The notes under the pieces: model-generated
What the model was told of the DNA's origin: nothing
What the model saw: only the letters and a program-made list of their open reading frames with translations
Databases searched by the model: none
Program-made: the position numbers and the translations under genes
Assembly: GCA_965243135.1 (NCBI GenBank)
Contig: OZ251539.1
Location: forward strand, 4,000,001-4,064,000
DNA length: 64,000 nt
Source: Alphaproteobacteria bacterium
GTDB taxonomy: Bacteria > Pseudomonadota > Alphaproteobacteria > MPNO01 > UBA830
Direction: 5' to 3'
Shown: positions 1 to 64,000 of the stretch, one piece after another
How the letters are laid out: every line of letters begins with the position of its first letter
Position numbering within the stretch: position 1 is the first letter of the stretch

Positions 1-248
1 TTCAGCCGGGCCACCATCCGGGCCACCGTCGGGTTGGTGACGCCCAGCCGCCTGGCGATGTCGACGGATCGCGCCTCGCCCGTGGAATCGATCAAGTCGG
101 CGATCAGCTCGACGTAGTCCTCCATCACCTCCGTTTGCCGCGCTTCGCGAACCTGCCGGTGGTGATCCGCCTGGGTGTGGGGTTCGGGCAGAACCGGAGC
201 GATCGGCGGACGCCGGTCGGCGGGGTTGATCCTGAGCTTTCCCGGCAT
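1..248 (-). CDS. mntR: MntR/DtxR-family manganese-responsive transcriptional regulator (5' part, runs off window)
   Basis: Own translation from ATG 248: ...[54 protein letters not shown], matching the proteobacterial MntR N-terminal HTH. Confidence 0.88.
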
Positions 249-268
249 GCCGCAGGCGGCCCGGCGCC

Positions 269-892
269 CTACGGCGTCCCGCGCCCGGGAGACAGCGAGC
301 ACCGGCCCCTGTCCGGGTTGGGCTCGACCGTTCGACCGAGACGCTCCGCCAGATCGTCGGCGCCGCCGACATAGGAGCCGTCAAGCCAGATCTGGGGAAC
401 CGTCACCGGGGTTTTCGAACCGATCAGCGGTTTCACCCGTCCGAGCATCTCGTAGAGCGCCCGCGGCTCCCGAACGACATCGTGATACTTGTAATCGAAA
501 CCGGCTTCGTCGAGGTAGCCTTTGGCGCGCACGCAATGGGGGCAGGTCGCCTTTCCGAACAGATGGTCGCCGCGGATGGACGCGCGGCCGACATGCGCTT
601 CGATCACCGCTTCGGTCAACAGGCCGCGGTTGAGCGCGTGACCCTGGCTGACCACCTTGCCCTCGACCATGACGATCGGCGCGTGCCAGCCGCCGGCCCG
701 CAACGGGCGCCACCATTCGGAGAGCCATTCCCGGGTGTCGAGTTCGACCGGGATGCCTTCGAGCTCGCGCGCGAAGGCGTCGTTGAGGACGTCGGTCGTC
801 AGCGAGCACTCGCCGCACGGGATTTTCACGCTGAAGGGCCCCCAACGCCCGGCCCAGCGATAAAGGGTTACCCTGACCGAACCGTCCGGCAT
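269..892 (-). CDS. Glutaredoxin/thioredoxin-fold protein with two CxxC motifs
   Basis: CGEC in the N-terminal domain; CPHC and TVPQIW..G..VGG glutaredoxin motifs in the C-terminal domain; start chosen at ATG 892. Confidence 0.8.
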
Positions 893-1457
893 GCGTTCCG
901 TGTCTCCTGTCGCGGCGCGTTCCGCTCCAACCTGCGGGCCGCTCGAAGGCTGGAATTCCTCTGGAATACTGCAATTCCGCTCCGAAGCCAACAATATATC
1001 CGCGGGACGCCGCGCCGACATCGCCCAAGCCGCCCGAACTCCGGGCCCCGTCGGCGCGCAGGCAGGCCGTCCAGTGCCGAAAGTCCGGCTGGCGGGCTAT
1101 ACTTGCTTCTTCAGCCGCGCGACCGGCCGTTCCATCGATGCCGTCCAAGGAGTTTGGTTTTCCGGGAAACCGGCGACGGCGAAGGCGGCGCGAAGACGGG
1201 ACGGATTTTGGAAATCTGCGTCATGAGGCCGCCGTACACCATCACGCCGAACATTCTTTCACGCGTCGAGCAAGTCGGCGAAGCGATCGGCAGAGCGGAA
1301 GCCGCAGGGATTTCGCAAGACTCGCACACGCGGCGAAGCAATCGAATTCGCGCGATTCGCGGTTCGCTGGCCATCGAAGGCAATATCCTCAGCGAGGAGC
1401 AGGTCGCGACGATTCTCGACGGCAAACCCGTCGCCGCTCCGCTCAAAGACATTCAGG

Positions 1458-3107
1458 GGGTGCAGTTCTATTTTTGTAAAATCCTGTTTCGTTCCGGAAA
1501 AAGGATTCCCGCCGTCAGGCCGCGACGGCGGGCCCGGTTTTCGTTTGCGGCATGCGTTCCGGTCATCGCCCGCCACGCGGCGTCGAAGCGGCCCGACACC
1601 GCCCTGAAGGTAAGGACGTTCTGACCGCCCTCAAGGCTCCAGCGCTGGCCCGCCCGTTTCATGCGCTGGTTGACCAGCACCTTGTTGGCGGCCTCCACGA
1701 CGCCCGACCCGACCGGGTAGCCCTTGGCCTTGAGGCTGGCGTAGTGCATGCGGCCCCTGTTCTTGCGGAAGAATGCGAGCTCGCGGTCAAGAATCTTGAG
1801 CGCCGGCCGCCCTGCTGCGGAGATCGCCCGGACGACCTTGTCGACGCCCTTTTCGTCGTCGCGCAGGACGGCACGGTATCTGTCGTACCAGTCGGTTGCG
1901 ACCGCGTGGTCGGCAACCTCAGCGAGGTGTTCGCATGCATGGAAGAAGTCGATCGCCCGTTCGTCGGGCTGAAGCTCCTCAAGAAACGTCCAGTTGTCGG
2001 GCGCGGCGTCGGCGACGGCGACCAGCGGCAGGTCGGGCCGCGCTTTCCGGACATGGGCGACCTCGGCGGCGAGCTGCTCCTTCAGCGTCGCCTTGCCGGC
2101 TTCCGGCATGCGCGCAAGGCTCACCGTTCTCAGGCGATTGCCGTCCGCATCGTGGAAGCTGACGGTTCCGCAGGACGCCTCGCGCCAGCACGCTTCCCTG
2201 TCCCCGTCGGGGCGAAGCGGAACCATGACGCCATCGAGCGAGACGGTGCAGGAAGCCGCTTCCTCCGGCACCGTTTCCGCTTCGCGAATGGCGTCCCTGG
2301 CTGTGCTCTCCTTCTCGTTCCAGCGCTCGCCCGCCCTCGTCAACAGACGCGCAACTCAACGACGGGTTCATGCCTCCCAGCTGTTTGAGGATTTTGGCCC
2401 CGTCCGCCGGCGTGCAGTGGCACAGGAGCATAAGTGCGCCGTGCGCCGCCCGTGAGGTACTTGTCGAACAGGCCCAGGCTTTCATCGACCGGCGAGAACG
2501 ACGGGCTTCCCGGCGACCGGTACAGCGGACGCAAGAACTTGACCGGACCGAACAACGTGTGAATGGTTTGTCGCCTCGGTGGACCGGTAGAAGACCCGGC
2601 CGTGGACCGGGCCGACGTTCTCGTCCCGGTCCTCGACATGCTTCACCGCGCGACCGAGCCCCCCGCTCGTGCAGCCCGATTTCGAAATCGGCAAACGCCT
2701 CGGGACCCTCTCGTTCGGCCCCTTCGCCGAGGAAAGCCGCGAAGGACTGGAACGCTTCGGCGGCCTCGCCCCCTTTCCCGAGGAAGGCCGCGAACGTCTG
2801 CAACGCTTCGGCGGCTTCCCGAGAGAAAGTCGAAAGATCTATGGACAAGCCGGTCGAAAGCTGCGATACTGACATGGGAATGCTCCTGATGTTGTGGTTG
2901 AGCACCAACATTATGCCGCATCTTGCGGCTTGGAGCATTCTTTTTTCGTCCTCCGGCCCCGTTGTCGTGACAAAATCCGCGCCCGGAACGGCGTTTTGTC
3001 ACGAAATCGCTGATTTCGGCCTTGAAGCGCCGCGGCCCAAACCCGAATAATTATTGAAAATCAACGCACTGCAGGTTTTTCTATTTTACAATTCTAGACC
3101 TGCACCC
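1458..3107 (-). mobile_element. ISKra4-like insertion sequence
   Basis: Imperfect terminal inverted repeats GGGTGCAGnTCTA...TTGTAAAAT at both ends; 8-bp target duplication CATTCAGG (1450-1457 and 3108-3115). Confidence 0.85.
1468..2875 (-). pseudogene. ISKra4-family DDE transposase, frameshifted
   Basis: Motifs SLDGVMVP, VADAAPDNW, IDFFHACEHL, GYPVGSGVVEAANK, QRMKRAGQRWS spread over several frames. Confidence 0.8.
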
Positions 3108-4516
3108 CATTCAGGAAGTCCGCAACGCGATACGAACCTACGACCGGGAATGGGATCCCGGCAGCGAGGACGACCTTTTGCGCGCCCACCGGATTCTGAT
3201 GGAAGGATTGCTGGATGCGCCCGAAACGTATCGCCGTACGAACGTCACCGTCGCCGGAGGAGGCACGGTTCACCACATCGGGCCGCCTCCTGGGCGCGTC
3301 CCGGAACTCATGGCCAACCTGTTCGCGTGGCTGAACGGCACGGACGAGCATCCGCTGATCGCCAGCTCCGTCTTCCACTACGAGTTCGAGTTCATCCATC
3401 CGTTCGAGGACGGCAACGGGAGGATAGGACGACTGTGGCAAACCCTGATTTTGACCCGCTGGAAACGGCTGTTCGCTCATGTTCCCGTGGAAAGCCTGAG
3501 TTCATGCCCATCAGAACGAATACTACGAAGCTATCAGGCGGAGTTCCGCAAACGGCGAAAGCGCGCCGTTCATCGCGTTCATGCTGGATATCATTCTGCA
3601 GACGCTCCGGATCCCTCCGTCGCAGGCAGGCGACCAAGAAAGCGATCAGGTAGCGCGATTGCTCGCCGTCTTGCGCAAGGGTCCGAAAACGGCGGCGGAA
3701 CTCATGGCGGCGATGGGATTGTCCCATCGTCCCTCATTTCGCAGAAACTACGTTCGGCCGGCGATATCCGCGGGCCTCGTAAGCATGACACGCCCGGAAT
3801 CTCCTACCGCGAAGAACCAGCGATATCGAATTACCGAGCGCGGGAAGAAGGAAGAAAGGCGCCGAAAACGAAAAGCGAATTCCGGCCACTGAAGATCGAC
3901 CCGACTTCACAATCGGAGGAAAACCCCGAAAATTGGCATGGACAACACAGGGGGCTCGACAGGAGCGATTCGCGAACAGCGGCTTCAGGAAGATCCGCGC
4001 GATACCGCCCCACGCCGCCCCGCAATCATGCCGTTCCTGCGTAATTCTCTTTCCCTGCGACGGGAATCTGCGGCGGCGCGGAGCGACAATCCCGTCAAGC
4101 CGGCGAAGTCGTGCCTCTGGCCGGTCTGAGCGCAACGCTGGAGCGCTTCGAGGCAGGGCAATGACCCGTGAAGCCGCAATGCCCGTCATGGCGGCTTGCC
4201 GCCCGGACCTGGTGCGTTCGACCGGACATTCTCCGGCGGGCCCGCATTCACGCCGTGGACAGCCGACCCGAGAAACGGATTTCACGTACGGTCGAGGAAC
4301 GCGGGATTTCGCTCCGTCATCCGCAAAATATTTTACGCCGCGGACGCCAAGAAACGCGACGTCGCGCCAAGCAGGAGAATATCCGAGCTTTACCGGCTGC
4401 CGCCCTTTCCTGCGGATTTCTCCGAAAGCCGCGGCAGCCAGATTAGACTGGAAAGGCCGATATGGGAAACTGCGGAAGCATTCGCTTCAACGAGGGAAAA
4501 AACAGGAGGATAACCG

Positions 4517-5065
4517 ATGCCGAACTACCAAGGAGAACTGGACGGGCTGTGCGGCGTGTACGCCATCGTCAATGCATATGAAATCTGCCTTTCCGATCTT
4601 GCGAACAATCCTGAAAAGAAACTGGACCGGATATTTCGGACTGCCTGCCGGGCGTTGGAAAGGAAAGCATGGCCGGAAACGCTGTGGCAGGGGACGAGCT
4701 TTGGCGAGATGCGGCGGATGATCTCCAAATGCGAAAAACGCATGAAGTATCGGAGTTTCGTCATAACCCCGAAGTATCCATTTCTGAAGAAACCTCCGCG
4801 CAACACCAAGGAATACTGGAAAAGGTTTACAAATGAATTCTGCAAGAACGGATTTTGCTGCGCCATCATCGGCGTAGAGAAGCCCGCCGCCCATTGGGTC
4901 GTCGTGGAACCCACGATCGGAGGCGACATCCTGTTTTCCGACTCAGGCGGTCCAGACTCGAAGCAAGTATACAGGATGGACGCGCAATCGATACGCGGGG
5001 GAAAGGGAGGAGAAATCAAAGTTAACCTTCAGGAAGTCATAATCTTTAGAAGAATCTTTGAATAG
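4517..5065 (+). CDS. Hypothetical protein with papain-like (Cys-His-Asp) peptidase signature
   Basis: RBS AGGAGG upstream; YQGELDGLCGVYAIVNA ... HWVVV ... ILFSDS; visibly more AT-rich than its flanks. Confidence 0.6.
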   Translation: MPNYQGELDGLCGVYAIVNAYEICLSDLANNPEKKLDRIFRTACRALERKAWPETLWQGTSFGEMRRMISKCEKRMKYRSFVITPKYPFLKKPPRNTKEYWKRFTNEFCKNGFCCAIIGVEKPAAHWVVVEPTIGGDILFSDSGGPDSKQVYRMDAQSIRGGKGGEIKVNLQEVIIFRRIFE

Positions 5066-5212
5066 TTCGGAGACGTTTCGGGACCGCTCTGAGGCCTGGA
5101 TCTCGATGTCTTTCAAAAAAACTGTGCGTCTGGTAAAAGGCGCGGCGAACGAGCGGCTAGCGCTTCAATTTTCGCAAACGCCCGATCCATGAGTTAGAAA
5201 GGGGAAACGCAA

Positions 5213-5707
5213 ATGAAAAAACCTATCGAGAATTGCTACTGGGTCGTCCCCGGCAAATTGCTTGCCGGGGAATATCCAGGCGCTATAGACGAGGCGGCGG
5301 CCAGAGAAAAGGTGGCGAAACTGACCGACGCGGGTGTCGCAGCGTTCATTGATCTGACCGAGGAGTGCGAATTGGCGCCTTACGCAGCCTGGACGGGCCA
5401 AGCCGAACATCTGCGCTTTGGCATTCCGGACGTCAGCATCCCGTCGTCGAGCGAGCGAACCGCCGCGACGCTGGACGCCATCGACGAACGCATGAAAGCC
5501 GGAAAACTTGTCTATGTCCATTGTTGGGGCGGCGTCGGCCGCACGGGCCTCATTATCGGCTGCTGGCTCGCCCGGCACTGCGGTTCGGGAAGCGAGGCGT
5601 TGAAACGGGTCGCCGAATTGTGGAAAACCTGCCCGAAGTCGAAGCGAATTCCGAAATCGCCTGAAACGCCGGATCAGAAGGATTACGTCCGCAACTGGCG
5701 AATTTGA
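5213..5707 (+). CDS. Dual-specificity/tyrosine protein phosphatase family
   Basis: CX5R motif VHCWGGVGRTG; N-terminal YWVVPGKLLAGEYPG; C-terminal PETPDQ. Confidence 0.9.
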   Translation: MKKPIENCYWVVPGKLLAGEYPGAIDEAAAREKVAKLTDAGVAAFIDLTEECELAPYAAWTGQAEHLRFGIPDVSIPSSSERTAATLDAIDERMKAGKLVYVHCWGGVGRTGLIIGCWLARHCGSGSEALKRVAELWKTCPKSKRIPKSPETPDQKDYVRNWRI

Positions 5708-5953
5708 CGACGCTGCGATGGCTCCTGTCGCGGCCGGACCTCGGCGTGAGCGACGCCATCGCAGCAGCAGTGGCCAATGCAGGCACCCGATCGACGCGCT
5801 GTGTGGAACTTCCCGGACCCCTGACCTGACGCGGAGCCCTGACTGCCGTCAGGATGTCATGGCCTCACGCCCCCCAACACAGCGAAGCGCCGGATTGGTT
5901 CGATGCGTTGCGATACGCTACGCTGAAGCGCTCGCAAAATCCGGACAAGAGGG

Positions 5954-6886
5954 ATGACGATAGCGCAGCAGGCCCGTTACCGCGGGTGCATGATGGGGCT
6001 CGCCGCAGGCGACGCGGTTGGAACGACGGTGGAATTCAAGCCGCCGGGAGCCTTCGAACCCGTCACCGACATGGTGGGCGGAGGGCCGTTCAATCTTGAT
6101 CCCGGCGAATGGACGGACGACACCTCGATGGCCCTCTGCCTGGCCGAAAGCCTGATCGAATGCGGCGGCTTCAATCCGAGGGATCAGATGGACCGCTATG
6201 TCCGCTGGCGGCGGGAAGGCTACCTGAGCAGCAACGGCGTGTGTTTCGATATCGGCAATACCGTCCGCGCAGCTCTCAACCGTTACGAAAATACCGGGGA
6301 TCCCTTCGCAGGTTCCACCGACCCCGACTCCGCTGGCAACGGCAGCCTCATGCGGCTGGCGCCCGTTCCTCTGTTTTTCGCGCCCGACCCGGAAGAGGCT
6401 ATCCGCATGAGCGGAGAAAGCTCCCGAACGACGCACGGAGCGCAAACCTGCGTTGACGCCTGCCGTTATTTCGCCGGGCTGATCGTGGGCGCGCTGCAGG
6501 GCGCCGACAAAGAGGAATTGCTGTCGGCGCACTATTCGCCCGTCAAGGAAATGTGGAGTACGGATCCGCTATGCCGACAAATCGACGAGGTCGCGAGCGG
6601 TTCCTTCCAAAGCAAAGAGCCGCCGGATATCGCCGGAACCGGGTATGTCGTGCAATCGCTGGAGGCAGCTCTCTGGGCGTTTTCCAAGGCGGACAACTTC
6701 GAGGAGGGTTGTCTGCTTGCCGTCAATCTGGGCGACGATGCGGACACGACGGGCGCCATCTACGGGCAGATCGCCGGAGCGTATTTCGGGATAGACGGAA
6801 TTCCGCTGGGCTGGCGCGAACGCATCGTACTTGACGACACCATAGTCCGTTTCGCTGACGCCCTGCTGTCGCGCGGAAAGGTCTAA
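5954..6886 (+). CDS. ADP-ribosylglycohydrolase (ARH/DraG family)
   Basis: [24 protein letters not shown] and GDDADTTGA metal-binding motifs. Confidence 0.93.
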
Positions 6887-7549
6887 CCTCGCGGAGCCGA
6901 TTGAGACGGTCCAGACTGCAACGGGAAGCGGATAGCCTGTTACAGCTTGTAATCTCCTGAATGCCTCGTGAACCAGTCACCGATTAAAATCGTGTTTCGC
7001 CGCGTCCAGAAATCGCCGCCCGAGGATCGCGTCAACGGCAGGCCGTTCCGCCTTCTTTCCCGCCGGATCCATTGCCTGCGCCGCCAGTAATTCGACGATA
7101 TTCGGACGACGTTGCGCCGGAAGCGTTTCCGTACCGCAGGAAAGGACCGGTCTCCACTGCGGCGCGGTCCAGCAAAAATGGCGTTCCTGCGGGACTGCGC
7201 CGGAGACGCGGATGCCGTCCGGCTCATTTCGATGCAGCGAGAGGCGACGCCGTCGTTTTCGGCGCTTCGGCATCGTGCGAGGTCAGGGTCCTGCCTGTCC
7301 TTCGGCAGCGCCGCCAAGCCAAGAACACATCGTCGTCCGAACTGCGTAGTGGCGCGGCGCAGGCTGGAGGCCGACCTGCATCATGCGGCCGATCCGTTCC
7401 GTCTCCCGGCGAGCGGTCTCGAAGTCGGAGCCCCCATGTCGCGAGAAACGGCAAGAGCGAACGCCGGGACGGCGGCGTCGCCGAAACCGGCTCCGTCCGC
7501 ATTCGCCGCACGAACGCCGGATGGAACGCTCCACCCGGCAAAACAGACC

Positions 7550-8413
7550 TCAGCCGTACCGCTTCTCGAACTCGACGACGTCGCCGAAACCCATCAGGTC
7601 ATTGAATTCGCTGAACGGGAACAAGCCGATTTCCCCGGCTTCCCCGTCGTTCCGAAGCGAGCCGTAGACGGAGGTCAGGGCCTCGCAGGCGGCGAGGAAG
7701 CCGGCCGCCGGGAAAATCGCGATCCGGTAGCCAAGCTCAGCGAGTTCGGCGGCCGTCATCAACGGCGTGGCGCCGCCTTGAACCATGTTCGCCAGAAGCG
7801 CCACGTCTCCGCCGAACCGGCGGACGATGTCCCGCATTTCGTCCGCGTCCGCGGGCGCCTCGCAGAACAGAATGTCGGCGCCGGCCTCGACATACAGCTC
7901 GGCGCGCCGCATCGCCTCGTCGCGGCCGACCGCGCGGCGCGCATCGGTGCGGGCGATGATCAGCGTGTCGCCCGACAGGCGGCTGTCGAGCGCCACCTTG
8001 ATCTTGACGACCATGTCCTCCGCCGGAACCAACCGCTGGCCGGACAGATGGCCGCATTTCTTGGGAAAATCCTGGTCCTCGATCTGAATGGCGGCAACGC
8101 CCGCCATCTCGTACCCGCGCACGGTCTCCCGCACGTTCACCGGACCGCCGTAGCCGGTGTCGGCGTCGGCGATCAGGGGAGTCGCGGTGCCGCCGGCGAT
8201 GCGCCCCGCGCGCGCCACCATGTCCGTGTAGGTCGCGATGCCGGCGTCCGGCAATCCGAGATGCGACGCGACCGTGCCGGATCCCGTCATGTAGAGGGCG
8301 CGAAACCCCATGCGGTCGGCGATCTTCGCCGAAATCATGTCGAATACCCCGGGCGCCGTGACGAAATCGCTCCCGTTTCTGATCGTGTCGGCGAGAGTGG
8401 AACCTGCGGTCAA
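7550..8413 (-). CDS. Isocitrate lyase/PEP mutase family C-C lyase
   Basis: IADADTGYG, IEDQDFPKKCGH, IIARTDAR; TTG start overlapping the amidase stop. Confidence 0.88.
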   Translation of the reverse strand: MTAGSTLADTIRNGSDFVTAPGVFDMISAKIADRMGFRALYMTGSGTVASHLGLPDAGIATYTDMVARAGRIAGGTATPLIADADTGYGGPVNVRETVRGYEMAGVAAIQIEDQDFPKKCGHLSGQRLVPAEDMVVKIKVALDSRLSGDTLIIARTDARRAVGRDEAMRRAELYVEAGADILFCEAPADADEMRDIVRRFGGDVALLANMVQGGATPLMTAAELAELGYRIAIFPAAGFLAACEALTSVYGSLRNDGEAGEIGLFPFSEFNDLMGFGDVVEFEKRYG

Positions 8414-9708
8414 TGTTGCCTCCCGGGCCGTGCGGCCCTCTCCTGCAATACTTGGTGAATGTCCGCCGCGCGGGCGATCAGAGCCGCGTCGTCGCCCTGC
8501 CGCGAGACGAGCTGCACGCCGACCGGCATGCCTGCGGGGCCGCGCGACGTCGGCAAGGCGACGGCCGGGCCATGCATCAGAGTCCAGATCCGGTTGAAGG
8601 ACGATACCGAAACGCTCTCGAGATCGGCGGGGGCCTCGCCGGCGGCGGACGGCGTCAGCAACACCGGAAACCTTTCGTAGATATCGCCCATCGCCGTTCG
8701 CGCCGTCGCCGCGACGGCCAGCGCGTCTTCGTATTCGGCCTCCGTCCAGGCCGACTCGCCGATCGCCCGAAGCCAGTGATTCATCGTATCCATGCGCTCC
8801 CGGAATTCGCGAGCGAGCGCTCTCTTGCCTTCGTAATTCGAAACGACCCGGAACGCTCTTTCGACCGCGTCGAAAGCGAACGGCAAATCCGCGTCCGCGA
8901 CCTCGTAGCCCGCCGCGGCAAGCGCCGCGGCGGCGTCCTCGACCGCTTCCTTCGCGCACGGCTCCGCCTCTTCCCAGGCGGCGGTGCGGCAGACGCCGAC
9001 CCGCGGCCGGGATGCGGAGGCCCGGACGCCCGTAAGGGCGCCGTGAACGAGGGCGATATCGGCAACCGACCGTGCGAAGAAACCCAGCGTGTCGAGAGCG
9101 GGCTTCAACGCCCTGATGCCGCCGCGATCGAGCCCGTCGAGACTCGCCTTGTAGCCGACGACGCCGCAGAAGGCCGCGGGAAGTATCACCGAGCCGCCCG
9201 TCTGGGTGCCGTTGGCCAACGGCGCCATGAAATCCGCCACCGCCGCGGCGGAACCGCTCGACGAAACGCCCGGGGTTCGGGCGGCGTCGCGCGGGTTGCG
9301 AACGCCCGCGGGAACGGGACTGGCGAACTCGGTCGTCGCGGTCTTGCCGAGAACGACGGCGCCCGCCGCCCTCAGCGCGGCGACGCAGGCGGAATCCGCC
9401 GCCGGGCGATGATCCCGATAGATGACCGAACCGTATTCGGTCGGCATGTCGAAAGTGTCCAGCACGTCCTTCACGCCGACCGGAACGCCGTGCAGCGGGC
9501 CCGCCGGTCCGGACGCGTCTCTGGAGCGCGCCTGCGCGAGCGCCTGGTCCGGATCGACGAAGCGCCAGGCCCCCAATTGCCCGTCGCGCGCTTCGATGCG
9601 CGCGAGACAGTCCGAGACCAGCGCCTCCGACGTGATCGCGCCGGAAGCGATCCGCGTCGCCGCTTCCGTCGCCGTGAGGCGATTGAGTCCGTCGCCGTGA
9701 AACTCCAA
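8410..9708 (-). CDS. Amidase signature family protein
   Basis: GPLHGVPVGVKD, TPGVSSSGSAAAVA, GTQTGGSV..PAAFCGVVGYK; start approximate (TTG). Confidence 0.88.
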   Translation of the reverse strand: MEFHGDGLNRLTATEAATRIASGAITSEALVSDCLARIEARDGQLGAWRFVDPDQALAQARSRDASGPAGPLHGVPVGVKDVLDTFDMPTEYGSVIYRDHRPAADSACVAALRAAGAVVLGKTATTEFASPVPAGVRNPRDAARTPGVSSSGSAAAVADFMAPLANGTQTGGSVILPAAFCGVVGYKASLDGLDRGGIRALKPALDTLGFFARSVADIALVHGALTGVRASASRPRVGVCRTAAWEEAEPCAKEAVEDAAAALAAAGYEVADADLPFAFDAVERAFRVVSNYEGKRALAREFRERMDTMNHWLRAIGESAWTEAEYEDALAVAATARTAMGDIYERFPVLLTPSAAGEAPADLESVSVSSFNRIWTLMHGPAVALPTSRGPAGMPVGVQLVSRQGDDAALIARAADIHQVLQERAARPGRQH

Positions 9709-9781
9709 AATCCGGCTCCTCCGCGCCTTCGCTCCGAACCGTCGGCGCCGCCTTGACGGTCCGCCGTCGCCGGGGCCGCGT

Positions 9782-11374
9782 CTATCCGTCCGACGACGCC
9801 CGGAGCTTGAACCGCTGGATCTTTCCGGTCGCCGTCTTGGGCAATTCCTCGACGAAACGAAACCAGCGCGGGTACTTGTACCGTGCAAGCCCCGACTTGC
9901 AATGTTCGAGCAGTTCGGCTTCGAGCTCGGCGCTGGCGGTGCCGTGGTCCTTGAGAACGACGTGCGCTTCGGGCTTCACCAAGCCGTCGTCGTCCTCGCG
10001 TCCGACGACGCCGGCTTCGAGGACGCCGGGATGATCGATCAGGCGGGACTCGATCTCGATCGGAGAGCACCAGATGCCGCCTACCTTGATCATGTCGTCG
10101 GACCGGCCGCAATACACGTAGTATCCGTCCTCGTCCTGCATGTAGGTGTCGCCGGTGTTCAGCCAGTCGTCGCCCAGCATCGTGGACGCGGTGCGCTCGG
10201 GTTGGTTCCAGTAGTGCGCGGCGACCGACTCTCCCTGCACCCAGAGGCGGCCGATCCCGCCCGGCGGCGCGTCGGCGCCGGCCTCGTCGACGATGCGCGC
10301 CCGGTAGCCGGGTATCACCTTGCCGCTCGTGCCCGGCCGAATGTCCGCCTGCGTGTTGGAGATGAAGATGTGAGTCGCTTCGGTCGAGCCGATTCCGTCG
10401 ATGAGGGGCAGCCCCACCTTCTCCTTCCACCGATGGAAGATGGGGGCCGGCAACGCTTCCCCCGCCGAAATGCACAGGCGCAGGCTGGAGAGGTCGGGCG
10501 TCGATTCCTCCAGCGCCCGGCATTGGGCGGCGTACAGCGTCGGCACCCCGAAATAGATCGTGGGACGGAAGGTTTCGATGATCCGGAACGTCATCTCCGG
10601 AGTCGGGCGCTCGTCCGACAGCACGGCGCAGGCGCCGTAGGCCAGAGGAAAGTTCATCGAGTTGGCGAGTCCGTAGGCGAAAAACAGCTTTGCGGCCGAG
10701 AACACGACGTCGTCCTCGGTCAGGCCGAGCACGTTTTCGGAATACAGGACGGAGTTGACGAGCAAATCGCGCTGCCGATGCACGGTGCCCTTGGGCCTGC
10801 CGGTCGAGCCGGAGGAGTAGAGCCAGAAGCATTCCTCCATGGCCGTCGACGGAAACGGCGACAGCGTCGGCGAAGCCGCCGCAAGGCGTTCCGCGACGCT
10901 CCCGGGTCCCTCCGTCCGGGCGACGAAGTCGGGCTTGCGCCGCGCCCCGGCCAGCGCCGCCTCGACCTCCTCCGCGAATTCGGGCGAATAGACCAGGGCC
11001 GCGCAGCCGGAATCCTCGATCATGTACCGGTAATCGACGGCGCGCAGCAACGTGTTGACCGGTATCGGCACGATGCCCGCCCTTATGGCGCCGTAGAACA
11101 GGTAGACGAATTCAGGGCAGTCCTTGACGATCATGACCATGCGCCCGCGCCGCCGGACGCCGGACGCCAGCAGCGCGTTGCCGCACTTTTTCACTCGCTC
11201 GGCGAGCGCGGCATAGGTGATGCGCTCCCCGTCCGCGACGTATGCGAGGCGGCTTCCCCGCCCCTCGTCGAGATGGCGGTCGATCATGTGAACCGACACG
11301 TTGAACGAATCCGCGAAGGAGAAGACCGGCGCTTCGCCATCGCGGTCGATCGCGACCGTGTTGGGTACCATCAC
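9782..11374 (-). CDS. Benzoate-CoA ligase family
   Basis: FWLYSSGSTGRPKG, AKLFFAYGL, DGIGSTE, LPKTATGKIQRFKLR; adjacent to boxB. Confidence 0.93.
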   Translation of the reverse strand: MMVPNTVAIDRDGEAPVFSFADSFNVSVHMIDRHLDEGRGSRLAYVADGERITYAALAERVKKCGNALLASGVRRRGRMVMIVKDCPEFVYLFYGAIRAGIVPIPVNTLLRAVDYRYMIEDSGCAALVYSPEFAEEVEAALAGARRKPDFVARTEGPGSVAERLAAASPTLSPFPSTAMEECFWLYSSGSTGRPKGTVHRQRDLLVNSVLYSENVLGLTEDDVVFSAAKLFFAYGLANSMNFPLAYGACAVLSDERPTPEMTFRIIETFRPTIYFGVPTLYAAQCRALEESTPDLSSLRLCISAGEALPAPIFHRWKEKVGLPLIDGIGSTEATHIFISNTQADIRPGTSGKVIPGYRARIVDEAGADAPPGGIGRLWVQGESVAAHYWNQPERTASTMLGDDWLNTGDTYMQDEDGYYVYCGRSDDMIKVGGIWCSPIEIESRLIDHPGVLEAGVVGREDDDGLVKPEAHVVLKDHGTASAELEAELLEHCKSGLARYKYPRWFRFVEELPKTATGKIQRFKLRASSDG

Positions 11375-11471
11375 TCCGCTCCCGAAAAGCCCGCCCGTCC
11401 TGTTTAGCGGTCTTCGGAACGTTCGTCCACCGCCCCGGGTTCGCCGGTTCGGCGGAGCGAACGGCGGAGGG

Positions 11472-12899
11472 TCAGTTGAATTTCACGTATTCGAAATTGA
11501 ACGGATGGCCATGGATGCCGCGAGCCGGCGGCGCGATCCAGCCGGCGATGCGGCCCGGTTCGTAGCACGGCTTCATCAACGACCTGACGAACTCCTTGTC
11601 CCGTTCGGTCGGCAGCCAGTCCGCGACCCGGCGCTTCCACTCGTCCTCGCCGACGGGGTTTCCCTCGGGCGACACCCGGGCATCGGCAAAATGACCGATG
11701 GCGCGATGGAAGCCGCGATGCGGCAACCGGAAGCGAAAGTCGCCGCCGTGCTTCTCGATCACCTTGTTCCACCGGTTGAGGCCGCGCTGACAGTCGTCGA
11801 TGTAGTCCTGGCGCAGCTTTTCGTTGACCGCGAGCAGGGACGGATGTTCGCGCTCCGCGATCTTGCCGTCCTCCAACGCGAGCACGGGATAGGTCGAATC
11901 GACCAGCCGGTGGTCGTCGTCGATCTTCTCTTCGTGAAAGCGTCCCTTGAGGCTTTGCGTGAAGTAGTTCGCCGCGTTGGTCGAGAGTTCCTGGCCGAAC
12001 AGATCCAGCGAAATCGAGAAATGGAAGTTTATCCATCGCTGCATGGTCGGCAGATCGATCGCGCCGGCCGCCCGCACCCGTTCGGGATCGTCGGTTCCGA
12101 TCTCGTCCATTACCTCGCAGCTGCGCTTGACGATGCGCATGACGCCCGATTCGCCGACGAACATGTGATGCGCCTCTTCGGTCAGCATGAACTTGCAGGT
12201 GCGCGCAAGCGGGTCGAACGCCGACTCGGCGAGGGAGGCGAGTTGGTACTTGCCGTCGCGATCGGTGAAGAACGCGAACATGAACATGGTCAGCCAATCG
12301 GGCGTCGCCTCGTTGAACGCGCCGAGAATGCGCGGGCGGTCCGCGTCGCCCGAATGGCGCTCGAGCATCGCCTCCGCCTCCTCGCGGCCGTCGCGCCCGA
12401 AATGCGCGTGCAGCAGGTACACCATCGCCCACAGGTGGCGGCCTTCCTCGACGTTGATCTGAAACAGGTTTCGCAGGTCGTAGAGCGAAGGCGCGGTGAG
12501 GCCCAGAAGCCGTTGCTGCTCCACCGAAGCGGGCTCCGTATCCCCCTGGGTGACGATGAGGCGGCGCAAGCTGGCGCGGTACTCGCCCGGAACCTCCAGC
12601 CATACCGGTTCGCCCATGTGGTCGCCGAACGGGATCTTGCGATCGGGAACCGGATCGGCGAGGAAGATCCCCCATCGGTATTCGGGCATCTTCACGTAGT
12701 CGAAATGCGCCCAACCGTCGGAGCTGACGTCGACCGCGGTGCGGAGAAAGACGTCGTAGCCCTGCGAACCTTCCGGACCGAGTTCGTCCCACCATGACAG
12801 ATAGTTCGGAAGCCACGATTCGAGGGCGCGCTGCAACCGCCGGTTCTCGCCGAGATCGACGTTGTTGGGGATGCGCTCGTTGTAGCTGATCGACGACAT
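11472..12899 (-). CDS. boxB: Benzoyl-CoA 2,3-epoxidase subunit B
   Basis: ERIPNNV, YVKMPEYRWGIFL, QGDTEPASVEQQR, di-iron EEGRH and EEAHH motifs. Confidence 0.96.
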   Translation of the reverse strand: MSSISYNERIPNNVDLGENRRLQRALESWLPNYLSWWDELGPEGSQGYDVFLRTAVDVSSDGWAHFDYVKMPEYRWGIFLADPVPDRKIPFGDHMGEPVWLEVPGEYRASLRRLIVTQGDTEPASVEQQRLLGLTAPSLYDLRNLFQINVEEGRHLWAMVYLLHAHFGRDGREEAEAMLERHSGDADRPRILGAFNEATPDWLTMFMFAFFTDRDGKYQLASLAESAFDPLARTCKFMLTEEAHHMFVGESGVMRIVKRSCEVMDEIGTDDPERVRAAGAIDLPTMQRWINFHFSISLDLFGQELSTNAANYFTQSLKGRFHEEKIDDDHRLVDSTYPVLALEDGKIAEREHPSLLAVNEKLRQDYIDDCQRGLNRWNKVIEKHGGDFRFRLPHRGFHRAIGHFADARVSPEGNPVGEDEWKRRVADWLPTERDKEFVRSLMKPCYEPGRIAGWIAPPARGIHGHPFNFEYVKFN

Positions 12900-12924
12900 G
12901 TTTCTTTCTCCCTGCCTGCGGGTT

Positions 12925-14598
12925 TCAGACGCGTTCCCTGTCGAAGCCCGCCTTTTTGCCCGTTCCGTAGACCTTGAGGGCCCCTTCTTCGCCGACGGCG
13001 TTGGGCCGCTGGAAAATCCAGTTCTGCCACGCCGAGAGCCGGCCGAATATCTTGGTTTCCAGCGTCTCGGGCCCCGCGAACCGCAGACTCGCCTCCATGC
13101 CCGTCAGCGCGTCGGGCGAAAAGCTCGCACGCTCCTCGACGGCGATCCGCACCTCGTCCTCCCAGTCGATGTCGTCGGGAATGAAGGTGACGAGACCCAA
13201 CTCCTCGGCCGCGGCGGCCTCCAGTTTCTCGCCGATCCTCGGTTCCGCGCGCCCGGCCGCGTCCGGGTCCCCGAAAAACCGGTGCGCCATCCGCGTAAGT
13301 CCGTTCGGCATGGTCAGCGGGCCAAAGTTCATGCCCGTCAGGACCACCGTCGCGGCAGGCTGGTTCGACCCCTCGAAGACGCCGTCCAGCATGTAGGACC
13401 GGTCGGCGGCGAGCGCGAGTTCGAGAAGGGTGCCGGTAAAGCAGCTGCCAGGCTCGATCAGGGCGATGACGGATCGCGCGGACACGTCGATGCGCTTGAA
13501 GACCCGCTTCAGAAAAAGCGTGGTCTCGCGCACCAGCCAGTGGCCGGCGTTCTCCAGCAGCGCCCGGTCGGCGGCCTCGACGGCCGCGGAGTCGCCGACG
13601 GTGCGGAAAACCCAGGTTCCGATCCGCCTTTCGTTGGCCCGCAGTTCCAGGATCGCATCGTCGAGTTCGCGGGCGAGAGCCAGAGGCCAGAACCCGGCGC
13701 CCTGCGCCTCGATCGCGGCGGCGTCGGCGGGCGGGGCGGCGGCCGGCGCCGCGACCGTGACGACGGCGGTGGCGGTTTTCCTGTCTATTTCTACGGTCAT
13801 GTGGTCGTACGCGATGCGGTCCGGTTCGATCGTCCGGCGCAGCGGGGTCAGCGCGACGCCTTTCGCGTCTTCGGGCCTGTCGGTCCGCGCGGCGAACTCC
13901 GCGGCGCGGGCGGCGACGGTTTCGTCGAACGCGGAACGCTGCACGATTTCGTCGACCAGATTCCAGTCGACCGCTCGCGCTCCGCGCACGCCTTCCGAGG
14001 TAGTGCAGAAGAAATCCGCCCGGTCGCGGCGCACCTTCCGCTTGTCGACCAGCCGCGTAAGCCCCCCGGTTCCCGGCAGCACCGCCAGCAAAGGCAGTTC
14101 CGGAAGCGACACGGTGGAAGATCCGTCGTCGATCAGCATGATGCGGTCGCACGCGAGCGCCAGTTCGTATCCGCCCCCGGCGCACGCGCCGTTCACGGCG
14201 GCGACGAACCTGATCCCGGAGTGTTCGCTGGCGTCCTCGATGCCGTTTCGCGTTTCGTTGGTGAACTTGCAGAAATTGACCTTGTGGGCGTGGGAGGATT
14301 GCGAGAGCATGCGGATGTTCGCTCCGGCGCAGAACACCCTCGGCTTGTCCGAGGTGAGGATCACCGCCCCGACGCCGGGATGTTCGAAGCGCAGCCGCTG
14401 AAGGGCGTCGTGCAGTTCGATGTCGACGCCGAGATCGTAGGAATTGAGCTTGAGTTCGTAACCGGGCGCGAGCGTCGCCTGTTCGTCGACGTCCAGCGCC
14501 AGCCGCGCGACGCGGCCGTCGACGCTCAGCTTCCAGTGACGATACTCGTCCGGCGCAGTCCTGAAATCGATGCGCCCTTCCGTCCGTTCTTGCGCCAT
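12925..14598 (-). CDS. boxC: 2,3-epoxybenzoyl-CoA dihydrolase
   Basis: LKLNSYDLGVDIEL, KVNFCKFTNETRN, LSAWQNWIFQRPNAVG; ATG 14598 preceded by GGAGG. Confidence 0.96.
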   Translation of the reverse strand: MAQERTEGRIDFRTAPDEYRHWKLSVDGRVARLALDVDEQATLAPGYELKLNSYDLGVDIELHDALQRLRFEHPGVGAVILTSDKPRVFCAGANIRMLSQSSHAHKVNFCKFTNETRNGIEDASEHSGIRFVAAVNGACAGGGYELALACDRIMLIDDGSSTVSLPELPLLAVLPGTGGLTRLVDKRKVRRDRADFFCTTSEGVRGARAVDWNLVDEIVQRSAFDETVAARAAEFAARTDRPEDAKGVALTPLRRTIEPDRIAYDHMTVEIDRKTATAVVTVAAPAAAPPADAAAIEAQGAGFWPLALARELDDAILELRANERRIGTWVFRTVGDSAAVEAADRALLENAGHWLVRETTLFLKRVFKRIDVSARSVIALIEPGSCFTGTLLELALAADRSYMLDGVFEGSNQPAATVVLTGMNFGPLTMPNGLTRMAHRFFGDPDAAGRAEPRIGEKLEAAAAEELGLVTFIPDDIDWEDEVRIAVEERASFSPDALTGMEASLRFAGPETLETKIFGRLSAWQNWIFQRPNAVGEEGALKVYGTGKKAGFDRERV

Positions 14599-14622
14599 CG
14601 CGCCCTCCGGAATCCGTCTCTT

Positions 14623-14672
14623 CCCGCCCCCGTTTAACATACTATGCGGATAGTATGTTAAACGGGGGCGGG
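14623..14672. promoter_or_regulatory. Perfect 23-bp inverted repeat between divergent boxC and TRAP genes; probable operator
   Basis: CCCGCCCCCGTTTAACATACTAT-gcgg-ATAGTATGTTAAACGGGGGCGGG. Confidence 0.65.
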
Positions 14673-14823
14673 TTTCAAGCGGCGTTCGACCGCGGCCGCA
14701 AAAAAATTCCGCGCTGCCGCCTGCGGACGCCAGGCGGGCGCGGGTCTCCGGCCGACCTTGCCTGCCGCCGGCAGGCCGCCTACCATGACGCGATCGGCGT
14801 CCACCCGCGCGGAGGAGAACTTC

Positions 14824-15825
14824 ATGAAACCACTGCTCGCCGCACTGTCCCTCGCTGCCGTCCTCGCCGCCGCTTCCGCATCGGCAGAGACCAAGCTGCT
14901 CTTCAACCGCTTCGTGCCTCTCAAGCATCCTTTCAACGTCGGCATGTTCGAGCCGTGGGCGAAGGACGTGGAGAGCGCCACCAAGGGCCGCGTGAAGGTC
15001 GAGTTCAGCACGGCGTCGCTCGCGCCCCCGCCGAAGCAGTGGAACATGGTCTCGAAGGGCCTCGCGGACGTCGCCATGCTCGCCAACATCTTCGAGCGCA
15101 ACCGCCTCAAACTGCCGCCCATGGCGCAGCTGCCCTTCCTCGGCGAGAAGGCCGAGGCCCGCGGCGTCGCCCTGTGGCGCACCCACGAGAAGCACTTCGC
15201 GACCGCCAACGAATACAAGGGCATGAAGCTGCTTGGGCTGTGGGTCCTTTCCGGCGCGAATTTCTATCACGGACGCAAGCCCATCCGCTCTCTGGCGGAT
15301 CTCAAGAACGAGAAGATGTGGGTCATCGCCGGCATGCCCAACCGCATGATGAGCGACCTCGGCGCGGTGGTCGTCTCGGTGCCCGGCGTCAAGATGTTCA
15401 ACGTCGTCTCGAAGGGCATCGTAAACGGCACGGTCACCTCGACCTACACGCTGATGGCCTTCAAGACCATGCCCTACATCAAGCATGTAACCCTCGTCCC
15501 CGAGGGTCTCCACGCGGTGACCTTCTCGCTGCTGATGAACGAGAAGAAATGGAAAGGCATGCCCCAGGCCGACAAGGACGCGATCATGTCCGTCTCCGGC
15601 GAGCGGGTCGCGCGGAACGCGGGCCGCAAGACCGACCAGCTCGACGCCGCGATCCAGAAGGCCGCGATCAACGAGGACATCGCGTTCGAGACGGCGAGCC
15701 CCGCCTTCGTCAAGGAGATGAAGTCCGTCGTCGCGCGCTTCACCGACGAGTGGCTCGCCGCGGCAAATTCCCGCGGCGTCGACGGCGAGGCCGCTCTGGC
15801 CTACTTCCGGTCGCAGTCGAAATAG
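14824..15825 (+). CDS. dctP: TRAP transporter substrate-binding protein
   Basis: Signal peptide; WAKDVESATKGRVKVE; MNEKKWKGMP; RBS GGAGGAG. Confidence 0.9.
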   Translation: MKPLLAALSLAAVLAAASASAETKLLFNRFVPLKHPFNVGMFEPWAKDVESATKGRVKVEFSTASLAPPPKQWNMVSKGLADVAMLANIFERNRLKLPPMAQLPFLGEKAEARGVALWRTHEKHFATANEYKGMKLLGLWVLSGANFYHGRKPIRSLADLKNEKMWVIAGMPNRMMSDLGAVVVSVPGVKMFNVVSKGIVNGTVTSTYTLMAFKTMPYIKHVTLVPEGLHAVTFSLLMNEKKWKGMPQADKDAIMSVSGERVARNAGRKTDQLDAAIQKAAINEDIAFETASPAFVKEMKSVVARFTDEWLAAANSRGVDGEAALAYFRSQSK

Positions 15826-15853
15826 GCGGTCCCGCGACCGGCCCGGCCTCCCG

Positions 15854-16330
15854 GTGACGCGGGGTCTGCGCCGCGCCCTGCCGGCGACGGTCGCGGTCGC
15901 CTTCGTCGGCATGGCCGTCCTGACCTTCGCGGACGTGATCGGCCGTTATTTCCTCAATGCGCCGATCCCCGGCGCGTTCGAGATCGTCGGCCTCGTGCTC
16001 GGGTTCGCGACGATGGGCGCGCTTCCGCTCGTGACCTTCCGGGAGCGCCACATCACGGTCGATCTGCTCGACGGCGCATTCCGCGGCAAGCTGCGCCGGG
16101 CGCGCCGGACGGCGGTGCGGCTCGGGACCGCCGCGGCGACGGCCTTCATGGCGGAGCGGCTGCTCGCCGCCGCCGCGGACGAGTGGGCAAGCGACTTCGT
16201 GACCGAGAATCTCGGCATCACCCGTGCGCCGCTCCTCTTCCTCATGGCCGCTCTTTGCGCCGTCACGGCGGCCGGAATGCTGATCGCCGCGGTCCGCGGC
16301 AGGCCGCCGGGAGACCCCGACGCGTGCTGA
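15854..16330 (+). CDS. dctQ: TRAP transporter small permease
   Basis: Four hydrophobic segments; DVIGRYFLNAPIPGAFEI; HITVDLL. Confidence 0.88.
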   Translation: MTRGLRRALPATVAVAFVGMAVLTFADVIGRYFLNAPIPGAFEIVGLVLGFATMGALPLVTFRERHITVDLLDGAFRGKLRRARRTAVRLGTAAATAFMAERLLAAAADEWASDFVTENLGITRAPLLFLMAALCAVTAAGMLIAAVRGRPPGDPDAC

Positions 16331-17613
16331 CCGCGCTCGCGGGCTTCCTCGGGCTGATGGCCGTCGCCCTTATCGGCTTTCCGCTCGGGCTGTGCATGCT
16401 CGCGACCGGGTTCGTCGGCGTCGGCCTGCTGCGCGGCTGGGAGCCGGCCCTCGAGACGGTGAGCCAACAGATCGTCGACGTGACGCTCAACACCAACTTC
16501 GCCGTCCTTCCCATGTTCCTGCTGATGGGCGCGTTCGTCTACCGGGCCGCGCTCTCGGACGACCTCTACGAATGCGCCAACGCCTGGCTCGGGCATTTCA
16601 AGGGCGGGCTCGCGATGGCCACCGTCGCCGCCTGCGGGGGCTTCTCGGCGGTCTCCGGCTCGTCGGCGGCGACGGCCGCGACCATGGCCAAGGTGGCCGT
16701 GCCGTCCATGCGGAAGTTCGCCTACTCGGACAGTCTCGCCGCCGGGACGGTCGCCGCGGGCGGCACCATGGGATTCCTCATTCCGCCCAGCGCGGCGCTG
16801 ATCGTCTACGGCATCCTCACCGAGGAATCCATCGCCGACCTCTTCATCGCGGGAATCGCGCCGGGCGTCCTTACGGTCCTCGTCTACATCCTCGTGATCG
16901 CCATCCTCGCCCGGCTGCGTCCCGGAGACTGCCCGCCCGGCGAGCGGACCAGCTGGGCCGAGCGCTGGCGGACGCTGTACAGGGTCTGGGCGGTGATCGC
17001 CCTGTTCCTGCTGATCCTGGGCGGCATTTCCTTCGGCATGTTCACGCCCAACGAGGCGGGCGGCATCGGCGCGATAGGCGCGCTCGCCTTCGCCGTCGGC
17101 CGCGGACGCATGTCGTGGCGGATCATGTACGAGGCGATCCTCGAGGCCGCGCATACGACGGCGATGATCTTCGTCATCATCATCGGCGCGCTCGTGCTCA
17201 ACAACTTCGTGATCCTGTCTGGACTGTCCGCCGGCGTCGTCGCCTGGGTCGAAACGCTCGCCCTGCCTCCCGCCGCCGTCATCCTGATCATCCTCGGCTT
17301 CTACATCGTCCTCGGCACGGTCATCGAGGGGCTCGCGATGATCTTCCTGACGGTTCCCGTCTTCGTGCCGGTGGTCGAAGGGCTCGGCTTCGACCTCGTC
17401 TGGTTCGGCATCGTGATGGTGATGGTGGTGGAGATCAGCCTGATCACGCCGCCGATCGGACTCAACGTATTCGTGCTGAAATCCATGCTTCCCGACGTCC
17501 CGCTGTCGCGGATATTCCGGGGCATCGTTCCCTTCTTCGCGGCCGACGTCGCGCGGCTGCTGTTGGTCGTCTTCGTCCCCGGCATCGCCCTGTTCCTCCC
17601 GTCGGTCCTGTAG
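16324..17613 (+). CDS. dctM: TRAP transporter large permease
   Basis: FSAVSGSSAAT, GGTMGFLIPPS, FTPNEAG, LITPPIGLNVFV; GTG start overlapping dctQ. Confidence 0.92.
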   Translation: MLTALAGFLGLMAVALIGFPLGLCMLATGFVGVGLLRGWEPALETVSQQIVDVTLNTNFAVLPMFLLMGAFVYRAALSDDLYECANAWLGHFKGGLAMATVAACGGFSAVSGSSAATAATMAKVAVPSMRKFAYSDSLAAGTVAAGGTMGFLIPPSAALIVYGILTEESIADLFIAGIAPGVLTVLVYILVIAILARLRPGDCPPGERTSWAERWRTLYRVWAVIALFLLILGGISFGMFTPNEAGGIGAIGALAFAVGRGRMSWRIMYEAILEAAHTTAMIFVIIIGALVLNNFVILSGLSAGVVAWVETLALPPAAVILIILGFYIVLGTVIEGLAMIFLTVPVFVPVVEGLGFDLVWFGIVMVMVVEISLITPPIGLNVFVLKSMLPDVPLSRIFRGIVPFFAADVARLLLVVFVPGIALFLPSVL

Positions 17614-18329
17614 CGCCGCGGACGGACGCTTCCTCCTGCGCCGGAAGCCCCGCGCGAATCGTTCTTCCCCGGCGACGGAAGCGCCGGAAAGCAACCCGCC
17701 CGGTCACGAGCGCGACGACTTCGCCGGCGCTCCCGCAACGTCGCTACGCCGCCAAGAGCGGGCCTCTTCGCCACGTTCCGCCAGCCGCCGACGCTTCGCT
17801 CCGAAGGGCGTTGTCGAGGTCGCCGGCGCGACAGCGCGGCTCGCGAACGGGCATTCGCGACCGGCCGTCCGAGAAAACCGCGCGGGTTTCGCCCGGCCCG
17901 CGCGAACCGACACAGGCCCGCCGCGCCCGGGGCGAGAGGAGAACGGAGGCGGCGGTTTTCCGGGGACGGGCGGCGGCCCGGCGCCGCGCTTCAGAATTGG
18001 CGGACGAGACGCAATTCGGCGCGATTGCGGTCGTAGTGATAAAGCTGCGCGTTGGATTTTCGGACCTCGTTCGCCAGAACGAGCTGCGGGCTGAAGCCCC
18101 ATACGGTAAACGCCCGGTTGAAGGCCGAGACGCTCAAGACGCCGACCCGATCTCTTCGGGACGCCCCGTCCGGAGTGAACGGCCACCAGCGGCCCCGGTA
18201 TTCCGTCCTCCGCAATTCGGCGTTCCCGCCGAACGTGAAGCCGAACGGAACCGCGACGGCGACGCCGGCCCGCGCCCAACGCGAAGAATTGCGCCATACC
18301 GGCGAAGCCGGACGCTCGCGGGCGTAGCC

Positions 18330-20731
18330 CTGCCCTGTGAACACAAACAAGGCTCTGGACAGAGACAATCGATTCGCGTATTCACCAAGACGCCATGGAT
18401 ACGCAGAATCTTGTCAAGCAACGCCTGAGCACGCCTGAGGCATTGCAGCGGGTCGGCGGATTACTGTCTGCCGAACCGCAACTTTCGCGAGCCGAACTCA
18501 GCCGCAGGGTTTGTCACGAGTTCGGCTTTTTCGATGCCCGCGGGCGTCCGCAGATCAGTAGTTGCAACGCGGCTCTTGGCGTTCTCGCGACGGACGGACG
18601 GATTGCTCTGCCGCCACCGCGAGGAAGCGGAGGCCGCCGGGTGCGCCGCAACCCGGAACCGGTGCCGCCCGCGGTAGACGTTCCCGAACGGGTGGATCTC
18701 ATCGAGGAGCTACAGTTGGTCCCGGTGCAGAACCCTGCACAGAGCGCAATCTGGAACGAATTGATGATCACGGAACACCCCCTCGGCAAGGCGGTGCTGG
18801 TTGGTTATCAGTGCCGTTATCTCGTGGGTTCGTCCCATGGCTGGCTCGGCGCGGTGGGTTTTGCCGCCTCGGCGCGGCGCCTGGCGGCGCGCGACAACTG
18901 GATCGGCTGGGACGACAAGACGCGGGAGCGGCGCCTTCACCGCATCGTCGGGCTGAACCGCTTTCTGATCCGGCCCGGCGTCGAGTGCCGCAATCTCGCG
19001 TCACAGGTGTTGAGCATGTCGCTGACGACGATGGCGCAGGACTTCGAGGAACGCTACGGCCATCGCCCCTGGTTGGTGGAGACCTTTGTCGACCCGGCGC
19101 ATCACCTAGGGATCTCGCTCCGCGCGGCGAACTGGACGCATGTGGGCGCAACTCGCGGACGCGGCCGGCAGGACCGGAAAGGACTGGCGGCCGAGTCCAT
19201 GAAAGAGATATACATGTACGAGCTCGAACCGGGTTGCCGGGCAACGCTGAGCGCCCGGCCGGCCCTCCCGGTGCCGGTCGGCGAAGGGCTGTCGCGCGAG
19301 TGCTGGGCCGAGAACGAGTTCGGAGGTGCGCCGTTGGGAGACAAGCGTCTGGCGAAGCGCCTGGTCGACAGTGCCCATGCCCAGGCGGAGGCACCGCACG
19401 CTCCCTTCTCGGTAGCGGCGGGCGGAAACATGGCGGCAGTGACGGGGTTTTACCGCCTGCCGTCCGCGAGACGAGCCGGGGGCGGTCACGCCGGAAAACA
19501 TCCTGACGCCGCACAAGGAGCGCACGCTCGGGCGAATGCAGACACGGGATACGGTTCTGTGCCTTCAGGACGGCACCGACCTGAACTTCGCCACGCGTGC
19601 GCAGTGCGACGACCTGGGCGTAATTGGGCACAACCAGACCAGCGCCAAGACCGCCGGACTTCATCTGCACACGACGATGGCGGTGGATGACGCCGGCTTG
19701 CCGCTGGGTCTGCTGAAGCTCGAGTTCGACGCGCCTCGGCCGGGCAAGGACAAGCTGCCGGAAGAACGCAAGTCGGCACGGTGGCTTCGAGGGCTGCGCG
19801 AATGCGCCGAGGCGGCCCGGCGGCTCGAAGGTACGCAACTGGTCAGCGTGATGGACCGGGAAGCGGACTTCTTCGAAATGTTCGCCGAGCAGCGGCGTCT
19901 CGGCAATATCGACATTCTGGTGCGCGCCAAGCACAGCCGGAAGTTGTCGAAAACGGAGAAGCTGTTCGACAGCGTCCGCGCCGCGCCGGTTCAAGGGCAC
20001 CGGAAACTTACGGTCTCGCGCCTGAGCCAACGGCCCAAGGTCAGCAAACGCAAGGCGACGAACGGGCGCAAGGAACGCGTCGCCGACATGGAGATTCGGA
20101 CCGTCTCTCTGCCGCCGACGTCGGGCGGAACCGCGCCGCTTCCCGTTCAGGTCGTTCACATCAGCGAGCCGAAGCCGCCGGAAGGGGCCAAACCGGTCGA
20201 ATGGTTCCTGCTTACCACGGTCGCCGTTTCGTCCGTCGAAGACGCCATGCGGGTCGTGGGTTGGTACGCCCTGAGATGGCGCATCGAAGACTGGCATCGC
20301 ACGCTGAAGTCCGGGTGCAAGGTCGAAGAAACGGGCCACCGCACCGCAGCGCGCCTCGAACGCGTGATTGCGATCAACGCAGTCATCGCATGGCGCGTCA
20401 TGCTGATGGCGCTGCTGGCGCGCGAGACGCCGGACGTCCCCGCCGGGCTCATGTTCTCGGACATGGAACTGCTCGTCATCGAAGACTACGCGACGAAACT
20501 GCCGAGAACGCCGAAGCCGAGGACGCTCAAAGAAGCGGTGCTGATCGTCGCCATCATGGCCGGCTACCGCAACCGCAAGCACGACCCGCCGCCCGGCCAT
20601 CAGAAAATCTGGCAGGGTTATTCCTATCTCTCCGGCTATTGTCAGGCATACGAGGATCTGGCGGAAATCAAGAAATCGGGACGATCGCATCCCCTGCTCA
20701 GTCCAGAAGGGGATTTGTGATGACAGGGCAG
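18330..20731 (+). mobile_element. IS4-family insertion sequence
   Basis: Terminal inverted repeats CTGCCCTGT..A.CACAAA; 8-bp target duplication GCGTAGCC (18322-18329 and 20732-20739). Confidence 0.9.
18395..20720 (+). pseudogene. IS4/Tn5-like transposase with N-terminal DUF4338 domain, one frameshift near 19460
   Basis: ARDNWIGWD, RFLIRPGV, WLVETFVD (DUF4338); WAENEFGGAPLGDKRL, QDGTDLNF, VMDREAD, YALRWRIEDWHRTLKSGCKVE (IS4 DDE). Confidence 0.85.
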
Positions 20732-21770
20732 GCGTAGCCGGCCTCCATGTCGATCCGCAAAGTCTGCGTCGCGCGCCAGACGGCGACGAGCGCAGCGTCC
20801 ATGATCGGCCCGTCGAACCGCCGGTCGTCCCGCCGATGCTCGCGTCGATGCCAGGATGCCTGCGCCCGCACCGTCCATCGCCGGTCGAGGCGGCGCTTGA
20901 CTTCGAGCCGCGCTCCAAGCGCGCGGCTGTGCGGCGTTCCCGCAAACCAGCGGCGGCCGCTGGCCAAGAGGCTGGCCTCGGTTTCTTCGTCCGCCAACCA
21001 GCGCGGACCGAGGTGTCCCGACAGGTAGGTGCGGTCGAACCCGCTCCCTGCGTACTCCCGACGGGCGACGTCCGCGCCGACGCGCAACCGCAGCCGGGAG
21101 TTGAGCGGGTGCTGGTATTCTCCGCCGCCCCAGACGACGATTCCCGTCCCGGAACGCTTTTCCTGCGGCGCGTCCAAGCGGAACGGCAGTCCGCCGATGT
21201 AGAGGATCCGCGCGCCCGAAACCGCGTTGACGTTGCTGTCCGGCGCCAGCGCGGCCCCGAAATAACCTCGCGCCCGGCGGCGCGCCCTGATCTCGTTGAG
21301 GAAACGGCGAACGTTGGCCGCCACCGCGGGCGGCGGCTCTCCGGCCAGAACGCGCTCGAAATGGGTCCGCGAAAGATCGTCATCCCCGAGCAGGAAAAAC
21401 GCTCGCGCCAGTTCGAGGCGAACGCGCGTCAAGGCCGGTCGATCGACCAGAATGGCGCGCAGGGCAGCGACGGCTTCGCGAAGCAAGGCGGCCCGGTCCG
21501 GGGTTCCGGCCCGTTCGGCCGCCCCGATCGCCGCCAGGCCGACGAGGAACAGCACGTCGGTCCTGTCCGGGTGGTTCGGCGCGAGCGGACGAAGGGCGGC
21601 GAGCGCTTCGTCGAAGCGGCCGCTTTCGACCATCGCCCTCGCGGCCCTGACCCGGGGATCCGACGACAGATGCGACCGATCAGGCGCGCCGACGGCCGAG
21701 GCGTGCGACAGGAAAACGGCAAGAAGAGCGCAGGCCGCTCGCGTCCATGCCTTCGTCGCCACGCGCAACC

Positions 21771-22772
21771 CTATTGTTCGTCCTGCCGATCCGCGCTGAA
21801 GGCGCCGACGAGACTGCCTGTCGCTCCGTCGGCGCCCGTCGCCGCGCCGAACGTGCCGGCGACGGAGGAGGGAGCGCCGGTCCCGCCGCCGAAGAACTGG
21901 CCGCCCCATCGGCCGTCATAAGTTCGACCATCGAAACTCATGCTGGTAGAGCCAGTGAAAAATCCGCCTTCCGCACTCCCGATTTCCGTCGAATTCAGAG
22001 TCAAGGTTGCGTCGAGACGGCTGGACGACGTAACGACGTTGCTGACCTCTCCGGAAATCGATCCCAAGTCGGTCTCGTCCCCGAAATCCGCCGTCAGAGA
22101 GACGTCGGCGCCGAAGGGCCCCGCTTCGCCTCCGCCAGGGTCGTCGGCGTAATACACGCCAAACGCTCGTCCGCCATAGGTCGCGCTATCCGTCAAAGCC
22201 GCCAGATTTTCCTGGGGAAAGGGATTGCCGCCGTCCGCAAACGCTCCGAATTCGTAGTCTTCGATCTCCTCGCTGTTCGGGACAAAAGCCCATACGCCGG
22301 CGGCCAGCCAATCCGTGGTCCCCTCTGCGGGCTCTCGCGCGAAGGCGACGACGATCCTTTGCCCGCCCGTCTCCTGACTGACCAGTCCGATGCCGCCTTC
22401 AGGCACGTCGTTCGATCGCTGGGCGCTGGCGGAAGCGACTGTCCAGCCCGCCGTCCCGTCGGCATCCTGCGTAATCGTAAAATCGTTCTCATTGAACGCG
22501 ACGCTGACATGATCGACGGTCACATTGTCGCTATCGACATTCGAGGATTGCGTGACGCTGCCAAGCCTCGGAACGCTCCTTGCGGCAACGACGGCCGTCG
22601 CCGGCCTGCTGTCGGCAACCACTTGGGTCAGCGAGCGCGACGCCGACGGCGGCTGCGGCATTGTCGATGGCTGCGGCCCCGCCGCAGGCGTCCCGGAGCC
22701 GGAGGAACCGCCGCAACCGACAAGCGGCAGCGCGAGCGCCAAGAACGCCAAGCTCGTAGCTCTGAAGACCAT
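21771..22772 (-). CDS. Surface lipoprotein with TbpB-like C-terminal beta-barrel (likely Slam substrate)
   Basis: Lipobox LPLVG-C followed by a G/S/P linker; ATYGGRAFG, LTADFG, GRWGGQFFG, VAGTFGA, LVGAF. Confidence 0.82.
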   Translation of the reverse strand: MVFRATSLAFLALALPLVGCGGSSGSGTPAAGPQPSTMPQPPSASRSLTQVVADSRPATAVVAARSVPRLGSVTQSSNVDSDNVTVDHVSVAFNENDFTITQDADGTAGWTVASASAQRSNDVPEGGIGLVSQETGGQRIVVAFAREPAEGTTDWLAAGVWAFVPNSEEIEDYEFGAFADGGNPFPQENLAALTDSATYGGRAFGVYYADDPGGGEAGPFGADVSLTADFGDETDLGSISGEVSNVVTSSSRLDATLTLNSTEIGSAEGGFFTGSTSMSFDGRTYDGRWGGQFFGGGTGAPSSVAGTFGAATGADGATGSLVGAFSADRQDEQ

Positions 22773-23964
22773 GATTCGTACTCCCCTCGTTGAACGGATC
22801 GAACATATATAAGGACGTTACCTAAATCGTCAATGTTTTTTCGAGCGACGCTTCGTCCGTTTTCGGCTTCGTCGCCGCAAGGATTGGCGCCCGCGCCGCC
22901 GAGCAGGCGCCGTCTCCTGAATCGATAGTCTCGCGAGATAAACGCCCGCCCGGACGCCTGGAGGCTCGCTCGCCAACGCCGCCGTCTCTCCGGCGCGACC
23001 CTCGGGAGAGCCGAATTTTGCAGGCGGGCACGGTTCCGCGATCCTGCACCGGCCTTCCCCGGCGGCAAAGAAGCGACCCGGGCTGCCCCGCCACGAGCGC
23101 GACGAACTCGGCGTCCGGCCGGGGCAACCTCGCAAGGAGCCGGTTTTCTCGCCACGCTCCGCCGGTCGCTTGCGTTTCGTCCTGCAGGGCATCGTCGAGG
23201 TCGCCGACGCGGCGGCGCGCCTCGCGACCGGAAATCCCCGACCGCCGGAAAGCCGAGCGGGTTTCGTCCGGCTCCGGACGACGCCCTCGCCCGACACGCG
23301 AACCGACGCAACCGCCGGCCGTGGAGAAACGCCCGCCGGCCGCCCGACACGGCAGTTCACGAAGCCTTCGTCCGGAGCGGAAATCGCCGCAACCGACTTT
23401 GCCCTTCTCCTCGACCGGCGGTTCGCTTCCGGAAAATTCGCCGGCAACGGCCGCCTTGAGCGGAGCCGCGACGAACAACAGCCGCCGATAACGCGAGCCG
23501 CGCGCGGCCGACAAAGGCCGTCCGCCGGGCCTCAAGGGTGCAACAGCGGCCGCAGGAACGCTCCGCTCGGCACCGGTTTCGGGACCACGGCGCTCCGCCT
23601 GCAGACGTTGTCGCCGAAGAGCGGGCGGGTTTGCCGGGACCGGTCCAGGAGGCGAAACTCGAGAGGGCGAGAAAATCCATTTCAGCAGGGAAAATTTCCG
23701 CGGAACGGCGGCCTCTCGCCCGTCGTCGGCGCAACGCGAGTTGAGCCATTGCCCCGGGCGCGGCAAACCGCCGTTTTCTCCGCCTCCGCCCGGTCGCCGC
23801 CCCTGCGGCGAACGGCCGCGCCGGGCGAAAGCCCGGCGAAGGGGACGCGCCATGGGCCGGAGAGAAAACGTCGACGCCGGAAAAGAACTCCGGGAAGGAA
23901 GACGCGCGCCGGACGCCCCGTCCGCCGACGGAAGTTGCCGCCGCGCGGCGCGACCGCCCTCTCC

Positions 23965-23993
23965 TTGACGGCTCCGGCATGGCTGCCTACCCT
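23965..23993 (+). promoter_or_regulatory. Sigma70-like promoter 6 nt upstream of the AAA gene ATG (leaderless-type)
   Basis: TTGACG-17nt-TACCCT; same spacing in the other two copies. Confidence 0.6.
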
Positions 23994-23999
23994 CGCCGA

Positions 24000-25535
24000 A
24001 TGGTGAAACGCATGCTTCCGACCGGCATGACCTCTCTCCGCAAAATCCGGACGAGGGATTGCTACTATGTCGACAAGACGGACCATGTGCGCCGTCTCGT
24101 CGAAGGGGGCGATTACTATTTCCTGTCGCGTCCGCGCCGGTTCGGCAAGACCCTCCTGGTGGACACGCTGCAAGAGCTGTTCGAGGGAAACGAGGAGTTG
24201 TTCCGGGGCCTCGCCGTCCACGGCAGGTGGGACTGGTCGGCGCGCCATCCGGTCGTGCGGCTCAGCTTCGGCGGGCGCAATTTCGTCGTCCCGGACCGCG
24301 TTCGAAAAGATGTGGAGGACCAGCTGGGCGAGACGGAGCGGCTGGCCGGCCTCGAACCAGGCGCTGGCGAGGCGGCGGTCCGTTTCCGGCGCCTGATAAG
24401 GACGCTGCACGAGCGCACCGGGCAGCGGGCGGTCGTGCTGGTGGACGAGTACGACAAGCCGATTCTGGACGCGCTCGGCGACCGGGAACTGGCGCTGGCC
24501 AACCGCGGCCTCCTGCGCGATCTGTACGGGGTGCTCAAGGACTGCGACGAGCATCTCCGTTTCGTTTTCCTGACGGGCGTGAGCAAGTTCTCGCATGCGG
24601 GCCTGTTCTCGGGCCTGAACAACCTGATCGACATCACGCTGGAACCGGAGTTCTCGGACATCTGCGGCTGCACGGACGCGGAACTGGACGCGGTCTTCGC
24701 CCCGGAACTCGAGGGCCTGGACCGGGACGAGGTCCGCCGCTGGTACAACGGCTACAACTGGCGCGGGCCGGAGAGGGTCTACAACCCGTTCGGCCTGCTG
24801 CTGCTGTTTCGGCGGCGCGAGTTCCGCCCGTACTGGTTCCAGAGCGGCACGCCGACCTTCCTGGTCGAGACGCTGGCGCGCCGCGACCTGCCCACCCCGG
24901 ATCTGGACGGCATGACCGGCAGCGAGAGCCTGCTTTCGTCCGTCGACGTGGACAATATCTCGATCGAGGCGCTTCTGTTCCAGACCGGCTACCTCACCAT
25001 CGCGGGCGAGGAGGACGGGCGCTACAGGCTGGACTACCCGAACCTCGAGGTGCGCCAGAGCCTGGGAGAGGCCCTGCTGGGAGAACTGCTCCCGGCCGAG
25101 GCGCGCAAGAAGACGGAGCGCCTACAGCTGAGCGAGCTTCTGGAGGCGAACGACTTCGAGCGCCTCGGGACCCTGTTCCGCGGCGTCTTCGCCGCCATCC
25201 CGCACCAGTGGTACGCGAATAGTCCGGTCGCAAAGTACGAGGCCCATTACGCGAGCGTCATCCATAGCTGCTTCCTGATGGAGGGCTTCGAGCCGGTGGC
25301 CGAGGACAGCGGCAGCCTGGGGCGCGCCGACATGGCGATCCGCGCCGGCGGGCGCGTCTACCTGTTCGAGTTCAAGGTGGTGGAGCGCGGGCGGGAGGGG
25401 ATCGCGCTCGCGCAGTTGCGGGAGAAGGGCTACGCGGACAAGTACCGCCATCTCGGGCGTTCGGTGCACCTGATCGGGGTGGAGTTCAGCCGCGAGGAGC
25501 GCAACGTCGTCGGGTTCGATTGCGAGGCCGCCTGA
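24000..25535 (+). CDS. AAA-ATPase-like + PD-(D/E)XK nuclease protein, copy 1
   Basis: YYVDKT, FLSRPRRFGKT (Walker A), VLVDEYDKP (Walker B), GRADM...YLFEFK, QLREKGYADKY. Confidence 0.92.
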   Translation: MVKRMLPTGMTSLRKIRTRDCYYVDKTDHVRRLVEGGDYYFLSRPRRFGKTLLVDTLQELFEGNEELFRGLAVHGRWDWSARHPVVRLSFGGRNFVVPDRVRKDVEDQLGETERLAGLEPGAGEAAVRFRRLIRTLHERTGQRAVVLVDEYDKPILDALGDRELALANRGLLRDLYGVLKDCDEHLRFVFLTGVSKFSHAGLFSGLNNLIDITLEPEFSDICGCTDAELDAVFAPELEGLDRDEVRRWYNGYNWRGPERVYNPFGLLLLFRRREFRPYWFQSGTPTFLVETLARRDLPTPDLDGMTGSESLLSSVDVDNISIEALLFQTGYLTIAGEEDGRYRLDYPNLEVRQSLGEALLGELLPAEARKKTERLQLSELLEANDFERLGTLFRGVFAAIPHQWYANSPVAKYEAHYASVIHSCFLMEGFEPVAEDSGSLGRADMAIRAGGRVYLFEFKVVERGREGIALAQLREKGYADKYRHLGRSVHLIGVEFSREERNVVGFDCEAA

Positions 25536-25557
25536 AGCCGGGAGAGTTCGACGTTCC

Positions 25558-25692
25558 GGGTGCAGATCTATTCTGTAAAATCCTGTTTTGTTCCGGAAAA
25601 AGGATTCCGGTGCCAGGCGACGTCCGGCGCCCGATTTTCATTTGCAGCCTGCGCTTCGGTCATCGCTTGCCATGCGGCACCGAAGCGGCCCG
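25558..25692. mobile_element. Isolated end fragment of an ISKra4-like element related to 1458-1590
   Basis: GGGTGCAGATCTATTCTGTAAAATCCTGTTTTGTTCCGGAAAAAGGATTCC closely matches the IS end at 1458. Confidence 0.75.
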
Positions 25693-25941
25693 CCGCGCCA
25701 ACCTCTTCCGGCGGGCGATACGTCCGCGCGACACGGGTCGGCATGGAAGACTGCCTGCCTCTCCCGTCGCCGCAGAACCGAATCGACCATTCCCGGGCGG
25801 CGCAAGGGCGGAACAGCGGCGTCGCGTCGCGAACGACCCGCGCCCCGCATGGCGAGCGAAGGAGCGCAAGCTGCGGCGGGCATAATCTTGTTTGCAGTCC
25901 GACAGTTGCCCATATTCACACGAGCAAACAGGAGAAACCCG

Positions 25942-27750
25942 ATGACACAAGACCAACGCGCGCGCCGCGCAACGGCGCGCGTTTCCCTTGCGGCCCTCCT
26001 CGTCGCCCTTGCAACGCCGGGATGGGCGCAACTTCGGGAGCTGCCGGCCAGCGCGGCTTACGGCAATTACGCGGTCGGGGCCGCGACCGGCTTCGCCGTC
26101 GACCGACGGCAGCGTTTCGATCCCTGGAACACCGCCTACGCCGGCCCCGAATACCGCGCCATGCTGCGTCGCGTGGAAGCGGCGGGCCAGAGGCGCACCG
26201 TCGTGTTTCAATTGTGGTACCCGGCGGAACCGAACGCTTCCGCAAGACGCCTCGACGGGCCGCGCTCAACCTACCCGGCGGCGAGCGGCCGGCGCGCCAA
26301 CTATTTCGACTTCTTCTTCCAGGACGGCTCCATGGCCCCGCAGCTCGGCGCGGCGGCGCAGGTCGTCCTGCCCCAATACGTGCACCTTCGCGGCGGCGGC
26401 ACCCTCGCCGAGTCCGACGGCTCGGCGTTCGCCGAGATCGGCCAGCGAATCCTCAACGCCCCCCGGGGCGCGTGGCAGGACGCACGGGCCGCCGAAGGCA
26501 GGTTTCCGGTCGTTCTCCTCGCGCACGGCCTCGCCGGAAGCCACGCGATGTGGAGTTCGCTCGGCGAATTTCTCGCCTCGCACGGCTACATCGTCGCGGC
26601 GCCCACCTTCGTTTCGGACGGCGGACTGCCGCTCGCGTTTCACGACGAGGATTCGGCCTTCGCGAAGCAGGCGACGCCGGAAGAGCTGAAGAAGGCTTAC
26701 GAGCTGCTTCTCGGCGAAATCAAGGTGGTTCCCTATTTTTATCGGCTGACGTTCGGACAGGAAGGCCGCGGGTTCGCGCCGCCCGAAGGCTTCGACCCCG
26801 CGACCGCGAAAGTCGTTCCCGGCGGCGTGGAACGCGCCACGGCCATGATGCGCAATCTGTTCCGCCAGCGCGTATCGGACGCGGCGCTGGTGCTGCACGC
26901 CGTCCGCCTGCTCGGCCTCGCCCCCGACGCCTGCAGAACCGCGCTCGTCGCGATAGGATCGACCAGCGCCGCCCGCAATCTTTGCGGCCTGCTGACGGAC
27001 CGCGTCGACGGAGCGCGCGCAGGCGTCGCCGGGCATTCCCTCGGGTCGATGACGGCGCAGCTCGCCGCGAATCACGTTCCCGGCGTACAAGCGGCCATGG
27101 GCCTCAACAACGCGCCGCCCTTCAGCTGGACGCCGGAAGAAATGTTCGGCGCCGGCGAGGCGCGCGACGGCGGCCTGCCCGCAGGCAGCCGCAAGCCCGT
27201 GCTGATCATGATCGGGGACGAAGACGACTTCGTGCAGCGGGTGTTCATCAGTCTGTTCCAGTCGGCGGTCGCGGCGGCGGGAGGCTCGCCTGAAACAGCC
27301 TTTCCGCTGGCGCCCGAGCGCGCAGCGCCGGACCGGATCGAGAATCCCCAGCCGGTCGCGCTCAGCGCCTGGCGGCGCGCCTTGTCAGACCGGATGCTGG
27401 TGATCGTGCGCGATACCGATCACTTCACGATCGCCGAAGACTTCGCGCGTCTGTTTCCCTGGCCGAGGTTCCGGCGCGGCGAACTGCCGTTCGGCCCGAG
27501 TCCCGAGCGAACCCGCAAGCCCACCGGACCTCGCGCTTTCGGGCCGCCCGAGCCCGGAGAGCGCTACACCCAGCTCGGATGGACATCCGCAGGCGACGCC
27601 GGAGACGTGTATCTGCCCCATGTCGTGCGCGACTGGTACGCGAAGAACTGGTTCGACTGGCACCTGAAGGAAGACCGCGAAGCCCGCGCCCGGTTGCGGG
27701 ATCCAGACCCGTTCGGCGCCGTCACCGCGGTGCGGCGAGAACTGCGATAG
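25942..27750 (+). CDS. Secreted alpha/beta hydrolase (PAF-acetylhydrolase/dienelactone-hydrolase-like)
   Basis: Signal peptide; QLWYPA, FPVVLLAHG, LASHGYIVAAP, nucleophile elbow GHSLG; RBS AGGAG. Confidence 0.8.
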   Translation: MTQDQRARRATARVSLAALLVALATPGWAQLRELPASAAYGNYAVGAATGFAVDRRQRFDPWNTAYAGPEYRAMLRRVEAAGQRRTVVFQLWYPAEPNASARRLDGPRSTYPAASGRRANYFDFFFQDGSMAPQLGAAAQVVLPQYVHLRGGGTLAESDGSAFAEIGQRILNAPRGAWQDARAAEGRFPVVLLAHGLAGSHAMWSSLGEFLASHGYIVAAPTFVSDGGLPLAFHDEDSAFAKQATPEELKKAYELLLGEIKVVPYFYRLTFGQEGRGFAPPEGFDPATAKVVPGGVERATAMMRNLFRQRVSDAALVLHAVRLLGLAPDACRTALVAIGSTSAARNLCGLLTDRVDGARAGVAGHSLGSMTAQLAANHVPGVQAAMGLNNAPPFSWTPEEMFGAGEARDGGLPAGSRKPVLIMIGDEDDFVQRVFISLFQSAVAAAGGSPETAFPLAPERAAPDRIENPQPVALSAWRRALSDRMLVIVRDTDHFTIAEDFARLFPWPRFRRGELPFGPSPERTRKPTGPRAFGPPEPGERYTQLGWTSAGDAGDVYLPHVVRDWYAKNWFDWHLKEDREARARLRDPDPFGAVTAVRRELR

Positions 27751-28049
27751 CGCCGAGAACGGCGGCGGGGCGCGCCCCGCCGCCGGCGGCTCAGCCGCCG
27801 CGGAAGATGGAAAGAGCCATGCGCCGCGCGTGCGCCGGCAGATGTTCGTCGTAGCCTTTCCGGTCGGAATACTTGGGCAGCTTCGGTTCGCGTTCCCACT
27901 TCTTCAGGCTTCCGAACACGTTGTCGGCAAGCTGCTTCACCTTCGGCGCCGCTGCCGTCTCGCCGATCTCGCGCCGCCGCCGCCTCGCGGGCAGCGCTTG
28001 GCAATGACCGCGCCATTCTTGAATTCGCCCTGGCGGACACGCCTCCTCC

Positions 28050-28078
28050 TTGACGGTTCCGACGCGGCTGCCTACTCT
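28050..28078 (+). promoter_or_regulatory. Sigma70-like promoter of AAA copy 2
   Basis: TTGACG-17nt-TACTCT-6nt-ATG. Confidence 0.6.
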
Positions 28079-28084
28079 CGCCGA

Positions 28085-29620
28085 ATGGCGAAACGCATGC
28101 TCGGCTTTTCCTCCCTCCGGGAGATCCGGGGGATGGACTGCTACTACGTCGACAAGACGGACCATGCGCGCCGCCTCGTCGAGAGGGGCAAGTACTATTT
28201 CCTGTCGCGTCCGCGCCGGTTCGGCAAGAGCCTGCTGGTGGACACACTGCAGGAGTTGTTCGAAGGAAGCGAGGAGCTGTTCCGGGGCCTCGCCGTGCAC
28301 GGCGGGTGGGACTGGTCGGCGCGCCATCCGGTCGTGCGGCTGGATTTCAGCAGAGGGGGCGATTTCCGCGCCCCGGACGGGGTTCGCGTCTCCGTGGAAA
28401 GGCAACTGGCGGCGGCGGAAAGGCGCGCCGGCCTCGAACCGTGCCTCGTCGAAGCGTCGGTTCGTTTCTGGGAATTGATCGAGGCCCTGCACGAGCGCAC
28501 CGGGCGGCGCGTGGTCGTGCTGGTCGACGAATACGACAAGCCGATCCTGGACGCGCTCGGCGACCGGGAACTGGCACTGGCCAACCGCGACTTCCTGCGC
28601 AGCTTGTACGGGGTGATCAAGGCCTGCGACAGGCAGCTGCGTTTCGTTTTCCTGACGGGGGTGAGCAAATTCTCGCAGGCGGGCCTGTTCTCGGGCCTGA
28701 ACAACCTGATCGACGTCACGCTGGAGCCGGAGTTCTCGGACATCTGCGGCTACACGGACGCGGAACTGGACGCGGTCTTCGCCCCGGAACTCGAGGGCCT
28801 GGATCGGGACGAGATCCGCCGCTGGTACAACGGCTACAACTGGCGAGGCGCGGAGAAACTCTACAACCCGTACGATGTCCTGCTGCTTTTCCGGCGCCGC
28901 GAGTTCGAGGAGCACTGGTTCCGGACCGGCACGCCGACCTTCCTCGCCGACCTTCTGTCGCGGCGCGGGGTCGCGGCACCGGACCTGGAGGGCATGATCG
29001 CGGACGACGAGCTGCTCTCGACCTTCGACGTCGACGACATCTCGACCGAGGCGCTTTTGTTCCAGACCGGCTATCTGACCATCGTCGGCGAGGAGATGGA
29101 CGACGACGTGCGCCTCTACCGGCTGGACTACCCGAACCAGGAGGTGAGGCGCAGCCTGAACGCGCTCCTGCTGGAGGCGATGGCGCCGGACGTCGCGACC
29201 GCGGCGGAGAGCCAGGAGTTGCGCCGCCTGATGCGCGCGAACGACTTCGCGGGCCTCAAGCGGCAGTTCCGGGCATTGCTGGCGAGCATCCCCAACGAGT
29301 GGTACGCGAACACGGGCCTGGCGGGGGCACACTACGCGAGCGTGCTCTATTCGCACTTCGCGGCGGCGGGGATGGACGTCCGCGCGGAGGAGAGCACGGC
29401 ACGCGGCCGCTCGGACCTGACGGTCCTGTACGGCGGCGGCGTCTACCTGTTCGAGTTCAAGGTCGCGGACGGGAAGCCGCAAGGCCGGGCGCTGGCGCAG
29501 ATCCGGGAGCGCGGCTACGCGGACAAGTACCGGCGTCCGGGCGTGCCGGTCCATCTGATCGGGGTGGAGTTCGGCCGCGAAGAGCGCAACATCGTCGGGT
29601 TCGAGTTCGAGACCGCCTGA
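28085..29620 (+). CDS. AAA-ATPase-like + PD-(D/E)XK nuclease protein, copy 2
   Basis: Same motifs as copy 1; C-terminal half closer to copy 3; small in-frame deletions relative to copy 3. Confidence 0.92.
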   Translation: MAKRMLGFSSLREIRGMDCYYVDKTDHARRLVERGKYYFLSRPRRFGKSLLVDTLQELFEGSEELFRGLAVHGGWDWSARHPVVRLDFSRGGDFRAPDGVRVSVERQLAAAERRAGLEPCLVEASVRFWELIEALHERTGRRVVVLVDEYDKPILDALGDRELALANRDFLRSLYGVIKACDRQLRFVFLTGVSKFSQAGLFSGLNNLIDVTLEPEFSDICGYTDAELDAVFAPELEGLDRDEIRRWYNGYNWRGAEKLYNPYDVLLLFRRREFEEHWFRTGTPTFLADLLSRRGVAAPDLEGMIADDELLSTFDVDDISTEALLFQTGYLTIVGEEMDDDVRLYRLDYPNQEVRRSLNALLLEAMAPDVATAAESQELRRLMRANDFAGLKRQFRALLASIPNEWYANTGLAGAHYASVLYSHFAAAGMDVRAEESTARGRSDLTVLYGGGVYLFEFKVADGKPQGRALAQIRERGYADKYRRPGVPVHLIGVEFGREERNIVGFEFETA

Positions 29621-30077
29621 AGCCGGGAGCCATCCCGTTCGGACATTTCGGCGAGCGGCGCCCCCGCGAAAGGCGACGGCCGCCACTGTCGCTTTCCGGA
29701 GCCGGAACCCCGCGGTTCCGGGCACCGCGGCCGGGCGGCGATGCCAGCCATGCACCGCGTCTGGCGGGTCGCGCGCCTGGACGCCGAAATCGGCCTCCGG
29801 CTCGACGCCGCGACCGTGGGCCGTTTGCGGCACCGACAGCCGCTCGCTCACCAACAATCTCCCGCACCGGAGTGCGGGCGGCCGGGGCGCCGCGCAGCGG
29901 CTTTCGGCTTGCGCACCCGAAGGCGCGACGTTCGCACTTGCGCACGGCGACCGTGTCGGGCTGGTCGGCGCGAACGGCGGAACCGGCCGCCGCCTTCGAC
30001 GAAGCGCAAGCCGGGCCCGCGACGCAGGCGGCGGCCTTTCGCGGAGGCGGCTGTCGAAATGTCCGAACGGAAAACCG

Positions 30078-30258
30078 TTCAGGCGGCCTCGCAACCCGAC
30101 GACGTTGCGCTCTTCGCGGCTGAACTCCACCAAGTGGACCGAACGACGCCGGTACTTGTCCGCGTAGCCCATCTCCCGCAGCTGCGCGAGCGCGACCCCC
30201 TCCCGCCCGCGCTCCACCACCTTGAACTCGAACAGGTAGACGCGCCCGCCGGCGGCAA
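30078..30258 (-). pseudogene. 3' fragment of an AAA/PD-(D/E)XK gene (copy 1 type)
   Basis: AGGRVYLFEFKVVERGREGVALAQLREMGYADKY...EFSREERNVVG nearly identical to the copy 1 C-terminus, with deletions. Confidence 0.85.
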
Positions 30259-30327
30259 GGTGGACACAGATCATTTGGTACATGGACCGGACATATCATC
30301 CGTTACTGACAGGCCGGCGTCCGGAGC

Positions 30328-30356
30328 TTGCCGGAAGGCGCGACCGAACCTATACT
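30328..30356 (+). promoter_or_regulatory. Putative dksA promoter
   Basis: TTGCCG-17nt-TATACT. Confidence 0.5.
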
Positions 30357-30388
30357 TCGCGCCCCGTTTGCAGACCCGTTCGGCCCAT

Positions 30389-30805
30389 ATGACCCTGACA
30401 GTCCCGCCCGATTATCGGCCTTCGGAAGACGAACCGTTCATGAACGAGGCCATGCTGGAATATTTCCGGCGCAAACTGGTCTCCTGGCGGGAGGAACTGT
30501 TGCGCGAGACCGACGCGACGCTGCAACAGCTTCAGGGCGAATACGCGAGGGAAGCCGACATTTCGGATCGCGCCTCCGCCGAAACCGGCCGCTCGGTCGA
30601 GTTGCGGGCGCGAAACCGCGCCCGCAAGCTGATCGTCAAGATCGACGCGGCGCTGCGGCGCATCGAGGACGGCACCTACGGCTATTGCGAGGAAACCGGA
30701 GAGGCGATCGGGGTGCGGCGCCTCGAGGCGCGTCCGGTAGCGATGCTCAGCCTCGAAGCGCAGGAACGTCACGAACGGCTGGAAAAGACGCGGCGCGACG
30801 ACTGA
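30389..30805 (+). CDS. dksA: RNA polymerase-binding protein DksA (alphaproteobacterial type)
   Basis: DYRPSEDEPFMN, DISDRA, IEDGTYGYCEETGE, RLEARPVA. Confidence 0.95.
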   Translation: MTLTVPPDYRPSEDEPFMNEAMLEYFRRKLVSWREELLRETDATLQQLQGEYAREADISDRASAETGRSVELRARNRARKLIVKIDAALRRIEDGTYGYCEETGEAIGVRRLEARPVAMLSLEAQERHERLEKTRRDD

Positions 30806-31690
30806 GCAGGCGGGCCGGAGTTCCGTCGACCATGCCGTCGCGACCGCGCCGGCGCCGCCGAAAAGCATGGCTCCGAGGCCGCGAAGCCGTTCTTCGGACG
30901 GCCAACTCCGCGGCGGACGGAACGCAAAACTCAAGAATTGCGGCGATCGTCAATGCAAGCGCACGCAAAGCACCGCAAGCGCCCGCTCGCGACAGCTGGA
31001 TCATTTCTCAAGATAGATTTCCGACTGCGGCGTCCGTTCCTCCTCAACGGCTCGATCAGGAGAAGCCGACCGCGGCGGGTCGGAAATGCGGCGGCGAACG
31101 AACCCTGCGAAATTCGTTCGCGCCGCCGGCTCCCGGAAACGTTTCTGAATCAGGTTGCCGGGGTCGAGTTTCTCCCCGGCCCGCCTCAAGCGCCGCGTTG
31201 CCTTTCTCGGGACAGAGCGACGGAACGGTTCCCTCCGGAAATCGTTGCCGCGTTGGGGTTGCCGTTGCAGGGTCGGTGCTTCACTGCTGCAGTCGGCTCG
31301 ACCGCCGATCCTGACCGTGCGCATGGACGAACAGAACCGGCAGACGGATGACCGGTTCCGACTGATGACCGGCCAGACAGCCACGCATTTCCAGAGTCCG
31401 AGCGGCGCGCGTCAAGGGCAAGCTCTCCCTGATATTTTCCCAGGCCGGAGCCAACCGTCGGCCCAGGCGGCGGAATAGCGCGCCCGGCCGGGCCTCGCGA
31501 AGCCGCCCCGCTCGCGGGCCGGTCCGTTCCTCACGGCAGAGATTCCCGCTTGCCGCGCTTCGGAGCCAGGGAGCAAGGCCCCGAGACTCGCTCTGAGTTC
31601 ACCGCCGTAGCGCAAAGCGGGACGGCACGGACTTCACGCCGTCGCGGCGGAGCGGTCGGCGAAATAATGGCGCAGAACGAACCGTAGGGG

Positions 31691-31719
31691 TTGCGACACG
31701 CGGGACGTTCCAATAGAAT
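31691..31719 (+). promoter_or_regulatory. Putative tRNA promoter
   Basis: TTGCGA-17nt-TAGAAT, 11 nt before the tRNA. Confidence 0.6.
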
Positions 31720-31730
31720 TGCCGACGGTC

Positions 31731-31806
<76 letters not shown>

Positions 31807-31859
31807 GTTTCGCCAAGGGGCCGGCGCGACCCGCGCCGGCCCCGCACGACGCCGAGATC

Positions 31860-32603
31860 GTGAACGGCGCCTCTCGGGGGCGGCCGAACGGCGATCCCGG
31901 GCTTTCGGCCGCGCTGAACGACCTCGTCGCCGCCAACCGGATTCTCGCTCGCGAGGGCGTCGTCGACGGGTTCGGACACGTAAGCGTTCGGCATCCGACG
32001 ATTCCCGACCGTTACCTCTTGGCGCGCTCCCGCAGTCCGGAACTGGTTACGGCCGAGGACATAATGGAATTCACACTCGACGGCGCGGTCGCCGGAAACG
32101 ACGACCGCAAGCCCTACGCGGAACGCCACATTCACGGCGCGATACTGGAAGCCCGCCCCGACGTGAATTCGGTCGTTCACAACCATTCGCACGCGGTCCT
32201 TCCCTTCGCCGTCACCGGCGTTCCGCTGCGCCCGCTGATGCACGTGGCGGGCGTGATCGGCGAGAGCGCGCCGGTGTGGGACATCGCGGACAAGTTCGGC
32301 GAGACCAACCTGCTGGTCACCAACATGGCGCAGGGCAGAGATCTGGCGGCGACGCTGGGCGCCTCTTCGGTCGCGCTAATGCGCGGGCACGGTTGCGCGG
32401 TCGCAGGCGGCGGCGTCAGGGAAGCCGTGCTGACGGCGATCTACACCCAGATCAACGCGACGATCCAGTTGCAGGCAATGGCGCTCGGGGAAGTCAGATT
32501 TCTCAGTTCGGGGGAAGTCGCGCTCACGCCGGAAACGCTTATCGGACCGCTCGCGATGGAACGGGCCTGGGAATACTACGCACGGCGAGCCGGCGCGTTC
32601 TGA
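31860..32603 (+). CDS. Class II aldolase/adducin family protein (possible aromatic-acid decarboxylase)
   Basis: VDGFGHVSVRHP, ERHIHGAI, VVHNHS, LMRGHG; start approximate. Confidence 0.85.
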   Translation: MNGASRGRPNGDPGLSAALNDLVAANRILAREGVVDGFGHVSVRHPTIPDRYLLARSRSPELVTAEDIMEFTLDGAVAGNDDRKPYAERHIHGAILEARPDVNSVVHNHSHAVLPFAVTGVPLRPLMHVAGVIGESAPVWDIADKFGETNLLVTNMAQGRDLAATLGASSVALMRGHGCAVAGGGVREAVLTAIYTQINATIQLQAMALGEVRFLSSGEVALTPETLIGPLAMERAWEYYARRAGAF

Positions 32604-32646
32604 CGCGCGCGGGGAGACATTCTTTCGGGCGCAACGGCGTTCCCGC

Positions 32647-32676
32647 CTTGAAATCGCCAACCTCCGGCATCATATC
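32647..32676 (+). promoter_or_regulatory. RpoH (sigma32)-type promoter of hsp20
   Basis: CTTGAA...TCATATC upstream of a small heat-shock gene. Confidence 0.55.
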
Positions 32677-32737
32677 CGCATTGCCGAACGCCGTTCGCGG
32701 GTTCGGAGCGTGTTCTCGCTCGACGGAGGGGAATGGC

Positions 32738-33139
32738 ATGACGAGACTCCTCGAAAAACCGTTTTCGCCTGGCGCCCTCGACACAGTCTCGAAATCCGCC
32801 GCCGGGTATCCGCCTTACGATATCGAACGCATCGGCGAGCAGAACACGCGCATCACGCTCGCCGTCGCCGGCTTCTCCCGGCGCGATCTCTCGGTCTCGA
32901 TCGAGAACGGGCAGTTGGTGATCCGCGGACGTCAGGAAGATCGACCGCAACGCAAGTTCCTTCATCGAGGCATCGCATCCCGCCGTTTCCAGCGCTCCTT
33001 CGTCCTAGCGGACGGCATCGAAGTCGTCGACGCGAAGTTGGACAACGGCCTTCTCCGCATCGATCTGAGGAGACCCGAAAGGGAAGCCGCGTCGCGTTCG
33101 ATCAGGATCCAGGCCGCGCACGCGGAAAAAACCTCCTGA
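32738..33139 (+). CDS. Small heat-shock protein Hsp20 (IbpA-like)
   Basis: GYPPYDIE, ITLAVAGF, FLHRGIASRRF, LDNGLLRIDL. Confidence 0.92.
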   Translation: MTRLLEKPFSPGALDTVSKSAAGYPPYDIERIGEQNTRITLAVAGFSRRDLSVSIENGQLVIRGRQEDRPQRKFLHRGIASRRFQRSFVLADGIEVVDAKLDNGLLRIDLRRPEREAASRSIRIQAAHAEKTS

Positions 33140-33182
33140 ACGGAAACCCCGAAGCGGCGAAACTGCAAACCGGAGACAGGAC

Positions 33183-33398
33183 ATGCAGGGCAGAGAACCA
33201 AGCATATCCAAGCGCGATCTGGCCGTGCTCGGCCTGCATCGGCTCGCCTATGTGAAACCGGTCCGCAGTGAAAACGACATGGTCCAGCTCGCCATTTACG
33301 CCGCCGACGGAACCCGGCTCGCGACCATGGACAACCAGCGTGACCTCGCGTTCGCGGCAATTCGGCAGCACGATCTCGAGCCGGTCAGCGTTCATTGA
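33183..33398 (+). CDS. DUF1150-family small protein
   Basis: LAYVKPV, IYAADGTRLA, AAIRQHDLEPVSVH; usual neighbour of hsp20 in alphaproteobacteria. Confidence 0.85.
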   Translation: MQGREPSISKRDLAVLGLHRLAYVKPVRSENDMVQLAIYAADGTRLATMDNQRDLAFAAIRQHDLEPVSVH

Positions 33399-33600
33399 GC
33401 GGACGGGGCCGGGGAAGAAAACGGCGACGCGCCGACGGCGGGGAAAAGGCGAAGCGTCATCCGCCAAGCATCGGAATTCGACAGTCGAGCGTCGCGGCAG
33501 ACCCACGAAATCAATGCGCGCTCTTCCTCCGCTTCCGGTATGTTCGTGTCCGGGAAGCGGGCATTCCGAACCGAACTTCGGAGGAGGCCGCGGCGCAGGC

Positions 33601-34785
33601 ATGGAATGGCCGGATATATCGTCGCGCATAAGGGTCGGGGAGGATCTGCGAACCGAGTTCAGGCGCGATCTCGACCTCGCCGCTGTGGGCGAGGCGATCT
33701 GCGCCTTCGCGAATACGGACGGCGGAGCAGTTATTCTTGGGGCCGAAGATTCGGGAAAGATCGTTGGCGTAGACGACAACCCGGAAGCGGTGCAGGAACG
33801 GTTGACCGGATTCCTGCAATCGGGTTTCAGCGCTCCGGTCGCGGCGCGCTGCGGGCGGCATCGGCATTCGAACGGCTGGGTGCACTGGATCGCGGTGCCC
33901 CGCATTCGCGGCTTCGACCCTCTTCGTTTCCGTGGACGATTTTACGTCCGACGCGCGCGGAGCAGCGTGGAGCCTTCTCCCCATGAACTTCAGGAGTTGT
34001 TCAATGTCTTCGGTTTCGTGTTTACCGAGAGGCAAACGATTCCAGCGGCGAGCGTCGAAGACATCGACATTCATGCGTTCCGTTCATTCCTGAGCGGTCG
34101 AGGCACGGAAAAAGAACCGCAACCCTGCGACGATTTACGCAATGCGCACGTTCTCCGCGATGCCGACGGAGCGTTGCGCCCCACCCTATACGGGCTTATG
34201 GCCTTCGGCAGAGATCCCCAAGCGTACCCGCACACGGGAAACTTCTGGATTCAGTGCACCGCGTATGCGGGCCGCGACAGAGCGTCGGAGGTAATTCTGG
34301 CCGGGGAAGGCAAGGGGCGTCTCGACGAGCAGGTGCGCCGAGCCCTCGGCTGGACCAAGAGCCTGGGGCGGACTGAAACCTACGCTGGCGTTCTCCGTGA
34401 AGACCGCCCGCTGATTCCCGAATCGGCGCTTCGCGAAGCGCTGGTGAATGCGGTCGTCCATCGCGACTACGCGATCGTCGGATCGCCCGTGATGCTTGAA
34501 GCGTTCTGCGACCGGGCTACGGTGACGAGTCCCGGCACGCTTCCCAACCGTATGACGGTCGAGAGCGTGCAGTTCGGCGGCTTGCCCCGCTCTCGCAACG
34601 AATGGATGGCGAACGCGATGGTCGTGGCGCGCCTGACGGAGGGCCGAGGTCTCGGATGGCTGCGGATGCGTCGCACGATGGAGGAATTCAACGGCACCGA
34701 ACCCGAGCTCGTCAACGACGAGGGCGGCAAGTTCGTCCGGGTAACGTTCCGGTTGAAGCCGCGGTCCGCCGAGAGCGAGACGTGA
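33601..34785 (+). CDS. Schlafen/AlbA_2 domain + HATPase_c_4 protein
   Basis: GEDLRTEF, ICAFANTDGG.VILG, ALREALVNAVVHRDY, VTSPGTLP, SRN, GRGLG. Confidence 0.88.
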   Translation: MEWPDISSRIRVGEDLRTEFRRDLDLAAVGEAICAFANTDGGAVILGAEDSGKIVGVDDNPEAVQERLTGFLQSGFSAPVAARCGRHRHSNGWVHWIAVPRIRGFDPLRFRGRFYVRRARSSVEPSPHELQELFNVFGFVFTERQTIPAASVEDIDIHAFRSFLSGRGTEKEPQPCDDLRNAHVLRDADGALRPTLYGLMAFGRDPQAYPHTGNFWIQCTAYAGRDRASEVILAGEGKGRLDEQVRRALGWTKSLGRTETYAGVLREDRPLIPESALREALVNAVVHRDYAIVGSPVMLEAFCDRATVTSPGTLPNRMTVESVQFGGLPRSRNEWMANAMVVARLTEGRGLGWLRMRRTMEEFNGTEPELVNDEGGKFVRVTFRLKPRSAESET

Positions 34786-35804
34786 CGCCCAGGCGGCGCG
34801 GGCCGTTGCCGATTGCAGCGTTCCCTTGCAAGAGCATCGACCGGTTCGCCATCGGCGCCAAAGGCGGCGCAGCGGCCGGAGCGAACCGGATTCTCCATGA
34901 AGGCAGAGAGAAACGCAGGGCGGCTCGGCGAGGCGCTTTGCGCCGCCGGGACGATAGGCCGCTCCATTCGCCGGGTGGTTCGTCTGCGGGCGGCGCCTGC
35001 CCGCTCGGTGGCGATCTTTCGGCCCGCAGCCTCGTCCTGATCGTCGAGGCAAGCGCGCCATTCAAGGCCGGAATCCGGAATCTCCACGTTACCGGATGAC
35101 CGGCGAACAGAACGTGAGGCAGTCAACTTGTCCAGGAAAACGCCGACAAACGAAACCCGAGCCGCACCGCCGCGGCGACCAAGCGGCTTCTTGCGATCAG
35201 GCTGTTTCTCGTTACGCCGAACCTCCGGGATCCGTCGCGCCAATTCGCCGCGCAACCCCGGACGAAACGGAGGCCGCCGCGAGGACGGAAGCGCAGCAGC
35301 TGCGGTCGCCGGGAATCAGGAGAGTCGAGGCATGCATAGCGCGCCCCGGGATAACGAACCGCTGGCGTTTCCTGCGTCGTTGGAAACGCTGCGAACCGGA
35401 ACATCCCGGAGGCCGAGATGGAGCGAATTTTCGGGGTGAACGCGAAAGCCCTCGCCTGCCGCCGGAAATCTTCGACGACGCATCGGCGATTCTTGGGTCG
35501 CAGACGGCGCGTACTCCGTACCCAAGCCGCAACGAGTCTGGACGCCCGCCGTCGGCTCCTTCCCGCCCAAGCGCGGTTCCGGAAGCCGGAGTTTCAGGGA
35601 GGCGGAGAGAGTTTCATGCGCGGAAGAGCCGTGCGGCGGGTCGCCAAGCGACGAACCCGCCACTGGCGGAAACCGACCTTCGCGTCAGTCTGCGTTCGTT
35701 CCGGCAGCCTCGCTCTGGCCGCGCCGGACGAACGGATTCTTGTCTGCATGACGCGGCGGCGTTCGAACGGGGGCAGCCGCCGCCCCGGAACCCCGTTCAC
35801 GCGG

Positions 35805-35840
35805 AAAAAAGAAAGGGGGGCGACTTTCGCCGCCCCCCTT
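35805..35840 (-). terminator. Rho-independent terminator of porin A
   Basis: Minus strand AAGGGGGGCGGCGAAAGTCGCCCCCCTT hairpin followed by a U-rich tract. Confidence 0.8.
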
Positions 35841-35863
35841 CGGTGCGTTCCGTCCGGTTCGGA

Positions 35864-36946
35864 CTAGAAGGCGACCTTGATGCCCGTGGTGTAGGCAGTG
35901 CCGTCCTGGGACTCGCTGCCCGCCTCGTATTCCGCCCACAGGGCGTCGAGCGACCACGTCACGCCCGCCCCGAGGCTGCGCGAATACGACAGCCGGCCCG
36001 CCGAGGTTTCCCGCTCCATCTTCTCGAGGTGGATGTAGCCCAAGGAGACGGCGTGCGGCCCCCAGGAGTAGCGTCCGCCGATGTCCCAGCGGTCGAGTTC
36101 GTCGCCGCCAGCTTTCGTGACTTCGTTATGCCGCACGTAACCGACGCCGACCTTGACGCCCGAGAAATCGACCCACAGGCCGCCGCCCCAGTTCTGCGGA
36201 TCGTCATCCATCGTACTCTGAGCATCCGCCGTGACGTAGCCGAAAGCTGCGCCGACCTTGGTGTCGCCGTGTTTCTGGTTATAGTTCACCGCGGCCGCGA
36301 CGATGTCTTTCGCCCCCATCGCCGTACTGTGCAGTTGTTTGCTGTCCTCGGCACCGGATCGCGAATAGGAGACGCCCATCTGGAAGCCGTTGAAGCGCGG
36401 CGTGTAGTAGGCCACGGTATCGCTGTCGCTGCTGATGTTCACGCGACCGCTCGCGGCACCGAGCGCATCGTCCGCCTTGGTATCTGTCGCTGCTCCAAGG
36501 TTGTTCGGAATCCAGTCGCCGACGTCGAATTCCAGCGTCTGGTTGCCGGTGCCGGTGGAAACGCTGCCGTGATAGCCGAACGTCATCTCGTAGCCGGCCT
36601 CGTCAAGGGCGCCGATCTGGATCTGGCCGAAGTCGCCCGAGACGAAGAACTTGGTCTCGTCGGTGGGGTCGGAGCTACCATCGATGTTGCCTTCGAGCTC
36701 GACCACCGTCGAAATGGTGATGCCGTTGTCCAGCGGCGCCTTGCCCTTGAAGTGGACTTCGACGTCCTGCTGCACGCCGATGCCGTCCTGGCCGTCGACA
36801 TCGTTGTCGCCGACGCCGACATTGGCTTCCCAGTAAGCGCTCATGGACAGCGACGGCTTCATCTTGTCCTGCGCGACGGCCGCGCCCGACAAGGCCAGTG
36901 CGCCGACGGCCGCCAGCGCAGTGGATGCGAGGAGATGTTTCTTCAT
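35864..36946 (-). CDS. Porin A (alphaproteobacterial Gram-negative porin)
   Basis: MKKHLLASTAL signal peptide; EVHFKG..LDNG, VELEG, YYTPRFNGFQMGVSY; terminal Phe. Confidence 0.92.
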   Translation of the reverse strand: MKKHLLASTALAAVGALALSGAAVAQDKMKPSLSMSAYWEANVGVGDNDVDGQDGIGVQQDVEVHFKGKAPLDNGITISTVVELEGNIDGSSDPTDETKFFVSGDFGQIQIGALDEAGYEMTFGYHGSVSTGTGNQTLEFDVGDWIPNNLGAATDTKADDALGAASGRVNISSDSDTVAYYTPRFNGFQMGVSYSRSGAEDSKQLHSTAMGAKDIVAAAVNYNQKHGDTKVGAAFGYVTADAQSTMDDDPQNWGGGLWVDFSGVKVGVGYVRHNEVTKAGGDELDRWDIGGRYSWGPHAVSLGYIHLEKMERETSAGRLSYSRSLGAGVTWSLDALWAEYEAGSESQDGTAYTTGIKVAF

Positions 36947-36986
36947 GGATCCCTCCGAAACATGGTCAAACACAAAGAGGGAAACG
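36880..36986. repeat. Left arm of 107-bp inverted repeat (porin 5' UTR + signal peptide)
   Basis: Reverse complement matches 39868-39974 with one mismatch. Confidence 0.92.
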
Positions 36987-37070
36987 CCGGATCATTTCGC
37001 AGCACCGCCCTCAACCTTGATCGCAGCAGGCACCCTTCCGAAGCAGACGCTTGCCGCGTTCACAAGGATG

Positions 37071-37154
37071 CTTTTACGCCGAAACGGTCGCCGTCTCAAG
37101 AGCCAGCGCATACCGTTGCAAAAAAAGGACACAGACTGTGGCATTTTTGCAACA
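37071..37154 (-). promoter_or_regulatory. Putative porin promoter with upstream imperfect palindrome
   Basis: Minus strand TTGAGA-17nt-TAAAAG (37099-37071); TGTTGC-AAAAAT-GCCACA at 37137-37154. Confidence 0.45.
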
Positions 37155-37327
37155 TCCGGAATCCTGAGGAGCGGGCATCCATCCTGCCGCGCCGTACGGC
37201 GAAGCGAACATGGGCCGGCGGAGCGGCGATGCGTGCGCACCCGGAGGCGTCCGTCGTCTCCCGAGAGATCCAGGCGTTCCAGCGGCAGCGCCCTGCTTGA
37301 CGGCAGGCGTCAACCGAACGCGGCCGG

Positions 37328-38524
37328 TCACCATGGGCGTTCCGGCGCGTCTTTCGAAATCGCCGGGCGGGAAGACGCAGGAGAACCCGTCGGCTGCTTC
37401 CCTTCCATGGCGGCGGAGATGGCGGCGCCTACCCGCTCGGCCGCCGCTTCGACCTCGCGGTCGGCGACATGCGCGTACCGCAGCGTCGTCCGGACTTGCC
37501 TGTGGCCGAGAAGCCTTGCGACGACCGGCAGCGAAACGCCTCGCAACACCGCCTGACTGGCGAAGGTGTGGCGCAAATCGTGCAGCCGCGCATCTTCGAT
37601 TCCGGCCTGTCGCCTTACCCTGTACCAGAGCGGGAGATTGTCCGAGCAGGGCCGCGCGGGATTCGAAGGAGAGGGGAAAACGTACGGGCTTTCCGTTCGC
37701 GGCTGGCGTTCGAGTATCCGGCGAGCCGCGGCGTTCAGGAGAACCTTGCGCGGTCCCGTCTTGCTGTCCCCGAGATTGAGCATGTCTCCGTCGAAGTCCC
37801 GCCAGCGCAGCCCGACGATCTCTCCCTTGCGGCAACCGGTCAACAGCAGAAGGCGGATCATGTCCGCCTGGCGGCTCGTTCTCTCGTTCGCGTAACCGTC
37901 CAGAACCCGATGCAGGCGGCGGATTTCCTCTCGCGAAAGGAACCGGGTGAGCTTGCGGCGCGGGTTCGGTTTCACGCACCGGGCCGGGTTTGACTCTATG
38001 AAGGCGCAGGCGATCGCGTAGTTCAAAATCTGGCGCAGCGTCTTGAGCGCCTTGTTGGCTCCGTCCGGAGCGGTCAGGCTGTAGGCGTCGAACCACGCTT
38101 CGATCCCGATCCGGACGATCCGATGGAGCGGCAGGCTTCCGAAAACCGGCAGCAACTGGGTTTCGAGAATGCAATCGACGCCTTTTTTCGTCGACGGCTT
38201 GTACCGGTCATAGCAGGCGGTCTTCCAAAGCCCCGCGACGAACTCCCGGAACGGCGGAGACGAATTCGGGGGAGCGGGCACCTCGGTACCTGCGAGGACG
38301 AGGCATTCGCGGCGCGCGGAGCCGACGCTTTTCAACGCCGCCGGACCGAGCGAAAACTTCCTCGCCCGGTCGCCGGACCTGCAGCAGCACACGTAGCTCC
38401 GGCTTCCAGCGGGCCGGACCCTGACGCCGAATCCCGCCGCCCGCGCATCCCAGACCGTGTACTCCCTGCTTTCCGGTTTGAGCCGGGCGACGCCGGCGTC
38501 CGTCAAACGCATTCTCCTCGCCAT
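37328..38524 (-). CDS. Tyrosine recombinase/integrase with arm-binding N-terminal domain (second of pair)
   Basis: VWDARAAGFGVRV; LLLLTGCRKGEI, DSKTG, HDLRHTFAS, LLGH, TLRYAH: full catalytic set. Confidence 0.93.
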   Translation of the reverse strand: MARRMRLTDAGVARLKPESREYTVWDARAAGFGVRVRPAGSRSYVCCCRSGDRARKFSLGPAALKSVGSARRECLVLAGTEVPAPPNSSPPFREFVAGLWKTACYDRYKPSTKKGVDCILETQLLPVFGSLPLHRIVRIGIEAWFDAYSLTAPDGANKALKTLRQILNYAIACAFIESNPARCVKPNPRRKLTRFLSREEIRRLHRVLDGYANERTSRQADMIRLLLLTGCRKGEIVGLRWRDFDGDMLNLGDSKTGPRKVLLNAAARRILERQPRTESPYVFPSPSNPARPCSDNLPLWYRVRRQAGIEDARLHDLRHTFASQAVLRGVSLPVVARLLGHRQVRTTLRYAHVADREVEAAAERVGAAISAAMEGKQPTGSPASSRPAISKDAPERPW

Positions 38525-38527
38525 CTT

Positions 38528-39625
38528 TCAGCCTTCCAGAATCTCGCCGACGGCCTCTACGGCCTGGCGGACCGCCGCATCGGCCAAATGAGCGTATTTG
38601 AGGGTGCTCGCCGGATCGCGATGTCCGAGCAATCGTCCGATGGTGAGCACCGTCTCGCCTTGCGCGAGGGCCATGCTGGCGTACGTGTGGCGCAAGTCGT
38701 GCAGTCGGATGTCGCCCAGACCCGCTTCCTCTCGAATTTTCCGCCAGAAGCGTCCGAGCGACTTCTTATCCACGGTCGCTCCGCGCAAGTGGAAGACCTG
38801 CTTCCCCTCTTGATCCAGCCCCGCCAGCAGTTCGCGGGCGGCGGCGGATAGCCAGACGGTTCGCGGTCCTGTCTTTCCATCCGCAAGAAACAGCTTGCCG
38901 TCGCGGTAGTCGGTCCATTTCAGGCTCATGATCTCGCTCTTGCGGCACCCCGTCAGAAGCAACAGCCTGATCGCCGCCACATGGAGCGGCTTCGCTCCGT
39001 CGTGGCGAGCCAGCGCCGCAGCCAGACGGCCGATTTCGTCCGTCGACATGAAACGTTCCCGGCCTGCGCCGCCGTATCGCTTGATCCCCCTGCACGGATT
39101 GCTGTCCTCCGGCCTGTAGCCGTAAAGCTCTGCCTGCCGCATGATGACGGAGAGAATCGGGATGGAACGATCCGCCGCCGCCGGCGTCTCGCGCAGCGAG
39201 GCGAACCATTGCCTGACGTCCTCCTTCGCGATCTCGGCAATGCGTTTCCCCTTGAACCACGGCAGGATCTTGCTCCGATAGTTGCTGCAATTCACTGCAA
39301 GGGTGCCGGCTTTCCAGCGGCGGCCGTAACGCCGAAACGCTTCCTCTGCGACGGCCTCGAAAAGAGTTTCCCCGGCCGGGGGTTCGTGCCTGATCGCGGA
39401 CAAGGCCGCGGCTGCGCTCGATCGGGCCTCGTCGGCGCTGACGGTCTCGGCTCCGCCCAGGGATTTCCAGATGCGCCTGCCGTCGCGCTGGCTGTGCAGG
39501 AAGTAGCTCTTCTTTCCCGAAGGGCCGACCCGTACGCCGAAACCCCTCAGGTCGGCGTCCCGGACTTCGTAGACGGTTTTGCGCGGCTTGAGAGCGTCGA
39601 CGCGGCGCTGGGTAAGATGACGCAT
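38528..39625 (-). CDS. Tyrosine recombinase/integrase with arm-binding N-terminal domain (first of pair)
   Basis: VRDADLRGFGVRV; LLLLTGCRKSEI, DGKTG, HDLRHTYAS, LLGH, TLKYAH; 3 bp from the next integrase. Confidence 0.93.
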   Translation of the reverse strand: MRHLTQRRVDALKPRKTVYEVRDADLRGFGVRVGPSGKKSYFLHSQRDGRRIWKSLGGAETVSADEARSSAAAALSAIRHEPPAGETLFEAVAEEAFRRYGRRWKAGTLAVNCSNYRSKILPWFKGKRIAEIAKEDVRQWFASLRETPAAADRSIPILSVIMRQAELYGYRPEDSNPCRGIKRYGGAGRERFMSTDEIGRLAAALARHDGAKPLHVAAIRLLLLTGCRKSEIMSLKWTDYRDGKLFLADGKTGPRTVWLSAAARELLAGLDQEGKQVFHLRGATVDKKSLGRFWRKIREEAGLGDIRLHDLRHTYASMALAQGETVLTIGRLLGHRDPASTLKYAHLADAAVRQAVEAVGEILEG

Positions 39626-39867
39626 GCGCTTTTCCCTATGCAATCGGTTGCAGTCGGGGCAAGCGCCGCTTGGGGTCGCAATCGCACCAAAAAGCGCTGC
39701 ACGGCCTAAGCTCCTCGGCGCGGACTCCCGTCGGCCGGGTTATGACCGCTTCCCGGAGATCCGTTGCAGATGGGGCGAAAAAGCGCCCTGTTTCGAGCTT
39801 TCGGCTTATTCGCGCCGAAAAAAAGAAACCCGCATTTCAACGAGTTAGACCGAGGCAGCGTTTCGGA

Positions 39868-39974
39868 CGTTTCCCTCTTTGTGTTTGACCATGTTTCGGA
39901 GGGATCCATGAAGAAACATCTCCTTGCATCCACTGCGCTGGCGGCCGTCGGCGCACTGGCCTTGTCGGGCGCGG
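39868..39974. repeat. Right arm of 107-bp inverted repeat
   Basis: CGTTTCCCTCTTTGTGTTTGACCATGTTTCGGAGGGATCCATGAAGAAACATCTCC...GGGCGCGG. Confidence 0.92.
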
Positions 39975-40969
39975 ATGCCGCGCAGGACAAGAAGACGACG
40001 GAGCCGTCGCTTACCGTTAGCGGCAACTGGGAAGCCAACGTCGGCGTCGCCGACAACGATGTCGACGGCGAGGACGGCATCGGCGTGCAGCAGGACGTCG
40101 AAGTCCACTTCAACGGCGGGGTGGTTCTGGACAACGGCATCACCGTTTCGACGGTGGTCGAGCTCGAAGGCAACACCACAGGCGACACCATCGACGAGAC
40201 CAGGTTCGTCGTCTCGGGCGACTTCGGACAGATCCAGATCGGCAGCATCGACGAGGCCAGCTACGAGATGACGTTCGGCTATCACGGCTCCACTGGAAAC
40301 AGAAACACCGGCAACCAGACGCTGGAATTCGACGTCGGCGGGTGGGTTCCGAACAGCATCGACGGTCTCGGAGCCTCGGCCGGTCGCGTGAACCTCACCA
40401 ACGACGCCGATACCGTCGCCTACTACACGCCGCGCTTCAACGGCTTCCAGATGGGCGTCTCCTATTCGCGGTCGGCTGCTGCGGGGGACAGCGCACACTT
40501 GCACACTACGGCGGGTATGATGAAGGACATCGTCGCGGCCGCCATCAACTACAACCAGAGGCACGGCGACACCGGGGTCGGCGCGGCTTTCGGCTACGTC
40601 ACGGCGAATGAGCCGAATCCGGCGATGGACGATCCCCAGAACTGGGGCGGCGGCCTCTGGGTCGATTTCTCGGGCGTCAGTGTCGGCGTCGGTTACGTGC
40701 GGCATAACGAAGTCACGAGAGCTGGCGGCGACGAACTCGACCGCTGGGATATCGGCGGACGCTACTCCTGGGGGCCGAACGCCGTCTCCTTGGGCTACAT
40801 CCACCTTGAAAGGATGGAAGAGGAAACGGCGGCGGGCAAACTGTCGTATTCGCGCGGCCTCGGGGCGGGCGCGACATGGTCGCTCGACGCCCTGTGGGCG
40901 GAATACGAGGTGGGCAGCGAGTCCCAGGACGGCACCGCCTACACCACAGGCATCAGGTGGCGCTTCTAG
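39908..40969 (+). CDS. Porin B, paralogue of porin A
   Basis: Same signal peptide and conserved strand motifs as porin A; differences cluster in short loop-like blocks. Confidence 0.92.
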   Translation: MKKHLLASTALAAVGALALSGADAAQDKKTTEPSLTVSGNWEANVGVADNDVDGEDGIGVQQDVEVHFNGGVVLDNGITVSTVVELEGNTTGDTIDETRFVVSGDFGQIQIGSIDEASYEMTFGYHGSTGNRNTGNQTLEFDVGGWVPNSIDGLGASAGRVNLTNDADTVAYYTPRFNGFQMGVSYSRSAAAGDSAHLHTTAGMMKDIVAAAINYNQRHGDTGVGAAFGYVTANEPNPAMDDPQNWGGGLWVDFSGVSVGVGYVRHNEVTRAGGDELDRWDIGGRYSWGPNAVSLGYIHLERMEEETAAGKLSYSRGLGAGATWSLDALWAEYEVGSESQDGTAYTTGIRWRF

Positions 40970-40982
40970 TCCGGACCGGACG

Positions 40983-41016
40983 GAAGGAAGCGGCGAAAGC
41001 CGCTTCCTTCATTTTG
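40983..41016 (+). terminator. Rho-independent terminator of porin B
   Basis: GAAGGAAGCGGC-GAAA-GCCGCTTCCTTC followed by ATTTTG. Confidence 0.8.
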
Positions 41017-41088
41017 GCTGAGTCGCTTCCGCGGTGCTTTTCAATCAAGCAGAAGGCTTCTTCTTTTTATGAATCCTGCGGCAGTTTA

Positions 41089-44000
41089 ATGAGCGCCAGA
41101 GCCGGTACAGGCGTCGTCTCTGGCAGGAAAACGCTCGTACGCCTCTCGCCACGTCGCGAGTTCAAAACGCCGGATGCCGCCATCGCAACACGAAAAACCG
41201 CCCGAGCAAAGAGGTATGTCCTGATCCAACTTTGTCGCAAAAAGCTGATCGCGGATTCTTGCCCCCCCCCCCCCCGAAATCTGAAGCTCGTCGCGCTGGG
41301 CGGGGCCGCGGCTTTTCTGCTGGCTTTTCCGGCCATGTCCTTTGCGCAGCAGGACTGCGGCAGCGCCGTTCGAGGCAGCTACAATAGCGAAACCGGAGTT
41401 TTCTCCGCGGGAACGTCCGCTACGGACGTCGACTACAGGGTGGCTTGCACGGAGGACGACGGAGACTCCGTGATCACGCTGCCGACGGGTCTTTCGCTGC
41501 CGAACGCCGTTTCCGACTCGTACGTGGTGATCGAGGTCGCCGGGTCGGGAAGCGTTCGCAATTTTCAGCCCGGCGCCTGGAAATACGTCGTGAAGACTCC
41601 CGACGACTTCCGGACGGAAAACACGAACGACGCCCTCGGGCACGGCCTGTACTTCCGTAGCGGGAGCGGCGACGTGCGCGTCGAGCTGCGCGGCGCGGCG
41701 ACCACCCGCGGAGCGGGCGCGACCGGCATGCGGGTGCGGGTCGACGGCGGCGGCAAGGCGACGGCGGTCAACATGGGAACGATCGCCACCCATGGCGACA
41801 CGCACACCTCCAGCGCGGTCGGCACGTTCATCCTGCCGGCCTACGGCGTCTACGCGCAAGCGGAGCAGGGCGACGCCGAAGCGGTGAACCGCGGCGAGAT
41901 CTCGACGGGCGGCGATGGAGCGAGAGGCATCTTCGCGCGGGCCCGCGGGTCGGCGGTGGCGACCAATCACGGGAGGATCACGGTTTCCGGTCCTCCGCAT
42001 GTCTCCGGCTCGGAATACCGGTCTCCGCACGGCATTTTCGCATGGGGCGGGACGGCGGAGGCCGCCAATTTCGGGACGGTCGAAACGCGGGGCGACCGGG
42101 GACGCGGCGTCTACGCGCGCGGGAGCGCCGCGACGGCGACCAATCGCGGCACGATCGTCACCCGCGGCAATCGCGCGGGCGTGGAAGGAAATTTCCTCTC
42201 GGCAATGGGAGTGGCCGCCCAATCGGGCGGCGACGCGACGGCCGTGAATGCCGAGGGCGCCGCGGTGGACACCTACGGCACGAATGCCGACGCCCTGTTC
42301 GTCCGGTCGGGTACCGGAGACGCGAACGCCGTGAACGCGGGCGCGCTTCGCACGCACAATACGGTATCGGATCCCGCCAACAGGCTCGCGCTCGCCGCCG
42401 AAGGCATCTACGCGCGTTCGGACAGCGGCAACGTCACGGTCGTGAACGAGGCGACGGGATCCGTGCGGACGGCGGGCCCGAGGACATGGGGCATCCATGC
42501 GAGAACGAACGGCGACGGCGCGGACGCTTCCGCAACGGTGACGGTCACGAACCGGGGCAGCGTGGAGACCCAAGGGTCGAACGCGGACGGCGTCGTGGCG
42601 GCAGCGTATCACGGCGGCAGCGAAGCCAACCCCAACGCCGTCACGACGACCAGTGCCGGACTCGTCAGGACGCAGGGCGACATGGCCAGCGGCATCATCG
42701 CCGCGGTGGACGTCCGCGACCGCGGAACCTCCTTCGGCTCCGCGCGGGCGGAGAACGCCGGCACGATCTCGACGTCCGGCGGACCCGGCGACGGAACGGA
42801 CCCGACGCAGACCGCGTCCGGAGTGGTCGCCGCCTTTTTCAGCACGTCGGACGACGCGATCTCCGACGCCGGAGACGCGACCGCGATCAACAGCGGAACG
42901 GTGACCGTCGCCGGCGCGGGCGCGGCCGGACTCGTCGCCCGGACCTACGGGTCCGGCGCGGCGACGGTGGAAATGAACGGCGGCGCCGTCGTCGCCTCTT
43001 CCGCGGACGACCCCGCGACGACGGCCGACGAGGGCGGCATCGGCATATGGGCCGCCACGGGCGCGTCCGGCAGGGCTTCGGTGACGGTCGGAAACGCGGC
43101 TGTCGTCCGGGCGCCGGTTGCGGCCCGGCTCGACGGCGGCTCCACGAGGCTCGACCTTTCTTCCGGCTGGCTCGTCGGCGACGTGCGCTTCGGGAGCGGC
43201 GACAACACCCTGAACGTCAGGCGATCAGGCGTCATCGTCGGCGACGTGACCTTCGGCGGCGACAGCGGGAACACAGTGATCCTCGACGCCTCCTCGACGG
43301 CAGGGGTCGTCGGCATTCAGGGTTCGATCACCGGGCTTGAAACCATGCTCAAGCGCGGCCCCGGCGTCGCACGCGTGCGCGACGTGACTTTCTCCGGCTC
43401 CCGGCTTGCGGTCGAGGACGGCATGTTGTCGGTTCGCGGCCATCTCGACCTGGGCGGCGACGGCGCCGTCACGATCGAAAACGCCGGCAGGCTGCAGGTG
43501 GAGGTCGGCGACCTTGCCGGCAATCCCCAAGACCACGGACGGATCACGGCTGGAAACGGGGTCCACTTCGAGGAGGGCGCCGAACGGACTGTCCGGGTGG
43601 CGCATGCTCCGGATCGCTCCGCCGCGCAGAGGACCGCTTCCGAACAAGTCCTCCAGACCGCCGGGATCGCAATCCTCGTCGACGGAACCCCTGCCGTCGA
43701 TGGACGGAATGAACAGTCGATTGGGGATCTGACCTTGACGACAGAAACGCCCGAAGGGACGGTGAACACGGTCGGCAACGTCTCTGTAGACGGTGTAGCC
43801 CAGATCAACCCGGGCGCGGAGTTGCCGACCGCCCGGAAGGAGGCCTCTCCACCCGGTGAACAGAAAGCGGACGCGCCTGAGGCTGCCGTGCCCGCCGTGA
43901 AGCGCAAAGACCGCAGGGATCGCCGTTTCCTGATCGGGGGAGGAGGGCTGTTCGCCCTGCTGATGTTCGCTTTCGACCCGTTCCACATGGTGGAGGCGGG

Positions 44001-44835
44001 CGGTTCGAGCGCCGCGGTCCAGCCGGCGGACGGCCGCGAGGGCGTCGAGGCGCGCGCGTTCACCGCGGACGCACGGGTGGCGGGGGGAACGATGCGCGGC
44101 GTGACGCTGGGCGTCGCTTCGCGGCTCGGCGGCGATCTCCATCTCGGAGTGTCGGCGACGCCCGCCCTTGCGGCGACGGCCGATTCCGGGGAGGCGCTGG
44201 AAGGGGGCCGGTTCGGGCTTCAGGGCCGCTGGCGGTCGGGCATCCTGGATATGGGGGCCAGCCTGTCTCACGGAACCTACGACGCCCGGTCGAAGTCCGC
44301 CAACCTCGAAGGGCTGGACAACCCGGAAGGCGTGTACGGACTGCGCCACGACCATGCGCAGATGCGCCTGGGCGCCCGCGTCGCCGCCGCCGGAATCGAC
44401 GTCGCCCCCTCGCTGTCGCTGTTCGGCGGCCGCCTGGAGCAGACGGCGCACACGGCGCGGTCCGCGGCTCTGCGCGCCGAAGTGCCGGCGCTGACCCGGC
44501 GCTACGGCGGCTGGAAGGCGCGGCTCGACCTCGGGCCGCAGGACTGGCTGCAGGCCGGCCCTGTCCGGTGGCGCCCGCGGCTGGGCCTCGCCGCGGCGCG
44601 GATCTCCACCGACGCTCCGGACGGGCTCCGGGTGCGCCAGTCCGACGCCGCCGGCGCGTTGAGCTTCACGACGCCGGCGCAGGCGGAAGCGCTGCCGCGG
44701 AGGATGCACGCGCTCGCCCTGTCGGCGTCCGTCCGCGGCGAAACCTGGAAACTGGACGGCGGCTACGTGGCGGCGATGGCGGCGGACGACAAGCCGGTCC
44801 ATGCCGTTGCGGCGCGGCTGAGCATCGACTTCTGA
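41089..44835 (+). CDS. Large autotransporter-like surface protein
   Basis: Signal-like LVALGGAAAFLLAFPAMSFA; repetitive beta-helix-like units (AVNxGxIxTxG..AxGIxA); C-terminal barrel ending ARLSIDF; start uncertain. Confidence 0.8.
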   Translation: MSARAGTGVVSGRKTLVRLSPRREFKTPDAAIATRKTARAKRYVLIQLCRKKLIADSCPPPPRNLKLVALGGAAAFLLAFPAMSFAQQDCGSAVRGSYNSETGVFSAGTSATDVDYRVACTEDDGDSVITLPTGLSLPNAVSDSYVVIEVAGSGSVRNFQPGAWKYVVKTPDDFRTENTNDALGHGLYFRSGSGDVRVELRGAATTRGAGATGMRVRVDGGGKATAVNMGTIATHGDTHTSSAVGTFILPAYGVYAQAEQGDAEAVNRGEISTGGDGARGIFARARGSAVATNHGRITVSGPPHVSGSEYRSPHGIFAWGGTAEAANFGTVETRGDRGRGVYARGSAATATNRGTIVTRGNRAGVEGNFLSAMGVAAQSGGDATAVNAEGAAVDTYGTNADALFVRSGTGDANAVNAGALRTHNTVSDPANRLALAAEGIYARSDSGNVTVVNEATGSVRTAGPRTWGIHARTNGDGADASATVTVTNRGSVETQGSNADGVVAAAYHGGSEANPNAVTTTSAGLVRTQGDMASGIIAAVDVRDRGTSFGSARAENAGTISTSGGPGDGTDPTQTASGVVAAFFSTSDDAISDAGDATAINSGTVTVAGAGAAGLVARTYGSGAATVEMNGGAVVASSADDPATTADEGGIGIWAATGASGRASVTVGNAAVVRAPVAARLDGGSTRLDLSSGWLVGDVRFGSGDNTLNVRRSGVIVGDVTFGGDSGNTVILDASSTAGVVGIQGSITGLETMLKRGPGVARVRDVTFSGSRLAVEDGMLSVRGHLDLGGDGAVTIENAGRLQVEVGDLAGNPQDHGRITAGNGVHFEEGAERTVRVAHAPDRSAAQRTASEQVLQTAGIAILVDGTPAVDGRNEQSIGDLTLTTETPEGTVNTVGNVSVDGVAQINPGAELPTARKEASPPGEQKADAPEAAVPAVKRKDRRDRRFLIGGGGLFALLMFAFDPFHMVEAGGSSAAVQPADGREGVEARAFTADARVAGGTMRGVTLGVASRLGGDLHLGVSATPALAATADSGEALEGGRFGLQGRWRSGILDMGASLSHGTYDARSKSANLEGLDNPEGVYGLRHDHAQMRLGARVAAAGIDVAPSLSLFGGRLEQTAHTARSAALRAEVPALTRRYGGWKARLDLGPQDWLQAGPVRWRPRLGLAAARISTDAPDGLRVRQSDAAGALSFTTPAQAEALPRRMHALALSASVRGETWKLDGGYVAAMAADDKPVHAVAARLSIDF
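41262..41275 (+). repeat. C14 homopolymer tract in the 5' coding region of the autotransporter
   Basis: TTG-CCCCCCCCCCCCCC-GAAAT; by eye the longest homopolymer in the window. Confidence 0.9.
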
Positions 44836-45212
44836 CCGTCTCCGCCCGCCTCCTTTCCCCCGCAGGGAGGCGGGCGGCGCGCCGAAAGTGCAGGCGCTTG
44901 CGCTGAAAGCGACGGAGCTTGCGGCAGTTGGAGCGCGACGCAACCGGTCAGCCGGGATTGGGCGAACCCGTACCGACCTTTGGGATTTTCCGGTTGCGCG
45001 ACGCACGCAAGGCTCGCCGCGTCGCAGTTGAAAAAGAACCTGGAAAGCCGAACCTGCGGCCAGCCGCACGGCCTTCGGAAGCGCCCGGCCTATCCCATGC
45101 CGGAGGCGTTATGTTGCCATGGTGCCCCCAGCCGGTTCGTCGCGGCAATCGTCCCAAAGGCGCGTGGTTCCGCTGCGGCGCCGAAGCAGGGCGGGACGCC
45201 CGGCCTCGCCCG

Positions 45213-45509
45213 CTATTCCGCCGCCTCGGCCGGCGGCTCCTTCCGGTGCTCGGCGAAAGTCTCGAGCAGGTCGAACTTGCCCTCGACGCGTGCCACTCGC
45301 TCGCTCAGCTTCCGGAACTGCTCGCTCATCTCCCGGAACTGCTCGCTCATCTCCCGGAACTGCTCGTTCATCTCCCGGAACCGTTCGTTCATGTGCAGGG
45401 CAAGAGCGTCGATCCGGCGGTCGAGCCGACGGCCTTGCTGAAGAACCAGCCCGACAATCGCAATGCCGACGCCAAGCATGGTGATGATTTCGGGGGAAAA
45501 CTCTTCCAT
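45213..45509 (-). CDS. Small N-terminally anchored coiled-coil protein, copy 1 (98 aa)
   Basis: MEEFSPEIITMLGVGIAIVGLVLQQ + 21-bp (heptad) repeats [N/S]E[Q/R]FREM; RBS GGAGG; TTGCGC-17nt-TACGTT promoter. Confidence 0.8.
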   Translation of the reverse strand: MEEFSPEIITMLGVGIAIVGLVLQQGRRLDRRIDALALHMNERFREMNEQFREMSEQFREMSEQFRKLSERVARVEGKFDLLETFAEHRKEPPAEAAE

Positions 45510-46371
45510 GAACTGCCTCCGTCGAGAAATTGAACGTATGCCAAACGTTCGCGCTGCGCAACCTTCTTGAGCCGTTTGCGCCATGCCATTTTTTATTGGC
45601 CCGCCGCCCGGCCGGTACCCCGCGGTCCGCTCCGCCCGCTTGCAAGGGTCGCGCAGGCGGGCGACTGCGAAACAAAATGGACTGTTGATCCGACGCCGTC
45701 GGCGCGCTGAGCTTCACGACGCTGGCGCAGGCGGAAGCGCTGCCGTGGACGATGCACGCGCTCGCCCTGTCGGCATCCACCCGTGGCGAAACCTGGAAGC
45801 TGGACGGCGGCTACGTGGCGGCGATGGTGGCGGACGACAAGCCGGTCCATGCCGTTGCGGCGCGGCTGCGCATCGACTTCTGACCGTCTCCGCCCGCCTC
45901 CATTCCCCCGGAGGGAGGCGGGCGGCGCACCAAAAAATGCAAGCGCCTGCGTTGAAAGCGACGGAGCTTGCGGCCGTTGAACCGCGGCGCAACCGGCTGG
46001 TCGGAACTGGACGAACCCGTACCGACCTTTGCGATTTCCGGTTGCGCGACGCGCACAGGGCTCGCCGCGCCGCAGCCGAAAGAAAACTCGGAAAGCCGAA
46101 CCTGCGGCGAAAACCGGCCGCGCTGCCTCCGGAAGCGCCCGGCCTTTCCCATGCCGGAGGCGCTATGTTGCCGTGGCGCCCCCAGCCGGTCCGTCGCGGC
46201 AACCGTCCCCAAGGCGCGTGGTTCCGCTGCGGCGACGAAGCTTGGGGGAAGTCCGGGCAGTTTCCCGAGACCGCGCCCCGGAACTCCGGAGCGCGGCGGG
46301 CGGCAGCCGCGAGAGAAGGCTGATCGGCGAACTCTGGCGCCGAAGCGGGGCGGGACGCCCGGCCTCGCCCG

Positions 46372-46809
46372 CTATTCCGCCGCCTCGGCCGGCGGCTCTT
46401 TCCGGTGCTCGACGAAAGCCTCGAGCAGATCGAACTTGCCCTCGACGCGCGCCACGCGCCCGCTCAAATCCCGGAATTGCTCGTTCATCTCCCGGAATTG
46501 CTCGTTCATCTCCCGGAACCGTTCGTTCATCTCCCGGAACCGTTCGTTCGTCTGTTCGTTGTGTTGCCGGAATTGCTCGCTAATCTGTTCGGTCAGATGC
46601 CGGAACCGTTCGTTCGTTTGGTCAGTCAGATGCCGATATTGCTCGTTGACCTGCTCGAACCGGTCGTCCGTCCGCCGGTCTCGTTCGTCCATTTGCAGGG
46701 CAAGAGCGTCGATCCGGCGGTCGAGCCGACGCCCCTGCTGAAGAACCAGCCCGATGATGGCAATGCCGACGCCAAGCATGGTGATGATTTCGGGGGAAAA
46801 CTCTTCCAT
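46372..46809 (-). CDS. Small N-terminally anchored coiled-coil protein, copy 2 (145 aa)
   Basis: Same termini as copy 1; three 11-residue repeats plus heptads. Confidence 0.8.
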   Translation of the reverse strand: MEEFSPEIITMLGVGIAIIGLVLQQGRRLDRRIDALALQMDERDRRTDDRFEQVNEQYRHLTDQTNERFRHLTEQISEQFRQHNEQTNERFREMNERFREMNEQFREMNEQFRDLSGRVARVEGKFDLLEAFVEHRKEPPAEAAE

Positions 46810-47309
46810 GAACTGCCTCCGTCGAGAAACTGAACGTATGCCAAACGTTCGCGCCGCGCAACCTTCTTGAGCCGTTTGCGCCGTGCCATTTTTTATTGGT
46901 CCGCCGCCCGGCCGGCGCCCCGCGGTCCGCTCCGCCCGCCTGCCCGCCCGCAAGGGTCGCGCAGGCGGAAGCGCCGCCGCGGAGGTTGCACGCACTCGCC
47001 CTGTCGGCGTCCGCCCGCGGCGAAACCTGGAAGCTGGACGGCGGCTACGTGGCGGCGATGGTGGCGGACGACAAGCCGGTCCATGCCGTTGCGGCGCGGC
47101 TGTGCATCGACTTCTGATTCTCGCAGCCCGTCCCCTTCCCCCGGAGGTAGGCGGATGGCGCGCCGAAGGCGCTTGCGCTGAAGCGGCGGAGCTTGCGGCC
47201 GTTGGACCGCAGCGCAACCGGTCAGCCGGAACCGGGCGAACCCGTACCGACCTTTGGGATTTCCGGTTGCGCAGCGCGCACAGGAGGGCTCGCCGCGTCG
47301 CAGCTGAAA

Positions 47310-49266
47310 GTAGAGTCGAGGACTGGCGCGTTAGTTTTAGGGTCCGGTGGATGTTCCGTCGCTTTCGCTCCGGGCCTCAGTCCGGCTCCCTTGACCACGT
47401 TTCCAGTCCCCGCTCGTCAAACCGGACGTGCGGATTTCCCGCGCTTCGGTCGAGATCATGCCTTCGCCCACGGGAAGCTCTTCGTTCGCGGTGTAAGACG
47501 CGTAAGACCTATTTCATTCCATAGGTATTCTTTTGGAAAGCGCGCATACTTTCCTTTACGCACCTTGTGCTTGCGACAGAGCCATTGGCGCAGCCGACGG
47601 GTTGCGTGTCGATCAACGGCGGCGTAGGCGGGGCTGACCTGTCCTGATACGAAATAGTTTCCCCATCCAGTTATTATCCTGTTGAGGCGTTTTACCATCT
47701 CGTCCGGTTCAAGTTGTCCGTTTCTTCTCGCCGTCATTTCACTGTTGGCTTATGCTTTGGACGCTCGCCGAGCTGGGACGCGTTCCAATGTAGGATCGTC
47801 CCGTGTCCCGACGATAGTTGCGTCCGATTCGGTACCCAAGGTATTCTAGTGGTTTCTCAGGCACCCGTAAACATTGGGTCTTCTCCGCGTTTATCGGCAG
47901 TTTCAGCCTTTCCATGAGTGCTTCGACTGCCGCCAGCATCTTGTTGGCCGGCGCTTTGCCGAGCACCACACTGTCCAGTTGACGATCTTCGCGCAGAAGC
48001 TTTGAGCGTAGCCCAATACCTTCCAGCCCAGTATGAACCGGCGCATGTAGATGTTGCTGAGTAGCGGGGAGATCGGCGCTCCTTGCGGAGTGCCTTTCCT
48101 TTCCCTGCGTGCCCGGTTCGTGCGGCGTTTGCCGCCTTTGCCGTCGTCCTCTTCCACTGCCATTTCCAGCCATGCTTTGACCCAGCCCAGCATTCGTCCA
48201 TCGCTTACGCGACGGGCGACGGACTTCATCAGGTCCGCATGCGGGATTTGACCGAAGTAGTCGGACAGGTCCGCGTCCACCACCTCATGGTGGCCTTGTC
48301 TCAGTAACTGGTGCACCCGTTTGACCGCATCGAGTGCGCTTCTTTCCGGTCTGTAGGCATATTGCTCCGGTTGCAGGTCGGCTTCGAAGATCGGCGACAA
48401 TATGAGCATCGCCGCCGTTTGTGCCACCCTGTCCCGTATGCAGGGAATGCCCAGGGGCCGGAATTTTCCGCGCTGTTTCTTCGGGATTAAAACCTGCCGT
48501 ACCGCGGCCGGCCGGTAGGTTCCTTCTTTTAGGTCCCGCGCCAGTTCCTCAAGCCATTGGCCCACTCCTTGCGCTTCAATATCCGCTATCGTCGTTCCGT
48601 CCGTTCCGGCAGTTCCTCCGTTTCGACGGACGTCCTGCCAGGCTGTGAACAGTACTTCGTAGCTCCATACCTTGTCGCATAGCGAGTAGAACCGGAAGCT
48701 CGGGGATTCCTTCGCTTTCGCATGTAACGCTATCTGGAGTCTCCGAACTTTCTCCGAGGCTGCTAGGCTTTTGCCAGTCCTCATGTCCTTTCCTCCTTCC
48801 AACGCTTCTCTCGACCCAAGGCCCCTTTCCTCCACCGGCATTACCCGGCTTCTCCGGTACTACGGGCCTCTCCGCCACCCTGCCGGCCCGGCCTGCCCCT
48901 CGCGGGGTTCCGGTTGACTCTTGCGCGTCACCGACAGGGCTTCCCGTGTTGCTGCTTCCTTCATCTTCCATGCGTGCCGACATCATTACCCCGGCGGAAA
49001 CGGTCGGTGCGCTTGTCGTTCTCTTCCCGACCGTCGGCGGCTTTCCCCTAGTTTCCGGAGGGTCAGCTTCCGCATTGCATGTTTCGAGGCCTGGTTCACT
49101 CGCGTTTCGGCCCGCATGTTCGCTGAGCGGCCTTCGCCGCCCTTTTTCCAGAGTGCTTCAGTCTACATCGTTACCTCCGTAAACCGCCCTGGCTGCTACC
49201 AACCGGAACGACAGTTGTTGGGTGGGATTCGCACCCACCAGAAGAAAGCGCCTTTCCACGGCGCAC
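47310..49266 (-). mobile_element. Group II intron
   Basis: 5' end GTGCGC at 49266; domain V-like GCGGGAAATCCGCACGTCCGGTTTGACGAGCGGGG and 3' end CTCGACTCTAC at 47310; removal restores the repeat-unit sequence with no target duplication. Confidence 0.9.
47456..48784 (-). pseudogene. ltrA: Group II intron reverse transcriptase/maturase, frameshifted, YADD motif disrupted
   Basis: RPLGIPCIRDRVAQ, YAYRPERSA, VVDADLSDYF, GTPQGAPISPLLSNIY; X domain LNRIITGWGNYF; no intact YADD after KIVN. Confidence 0.87.
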
Positions 49267-49557
49267 GAAAACCCGGAAAGCCGAACCTGCGGCGAAAACC
49301 GGCCGCGCTGCCTCCGGAAGCGCTCAGCCTTTCCCATGCCGGAGGCGCTATGTTGCCGTGGCGCCCCCAGCCGGTCCGTCGCGGCAACCGTCCCCAAGGC
49401 GCGTGGTTCCGCTGCGGCGACGAAGCTTGGGGGAAGTCCGGGCAGTTTCCCGAGACCGCGCCCCGGAACTCCGGAGCGTGGCGGGCGGCAGCCGCGAGAG
49501 AAGGCTGGGTCGGCGAACTCTGGCGCCGAAGAGGGGCGGGACGCCCGGCCTCGCCCG

Positions 49558-49965
49558 CTATTCCGCCGCCTCGGCCGGCGGCTCTTTCCGGTGCTCGACG
49601 AAAGCCTCGAGCAGATCGAACTTGCCCTCGACTCGCGCCACGCGCTCGCTCAACATCTGGAATTGCTCGTTCATCTGCCGGAATTGCTCGTTCATCTGAT
49701 CGGTCAATTGCCGGAACCGTTCGTTCGTCTGTTCGTTGTGTTGCCGGAATTGCTCGTTCATCTGATCGGTCAATTGCCGGAACCGTTCATTCGTCTGGTC
49801 GGTCAGATGCTCGAACCGGTCATCCGTCCGCCGATCCCGCTCGTCCATGCGCAGGACGAGGGCGTCGATCCGGTGGTCGAGCCGACGGCCCTGCTGAAGA
49901 ACCAGCCCGATGATGGCAATGCCGACGCCAAGCATGGTGATGATTTCGGGGGAAAACTCTTCCAT
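49558..49965 (-). CDS. Small N-terminally anchored coiled-coil protein, copy 3 (135 aa)
   Basis: Same termini; four 11-residue (33-bp) repeats such as QLTDQMNEQFR. Confidence 0.8.
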   Translation of the reverse strand: MEEFSPEIITMLGVGIAIIGLVLQQGRRLDHRIDALVLRMDERDRRTDDRFEHLTDQTNERFRQLTDQMNEQFRQHNEQTNERFRQLTDQMNEQFRQMNEQFQMLSERVARVEGKFDLLEAFVEHRKEPPAEAAE

Positions 49966-50051
49966 GAACTGCCTCCGTCGAAAAACTGAACATATGTCAA
50001 ACGTTCGCGCCGCGCAACCTTCTTGAGCCGTTTGCGCCGTGCCATTATTTA

Positions 50052-51322
50052 GGATTCTCGCCAAAATAAAGTGGTTGTTTGGTTGTGCGGGTATGTTATA
50101 TTCCATGTCATGGAACACGCTGTGACGCAAGTGGTGCAGGCCAAGTTCGTTGCACTCAAGCCTTTGCTCGACGAGCGAACGCGCCGCCGCTGGGCTGCGG
50201 TGGAGGCGCGCGCGATTGGACGCGGCGGCATCGCGAGGGTCGCGGAGGCGACAGGGATGTCGAGAACGACCATTCAGGCGGGGATCAAGGAACTCGATCG
50301 ATTGCCGGAGGACGAGCCGGTGCGCAGTCCGGGCGGAGGCAGGAAGCCGCTTACCGCGCATGATCCAGACCTTTTGGCCGCCCTTGAGAGGCAGGTCAAT
50401 CCGGTCACGCGCGGCGACCCGTCCGGTCCATTGCGCTGGACATGCAGCAGTGCCGCGCATCTGGCGCAAGAGCTTCGGACAGCCGGCCACCAGGTCAGCG
50501 AGCGCACGGTGAACCGGATGCTCCATGATGCTGGCTACAGTCTGCAAGCCAACCGCAAAACGCTCGAGGGCAATCAGCACCCGGACCGGGATGCGCAATT
50601 CAGGTATATCAACCGGCGTGTGAAGGCTTTTCAAAAATTGGGTCAGCCGGTCGTGTCGGTTGACGCGAAAAAGAAGGAACTTGTTGGAAAATATAAGAAT
50701 AATGGCAAGGAGTGGAAGCGCAAGGGACAGCCCGAAGCCGTCAACGTTCATGATTTTCCCGACAAGGTGCTCGGGAAAGCACTTCCTTACGGCGTTTACG
50801 ATTTGACGAACGACACGGGGTGGGTGAGCGTCGGCGTCGACCACGACACGGCGACATTCGCTGTCGAAACGTTGCGCCGGTGGTGGTGCAAGATGGGATG
50901 CCATGCCTATCCCGGAGCGCGGCGTTTGCTGATCACAGCCGATGGCGGCGGACGGCAGCCGCAACCGCTTGTGGAAATGGGAGTTGCAGAAGCTTGCCGA
51001 CGATATCGGTCTCCAAATCTCCGTTTGTCACTTTCCGCCCGGGACGAGCAAGTGGAACAAAATCGAACATCGCATGTTCTGTCACGCACAATTGGCGCGG
51101 ACGTCCGTTGACAAGCCACGAGGTGGTCGTGAACCTCATTGGCCATACGACAACGAAAAGCGGCTTGACCCTCCGGTCCGAGTTGGACGAAAACAGCTAT
51201 CCAACAGGGCAACCGGTGACGGACCGGCAGATGGCCAGCCTGTCTCTCAAACGAGACAACTTCCATGGAGAGTGGAATTATAGATTCTCGCCAAAATAAA
51301 CAGTTTATTTTGGCGAGCTTCC
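50052..51322 (+). mobile_element. ISAzo13-like insertion sequence
   Basis: Terminal inverted repeats GGA(TT/AG)CTCGCCAAAATAAA; 3-bp target duplication TTA. Confidence 0.85.
50110..51299 (+). pseudogene. ISAzo13-family transposase, frameshifted
   Basis: LDERTRRRWAA, TRGDP, GYSLQANRK, SVDAKKKELVG, ITADGG, PPGTSKWNKIEHRMF, FHGEWNY. Confidence 0.88.
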
Positions 51323-51519
51323 TTAGTGCCCGCCGCCCGGCCGGCGCCCCGCGGTCCGCTCCGCCCGCCTGCAAGGGTCGCGCAGGCGGGCGACTGCGAA
51401 ACAAAAACGGGCTGTTGCTCCGGCGTCGCGCGGCAAACTCGGGCCGGGCCGTTACGCGGACATGCGGCGGTGGAGCGGCTTGGATCGGAATCTGCGAAAA
51501 CGGCTTTCTCGGCGTGGCG

Positions 51520-51590
51520 AATTCGCAGTTTTCCGTACCCGAGGAAAGAAAATTCCGCGTCCCTGAAATACAATTGTATTTCAGGGCGTT
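51520..51590. repeat. Dispersed repeat with 26-bp perfect palindrome; inverted partner at 59434-59502
   Basis: AATTCGCAGTTTTCCGTACCCGAGGAAA (28 bp identical to the reverse complement of 59475-59502); CCCTGAAATACAATTGTATTTCAGGG at 51561-51586. Confidence 0.8.
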
Positions 51591-51629
51591 ATGAACAACG
51601 CAAGAGTCTCGGCGACGGCGGTCGCCGCT

Positions 51630-51836
51630 CCGCTCGCGAGGCCGCAACTCATTGATGACCACGCCCCCGCGCTCGGAAAACGGACGAAAGCCGATTCGCC
51701 GCCCGGACTGCCTCGCGCATCGAGGGGCGGCGATCGTCGCGACAGGTCCGACGCAACGGCGCTGGTTTGCTTCGCTCCTCGCGATTTCCTTGACGGCGAT
51801 GAGCAGATCGTCGTCGATGCTCGCAGTGGTTGCATG
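51630..51836 (-). pseudogene. Degenerate ribbon-helix-helix (VapB/CopG-like) antitoxin
   Basis: Across frames: SIDDDLLIAVKEIARSE ... AVASDLSRRS ... GFRPFSERGGVVINEL; no toxin follows. Confidence 0.6.
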
Positions 51837-52275
51837 ATGCAGTCGCCGACGCCCATGACGCAAAGACGTCGCGCCGTCGAATTCCGCCGCGCGTGCGTCG
51901 CCGGAAAAGCTGGCGAAGCCGCGAGAAGGAGGCGACCCGAAGCGCGCCGCGACGGATTCGACGATCGTTCCGAAACCCGCGCCGACATCCGGGCCCCGAA
52001 GTTGGCCTCGACGTGCAGGCCGACCACCCGCCCGGAGCGCGGGCGGCCGCTCGGTCCGGTCGAACCTGTTCGTCCGCTTCCGAAACCCGTGCGGACAAGG
52101 GCGGACGCCGCGGCGGTTCCGAAAGGGCGAGCCAGGTTCGCCTTCTGGAATCGGACCTTCCGTATTCTTTCCGCAAGCGCCGCGCCTCCGAATGCCTGAA
52201 GCCGCCCGGCCCCGGGGTTCCGGACGGGCGGACATGTTGTATCATTCCGCCCTAAGCAAGTCGGAGGATCATCTC

Positions 52276-53712
52276 ATGTCCTACGCAGGGCCGGCCATCG
52301 ATTTGGCCGACCGTATCGACGATCGTGCGGAAACCGAACGCGAATTCCGCGTTCATCGCTCGGTGTTCGAAGACCGCGCGCTGTTCGACGCGGAAATGGA
52401 ATTCTGCTTCGAGCGCATGTGGAACTTCCTGTGCCACGAAAGCCAGATCCCCGACCCCGGCGATTATTGGGCCACGCATATCGGCACGCAGCCGGTATTC
52501 GTCCATCGACAGGAGAACGGCGCGCTCAAGGCTTTCGTCAACGCCTGCTCGCACCGCGGCGCCGTCCTCACGCCGTTCCGCAGCGGCAACGCGAAGACCC
52601 TCACCTGCCGCTTCCACGGGTGGAGCTACCGGTGCAGCGGAGAATGCATCGGCATCAAGAACGAGGAAGGCGGTTACGGCGCCGGCTTCGACCGCGCGCG
52701 CTACGATCTCACCCCGATCGCGAAAGTCGAAGAATATCGGGGTTTCGTTTTCGGCGCGTTGACGGACGAGGTTCCGGACCTCCGGGATCACCTGGGCGAA
52801 GCCAGGTTCTTCATCGACCTCTTCGCCGACCAGTCGCCCGACGGCCTCGAGATCGTGCGCGGATCGCAAACCTACGTTTGCGACCACGACTGGAAGGTGC
52901 AGGCGGACAACGTGACCGACGGCTATCACGTCTCCACGGTCCATCGAAACTTCATGAACACCATCCTCGCCCGCGAGGCCCGCGAACGGCCCGAAGGCCT
53001 GCTTCGCACCGAAGTCGGACGGATCAAGGGCGGCGTTCGGAACGGGCAATACTATCTGGGCAACGGCCACATGTGCATCTGGGCGGATCGCGCGAGTCCC
53101 GAGGGCGCGCCGCTGGCCCCGGCGACCGAATGGATAGAACGGGAGTTCGGCGCGGTCAGGGCGCAGTGGATGCTGCGGCGCGGACGCAATGTCCTCGTGT
53201 TTCCGAACCTCGTGCTTAACGATCTCGCCTCGACCCACCTGCGCACGCATCGCCCTCTGGAGCCCGGTCGATGCGAAGTGACCATATGGTGCATCGCCCC
53301 GAAGGGAGAACCGGAAGAAGCGCGCTTCGCCCGGCTAAGGAAGTTCGAGGACTTCTTTCTCGTCTCGGGCCTCTCCACGTCGGACGACGTCGTGTCTCTC
53401 GACACCGCCCAGGAAGGATTTCGCGGCCCTGAAACCGGCTGGAACAGTTACGATCGGGGACTCGGAACCCTGAAATCGGGTCCTGACGACGAGGCTTCCC
53501 GGGCGGGAATCGATCCGGTCTCCCATTGCGGAAGCTGGGATTACGAAGGCTGCTTCGTCGGTTGGTACCGCCATTGGCGCGAGCTGCTGGAGGAAGGTTC
53601 GAGGCGGCAGGAAGCAACCCGCCTGCGGGGCGCGTCCAGAAAGCGACCGTCCGAGACGCTGCAGCGGTCGGCCGGCGGAAAGGAACCGGCGATTCCCGTT
53701 CGACCGGCCTGA
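52276..53712 (+). CDS. Aromatic ring-hydroxylating Rieske oxygenase alpha subunit (benzoate/anthranilate dioxygenase-like)
   Basis: Rieske CSHRG...CRFHGW; mononuclear iron DGYHVSTVH; NVLVFPN; RBS GGAGGA. Confidence 0.92.
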   Translation: MSYAGPAIDLADRIDDRAETEREFRVHRSVFEDRALFDAEMEFCFERMWNFLCHESQIPDPGDYWATHIGTQPVFVHRQENGALKAFVNACSHRGAVLTPFRSGNAKTLTCRFHGWSYRCSGECIGIKNEEGGYGAGFDRARYDLTPIAKVEEYRGFVFGALTDEVPDLRDHLGEARFFIDLFADQSPDGLEIVRGSQTYVCDHDWKVQADNVTDGYHVSTVHRNFMNTILAREARERPEGLLRTEVGRIKGGVRNGQYYLGNGHMCIWADRASPEGAPLAPATEWIEREFGAVRAQWMLRRGRNVLVFPNLVLNDLASTHLRTHRPLEPGRCEVTIWCIAPKGEPEEARFARLRKFEDFFLVSGLSTSDDVVSLDTAQEGFRGPETGWNSYDRGLGTLKSGPDDEASRAGIDPVSHCGSWDYEGCFVGWYRHWRELLEEGSRRQEATRLRGASRKRPSETLQRSAGGKEPAIPVRPA

Positions 53713-54099
53713 CCCTCGCTCCCCGTCAACGCGAAGATGCCCGTTCCTTGCGCGGCGCTGCGGGAGGTCGCCGAACGACCTGCGGTCCCGGCGCGCCGCG
53801 GCGGTCTTGCGCGCCGGAACCCGGAACGTCGACATGCCGGAATCCGGCGGAGCGACGGTGCGGCGGAAAGACAGAACGCGGATCTGCCGCCCGGCCCTCT
53901 CGGCGGTTCGCCCAAGAGCGAAAAATAGGAGTATCCGTTTTCGTCGCGATGCTGGTTGTGTTGGCCGTCGCGCTCGTCTTCATGGGCGTGAAGACGGTGC
54001 CGCCCGGAAGTTCCCGGAGCCAGCTCCGCCGCCGGGACCGCGCGCGACCGCGCCGCAAGTCCCGGGGCAGCGAGGTGTAGTGCAGTGTAGTTCAGCGCC

Positions 54100-54290
54100 G
54101 TTCGGCGGGCCCCATGACGGCGATTCGTCGCCGCTCGCATGATCGCCGGTCTCGGCAAGACGGCCGGAGTCGTCGATAGCCGTCGGCAGCGCTTCGAGGC
54201 GTGCCGACGTATCCGCCTTCCGCACGCCTTGAGGCAACAACGTCGCCCGCTGTCGTTTCAGCTTCTGGTCCCGGCTGGACCGGCCATGCC
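54100..54290 (-). pseudogene. Degenerate C-terminal fragment of an Rpn-family gene
   Basis: QKLKRQRATLL..VRKADTSARLEALPTAIDDSGRLAETGDH aligns by eye with the C-terminus encoded at 60855-61020. Confidence 0.7.
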
Positions 54291-54449
54291 CTCGGCACGG
54301 CTCTTGTCGACGTCCAGCCCCCAACAACGATCCCCCGACTCCTCGGTGTCCTTGCCTTCGGTTTCGTTACGCCTCGTCAGCCGCTCGTCCACCGCACCAT
54401 CTCCGCGGCAAGCGCGTTCATTCTTTGCGGTCAAGTCGGGGGCATGGCG

Positions 54450-54961
54450 CCAAGTTGCGATTCACGGCAAGCGGAATGGCGCGGCTTCCAGAGTCTGGCC
54501 TCCGAAGAGTTGACCGTCATCAGGACCACGCGAGCCGGCCGATCTTGCCCCCATATCCGCAATACGAGATCATCGACGCGGATCCTGGCGGCGAAACTCC
54601 AGACCCGCATGCCCGCATAGCCTGCAGGCGGTCAGCCAAAGCCCGCGACGCGGGGACCGAGCCGGCAAGCATTTCCGCCTCCCACGCAGGACAGGCGAGG
54701 TCGCTCATGCTCAGCGCCCGGTGTCGCGCTTCGTCCAGGCTATAGGTTCGACCTCGACCTCGTAGGCGCAAAGGGCAAGCGGTCCGTCGGCCCAGCGGCT
54801 TTGCCTCGCGTATGGCCGTCCGAGCGAGGTGGCCGGAACGCCACGCCGGTTGAAACGCCCGCCGTGACGGCGCGCCCTCGCCGGAAAGCGGCGTCCAGGA
54901 CCAGTGCGCGCCCGGTAAACCAGCCCTTGGAACCGCGTCAGGAGAGTGCGGGATCAGGCAT
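54450..54961 (-). pseudogene. RES-domain toxin, frameshifted
   Basis: Across frames: RFQGLVYRA, WSWTPLSGEGA, HGGRFNRRGVPA, DLACPAWEAEMLAGSVPASRALADRL; overlaps the antitoxin stop; 3' end approximate. Confidence 0.72.
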
Positions 54962-55304
54962 AGCCGCCCGCCATGACCCGGTCGAGATAGGCATGGACCT
55001 GGTCGGCCTTGCCCTCGCGCAGCAACAGATCCGGCGTGGCGCCGCCGAAACCCGGCAGCGGCTCCGCCCGGAACCAGGCATAGGCGGCGAGCGGCGATCC
55101 AGTCTCCGCTTCGACGCGGTTCAGGATTTCCAGCATCTGACGTAGGAGAACCTGGGTCTTGCGCGCCCGGATGCGCGATGCGCGCGAGAACGCGTCACGG
55201 CCAAGACCCAGAGTGCCGGCGATTTCGGACTTGGTGGTGCGCAACGCCTCGGCGATGAGCGCGGGGGAGAGTACCTCATCCTCGACGAATTTCTGGAACC
55301 GCAT
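54954..55304 (-). CDS. Xre/MbcA/ParS-like antitoxin
   Basis: TTKSEIAGTLGL; AYAWFRAEPLPGFGGATPDLLLREG; RBS AGGAG. Confidence 0.85.
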   Translation of the reverse strand: MRFQKFVEDEVLSPALIAEALRTTKSEIAGTLGLGRDAFSRASRIRARKTQVLLRQMLEILNRVEAETGSPLAAYAWFRAEPLPGFGGATPDLLLREGKADQVHAYLDRVMAGGYA

Positions 55305-55882
55305 GCTCGCTCCTCATGGTTATTGACGTAATATGGGGCAATGAAGGGTGTGATGCGACGCAACCCGTGACGCAAGAGTTCCCGAGTAGCGAATTCTACG
55401 GCCTCCATCGACGGGAAGCAGGCGGCGGCGGTCGAAGTTCGCGACCGGTGTCCTCGGCGCGCGGTCGCGCAGGGTTCCGGCAACCCGACTGACGGTCGTC
55501 GGCGAAACCGGTCAGCCGGCCGGCAGGATCCAGCCAACCTTGCGGGTGGACTGCGCCGAGGCGAAAAAGGTCCGCGACCTGGCGGCGCCGACAGAACGAT
55601 CTTTTCGGCACCATGCGCAAGGTGCGAATCCGAACTCTCGAAGACGGACGCGCCGCCTCCGGATTCTGCTCGCGGAACTCGGCGCCGTCGACGGAAACGC
55701 AGGCCGTGCGGCCGGAACGTCGTCGGGCGGGTCTTGAGACCAAACGCGATGCCGGACAGCGCCGCGCTCTGCTGAAAACCATCGGAGCCTGCGCGTAGAC
55801 GGACAGCGGCATCGTTTGTTGAAGCGAACTGAAATTGCGGCGGTCCTTTGCTTTTCAGCGCCAGGAAGCCGTAAGCGCCAGA

Positions 55883-56385
55883 CCTGCCGGTCCCCCACAA
55901 AGGTTTTGCTGAACTCCGGCCGACCGATTCGCTACGGTGCCCAGCATGGAGTTCCAGAATCAGGTTCGGCAAAGCCTCCGGGATGATTTTGCACGCTTGC
56001 AGGGGTTGCTGGCGAACGAGGTCTTCGCTCGCCGCGGCGAGGCCGCGTGTGCGAAGCATTTCGGAACGGGCTTGGCCGCCTGCAGCGAGCGGGCTGTTTG
56101 AAGGCGTTGGCGGAGTTCGAGGCGGCGGGACGGATTTCGCTGCCGTCGCCGACGCGGGGAGGCGTGCGGCGTCCGCGGCGCCTTGCGGAGCCGGTTCCTC
56201 CGCCGAAGAGCGTGCCGAAGGATGTCGGTCGAGGGTCTGGAGTTGGTGCCAGTGACGGGCATCGCCGGGTATGGAACACGATGCTGGAGGAGGAGCGCGG
56301 CGGCGGGCCGTTGGTCGGTTGTCAGTTGCGTTGTGGGGTCGGCTCATGGCTGGCTGGGGGCTGTCGGGTTCGCGGCGGCGCAAGG
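55883..56385 (+). pseudogene. Truncated remnant of a DUF4338/IS4 element related to 18330-20731
   Basis: AGCLKALAEFEAAGRISLP, AEPVPPP, VWN, LVGCQLR, GSAHGWLGAVGFAAA parallel the 18395 ORF; boundaries approximate. Confidence 0.7.
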
Positions 56386-56693
56386 GCGCACTGCCCGCTA
56401 TCAACTCCGACGCGCAGGGCGCGGGCCGCTGCAGCCCGGCGACAGCCTTGCCGGCTGCGCGGGCGAAGCCGAACCCCGGCGAGCAGCCTGCCGTTTGGCT
56501 AACGACGATCCCCCAACTCCCCCTCGAACGACTTCAGCTTCTTCAGCGCCTCGTCGGTCACTTCCCCCCAATGCCGTCGCGCAGGAAAGCAAGACGCGAC
56601 CATTGCGCAAAGACGAAACCAGGCGCCGCGTCGGGAGAACCTCCGAGGCTCTTGAACCGGCACGGGGACGTCCTCCCGGCGCTGGCTGGCGGT

Positions 56694-58241
56694 TCAGACG
56701 GTCTCGAACTCGAACCCGACGATGTTGCGTTCTTCCCGGCCGAACTCGATCCCGATCAGGTGGACCGGCACGCCCGGACGCCGGTACTTGTCCGCGTAGC
56801 CGCGCTCCCGAATCTGCGCCAGCGCCCGGCCTTGCGGCTTCCCGTCCGCGACCTTGAACTCGAACAGGTAGACGCCGCCGCCGTACAGGACCGCCAGGTC
56901 CGAGCGGCCGCGCGCCGTGCTCTCCTCCGCGCGGACCTCCATCCCCGCCGCCACGAAGTGCGAGTAGAACACGCTCGCGTAGTGCGCTTCGTAGCCCGCC
57001 ATGCCCGTGTTCGCGTACCACTCGTTCGGGATGCTCGCCAGGAACGCCCGGAACAGCCGCTCGAGGCCCGCGAAGTCGTTCGCCCGCATCAGGCGGCGCA
57101 ACTCCCGGCTCCCCGCCGCGACCGCGACGTCCGGCGCCATCGCCTCCAGCAGGAGCGCGTTCAGGCTGCGCTTCACCTCATGGTTCGGGTAGTCCAGCCG
57201 GTAAAGAAGCGCGTCGTCGTCCAGTTCCTCGTCGGCGATGGTCAGATAGCCGGTCTGGAACAGCAGCGCCTCGACGGGGATGCGGTCGATGTCGATGGCC
57301 GACAGCAACGCGTCGTCCGCGATCATGCCCTCCAGGGCCGGCGCCGCGACCCCGCGCCGCGACAGAAGGTCGGCGAGGAAGGTCGGCGTGCCGGTCCGGA
57401 ACCAGTGCGCCTCGAACTGGCGGCGCCGGAAAAGCAGCAGGACATCGTACGGGTTGTAGAGTTTCTCCGCGCCTCGCCAGTTGTAGCCGTTGTACCAGCG
57501 GCGGACCTTGTCCCGGTCAAGGCCCTCGAGTTCCGGGGCGAAGACCGCGTCCAGTTCCACGTCCGTGTAGCCGCAGATGGACGAGAACTCCGGCTCCAGC
57601 GTAATGTCGATCAGGTTGTTCAGGCCCGAGAACAGGCCCGCCTGCGAGAACTTGCTCACCCCCGTCAGGAAAACGAAACGGAGCTGCTCGTCGCAGGCCT
57701 TGATAACCCCGTACAGGCTGCGCAGGAAGTCGCGGTTGGCCAGCGCCAGTTCCCGGTCGCCGAGCGCGTCCAGGATCGGCTTGTCGTATTCGTCCACCAG
57801 AACGACCGCCCGCCGCCCGGTGCGCTCGTGCAGGGCCTCGATCAACTCGTGGAAACGAACCGCCGCCCCGGCGGGGCCCGGTTCGAGGCCGGCGCGCCTC
57901 TCCGTCGCCGCCAGTTGCCGCTCCACGGTGCCCCGAACTCCGTCCGGAGTGTCGAAACGGCCCACGCCGCTGAAATCCAGCCGCACGACCGGATGGCGGG
58001 CCGACCAGTCCCACTTGCCGTGCACGGCGAGGCCCCGGAACAACTCCTCGCTTCCCTCGAACAGCTTCTGCAGCGTGTCCACCAGCAGGCTCTTGCCGAA
58101 CCGGCGCGGACGCGACAGGAAATAGTACTTGCCCCTCTCGACGAGGCGGCGCAAAAGGTCCGTCTTGTCGACGTAGTAGCAGTCCATCCTCCGGATCTCC
58201 CGGAGGGAAGTCATCCCGGTCGGAAGCATGCGTTTTTCCAT
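56694..58241 (-). CDS. AAA-ATPase-like + PD-(D/E)XK nuclease protein, copy 3
   Basis: Same motifs as copies 1 and 2; promoter TTGACC-18nt-TATTCT-6nt-ATG. Confidence 0.92.
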   Translation of the reverse strand: MEKRMLPTGMTSLREIRRMDCYYVDKTDLLRRLVERGKYYFLSRPRRFGKSLLVDTLQKLFEGSEELFRGLAVHGKWDWSARHPVVRLDFSGVGRFDTPDGVRGTVERQLAATERRAGLEPGPAGAAVRFHELIEALHERTGRRAVVLVDEYDKPILDALGDRELALANRDFLRSLYGVIKACDEQLRFVFLTGVSKFSQAGLFSGLNNLIDITLEPEFSSICGYTDVELDAVFAPELEGLDRDKVRRWYNGYNWRGAEKLYNPYDVLLLFRRRQFEAHWFRTGTPTFLADLLSRRGVAAPALEGMIADDALLSAIDIDRIPVEALLFQTGYLTIADEELDDDALLYRLDYPNHEVKRSLNALLLEAMAPDVAVAAGSRELRRLMRANDFAGLERLFRAFLASIPNEWYANTGMAGYEAHYASVFYSHFVAAGMEVRAEESTARGRSDLAVLYGGGVYLFEFKVADGKPQGRALAQIRERGYADKYRRPGVPVHLIGIEFGREERNIVGFEFETV

Positions 58242-58643
58242 CCGGTCAGAATAGGCTGCCGCAACGGAAACGGTCAATTGGTTCGGTGTGGAGGGCCCGG
58301 CGGGCAGCGGGGTCGAATGCCCGAACGCGTTCCGCGAGCATCCATGACGCGCGTGAATTCCGTCGGCGGCCGGGTGTCGAGGAAAACGCGCAGAAGAATT
58401 GCCGGCGAAGCGGCGTCGCCCCGCCGGTCTTGCCGCCCCAGGGAAAAGCCGTTCGTTCCCGCGGAAATTCGAGGATGCGATCGTACGTTCGGAATGAACT
58501 CCGAAACAGTCGGGCCAACGGTCCGACGCGCAAGGCGTTCGGAACGGATTTCGCCCGGGCGGCCCGTGCGCTTTCCGCGAGCTATGTTGATGCGGTGCGG
58601 CGAAGATGCGAAACTCGCGGCCTTAACGGCAGGAGATCCCGTT

Positions 58644-59201
58644 ATGGCCAGCGACACGGTCACCATCAAGAAATACGCCAACCGCCGCCTTTACAACACT
58701 TCCACAAGCTCTTACGTCACGCTCGAAGATCTCGCCCAAATGGTGAAAGACGATATCGAATTCATCGTGCGCGACGCCAAAACCGGCGAAGACATCACCC
58801 GTTCGGTACTCACCCAGATCATCGTCGAACAGGAAGCCAAGGGACACCATCTGCTGCCGACCGGCTTCCTGCGCCAGCTCATCGGCTTCTACGGAGACAA
58901 TCTGCAGGGACTGCTGCCGCAATATCTCGATATGACCATGCAGTCCTTCGCCCGCAACCAAGAACAGATGCGCGGTTACATGGAGGACGCGCTCGGCGGT
59001 TCGTTCTCTTCGCTCGAGGAAATCGGCCGCAAGAACATGGCTATCTTCGAACAGGCGATGAGCATGATGACGCCTTTCGGCGCAAGATCCGCCCCGGCAT
59101 CTTCCGGAGATTCCTCGGCTGAAGCCCTCGAAGCGCTCAAATCGCAGATGGAATCGATGCAAAAGCAGCTGGATTCGCTTTTCGCGGCGCAAAAGCACTG
59201 A
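58644..59201 (+). CDS. phaR: Polyhydroxyalkanoate synthesis repressor PhaR
   Basis: IKKYANRRLYNTSTSSYVTL, DAKTGEDITRSVLTQII, FLRQLIGFYG. Confidence 0.95.
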   Translation: MASDTVTIKKYANRRLYNTSTSSYVTLEDLAQMVKDDIEFIVRDAKTGEDITRSVLTQIIVEQEAKGHHLLPTGFLRQLIGFYGDNLQGLLPQYLDMTMQSFARNQEQMRGYMEDALGGSFSSLEEIGRKNMAIFEQAMSMMTPFGARSAPASSGDSSAEALEALKSQMESMQKQLDSLFAAQKH

Positions 59202-59433
59202 AGTGCGATGCATCGATCTGGTTGAATCCTTTGGGTGGAGTTTGAGAAAAGTTTTTCGTAGACTTTTCCGGGTGATTCGGTGCGATTTGTCCTTGGATGA
59301 AGGAATTTCCTGATGTCGCCGTGACTTGTCCAGTGGTAACTTCGGCTTCTCGGCGCACCTTCCGGGAGTGTGGGCCGCCTTGGCGGGAATTTCTGCACCG
59401 TTGCCGACAGTGTGAGTCGCGTGCGCTGTCCGC

Positions 59434-59502
59434 AACGCCTTGAAATGCGGACAACTTTCAGGAGTACCGAATTTTTTCCTCGGGTACGGAAAACTGCGAA
59501 TT
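59434..59502. repeat. Inverted partner of the 51520-51590 repeat
   Basis: 28-bp identity plus a similar CCTGAAA...ATTTCAAGGCGTT arm. Confidence 0.8.
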
Positions 59503-60048
59503 TTCCGCGCCGGGACCGCGATTTTCGCAGATTCGACCCCACGGCCGGCCGGGCGCCGCCCCTGGCCGCCTGCGTTCAGGCCACGGCCCGGCTTGCACCG
59601 GGTTCGCGGTGCGGCAACACTCGCCTTCGTTGTGTAACTACTCTGAGCCGTAGGCCATAGAAACCCGTTCCGCGAGATTTTTTCGCGGCGGCGCTTGCCG
59701 TTCGAGAGGAGCGTGACGCTGAGGGCTGTCCCGTCTGTCTTCGCGCCGTGACGCCCGAACGCGGAACGGTTATGTCGGCGAGCGGCGCGACGCCGGCAAA
59801 ACCACCAGTTGCACGGGGCGAGCAGGCCATGAGAGTTTATTCTGAAGACTGAGCACCCGCGAGGCCCTTGCGGCCCGTCGGCGGGGTGTTCCAGGGACCG
59901 GGCGGCGTCGGCCGGGCGGCGGGCCGACAAAAATGGCGCGGCGCAACCACCTCGTTTCCTCTTGAATATTTCATAAGTGGATTATAAGTTCGTCTTATAG
60001 ATTGACTGTCGGCATGCGCGCCCCGCCGACCGGAGAGGAGACGGAACG

Positions 60049-61057
60049 ATGAGCGACGACGCCAAGTACAAGTCCCTGTTCAGCCATCCTCGGGTGTGCC
60101 GCGACCTGCTGCGCAGCATCGTTTCGAAAGAACTGGCCGACCGGCTCGACTTCGACACCCTGCAGGCGATGCCGACGGAGTTCGTGGACGCCCGGCTGGG
60201 GCAGCAGCGCAGCGACATGGTCTGGCGCGTGAACTTCCGCGAGGGAGGAGGCGAACTCTACGTCGTCGTCCTGACGGAGTTCCAGTCGACGGTCGACCAG
60301 GACATGCCGCTGCGCATGGTCAAGTACACGTCGCAAATATACACGGAGCTGCGGAAGGAGAAGCGGTCGCCCGGCGAGAAGCTGCCGCCGGTGGTGCCGG
60401 TGGTGGTCTACAGCGGGGAGGCGCGGTGGTCGGCACCGCGGGAGGGAGATGGTCGGGCCGGTCGACGAGGAGCTTGAGCCGTACCAACTGCAACGCTACT
60501 TTCTGCTTGACCTTCGCCGGCTGGGCGTCGAGGATGCGATGCCGGACAACGTGCTGTACGCGCAGGCGTTGGTCGAACAAGGCCGGTGGGAGGATCTGCG
60601 GCCGGCGCTGTCGGCGTTGCAGGAGGCGACCGATCCGGAGGCGGACGTGCAGCTTCGCAGCCTGTTTGCGGCGTTGGTGCGTCAGGCGGCGGAAGGCAGC
60701 GGGCAGGTGAGCGGCGAGACGCTGAAGAAGCTGAAGTCGTTCGAGGAGACAGGGGAGTTGGGAGAGATGGGATCGTTGTTGGCCAAACGGATGGATCAGG
60801 CTGTCGACGAGAGTCGGGCCGAAGGCAGGGAGCTGGGGCTGACCGAGGGCAGGGAGCAAGGGCTGGAACGACAGCGGGCGATCTTGTTGCGTCTGGCGGC
60901 GCGGAAGTTCGATGCGGGCACGGCGACGCGCCTCGAGGCGCTGCTGGCCGCGATCGACGATCCCGACCGTCTTGCCGTGCTCGGCGATCACGTGATCGAC
61001 AGCGACGACGGCGAGGAGTTGCTGTCGCGCGTGACGGGCGCCCTCAGACTGCACTGA
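60049..61057 (+). pseudogene. Rpn/YhgA-like recombination-promoting nuclease (putative transposase), one frameshift near 60445
   Basis: DAKYKSLFSHP, SDMVWRV, EFQSTVD, LRMVKY, LPPVVPVVVYSG; C-terminal EGREQGLE repeats. Confidence 0.85.
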
Positions 61058-61272
61058 GCCGCGCCTCGCCCCCGGAGCTTGCGGCGCGGTCGCGCCCGGC
61101 GGCGGAGCGAAGCTGCCGGTCCCCGCCCCGGCGCTCTTCCGGCTGAACATGCCCGCGGCAGCCGGAGAACGGACCCGGAAGCAGGCGCGAAAAAGGGCGC
61201 AGCGCAAACGCCCCGGTGTGGACTTGGGTTCGTGTCGGGCTAAAATGTAGCCTGATCACGAAGGGGCCGGCC

Positions 61273-61521
61273 ATGAGCACTGTCGTTCGCGCACGCATCG
61301 ATGAAAACCAAGGAAGACGCCGCCGCCGTGCTGAGCGCGATCGGCCTCACGGTGTCCGATGCCTTCCGCCTGATGATGGTGCGGATCGCCGCCGAGAGAC
61401 GGCTACCATTCGAACCCTTGGCGCCCAACGACGAGACGATCGAAGCCATGAAACCGCCCGGCGCGGTGAATTGGTCGACGTGGGCGGCGTGGACGAGTTG
61501 ATGGCCGACGTGGACGATTAG
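61273..61521 (+). pseudogene. RelB/DinJ antitoxin, frameshifted
   Basis: VVRARIDE / KEDAAAVLSAIGLTVSDAFRLMMVRIAAERRLPFEPLAPNDETIEAM / ARRGEL. Confidence 0.85.
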
Positions 61522-61760
61522 GCGGACTGCGGCCTTCAAGCGAGACAACAAACGCGAAATCAGGGGCCGACACGCCAAGACCCTCCCCGAGGAGGCCGTT
61601 GTGGCCGGGCCGACCGGGTTCTGTCGCAGCGTCATCACGACCATGCCCTGACCGTGGAAGGATCGCCGCGACTGCCACATTCGGCCCGATATGCTTCTGC
61701 CGTAAGCCGGATGCTGACCATCTGGTGCGCTTGGGCTCTCACAGCGAACTTGGTTTTTAA
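61515..61760 (+). pseudogene. YafQ-family toxin, degenerate
   Basis: AFKRDNKRE, HHDHALT, WKDRRDCHIRPD, VRLGSHSELGF across frames. Confidence 0.8.
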
Positions 61761-62344
61761 CCGGAGTGGAGAACACGCTGCGGCGACCCGGAGCGTGGCT
61801 GTGCAAGGATATGCACAGGTTTTCCGTGGATTTTAATCAAAATATTTGAGGATCCTCCTCGGCGAGCATGCCGGACAAGCTCCGAGGGGGATGTGTCTTC
61901 CGGTGCCGCCCAAATGGAAGACACGATCAGCGTCCCACGGTTTCCTGTCGCCCCCGCAACTTGGGCTTGTATGGATGTTCTGCAAGCGTTTTTCAGCATG
62001 CGACGCACGCGGACTCTTCCGGTCGAGGATGCTGAAGCCTCGCGGCGGGACCGGAAGCGGATCCTGAACAGGTAGGTCGCCACGCGACCGAACGCTTACC
62101 TATCGCCGCCTGCCTTTGTCCATTTGCCTTGCCGGCTCGCGAGGCGGCCTTCGCTCCTCGAGCTTCGAATTGGCAACGAACGTGACGACGCCTCTGAACG
62201 CGGGCGAACGCCGACCCGGCGTTTTTCCAAGGCGTCTCCGGCCAACTCCTCCGAAGCGCCCCAACCGCAGGCGAAAGCGCTGGAACGCAGGGAGCATGAT
62301 CGGTTAAACTGCGGCACGGGCACGGACACCATAGGGATCGATCC

Positions 62345-64000
62345 ATGACGGAACGCATCGCGAAGGGAACGCTGCGGATCGCGAAACCGCTCTTCGATTT
62401 CGTCAACGACGAAGCGCTTCCCGGCTCCGGGATCGACCCCGAGGGATTCTGGAAATCCTTCGAAGCGATCCTGACCGACCTCGCGCCGAAAAACCGCGCC
62501 CTTCTCGCCCGCCGGGACGAACTCCAGGCCAGGATCGACGCATGGCACGGGGAACGGCGCGAACCGGATCCCGAAGCGTACAAGGCGTTCCTCGCCGAAA
62601 TCGGATACCTGGTGCCGGAAGGCGGCGACTTCGCCATCGAAACCGTCGGCGTCGACCCGGAAATCCGCGCCGTTCCGGGCCCCCAACTCGTCGTGCCCCT
62701 CACCAACGCGCGCTACGCGCTCAACGCCGCCAACGCCCGCTGGGGCAGCCTCTACGACGCGCTGTACGGCACCGACGCCATCCCCGAGGACGGCGGCACC
62801 GAGCGCGGCGGCGCCTACAACCCGGTTCGCGGAGCGCGCGTCATCGCCTTCGCCCGCCGGTTCCTCGACGAAGCGGCGCCGCTCGCCGCCGGCTCCCACG
62901 CCGACGCGACGGCTTACGCGGTCCGCGAGGGCCGGCTCGAGGTCGCCCTGCGCGGCGGCGGCGCGACCAGGCCGGCGGACGCCGCGCGCTTCGCCGGCTT
63001 CGCGGGAGACCCGGCGCGCCCGTCGTCGGTGCTCTTCGTCAATCACGGCCTGCATTTCGAGATCCGGATCGACCGCGAGCATCCGGTCGGACGGGACGAC
63101 GATGCGGGCATCGCAGACATCGTCGTGGAAGCGGCCGTGACGACGATCATAGACTGCGAGGATTCCGTCGCTACGGTCGATGCGGAAGACAAGGTCGCCG
63201 CCTATCGCAACTGGCTCGGATTGATGCGCGGCGGCCTGACCGCAAGCTTCGAGAAAGGCGGTCGCGCCGTGCAGCGCCGCCTCGCCACGGACCGGGTTTT
63301 CGTCGCGCCCGGCGGCGGCGAACTCCGCCTGCCGGGCCGCAGCCTGATGCTCGTTCGCAACGTCGGCCACCTCATGACCATGGACGCGATCCTCGATGCC
63401 GACGGCAACGAGACGCCGGAAGGCATCCTCGACGGCGTCGTGACCTCGCTCGCCGCCCTGCACGACGGCAAGGGACCGTATCGGAACTCCCGCGCGGGGT
63501 CGGTGTACATCGTCAAGCCGAAGATGCACGGCCCGGAAGAGGTGGCGTTCGCCTGCGAGCTGTTCGAGCGGATCGAGGACGCGCTCGGCCTCGCCCGGAA
63601 CGCGGTCAAGATGGGCATCATGGACGAGGAACGGCGGACCACCGTCAATCTCAAGGAATGCATCCGGGCCGCCCGCGAGCGCGTGGTGTTCATCAATACC
63701 GGCTTCCTCGACCGCACGGGCGACGAAATGCGCACTTCGATGGAAGCGGGACCCATGATCCGCAAGGGCGACATGAAAACGGCGCCCTGGATCAAGTCCT
63801 ACGAGGACTGGAACGTCGATGTCGGACTGGCCTGCGGATTCGCCGGCCGCGCGCAGATCGGCAAGGGAATGTGGGCGATGCCGGATCTGATGGCCGACAT
63901 GCTGGAGCAGAAAATCGGACACCCCGCTGCCGGCGCCAACACGGCCTGGGTGCCGTCCCCGACGGCCGCCACGCTTCATGCCGTTCACTACCACAAGGTC
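62345..64000 (+). CDS. glcB: Malate synthase G (runs off window)
   Basis: Own translation: [84 protein letters not shown]. Confidence 0.96.

Follow-up and report, generated by a model that had tools for sequence, protein, structure and literature searches.

Most documented cases of surface-channel switching by DNA inversion concern S-layers, pili, tail fibres and, in Bacteroidota, TonB-dependent transporters. The 64,000-nucleotide stretch of DNA analysed here (the window) carries two diverged copies of a porin gene, porin A and porin B, which point away from each other across a tandem pair of tyrosine integrase genes, int2-int1. This layout raises the question of whether a general porin can be switched by such a pair, an arrangement that was not found in a literature search judged from titles and abstract openings; the word 'porin' is also absent from the accessible part of a survey of gene-altering inversions (PMC9881135). 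Our answer is that the locus is a plausible recombinational porin switch, a tentative reading to which we give slightly less than an even chance.

Porin A (35864-36946, minus strand, ATG at 36946) encodes 360 amino acids plus the stop, and porin B (39908-40969, plus strand, ATG at 39908) 353 amino acids plus the stop. Both match the Pfam Porin_4 profile (E 5e-37 and 2e-35; 128.7 and 123.8 bits for a cut-off of 27) and they share 80% amino acid identity. General porins are characterised by a signal peptide, a 16-strand barrel, a long third loop and a C-terminal aromatic residue. The AlphaFold2 model of porin A (mean pLDDT 79.9) is a 16-strand barrel in which a loop of 60 residues connects strands 5 and 6, and both proteins end in F; by profile (A and B) and by predicted fold (A), the two are gram-negative general porins. 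With porin A as the query, the genome collection yielded 13 loci, all distant (27-35% identity), which served for structure alignment only. Codon differences between the two genes comprise 70 non-synonymous and 27 synonymous changes. Differing positions make up 42 of the 105 predicted outer-loop positions versus 35 of the 221 in strands and turns (Fisher p 3e-6), and none of the 21 in predicted periplasmic turns. These data place the divergence mainly in the predicted outer loops. Each porin was also found to have its own putative terminator, as the first-pass annotation had proposed: a hairpin with a 13-pair stem (9 G-C pairs) and a downstream T run lies after porin A (35841-35812, minus strand), and one with a 12-pair stem (8 G-C pairs) after porin B (40983-41010, plus strand).

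The same annotation had described a 107-bp inverted repeat covering the leader, the ribosome-binding site and the signal peptide of both genes. Direct comparison confirmed its position and content: the arms at 36880-36986 and 39868-39974 differ by one mismatch (36929/39925), comprise exact runs of 58 and 49 nt, and span a 40-nt leader, a GGAGG ribosome site and the first 22 codons, which encode the signal peptide. The abrupt inner end of identity was borne out as well, local alignment of the inner flanks beyond the repeat giving no similarity above chance (229 of 2000 shuffles reach the observed score). What had to be corrected is the notion of a discrete 107-nt site: this is the best-conserved end of a ~1.15-kb inverted duplication that covers both porin genes entirely (left arm 35841-36991, right arm 39863-40992), with repeat pairs I1-I6 whose blocks are 86-94% identical and a mean column identity of 89% at the nucleotide level over the aligned 1.3 kb. 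The segment between the tips (36987-39867, 2881 bp) carries int2-int1. The anatomy of a switch is present, namely inverted repeats around a segment containing recombinase genes, and from it we infer an effect on expression.

Homology along the whole genes would also allow an inversion by RecA without the integrases. According to this alternative, homologous recombination between the 1.15-kb porin repeats inverts the integrase segment or copies parts of one porin into the other by gene conversion, and the integrases are bystanders. The length of the repeat, its 89% identity and the exact runs at its tip suit such an exchange. So do the patchiness of the differences along porin A and porin B and the homogenisation of porin copies within related genomes (99% between P1 and P2 of G004, 100% in G002), which, together with their difference between species, is a mark of gene conversion. 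However, RecA exchange leaves unexplained why, in three species, the cassette boundary falls where the int2 upstream region ends (see below) and why an intact integrase pair stands between the porins in two species; we consider it unlikely.

The enzymes that would catalyse a programmed inversion appear intact. The int1 gene (37328-38524, minus strand) encodes a 398-residue tyrosine integrase with Pfam Phage_integrase (E 3e-21) and Phage_int_M domains, and int2 (38528-39643, minus strand; 371 residues as listed, with MRHLTQ as the conserved start) an integrase with Phage_integrase, Arm-DNA-bind_3 and Phage_int_SAM_3 domains; the Phage_integrase scores of the two are 76.5 and 66.4 bits for a cut-off of 27.1. 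Tyrosine recombinases share the residue set R, K, HxxR, H/W and Y. By pattern search, R, K, HxxR, H and Y were found in both proteins, at R229, K255, H315xxR318, H341 and Y350 in int1, and both reading frames are open. The claim of two intact arm-domain integrases stood as to intactness and catalytic residues, and as to the Pfam arm domain for int2 only (Arm-DNA-bind_3, E 5e-10), int1 having no match at E 0.001; residues 4-369 of int1 can be aligned to int2 (38% identity), N-terminus included, and int1 may have an arm domain too. The int2 stop lies 3 nt ahead of the int1 start, a spacing that is identical in five other pairs.

The pair is nevertheless not a dedicated invertase: int2-int1 belongs to a multi-copy mobile family. 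Three more copies of the pair are present in this genome, their neighbours being a Type ISP restriction enzyme, IS66 and an AAA-ATPase, the closest int1 relatives (66% identity) have no porin alongside, and the copies of a distant pair in genome G036 are 99.9% identical. Trees were built from 12 int1-type and 14 int2-type proteins, hand-picked, leaving out the int1 proteins of L031, L060 and L073 (broken or contig-cut). The porin-linked pairs formed no supported group, the trees being unresolved inside the clade; the sole porin-linked copies that paired were the int2 proteins of G001 and G002 (100/100 support). In metagenomes, the 43-nt leader pattern had no exact match, and the 62 matches to the int1 pattern included no relative. 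As to known classes of element, no third recombinase gene was found in 36987-39867 or in the flanks, and the locus is not an RIT element, which requires three (ritA, ritB and ritC). A bipartite module of one recombinase and one unrelated protein was likewise rejected as a class, and so was an integron, the NCBIfam integron-integrase models scoring 48.7 and 32.8 bits for a cut-off of 265.

The behaviour of the family as a mobile element and the lack of a supported clade of porin-linked pairs argue against a switch and favour a static relic. A genomic island or small mobile element, with int2-int1 as its integration module, would then have inserted next to a porin or be travelling with one; the second porin would be an ordinary inverted duplicate, possibly due to rearrangement by the element or an insertion sequence, and both porins would be transcribed from their own promoters with no programmed flip. 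The settings of the other copies, close to defence and insertion-sequence genes, agree with this explanation, as does a tRNA-Ala gene at 31731-31806, 4 kb from the module and the only hit of an Rfam scan of 30000-46000. Against it, the tRNA-Ala gene has no match of at least 12 nt elsewhere in the window on either strand, and a genomic island at this gene was rejected for want of an att-type direct repeat, a copy of the tRNA 3' end that should mark the far border of such an island.

Related genomes bear on both readings. The porin-integrase-integrase-porin order proposed for such a search recurs in G004 as P2(-), int2(+), int1(+), P3(+), with P2 and P3 forming inverted repeats of 93-96%, and G001 and G002 carry relics in which a 5' fragment of int2 lies next to the start of one porin and a second porin is inverted. 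Porins thus stand beside this integrase pair in four of the five genomes of the genus, each of a different species, always with an inverted second copy, and all four genes, the two integrases and the two porins, are intact in the window and in G004; a static relic accounts poorly for this recurrence and for this integrity. It accounts better for the genes flanking the module, which differ among these species, for the scrambled state of the G001 and G002 loci with their int2 fragments, and for the IS66 remnants inside the porin loci of G004 and G002, so that insertion sequences may have caused some of the rearrangements.

Further evidence comes from the int2 upstream region (inner flank b, 39644-39867), which is unique in the genome at the blastn level and aligns with the int2 upstream regions of seven other pairs. 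Its conserved blocks are GTTGCA..GGGG, an A-run, TCAA..GTTAG (39835-39848), which reads as TTGAAA, a -35-like box, in the int2 sense, and a degenerate palindrome (39849-39860). The palindrome, ACCGAAGGTGCG, closes the conserved region. A scan of 12 related loci found it, with no more than one mismatch, in 10, eight of which have no porin beside the pair. In every genome with such loci, identity between the porin copies sets in abruptly at a single point ahead of the ATG: 40 nt in the window, 45 nt in G004 (three copies) and 13 nt in G001 (three copies) and G002 (two copies). On the int2 side, this point falls 7 nt (in the window), 4 nt and 1 nt past the palindrome in three species. A common boundary 1-7 nt from the palindrome, next to unrelated leaders, would hardly arise by chance in a static relic. 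The palindrome of the window itself matches at 9 of 12 positions, which speaks for a relic and against the switch, as the site may have decayed here. Nothing convincing was found of an inverted copy of the int2-side motif beyond int1 (regular-expression search of the 450 nt after int1 in eight pairs), and such a motif on the int1 side was rejected, the inner-flank alignments not exceeding shuffles in G004 either (1193 of 2000 shuffles reach the score for P3 versus P2, 1947 of 2000 for P1 versus P2); two full recombination sites in symmetric arrangement are therefore not seen. Weighing the two sides, we regard a static relic as possible but somewhat unlikely.

A switch also depends on where transcription starts. 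A promoter-like module had been recognised on the porin A side only, a claim that weakened on inspection: a strict scan of 35500-41300 gave no site, and a relaxed scan gave a single 9/12 match (TTGAGA-17 nt-TAAAAG, 37099-37071, minus strand), at least one such match being present in 19% of 500 shuffles. Because the int2 promoter, which necessarily lies on the other side, escaped the relaxed scan as well, a blank in that scan does not rule out a promoter. The match is in inner flank a (36987-37327, minus strand), the stretch from the int1 stop to the repeat, which is unique in the genome and has an 82-residue ORF with no Pfam match; the three inner-flank ORFs searched for small genes, excisionase-like or other, had no Pfam match at E 0.1. 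In flank b, the sequence from the int2 start to the repeat aligns entirely with the upstream region of porin-less integrase pairs and so leaves no room for a private porin B promoter. On the other side, porin A is downstream of int1 on the same strand, as are P3 of G004 and Pb of G001, and no terminator-like site was found on the minus strand between int1 and porin A.

Orientation was followed in Logan contigs of four runs, which are built from 31-letter words. In run X1 the 107-nt repeat forms a contig of its own with a depth of 63.5 versus 37.7 for its neighbours (~1.7x), which fits two copies in the reads, and in both X1 and X2 the contigs break off at the repeat. Because the tips share exact runs of 49 and 58 nt, both orientations yield the same 31-letter words. 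In X4 (2-4x depth), one contig joins porin A (36779-36986) to 13 letters that are the reverse complement of 39855-39867, and another has an opposite-strand joint at 36746/40113 with 43 shared letters; both hold only words also present in the assembled orientation, and such joints can arise from low-depth word-graph assembly over exact repeats longer than 30 nt, so that they are evidence neither way. The opposite orientation was seen in no related genome, nor in the contigs, whose words cannot tell the orientations apart.

Taken together, the inversion-switch reading of the first-pass annotation keeps its geometry and gains the recurrence in relatives; its promoter call is weak, and the integrase pair is not a dedicated invertase. 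Recurrence, the sharp boundary near the palindrome, the lack of room for a private porin B promoter, co-orientation with int1, intact enzymes and loop-biased divergence all favour a module for porin variation that has a mobile element's integration operon at its core. In this putative module, int2-int1 would be flanked by two inverted, promoter-less porin cassettes, each running from ~40 nt before the ATG to its own terminator, and the only promoters would lie in the inner segment: that of int2 and possibly a second one after int1. Transcription would run through int2 and int1 into the porin beyond int1, which is porin A in the assembled orientation. With int2 and int1 as the most likely catalysts, a crossover inside the shared 5' ends or at their inner edge would invert the 2.9-kb segment, so that porin B instead of porin A would be transcribed and expression would be either/or. 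As the porins differ mostly in their predicted loops, a flip would probably alter what phages or other outside agents see while pore function is kept. A broader proposal is that int2-int1 forms a two-subunit recombinase acting at a palindrome-ended site and using promoter-less porins as exchangeable cassettes, which would be joined within a 7-nt crossover zone and inverted, copied or swapped between copies, the whole module being mobile between genomes, in the manner of an integron- or shufflon-like exchanger in which mobile-element integrases take on an invertase's task; we hold this to be quite improbable.

If the locus does flip, paired integrases of a mobile-element family would be shown to work as an invertase, a marine alphaproteobacterial genus would offer a simple two-state system for studying how porin function is balanced against pressure from phages or predators, and the many unexplained tandem integrase pairs in related genomes would be suspected of rearranging the genes next to them. 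Otherwise, the locus amounts to a duplicated porin with an ordinary mobile-element scar at its side.

Several known systems resemble parts of this locus. In Campylobacter fetus sap, oppositely oriented surface-protein paralogues with conserved 5' ends are expressed either/or from the single promoter of an invertible segment; that inversion is RecA-dependent, and its segment carries secretion genes and serves S-layer proteins, whereas the segment here carries recombinases and is flanked by porins. Escherichia coli fim has adjacent tyrosine recombinase genes, fimB and fimE, beside an invertible promoter segment. It is an on/off switch with 9-bp repeats, a 314-bp segment free of recombinase genes and recombinases lacking an arm domain, in contrast to a choice between two genes with the integrase genes inside the segment. 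In integrons, the integrase gene reads away from the recombination site next to it, and promoter-less cassettes, starting just before the ribosome site, come after that site. Here too, the integrase genes read away from the boundary site and the apparently promoter-less cassettes start shortly before the ribosome site; the differences are the lack of an attC-like element after the porins, cassettes that are inverted rather than head-to-tail, and two integrases. RIT and other tandem tyrosine-recombinase elements, as far as the accessible parts of two papers describe them, are closely spaced adjacent genes with many copies in alpha- and betaproteobacterial genomes, their mobility being deduced from their distribution; RIT elements have three simple (Xer-like) genes overlapping by 4-8 bp (PMC3414803, PMC8138268), unlike the two genes 3 nt apart found here, with a Pfam arm domain in int2 and no third gene. 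A further parallel is the susC shufflon BT1040-BT1046 of Bacteroides thetaiotaomicron. The available part of the preprint describes a tyrosine recombinase, BT1041, among paralogous outer-membrane channel genes, where recombination in shared 5' ends shifts the promoter-proximal part between genes; PCR demonstrated the rearrangements, which a recombinase mutant no longer showed, and a role in phage evasion was proposed (bioRxiv 10.1101/521070). Both loci have recombinase genes among paralogous outer-membrane channels with shared 5' ends. On that description, the Bacteroidota system relies on a single recombinase and on a site inside the coding 5' end of TonB-dependent transporter genes, whereas the present locus combines two tandem integrases with general 16-strand porins in an alphaproteobacterial genome and has its boundary in the leader.

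The window (G000:C1:4000001-4064000) belongs to a genome that forms a single contig of 6.1 Mb with a G+C content of 65%. Two divergent porin genes, porin A (35864-36946, minus strand; Pfam Porin_4, E 5e-37) and porin B (39908-40969, plus strand; Porin_4, E 2e-35), enclose two integrase genes on the minus strand, int1 (37328-38524; Pfam Phage_integrase) and int2 (38528-39643; Phage_integrase and an arm DNA-binding domain), the int1 start lying 3 nt from the int2 stop. The catalytic residues of tyrosine integrases (R, K, HxxR, H, Y) are kept in both proteins, and the pair is intact as described in the first-pass annotation; its designation of both as arm-domain integrases holds for int2, the domain being called for int2 only. 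The 107-nt inverted repeat reported there (36880-36986 and 39868-39974) is exact but for a single mismatch (36929/39925), and it runs from the leader (40 nt) across the ribosome site and through 22 codons. Identity is indeed lost abruptly on the inner side, where the flanks show no relation to each other (the observed alignment score is reached by 229 of 2000 shuffles). On the outer side the repeat does not end as a 107-bp unit: similarity continues through the whole porin genes and about 20–50 nt past their stops, in blocks of 86–94%, and the 107 nt are therefore the best-preserved end of an inverted gene duplication of 1.15 kb. A terminator-like hairpin was found for each porin gene, as had been claimed, and the earlier observation of the locus was largely right.

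Overall, the two porins are 89% identical in nucleotides and 80% in amino acids, and their codon alignment (252 identical, 27 synonymous, 70 non-synonymous and 15 gapped codons) indicates a young duplicate pair with an unusually high share of protein-changing differences. Modelling porin A with AlphaFold2 on an alignment of 19 porins (mean pLDDT 79.9, pTM 0.78) gave a 16-strand barrel in which a 60-residue loop joins strands 5 and 6. Outer loops were taken to be the odd-numbered connections, in line with the OmpF convention. With the loops so modelled, the porins differ at 42 of 105 outer-loop positions versus 35 of 221 strand and turn positions (Fisher p 3e-6), and at 0 of 21 modelled periplasmic-turn positions. 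This loop bias suggests that the copies diverged at the parts of the porin exposed to the outside.

Close porin homologues (38–52% amino acid identity) are present in all five genomes of the genus, and a porin adjoins an int2-int1 pair in four of the five; in G003 the porin is not linked to the integrase pair. A search of related genomes for the porin-int-int-porin order, which had been suggested as a check, found the same layout in G004, where locus L047 reads P1(+), P2(-), int2(+), int1(+), P3(+): P2 and P3 form inverted repeats (93–96%) either side of a 2.8-kb integrase segment, and P1 and P2 are convergent and 99% identical. In G001 (locus L050), an int2 5' fragment that carries the palindrome described below abuts porin Pa, and a convergent porin, Pb, is found downstream of a full int2-int1 pair of the same strand, hipBA-like genes lying in between. 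In G002 (locus L048), porin Pa adjoins an int2 fragment, and an inverted, 100% identical Pb lies 2.3 kb off; an IS66 fragment separates the two and a lone int2-type gene is found upstream. For five genomes from other genera that carry related pairs, no porin match lies near the integrases among the matches listed. As the genes outside the module are not common to the species of the genus, the porins and the integrase pair appear to move or to be retained together. The branching of the integrase trees neither supports nor excludes a single lineage of porin-linked pairs, and scans of metagenome and genome collections found no near relative.

The integrase pair itself belongs to a larger family. 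Three further copies of the int2-int1 unit (about 70% nucleotide identity) are present in the same genome, next to a Type ISP restriction-modification enzyme, IS66 transposases and an AAA-ATPase/PD-(D/E)XK protein; none has a porin or a long flanking inverted repeat. Dozens of integrase matches are present in relatives, those listed occurring as adjacent pairs, and the 3-nt int2-int1 spacing recurs in loci L029, L030, L047, L050 and L057. G036 (loci L052-L056) holds at least five copies of a distant tandem pair with 35–38% amino acid identity to int1 and int2; the five fetched copies are 99.7–99.9% identical across about 2.1–3.1 kb in rearranged surroundings with other repeats, and this pair looks like an active two-integrase mobile element. 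One of the paralogous pairs of the window's own genome (L030 6991-9189, G000:C1:2853993-2856191) has an exact palindrome and adjoins a 1591-aa Type ISP enzyme (L030 10556-15331; Mrr_cat_2, ResIII, N6_Mtase, Type_ISP_C), and the two may form an island with a defence gene.

All close copies have in common a conserved region of roughly 100–130 nt upstream of int2, with the blocks GTTGCA..GGGG, an A-run and TCAnnnnGTTAG, the latter reading like a TTGACA -35 box in the int2 sense. The region ends in a palindrome, ACCGAAGGTGCG, after which come 7 variable nt and GTGT. The palindrome is found with at most one mismatch at 10 of 12 related loci scanned, int1 alone having been fetched at the other two; the window's copy, outside those 12, has three mismatches. 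No conservation was found after the int1 stop among the pairs compared. With conservation upstream of int2 and none past int1, the conserved unit runs from the palindrome through the int2 promoter region and int2 to int1, as one would expect where the integrases form one end of an island or of a small element. The locus might be a static mobile-element scar beside a duplicated porin, an explanation that we consider somewhat less probable than an integrase-driven flip. An extra tandem copy of roughly 100 nt of the int2 upstream region was observed in the window (39644-39760) and in G004 (L047 11289-11517), with a second palindrome at L047 11399, so that G004 has two intact palindrome copies, and a degenerate counterpart in the window. 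The region is single-copy in six aligned pairs that lack two flanking porins, including the G001 C173 pair near Pb.

Porin copies within one genome turn identical at one sharp point 5' of the ATG: 40 nt before it in the window (two copies), 45 nt in G004 (three copies) and 13 nt in G001 (three copies) and G002 (two copies). Upstream of this boundary the three G004 copies have three unrelated sequences, and the leaders of the window, G004 and G001/G002 groups are mutually unrelated. On the int2 side, the shared part starts 7 nt (window), 4 nt (G004) and 1 nt (G001) past the palindrome; in G004 its first letters include GTGTCGC, found at the same distance from the palindrome in L030, a pair without a porin. 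This is the strongest computed signal hinting that the porin copies are rearranged where the integrase unit ends; such rearrangement would be site-specific. Alternatively, the boundary could be a single old junction spared by later gene conversion. Conversion does operate on the porin copies, since they are more alike inside one genome than between species; a locus in which RecA drives inversion or conversion and the integrases are bystanders is improbable in our estimate.

As regards expression, the stretch from the int2 start to the repeat (39644-39867) is fully accounted for, by alignment, by the upstream region of the pair family itself, of which the window and G004 each have about one extra copy, and the lone promoter expected there would point toward int2. 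Porin A lies on the same strand as int2-int1, 340 nt past int1, and no terminator-like site was found between int1 and porin A; G004 P3 and G001 Pb are placed likewise relative to int1. With no room for a private porin B promoter and porin A downstream of int1, porin A should be transcribed and porin B should not in the assembled orientation, and a flip of the 2881-bp segment would swap transcription from porin A to porin B. For the promoter-like module that had been recognised only on the porin A side, there is one weak match, at 37099 (TTGAGA, 17 nt, TAAAAG), and 19% of shuffles yield a match of this kind. Upstream of this match, a 10-nt inverted repeat, GTTGCAAAAA / TTTTTGCAAC, with a 19-nt spacer was observed between the int1 stop and the porin A repeat (37110-37150, minus strand). 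Taken together, the porin-switch interpretation is plausible and has gained comparative support, and it is unproven: that an integrase-driven flip selects which porin is expressed is a tentative reading to which we give somewhat less than an even chance, and a small remainder falls to something other than a flip, a scar or RecA exchange.

Twenty public sequencing runs, none of them recorded as RNA, contain part of the window, and four were compared as contigs built from 31-letter words. The exact runs in the repeat tip (49 and 58 nt) exceed the word length, so that both orientations yield identical words. The contigs of runs X1 and X2 break 30 nt inside the repeat. In X4, a near-identical strain at 2–4x depth, one contig leads from porin A across the repeat and on into 13 letters of the porin B-side flank, and an opposite-strand joint occurs at homologous points of the two porins; both are made up of words that the assembled orientation contains as well. 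Both joints can be produced by coverage gaps that remove branches and were counted as evidence for neither orientation. In X5, another sample with the same organism label, depth is zero at 38979-39683 (the N-terminal half of int2 and its upstream region), with a loose end at 38866, and porin B depth is several-fold above that of the integrases; this pattern may reflect strain differences at the locus.

Several neighbours were recorded. Right after porin B, a 1319-aa ORF (40876-44835, plus strand) with many GDATAVN-type repeats and a C-terminal F was matched by neither Pfam nor NCBIfam at E 0.001; it resembles a surface protein of the autotransporter type, and its first about 190 nt (upstream and N-terminal) have an 86% paralogue at genome position 1027927. 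A tRNA-Ala(GGC) gene (31731-31806) lies 4 kb from porin A and is followed by a gene (33268-34785) whose 505-aa product has the domains SLFN_AlbA_2 and HATPase_c_4. A repeat of the tRNA-Ala end was looked for in the window and not found, so that no island border could be placed.

Among known systems, the fim switch and the C. fetus sap inversion are parallels to the porin module. Integrons have a different integrase type, and RIT elements require three genes, which the int2-int1 pair does not supply. The nearest documented system compared, as far as the accessible part of its report goes, is B. thetaiotaomicron BT1040-46, in which a tyrosine recombinase gene lies among three susC-like genes, a full-length 5' end moves between these genes at a 7-bp site, and PCR detected all variants, which a recombinase mutant lost (10.1101/521070). 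The targets in a survey of gene-altering inversions include TonB-linked outer membrane proteins, tail fibres, HsdS and PilV, and the word porin is absent from its accessible portions (PMC9881135). RIT and bipartite-module elements, in the available sections of their descriptions, are trios or a recombinase with an unrelated partner, not a pair of the int2-int1 type (PMC3414803, PMC8138268). Compared with known switches, the porin module differs in channel type and taxon, in its two tandem mobile-family integrases (the arm domain being called for int2) and in a boundary that lies in the leader, not in coding sequence. If real, the module would be a fresh variant among switches of a known type.
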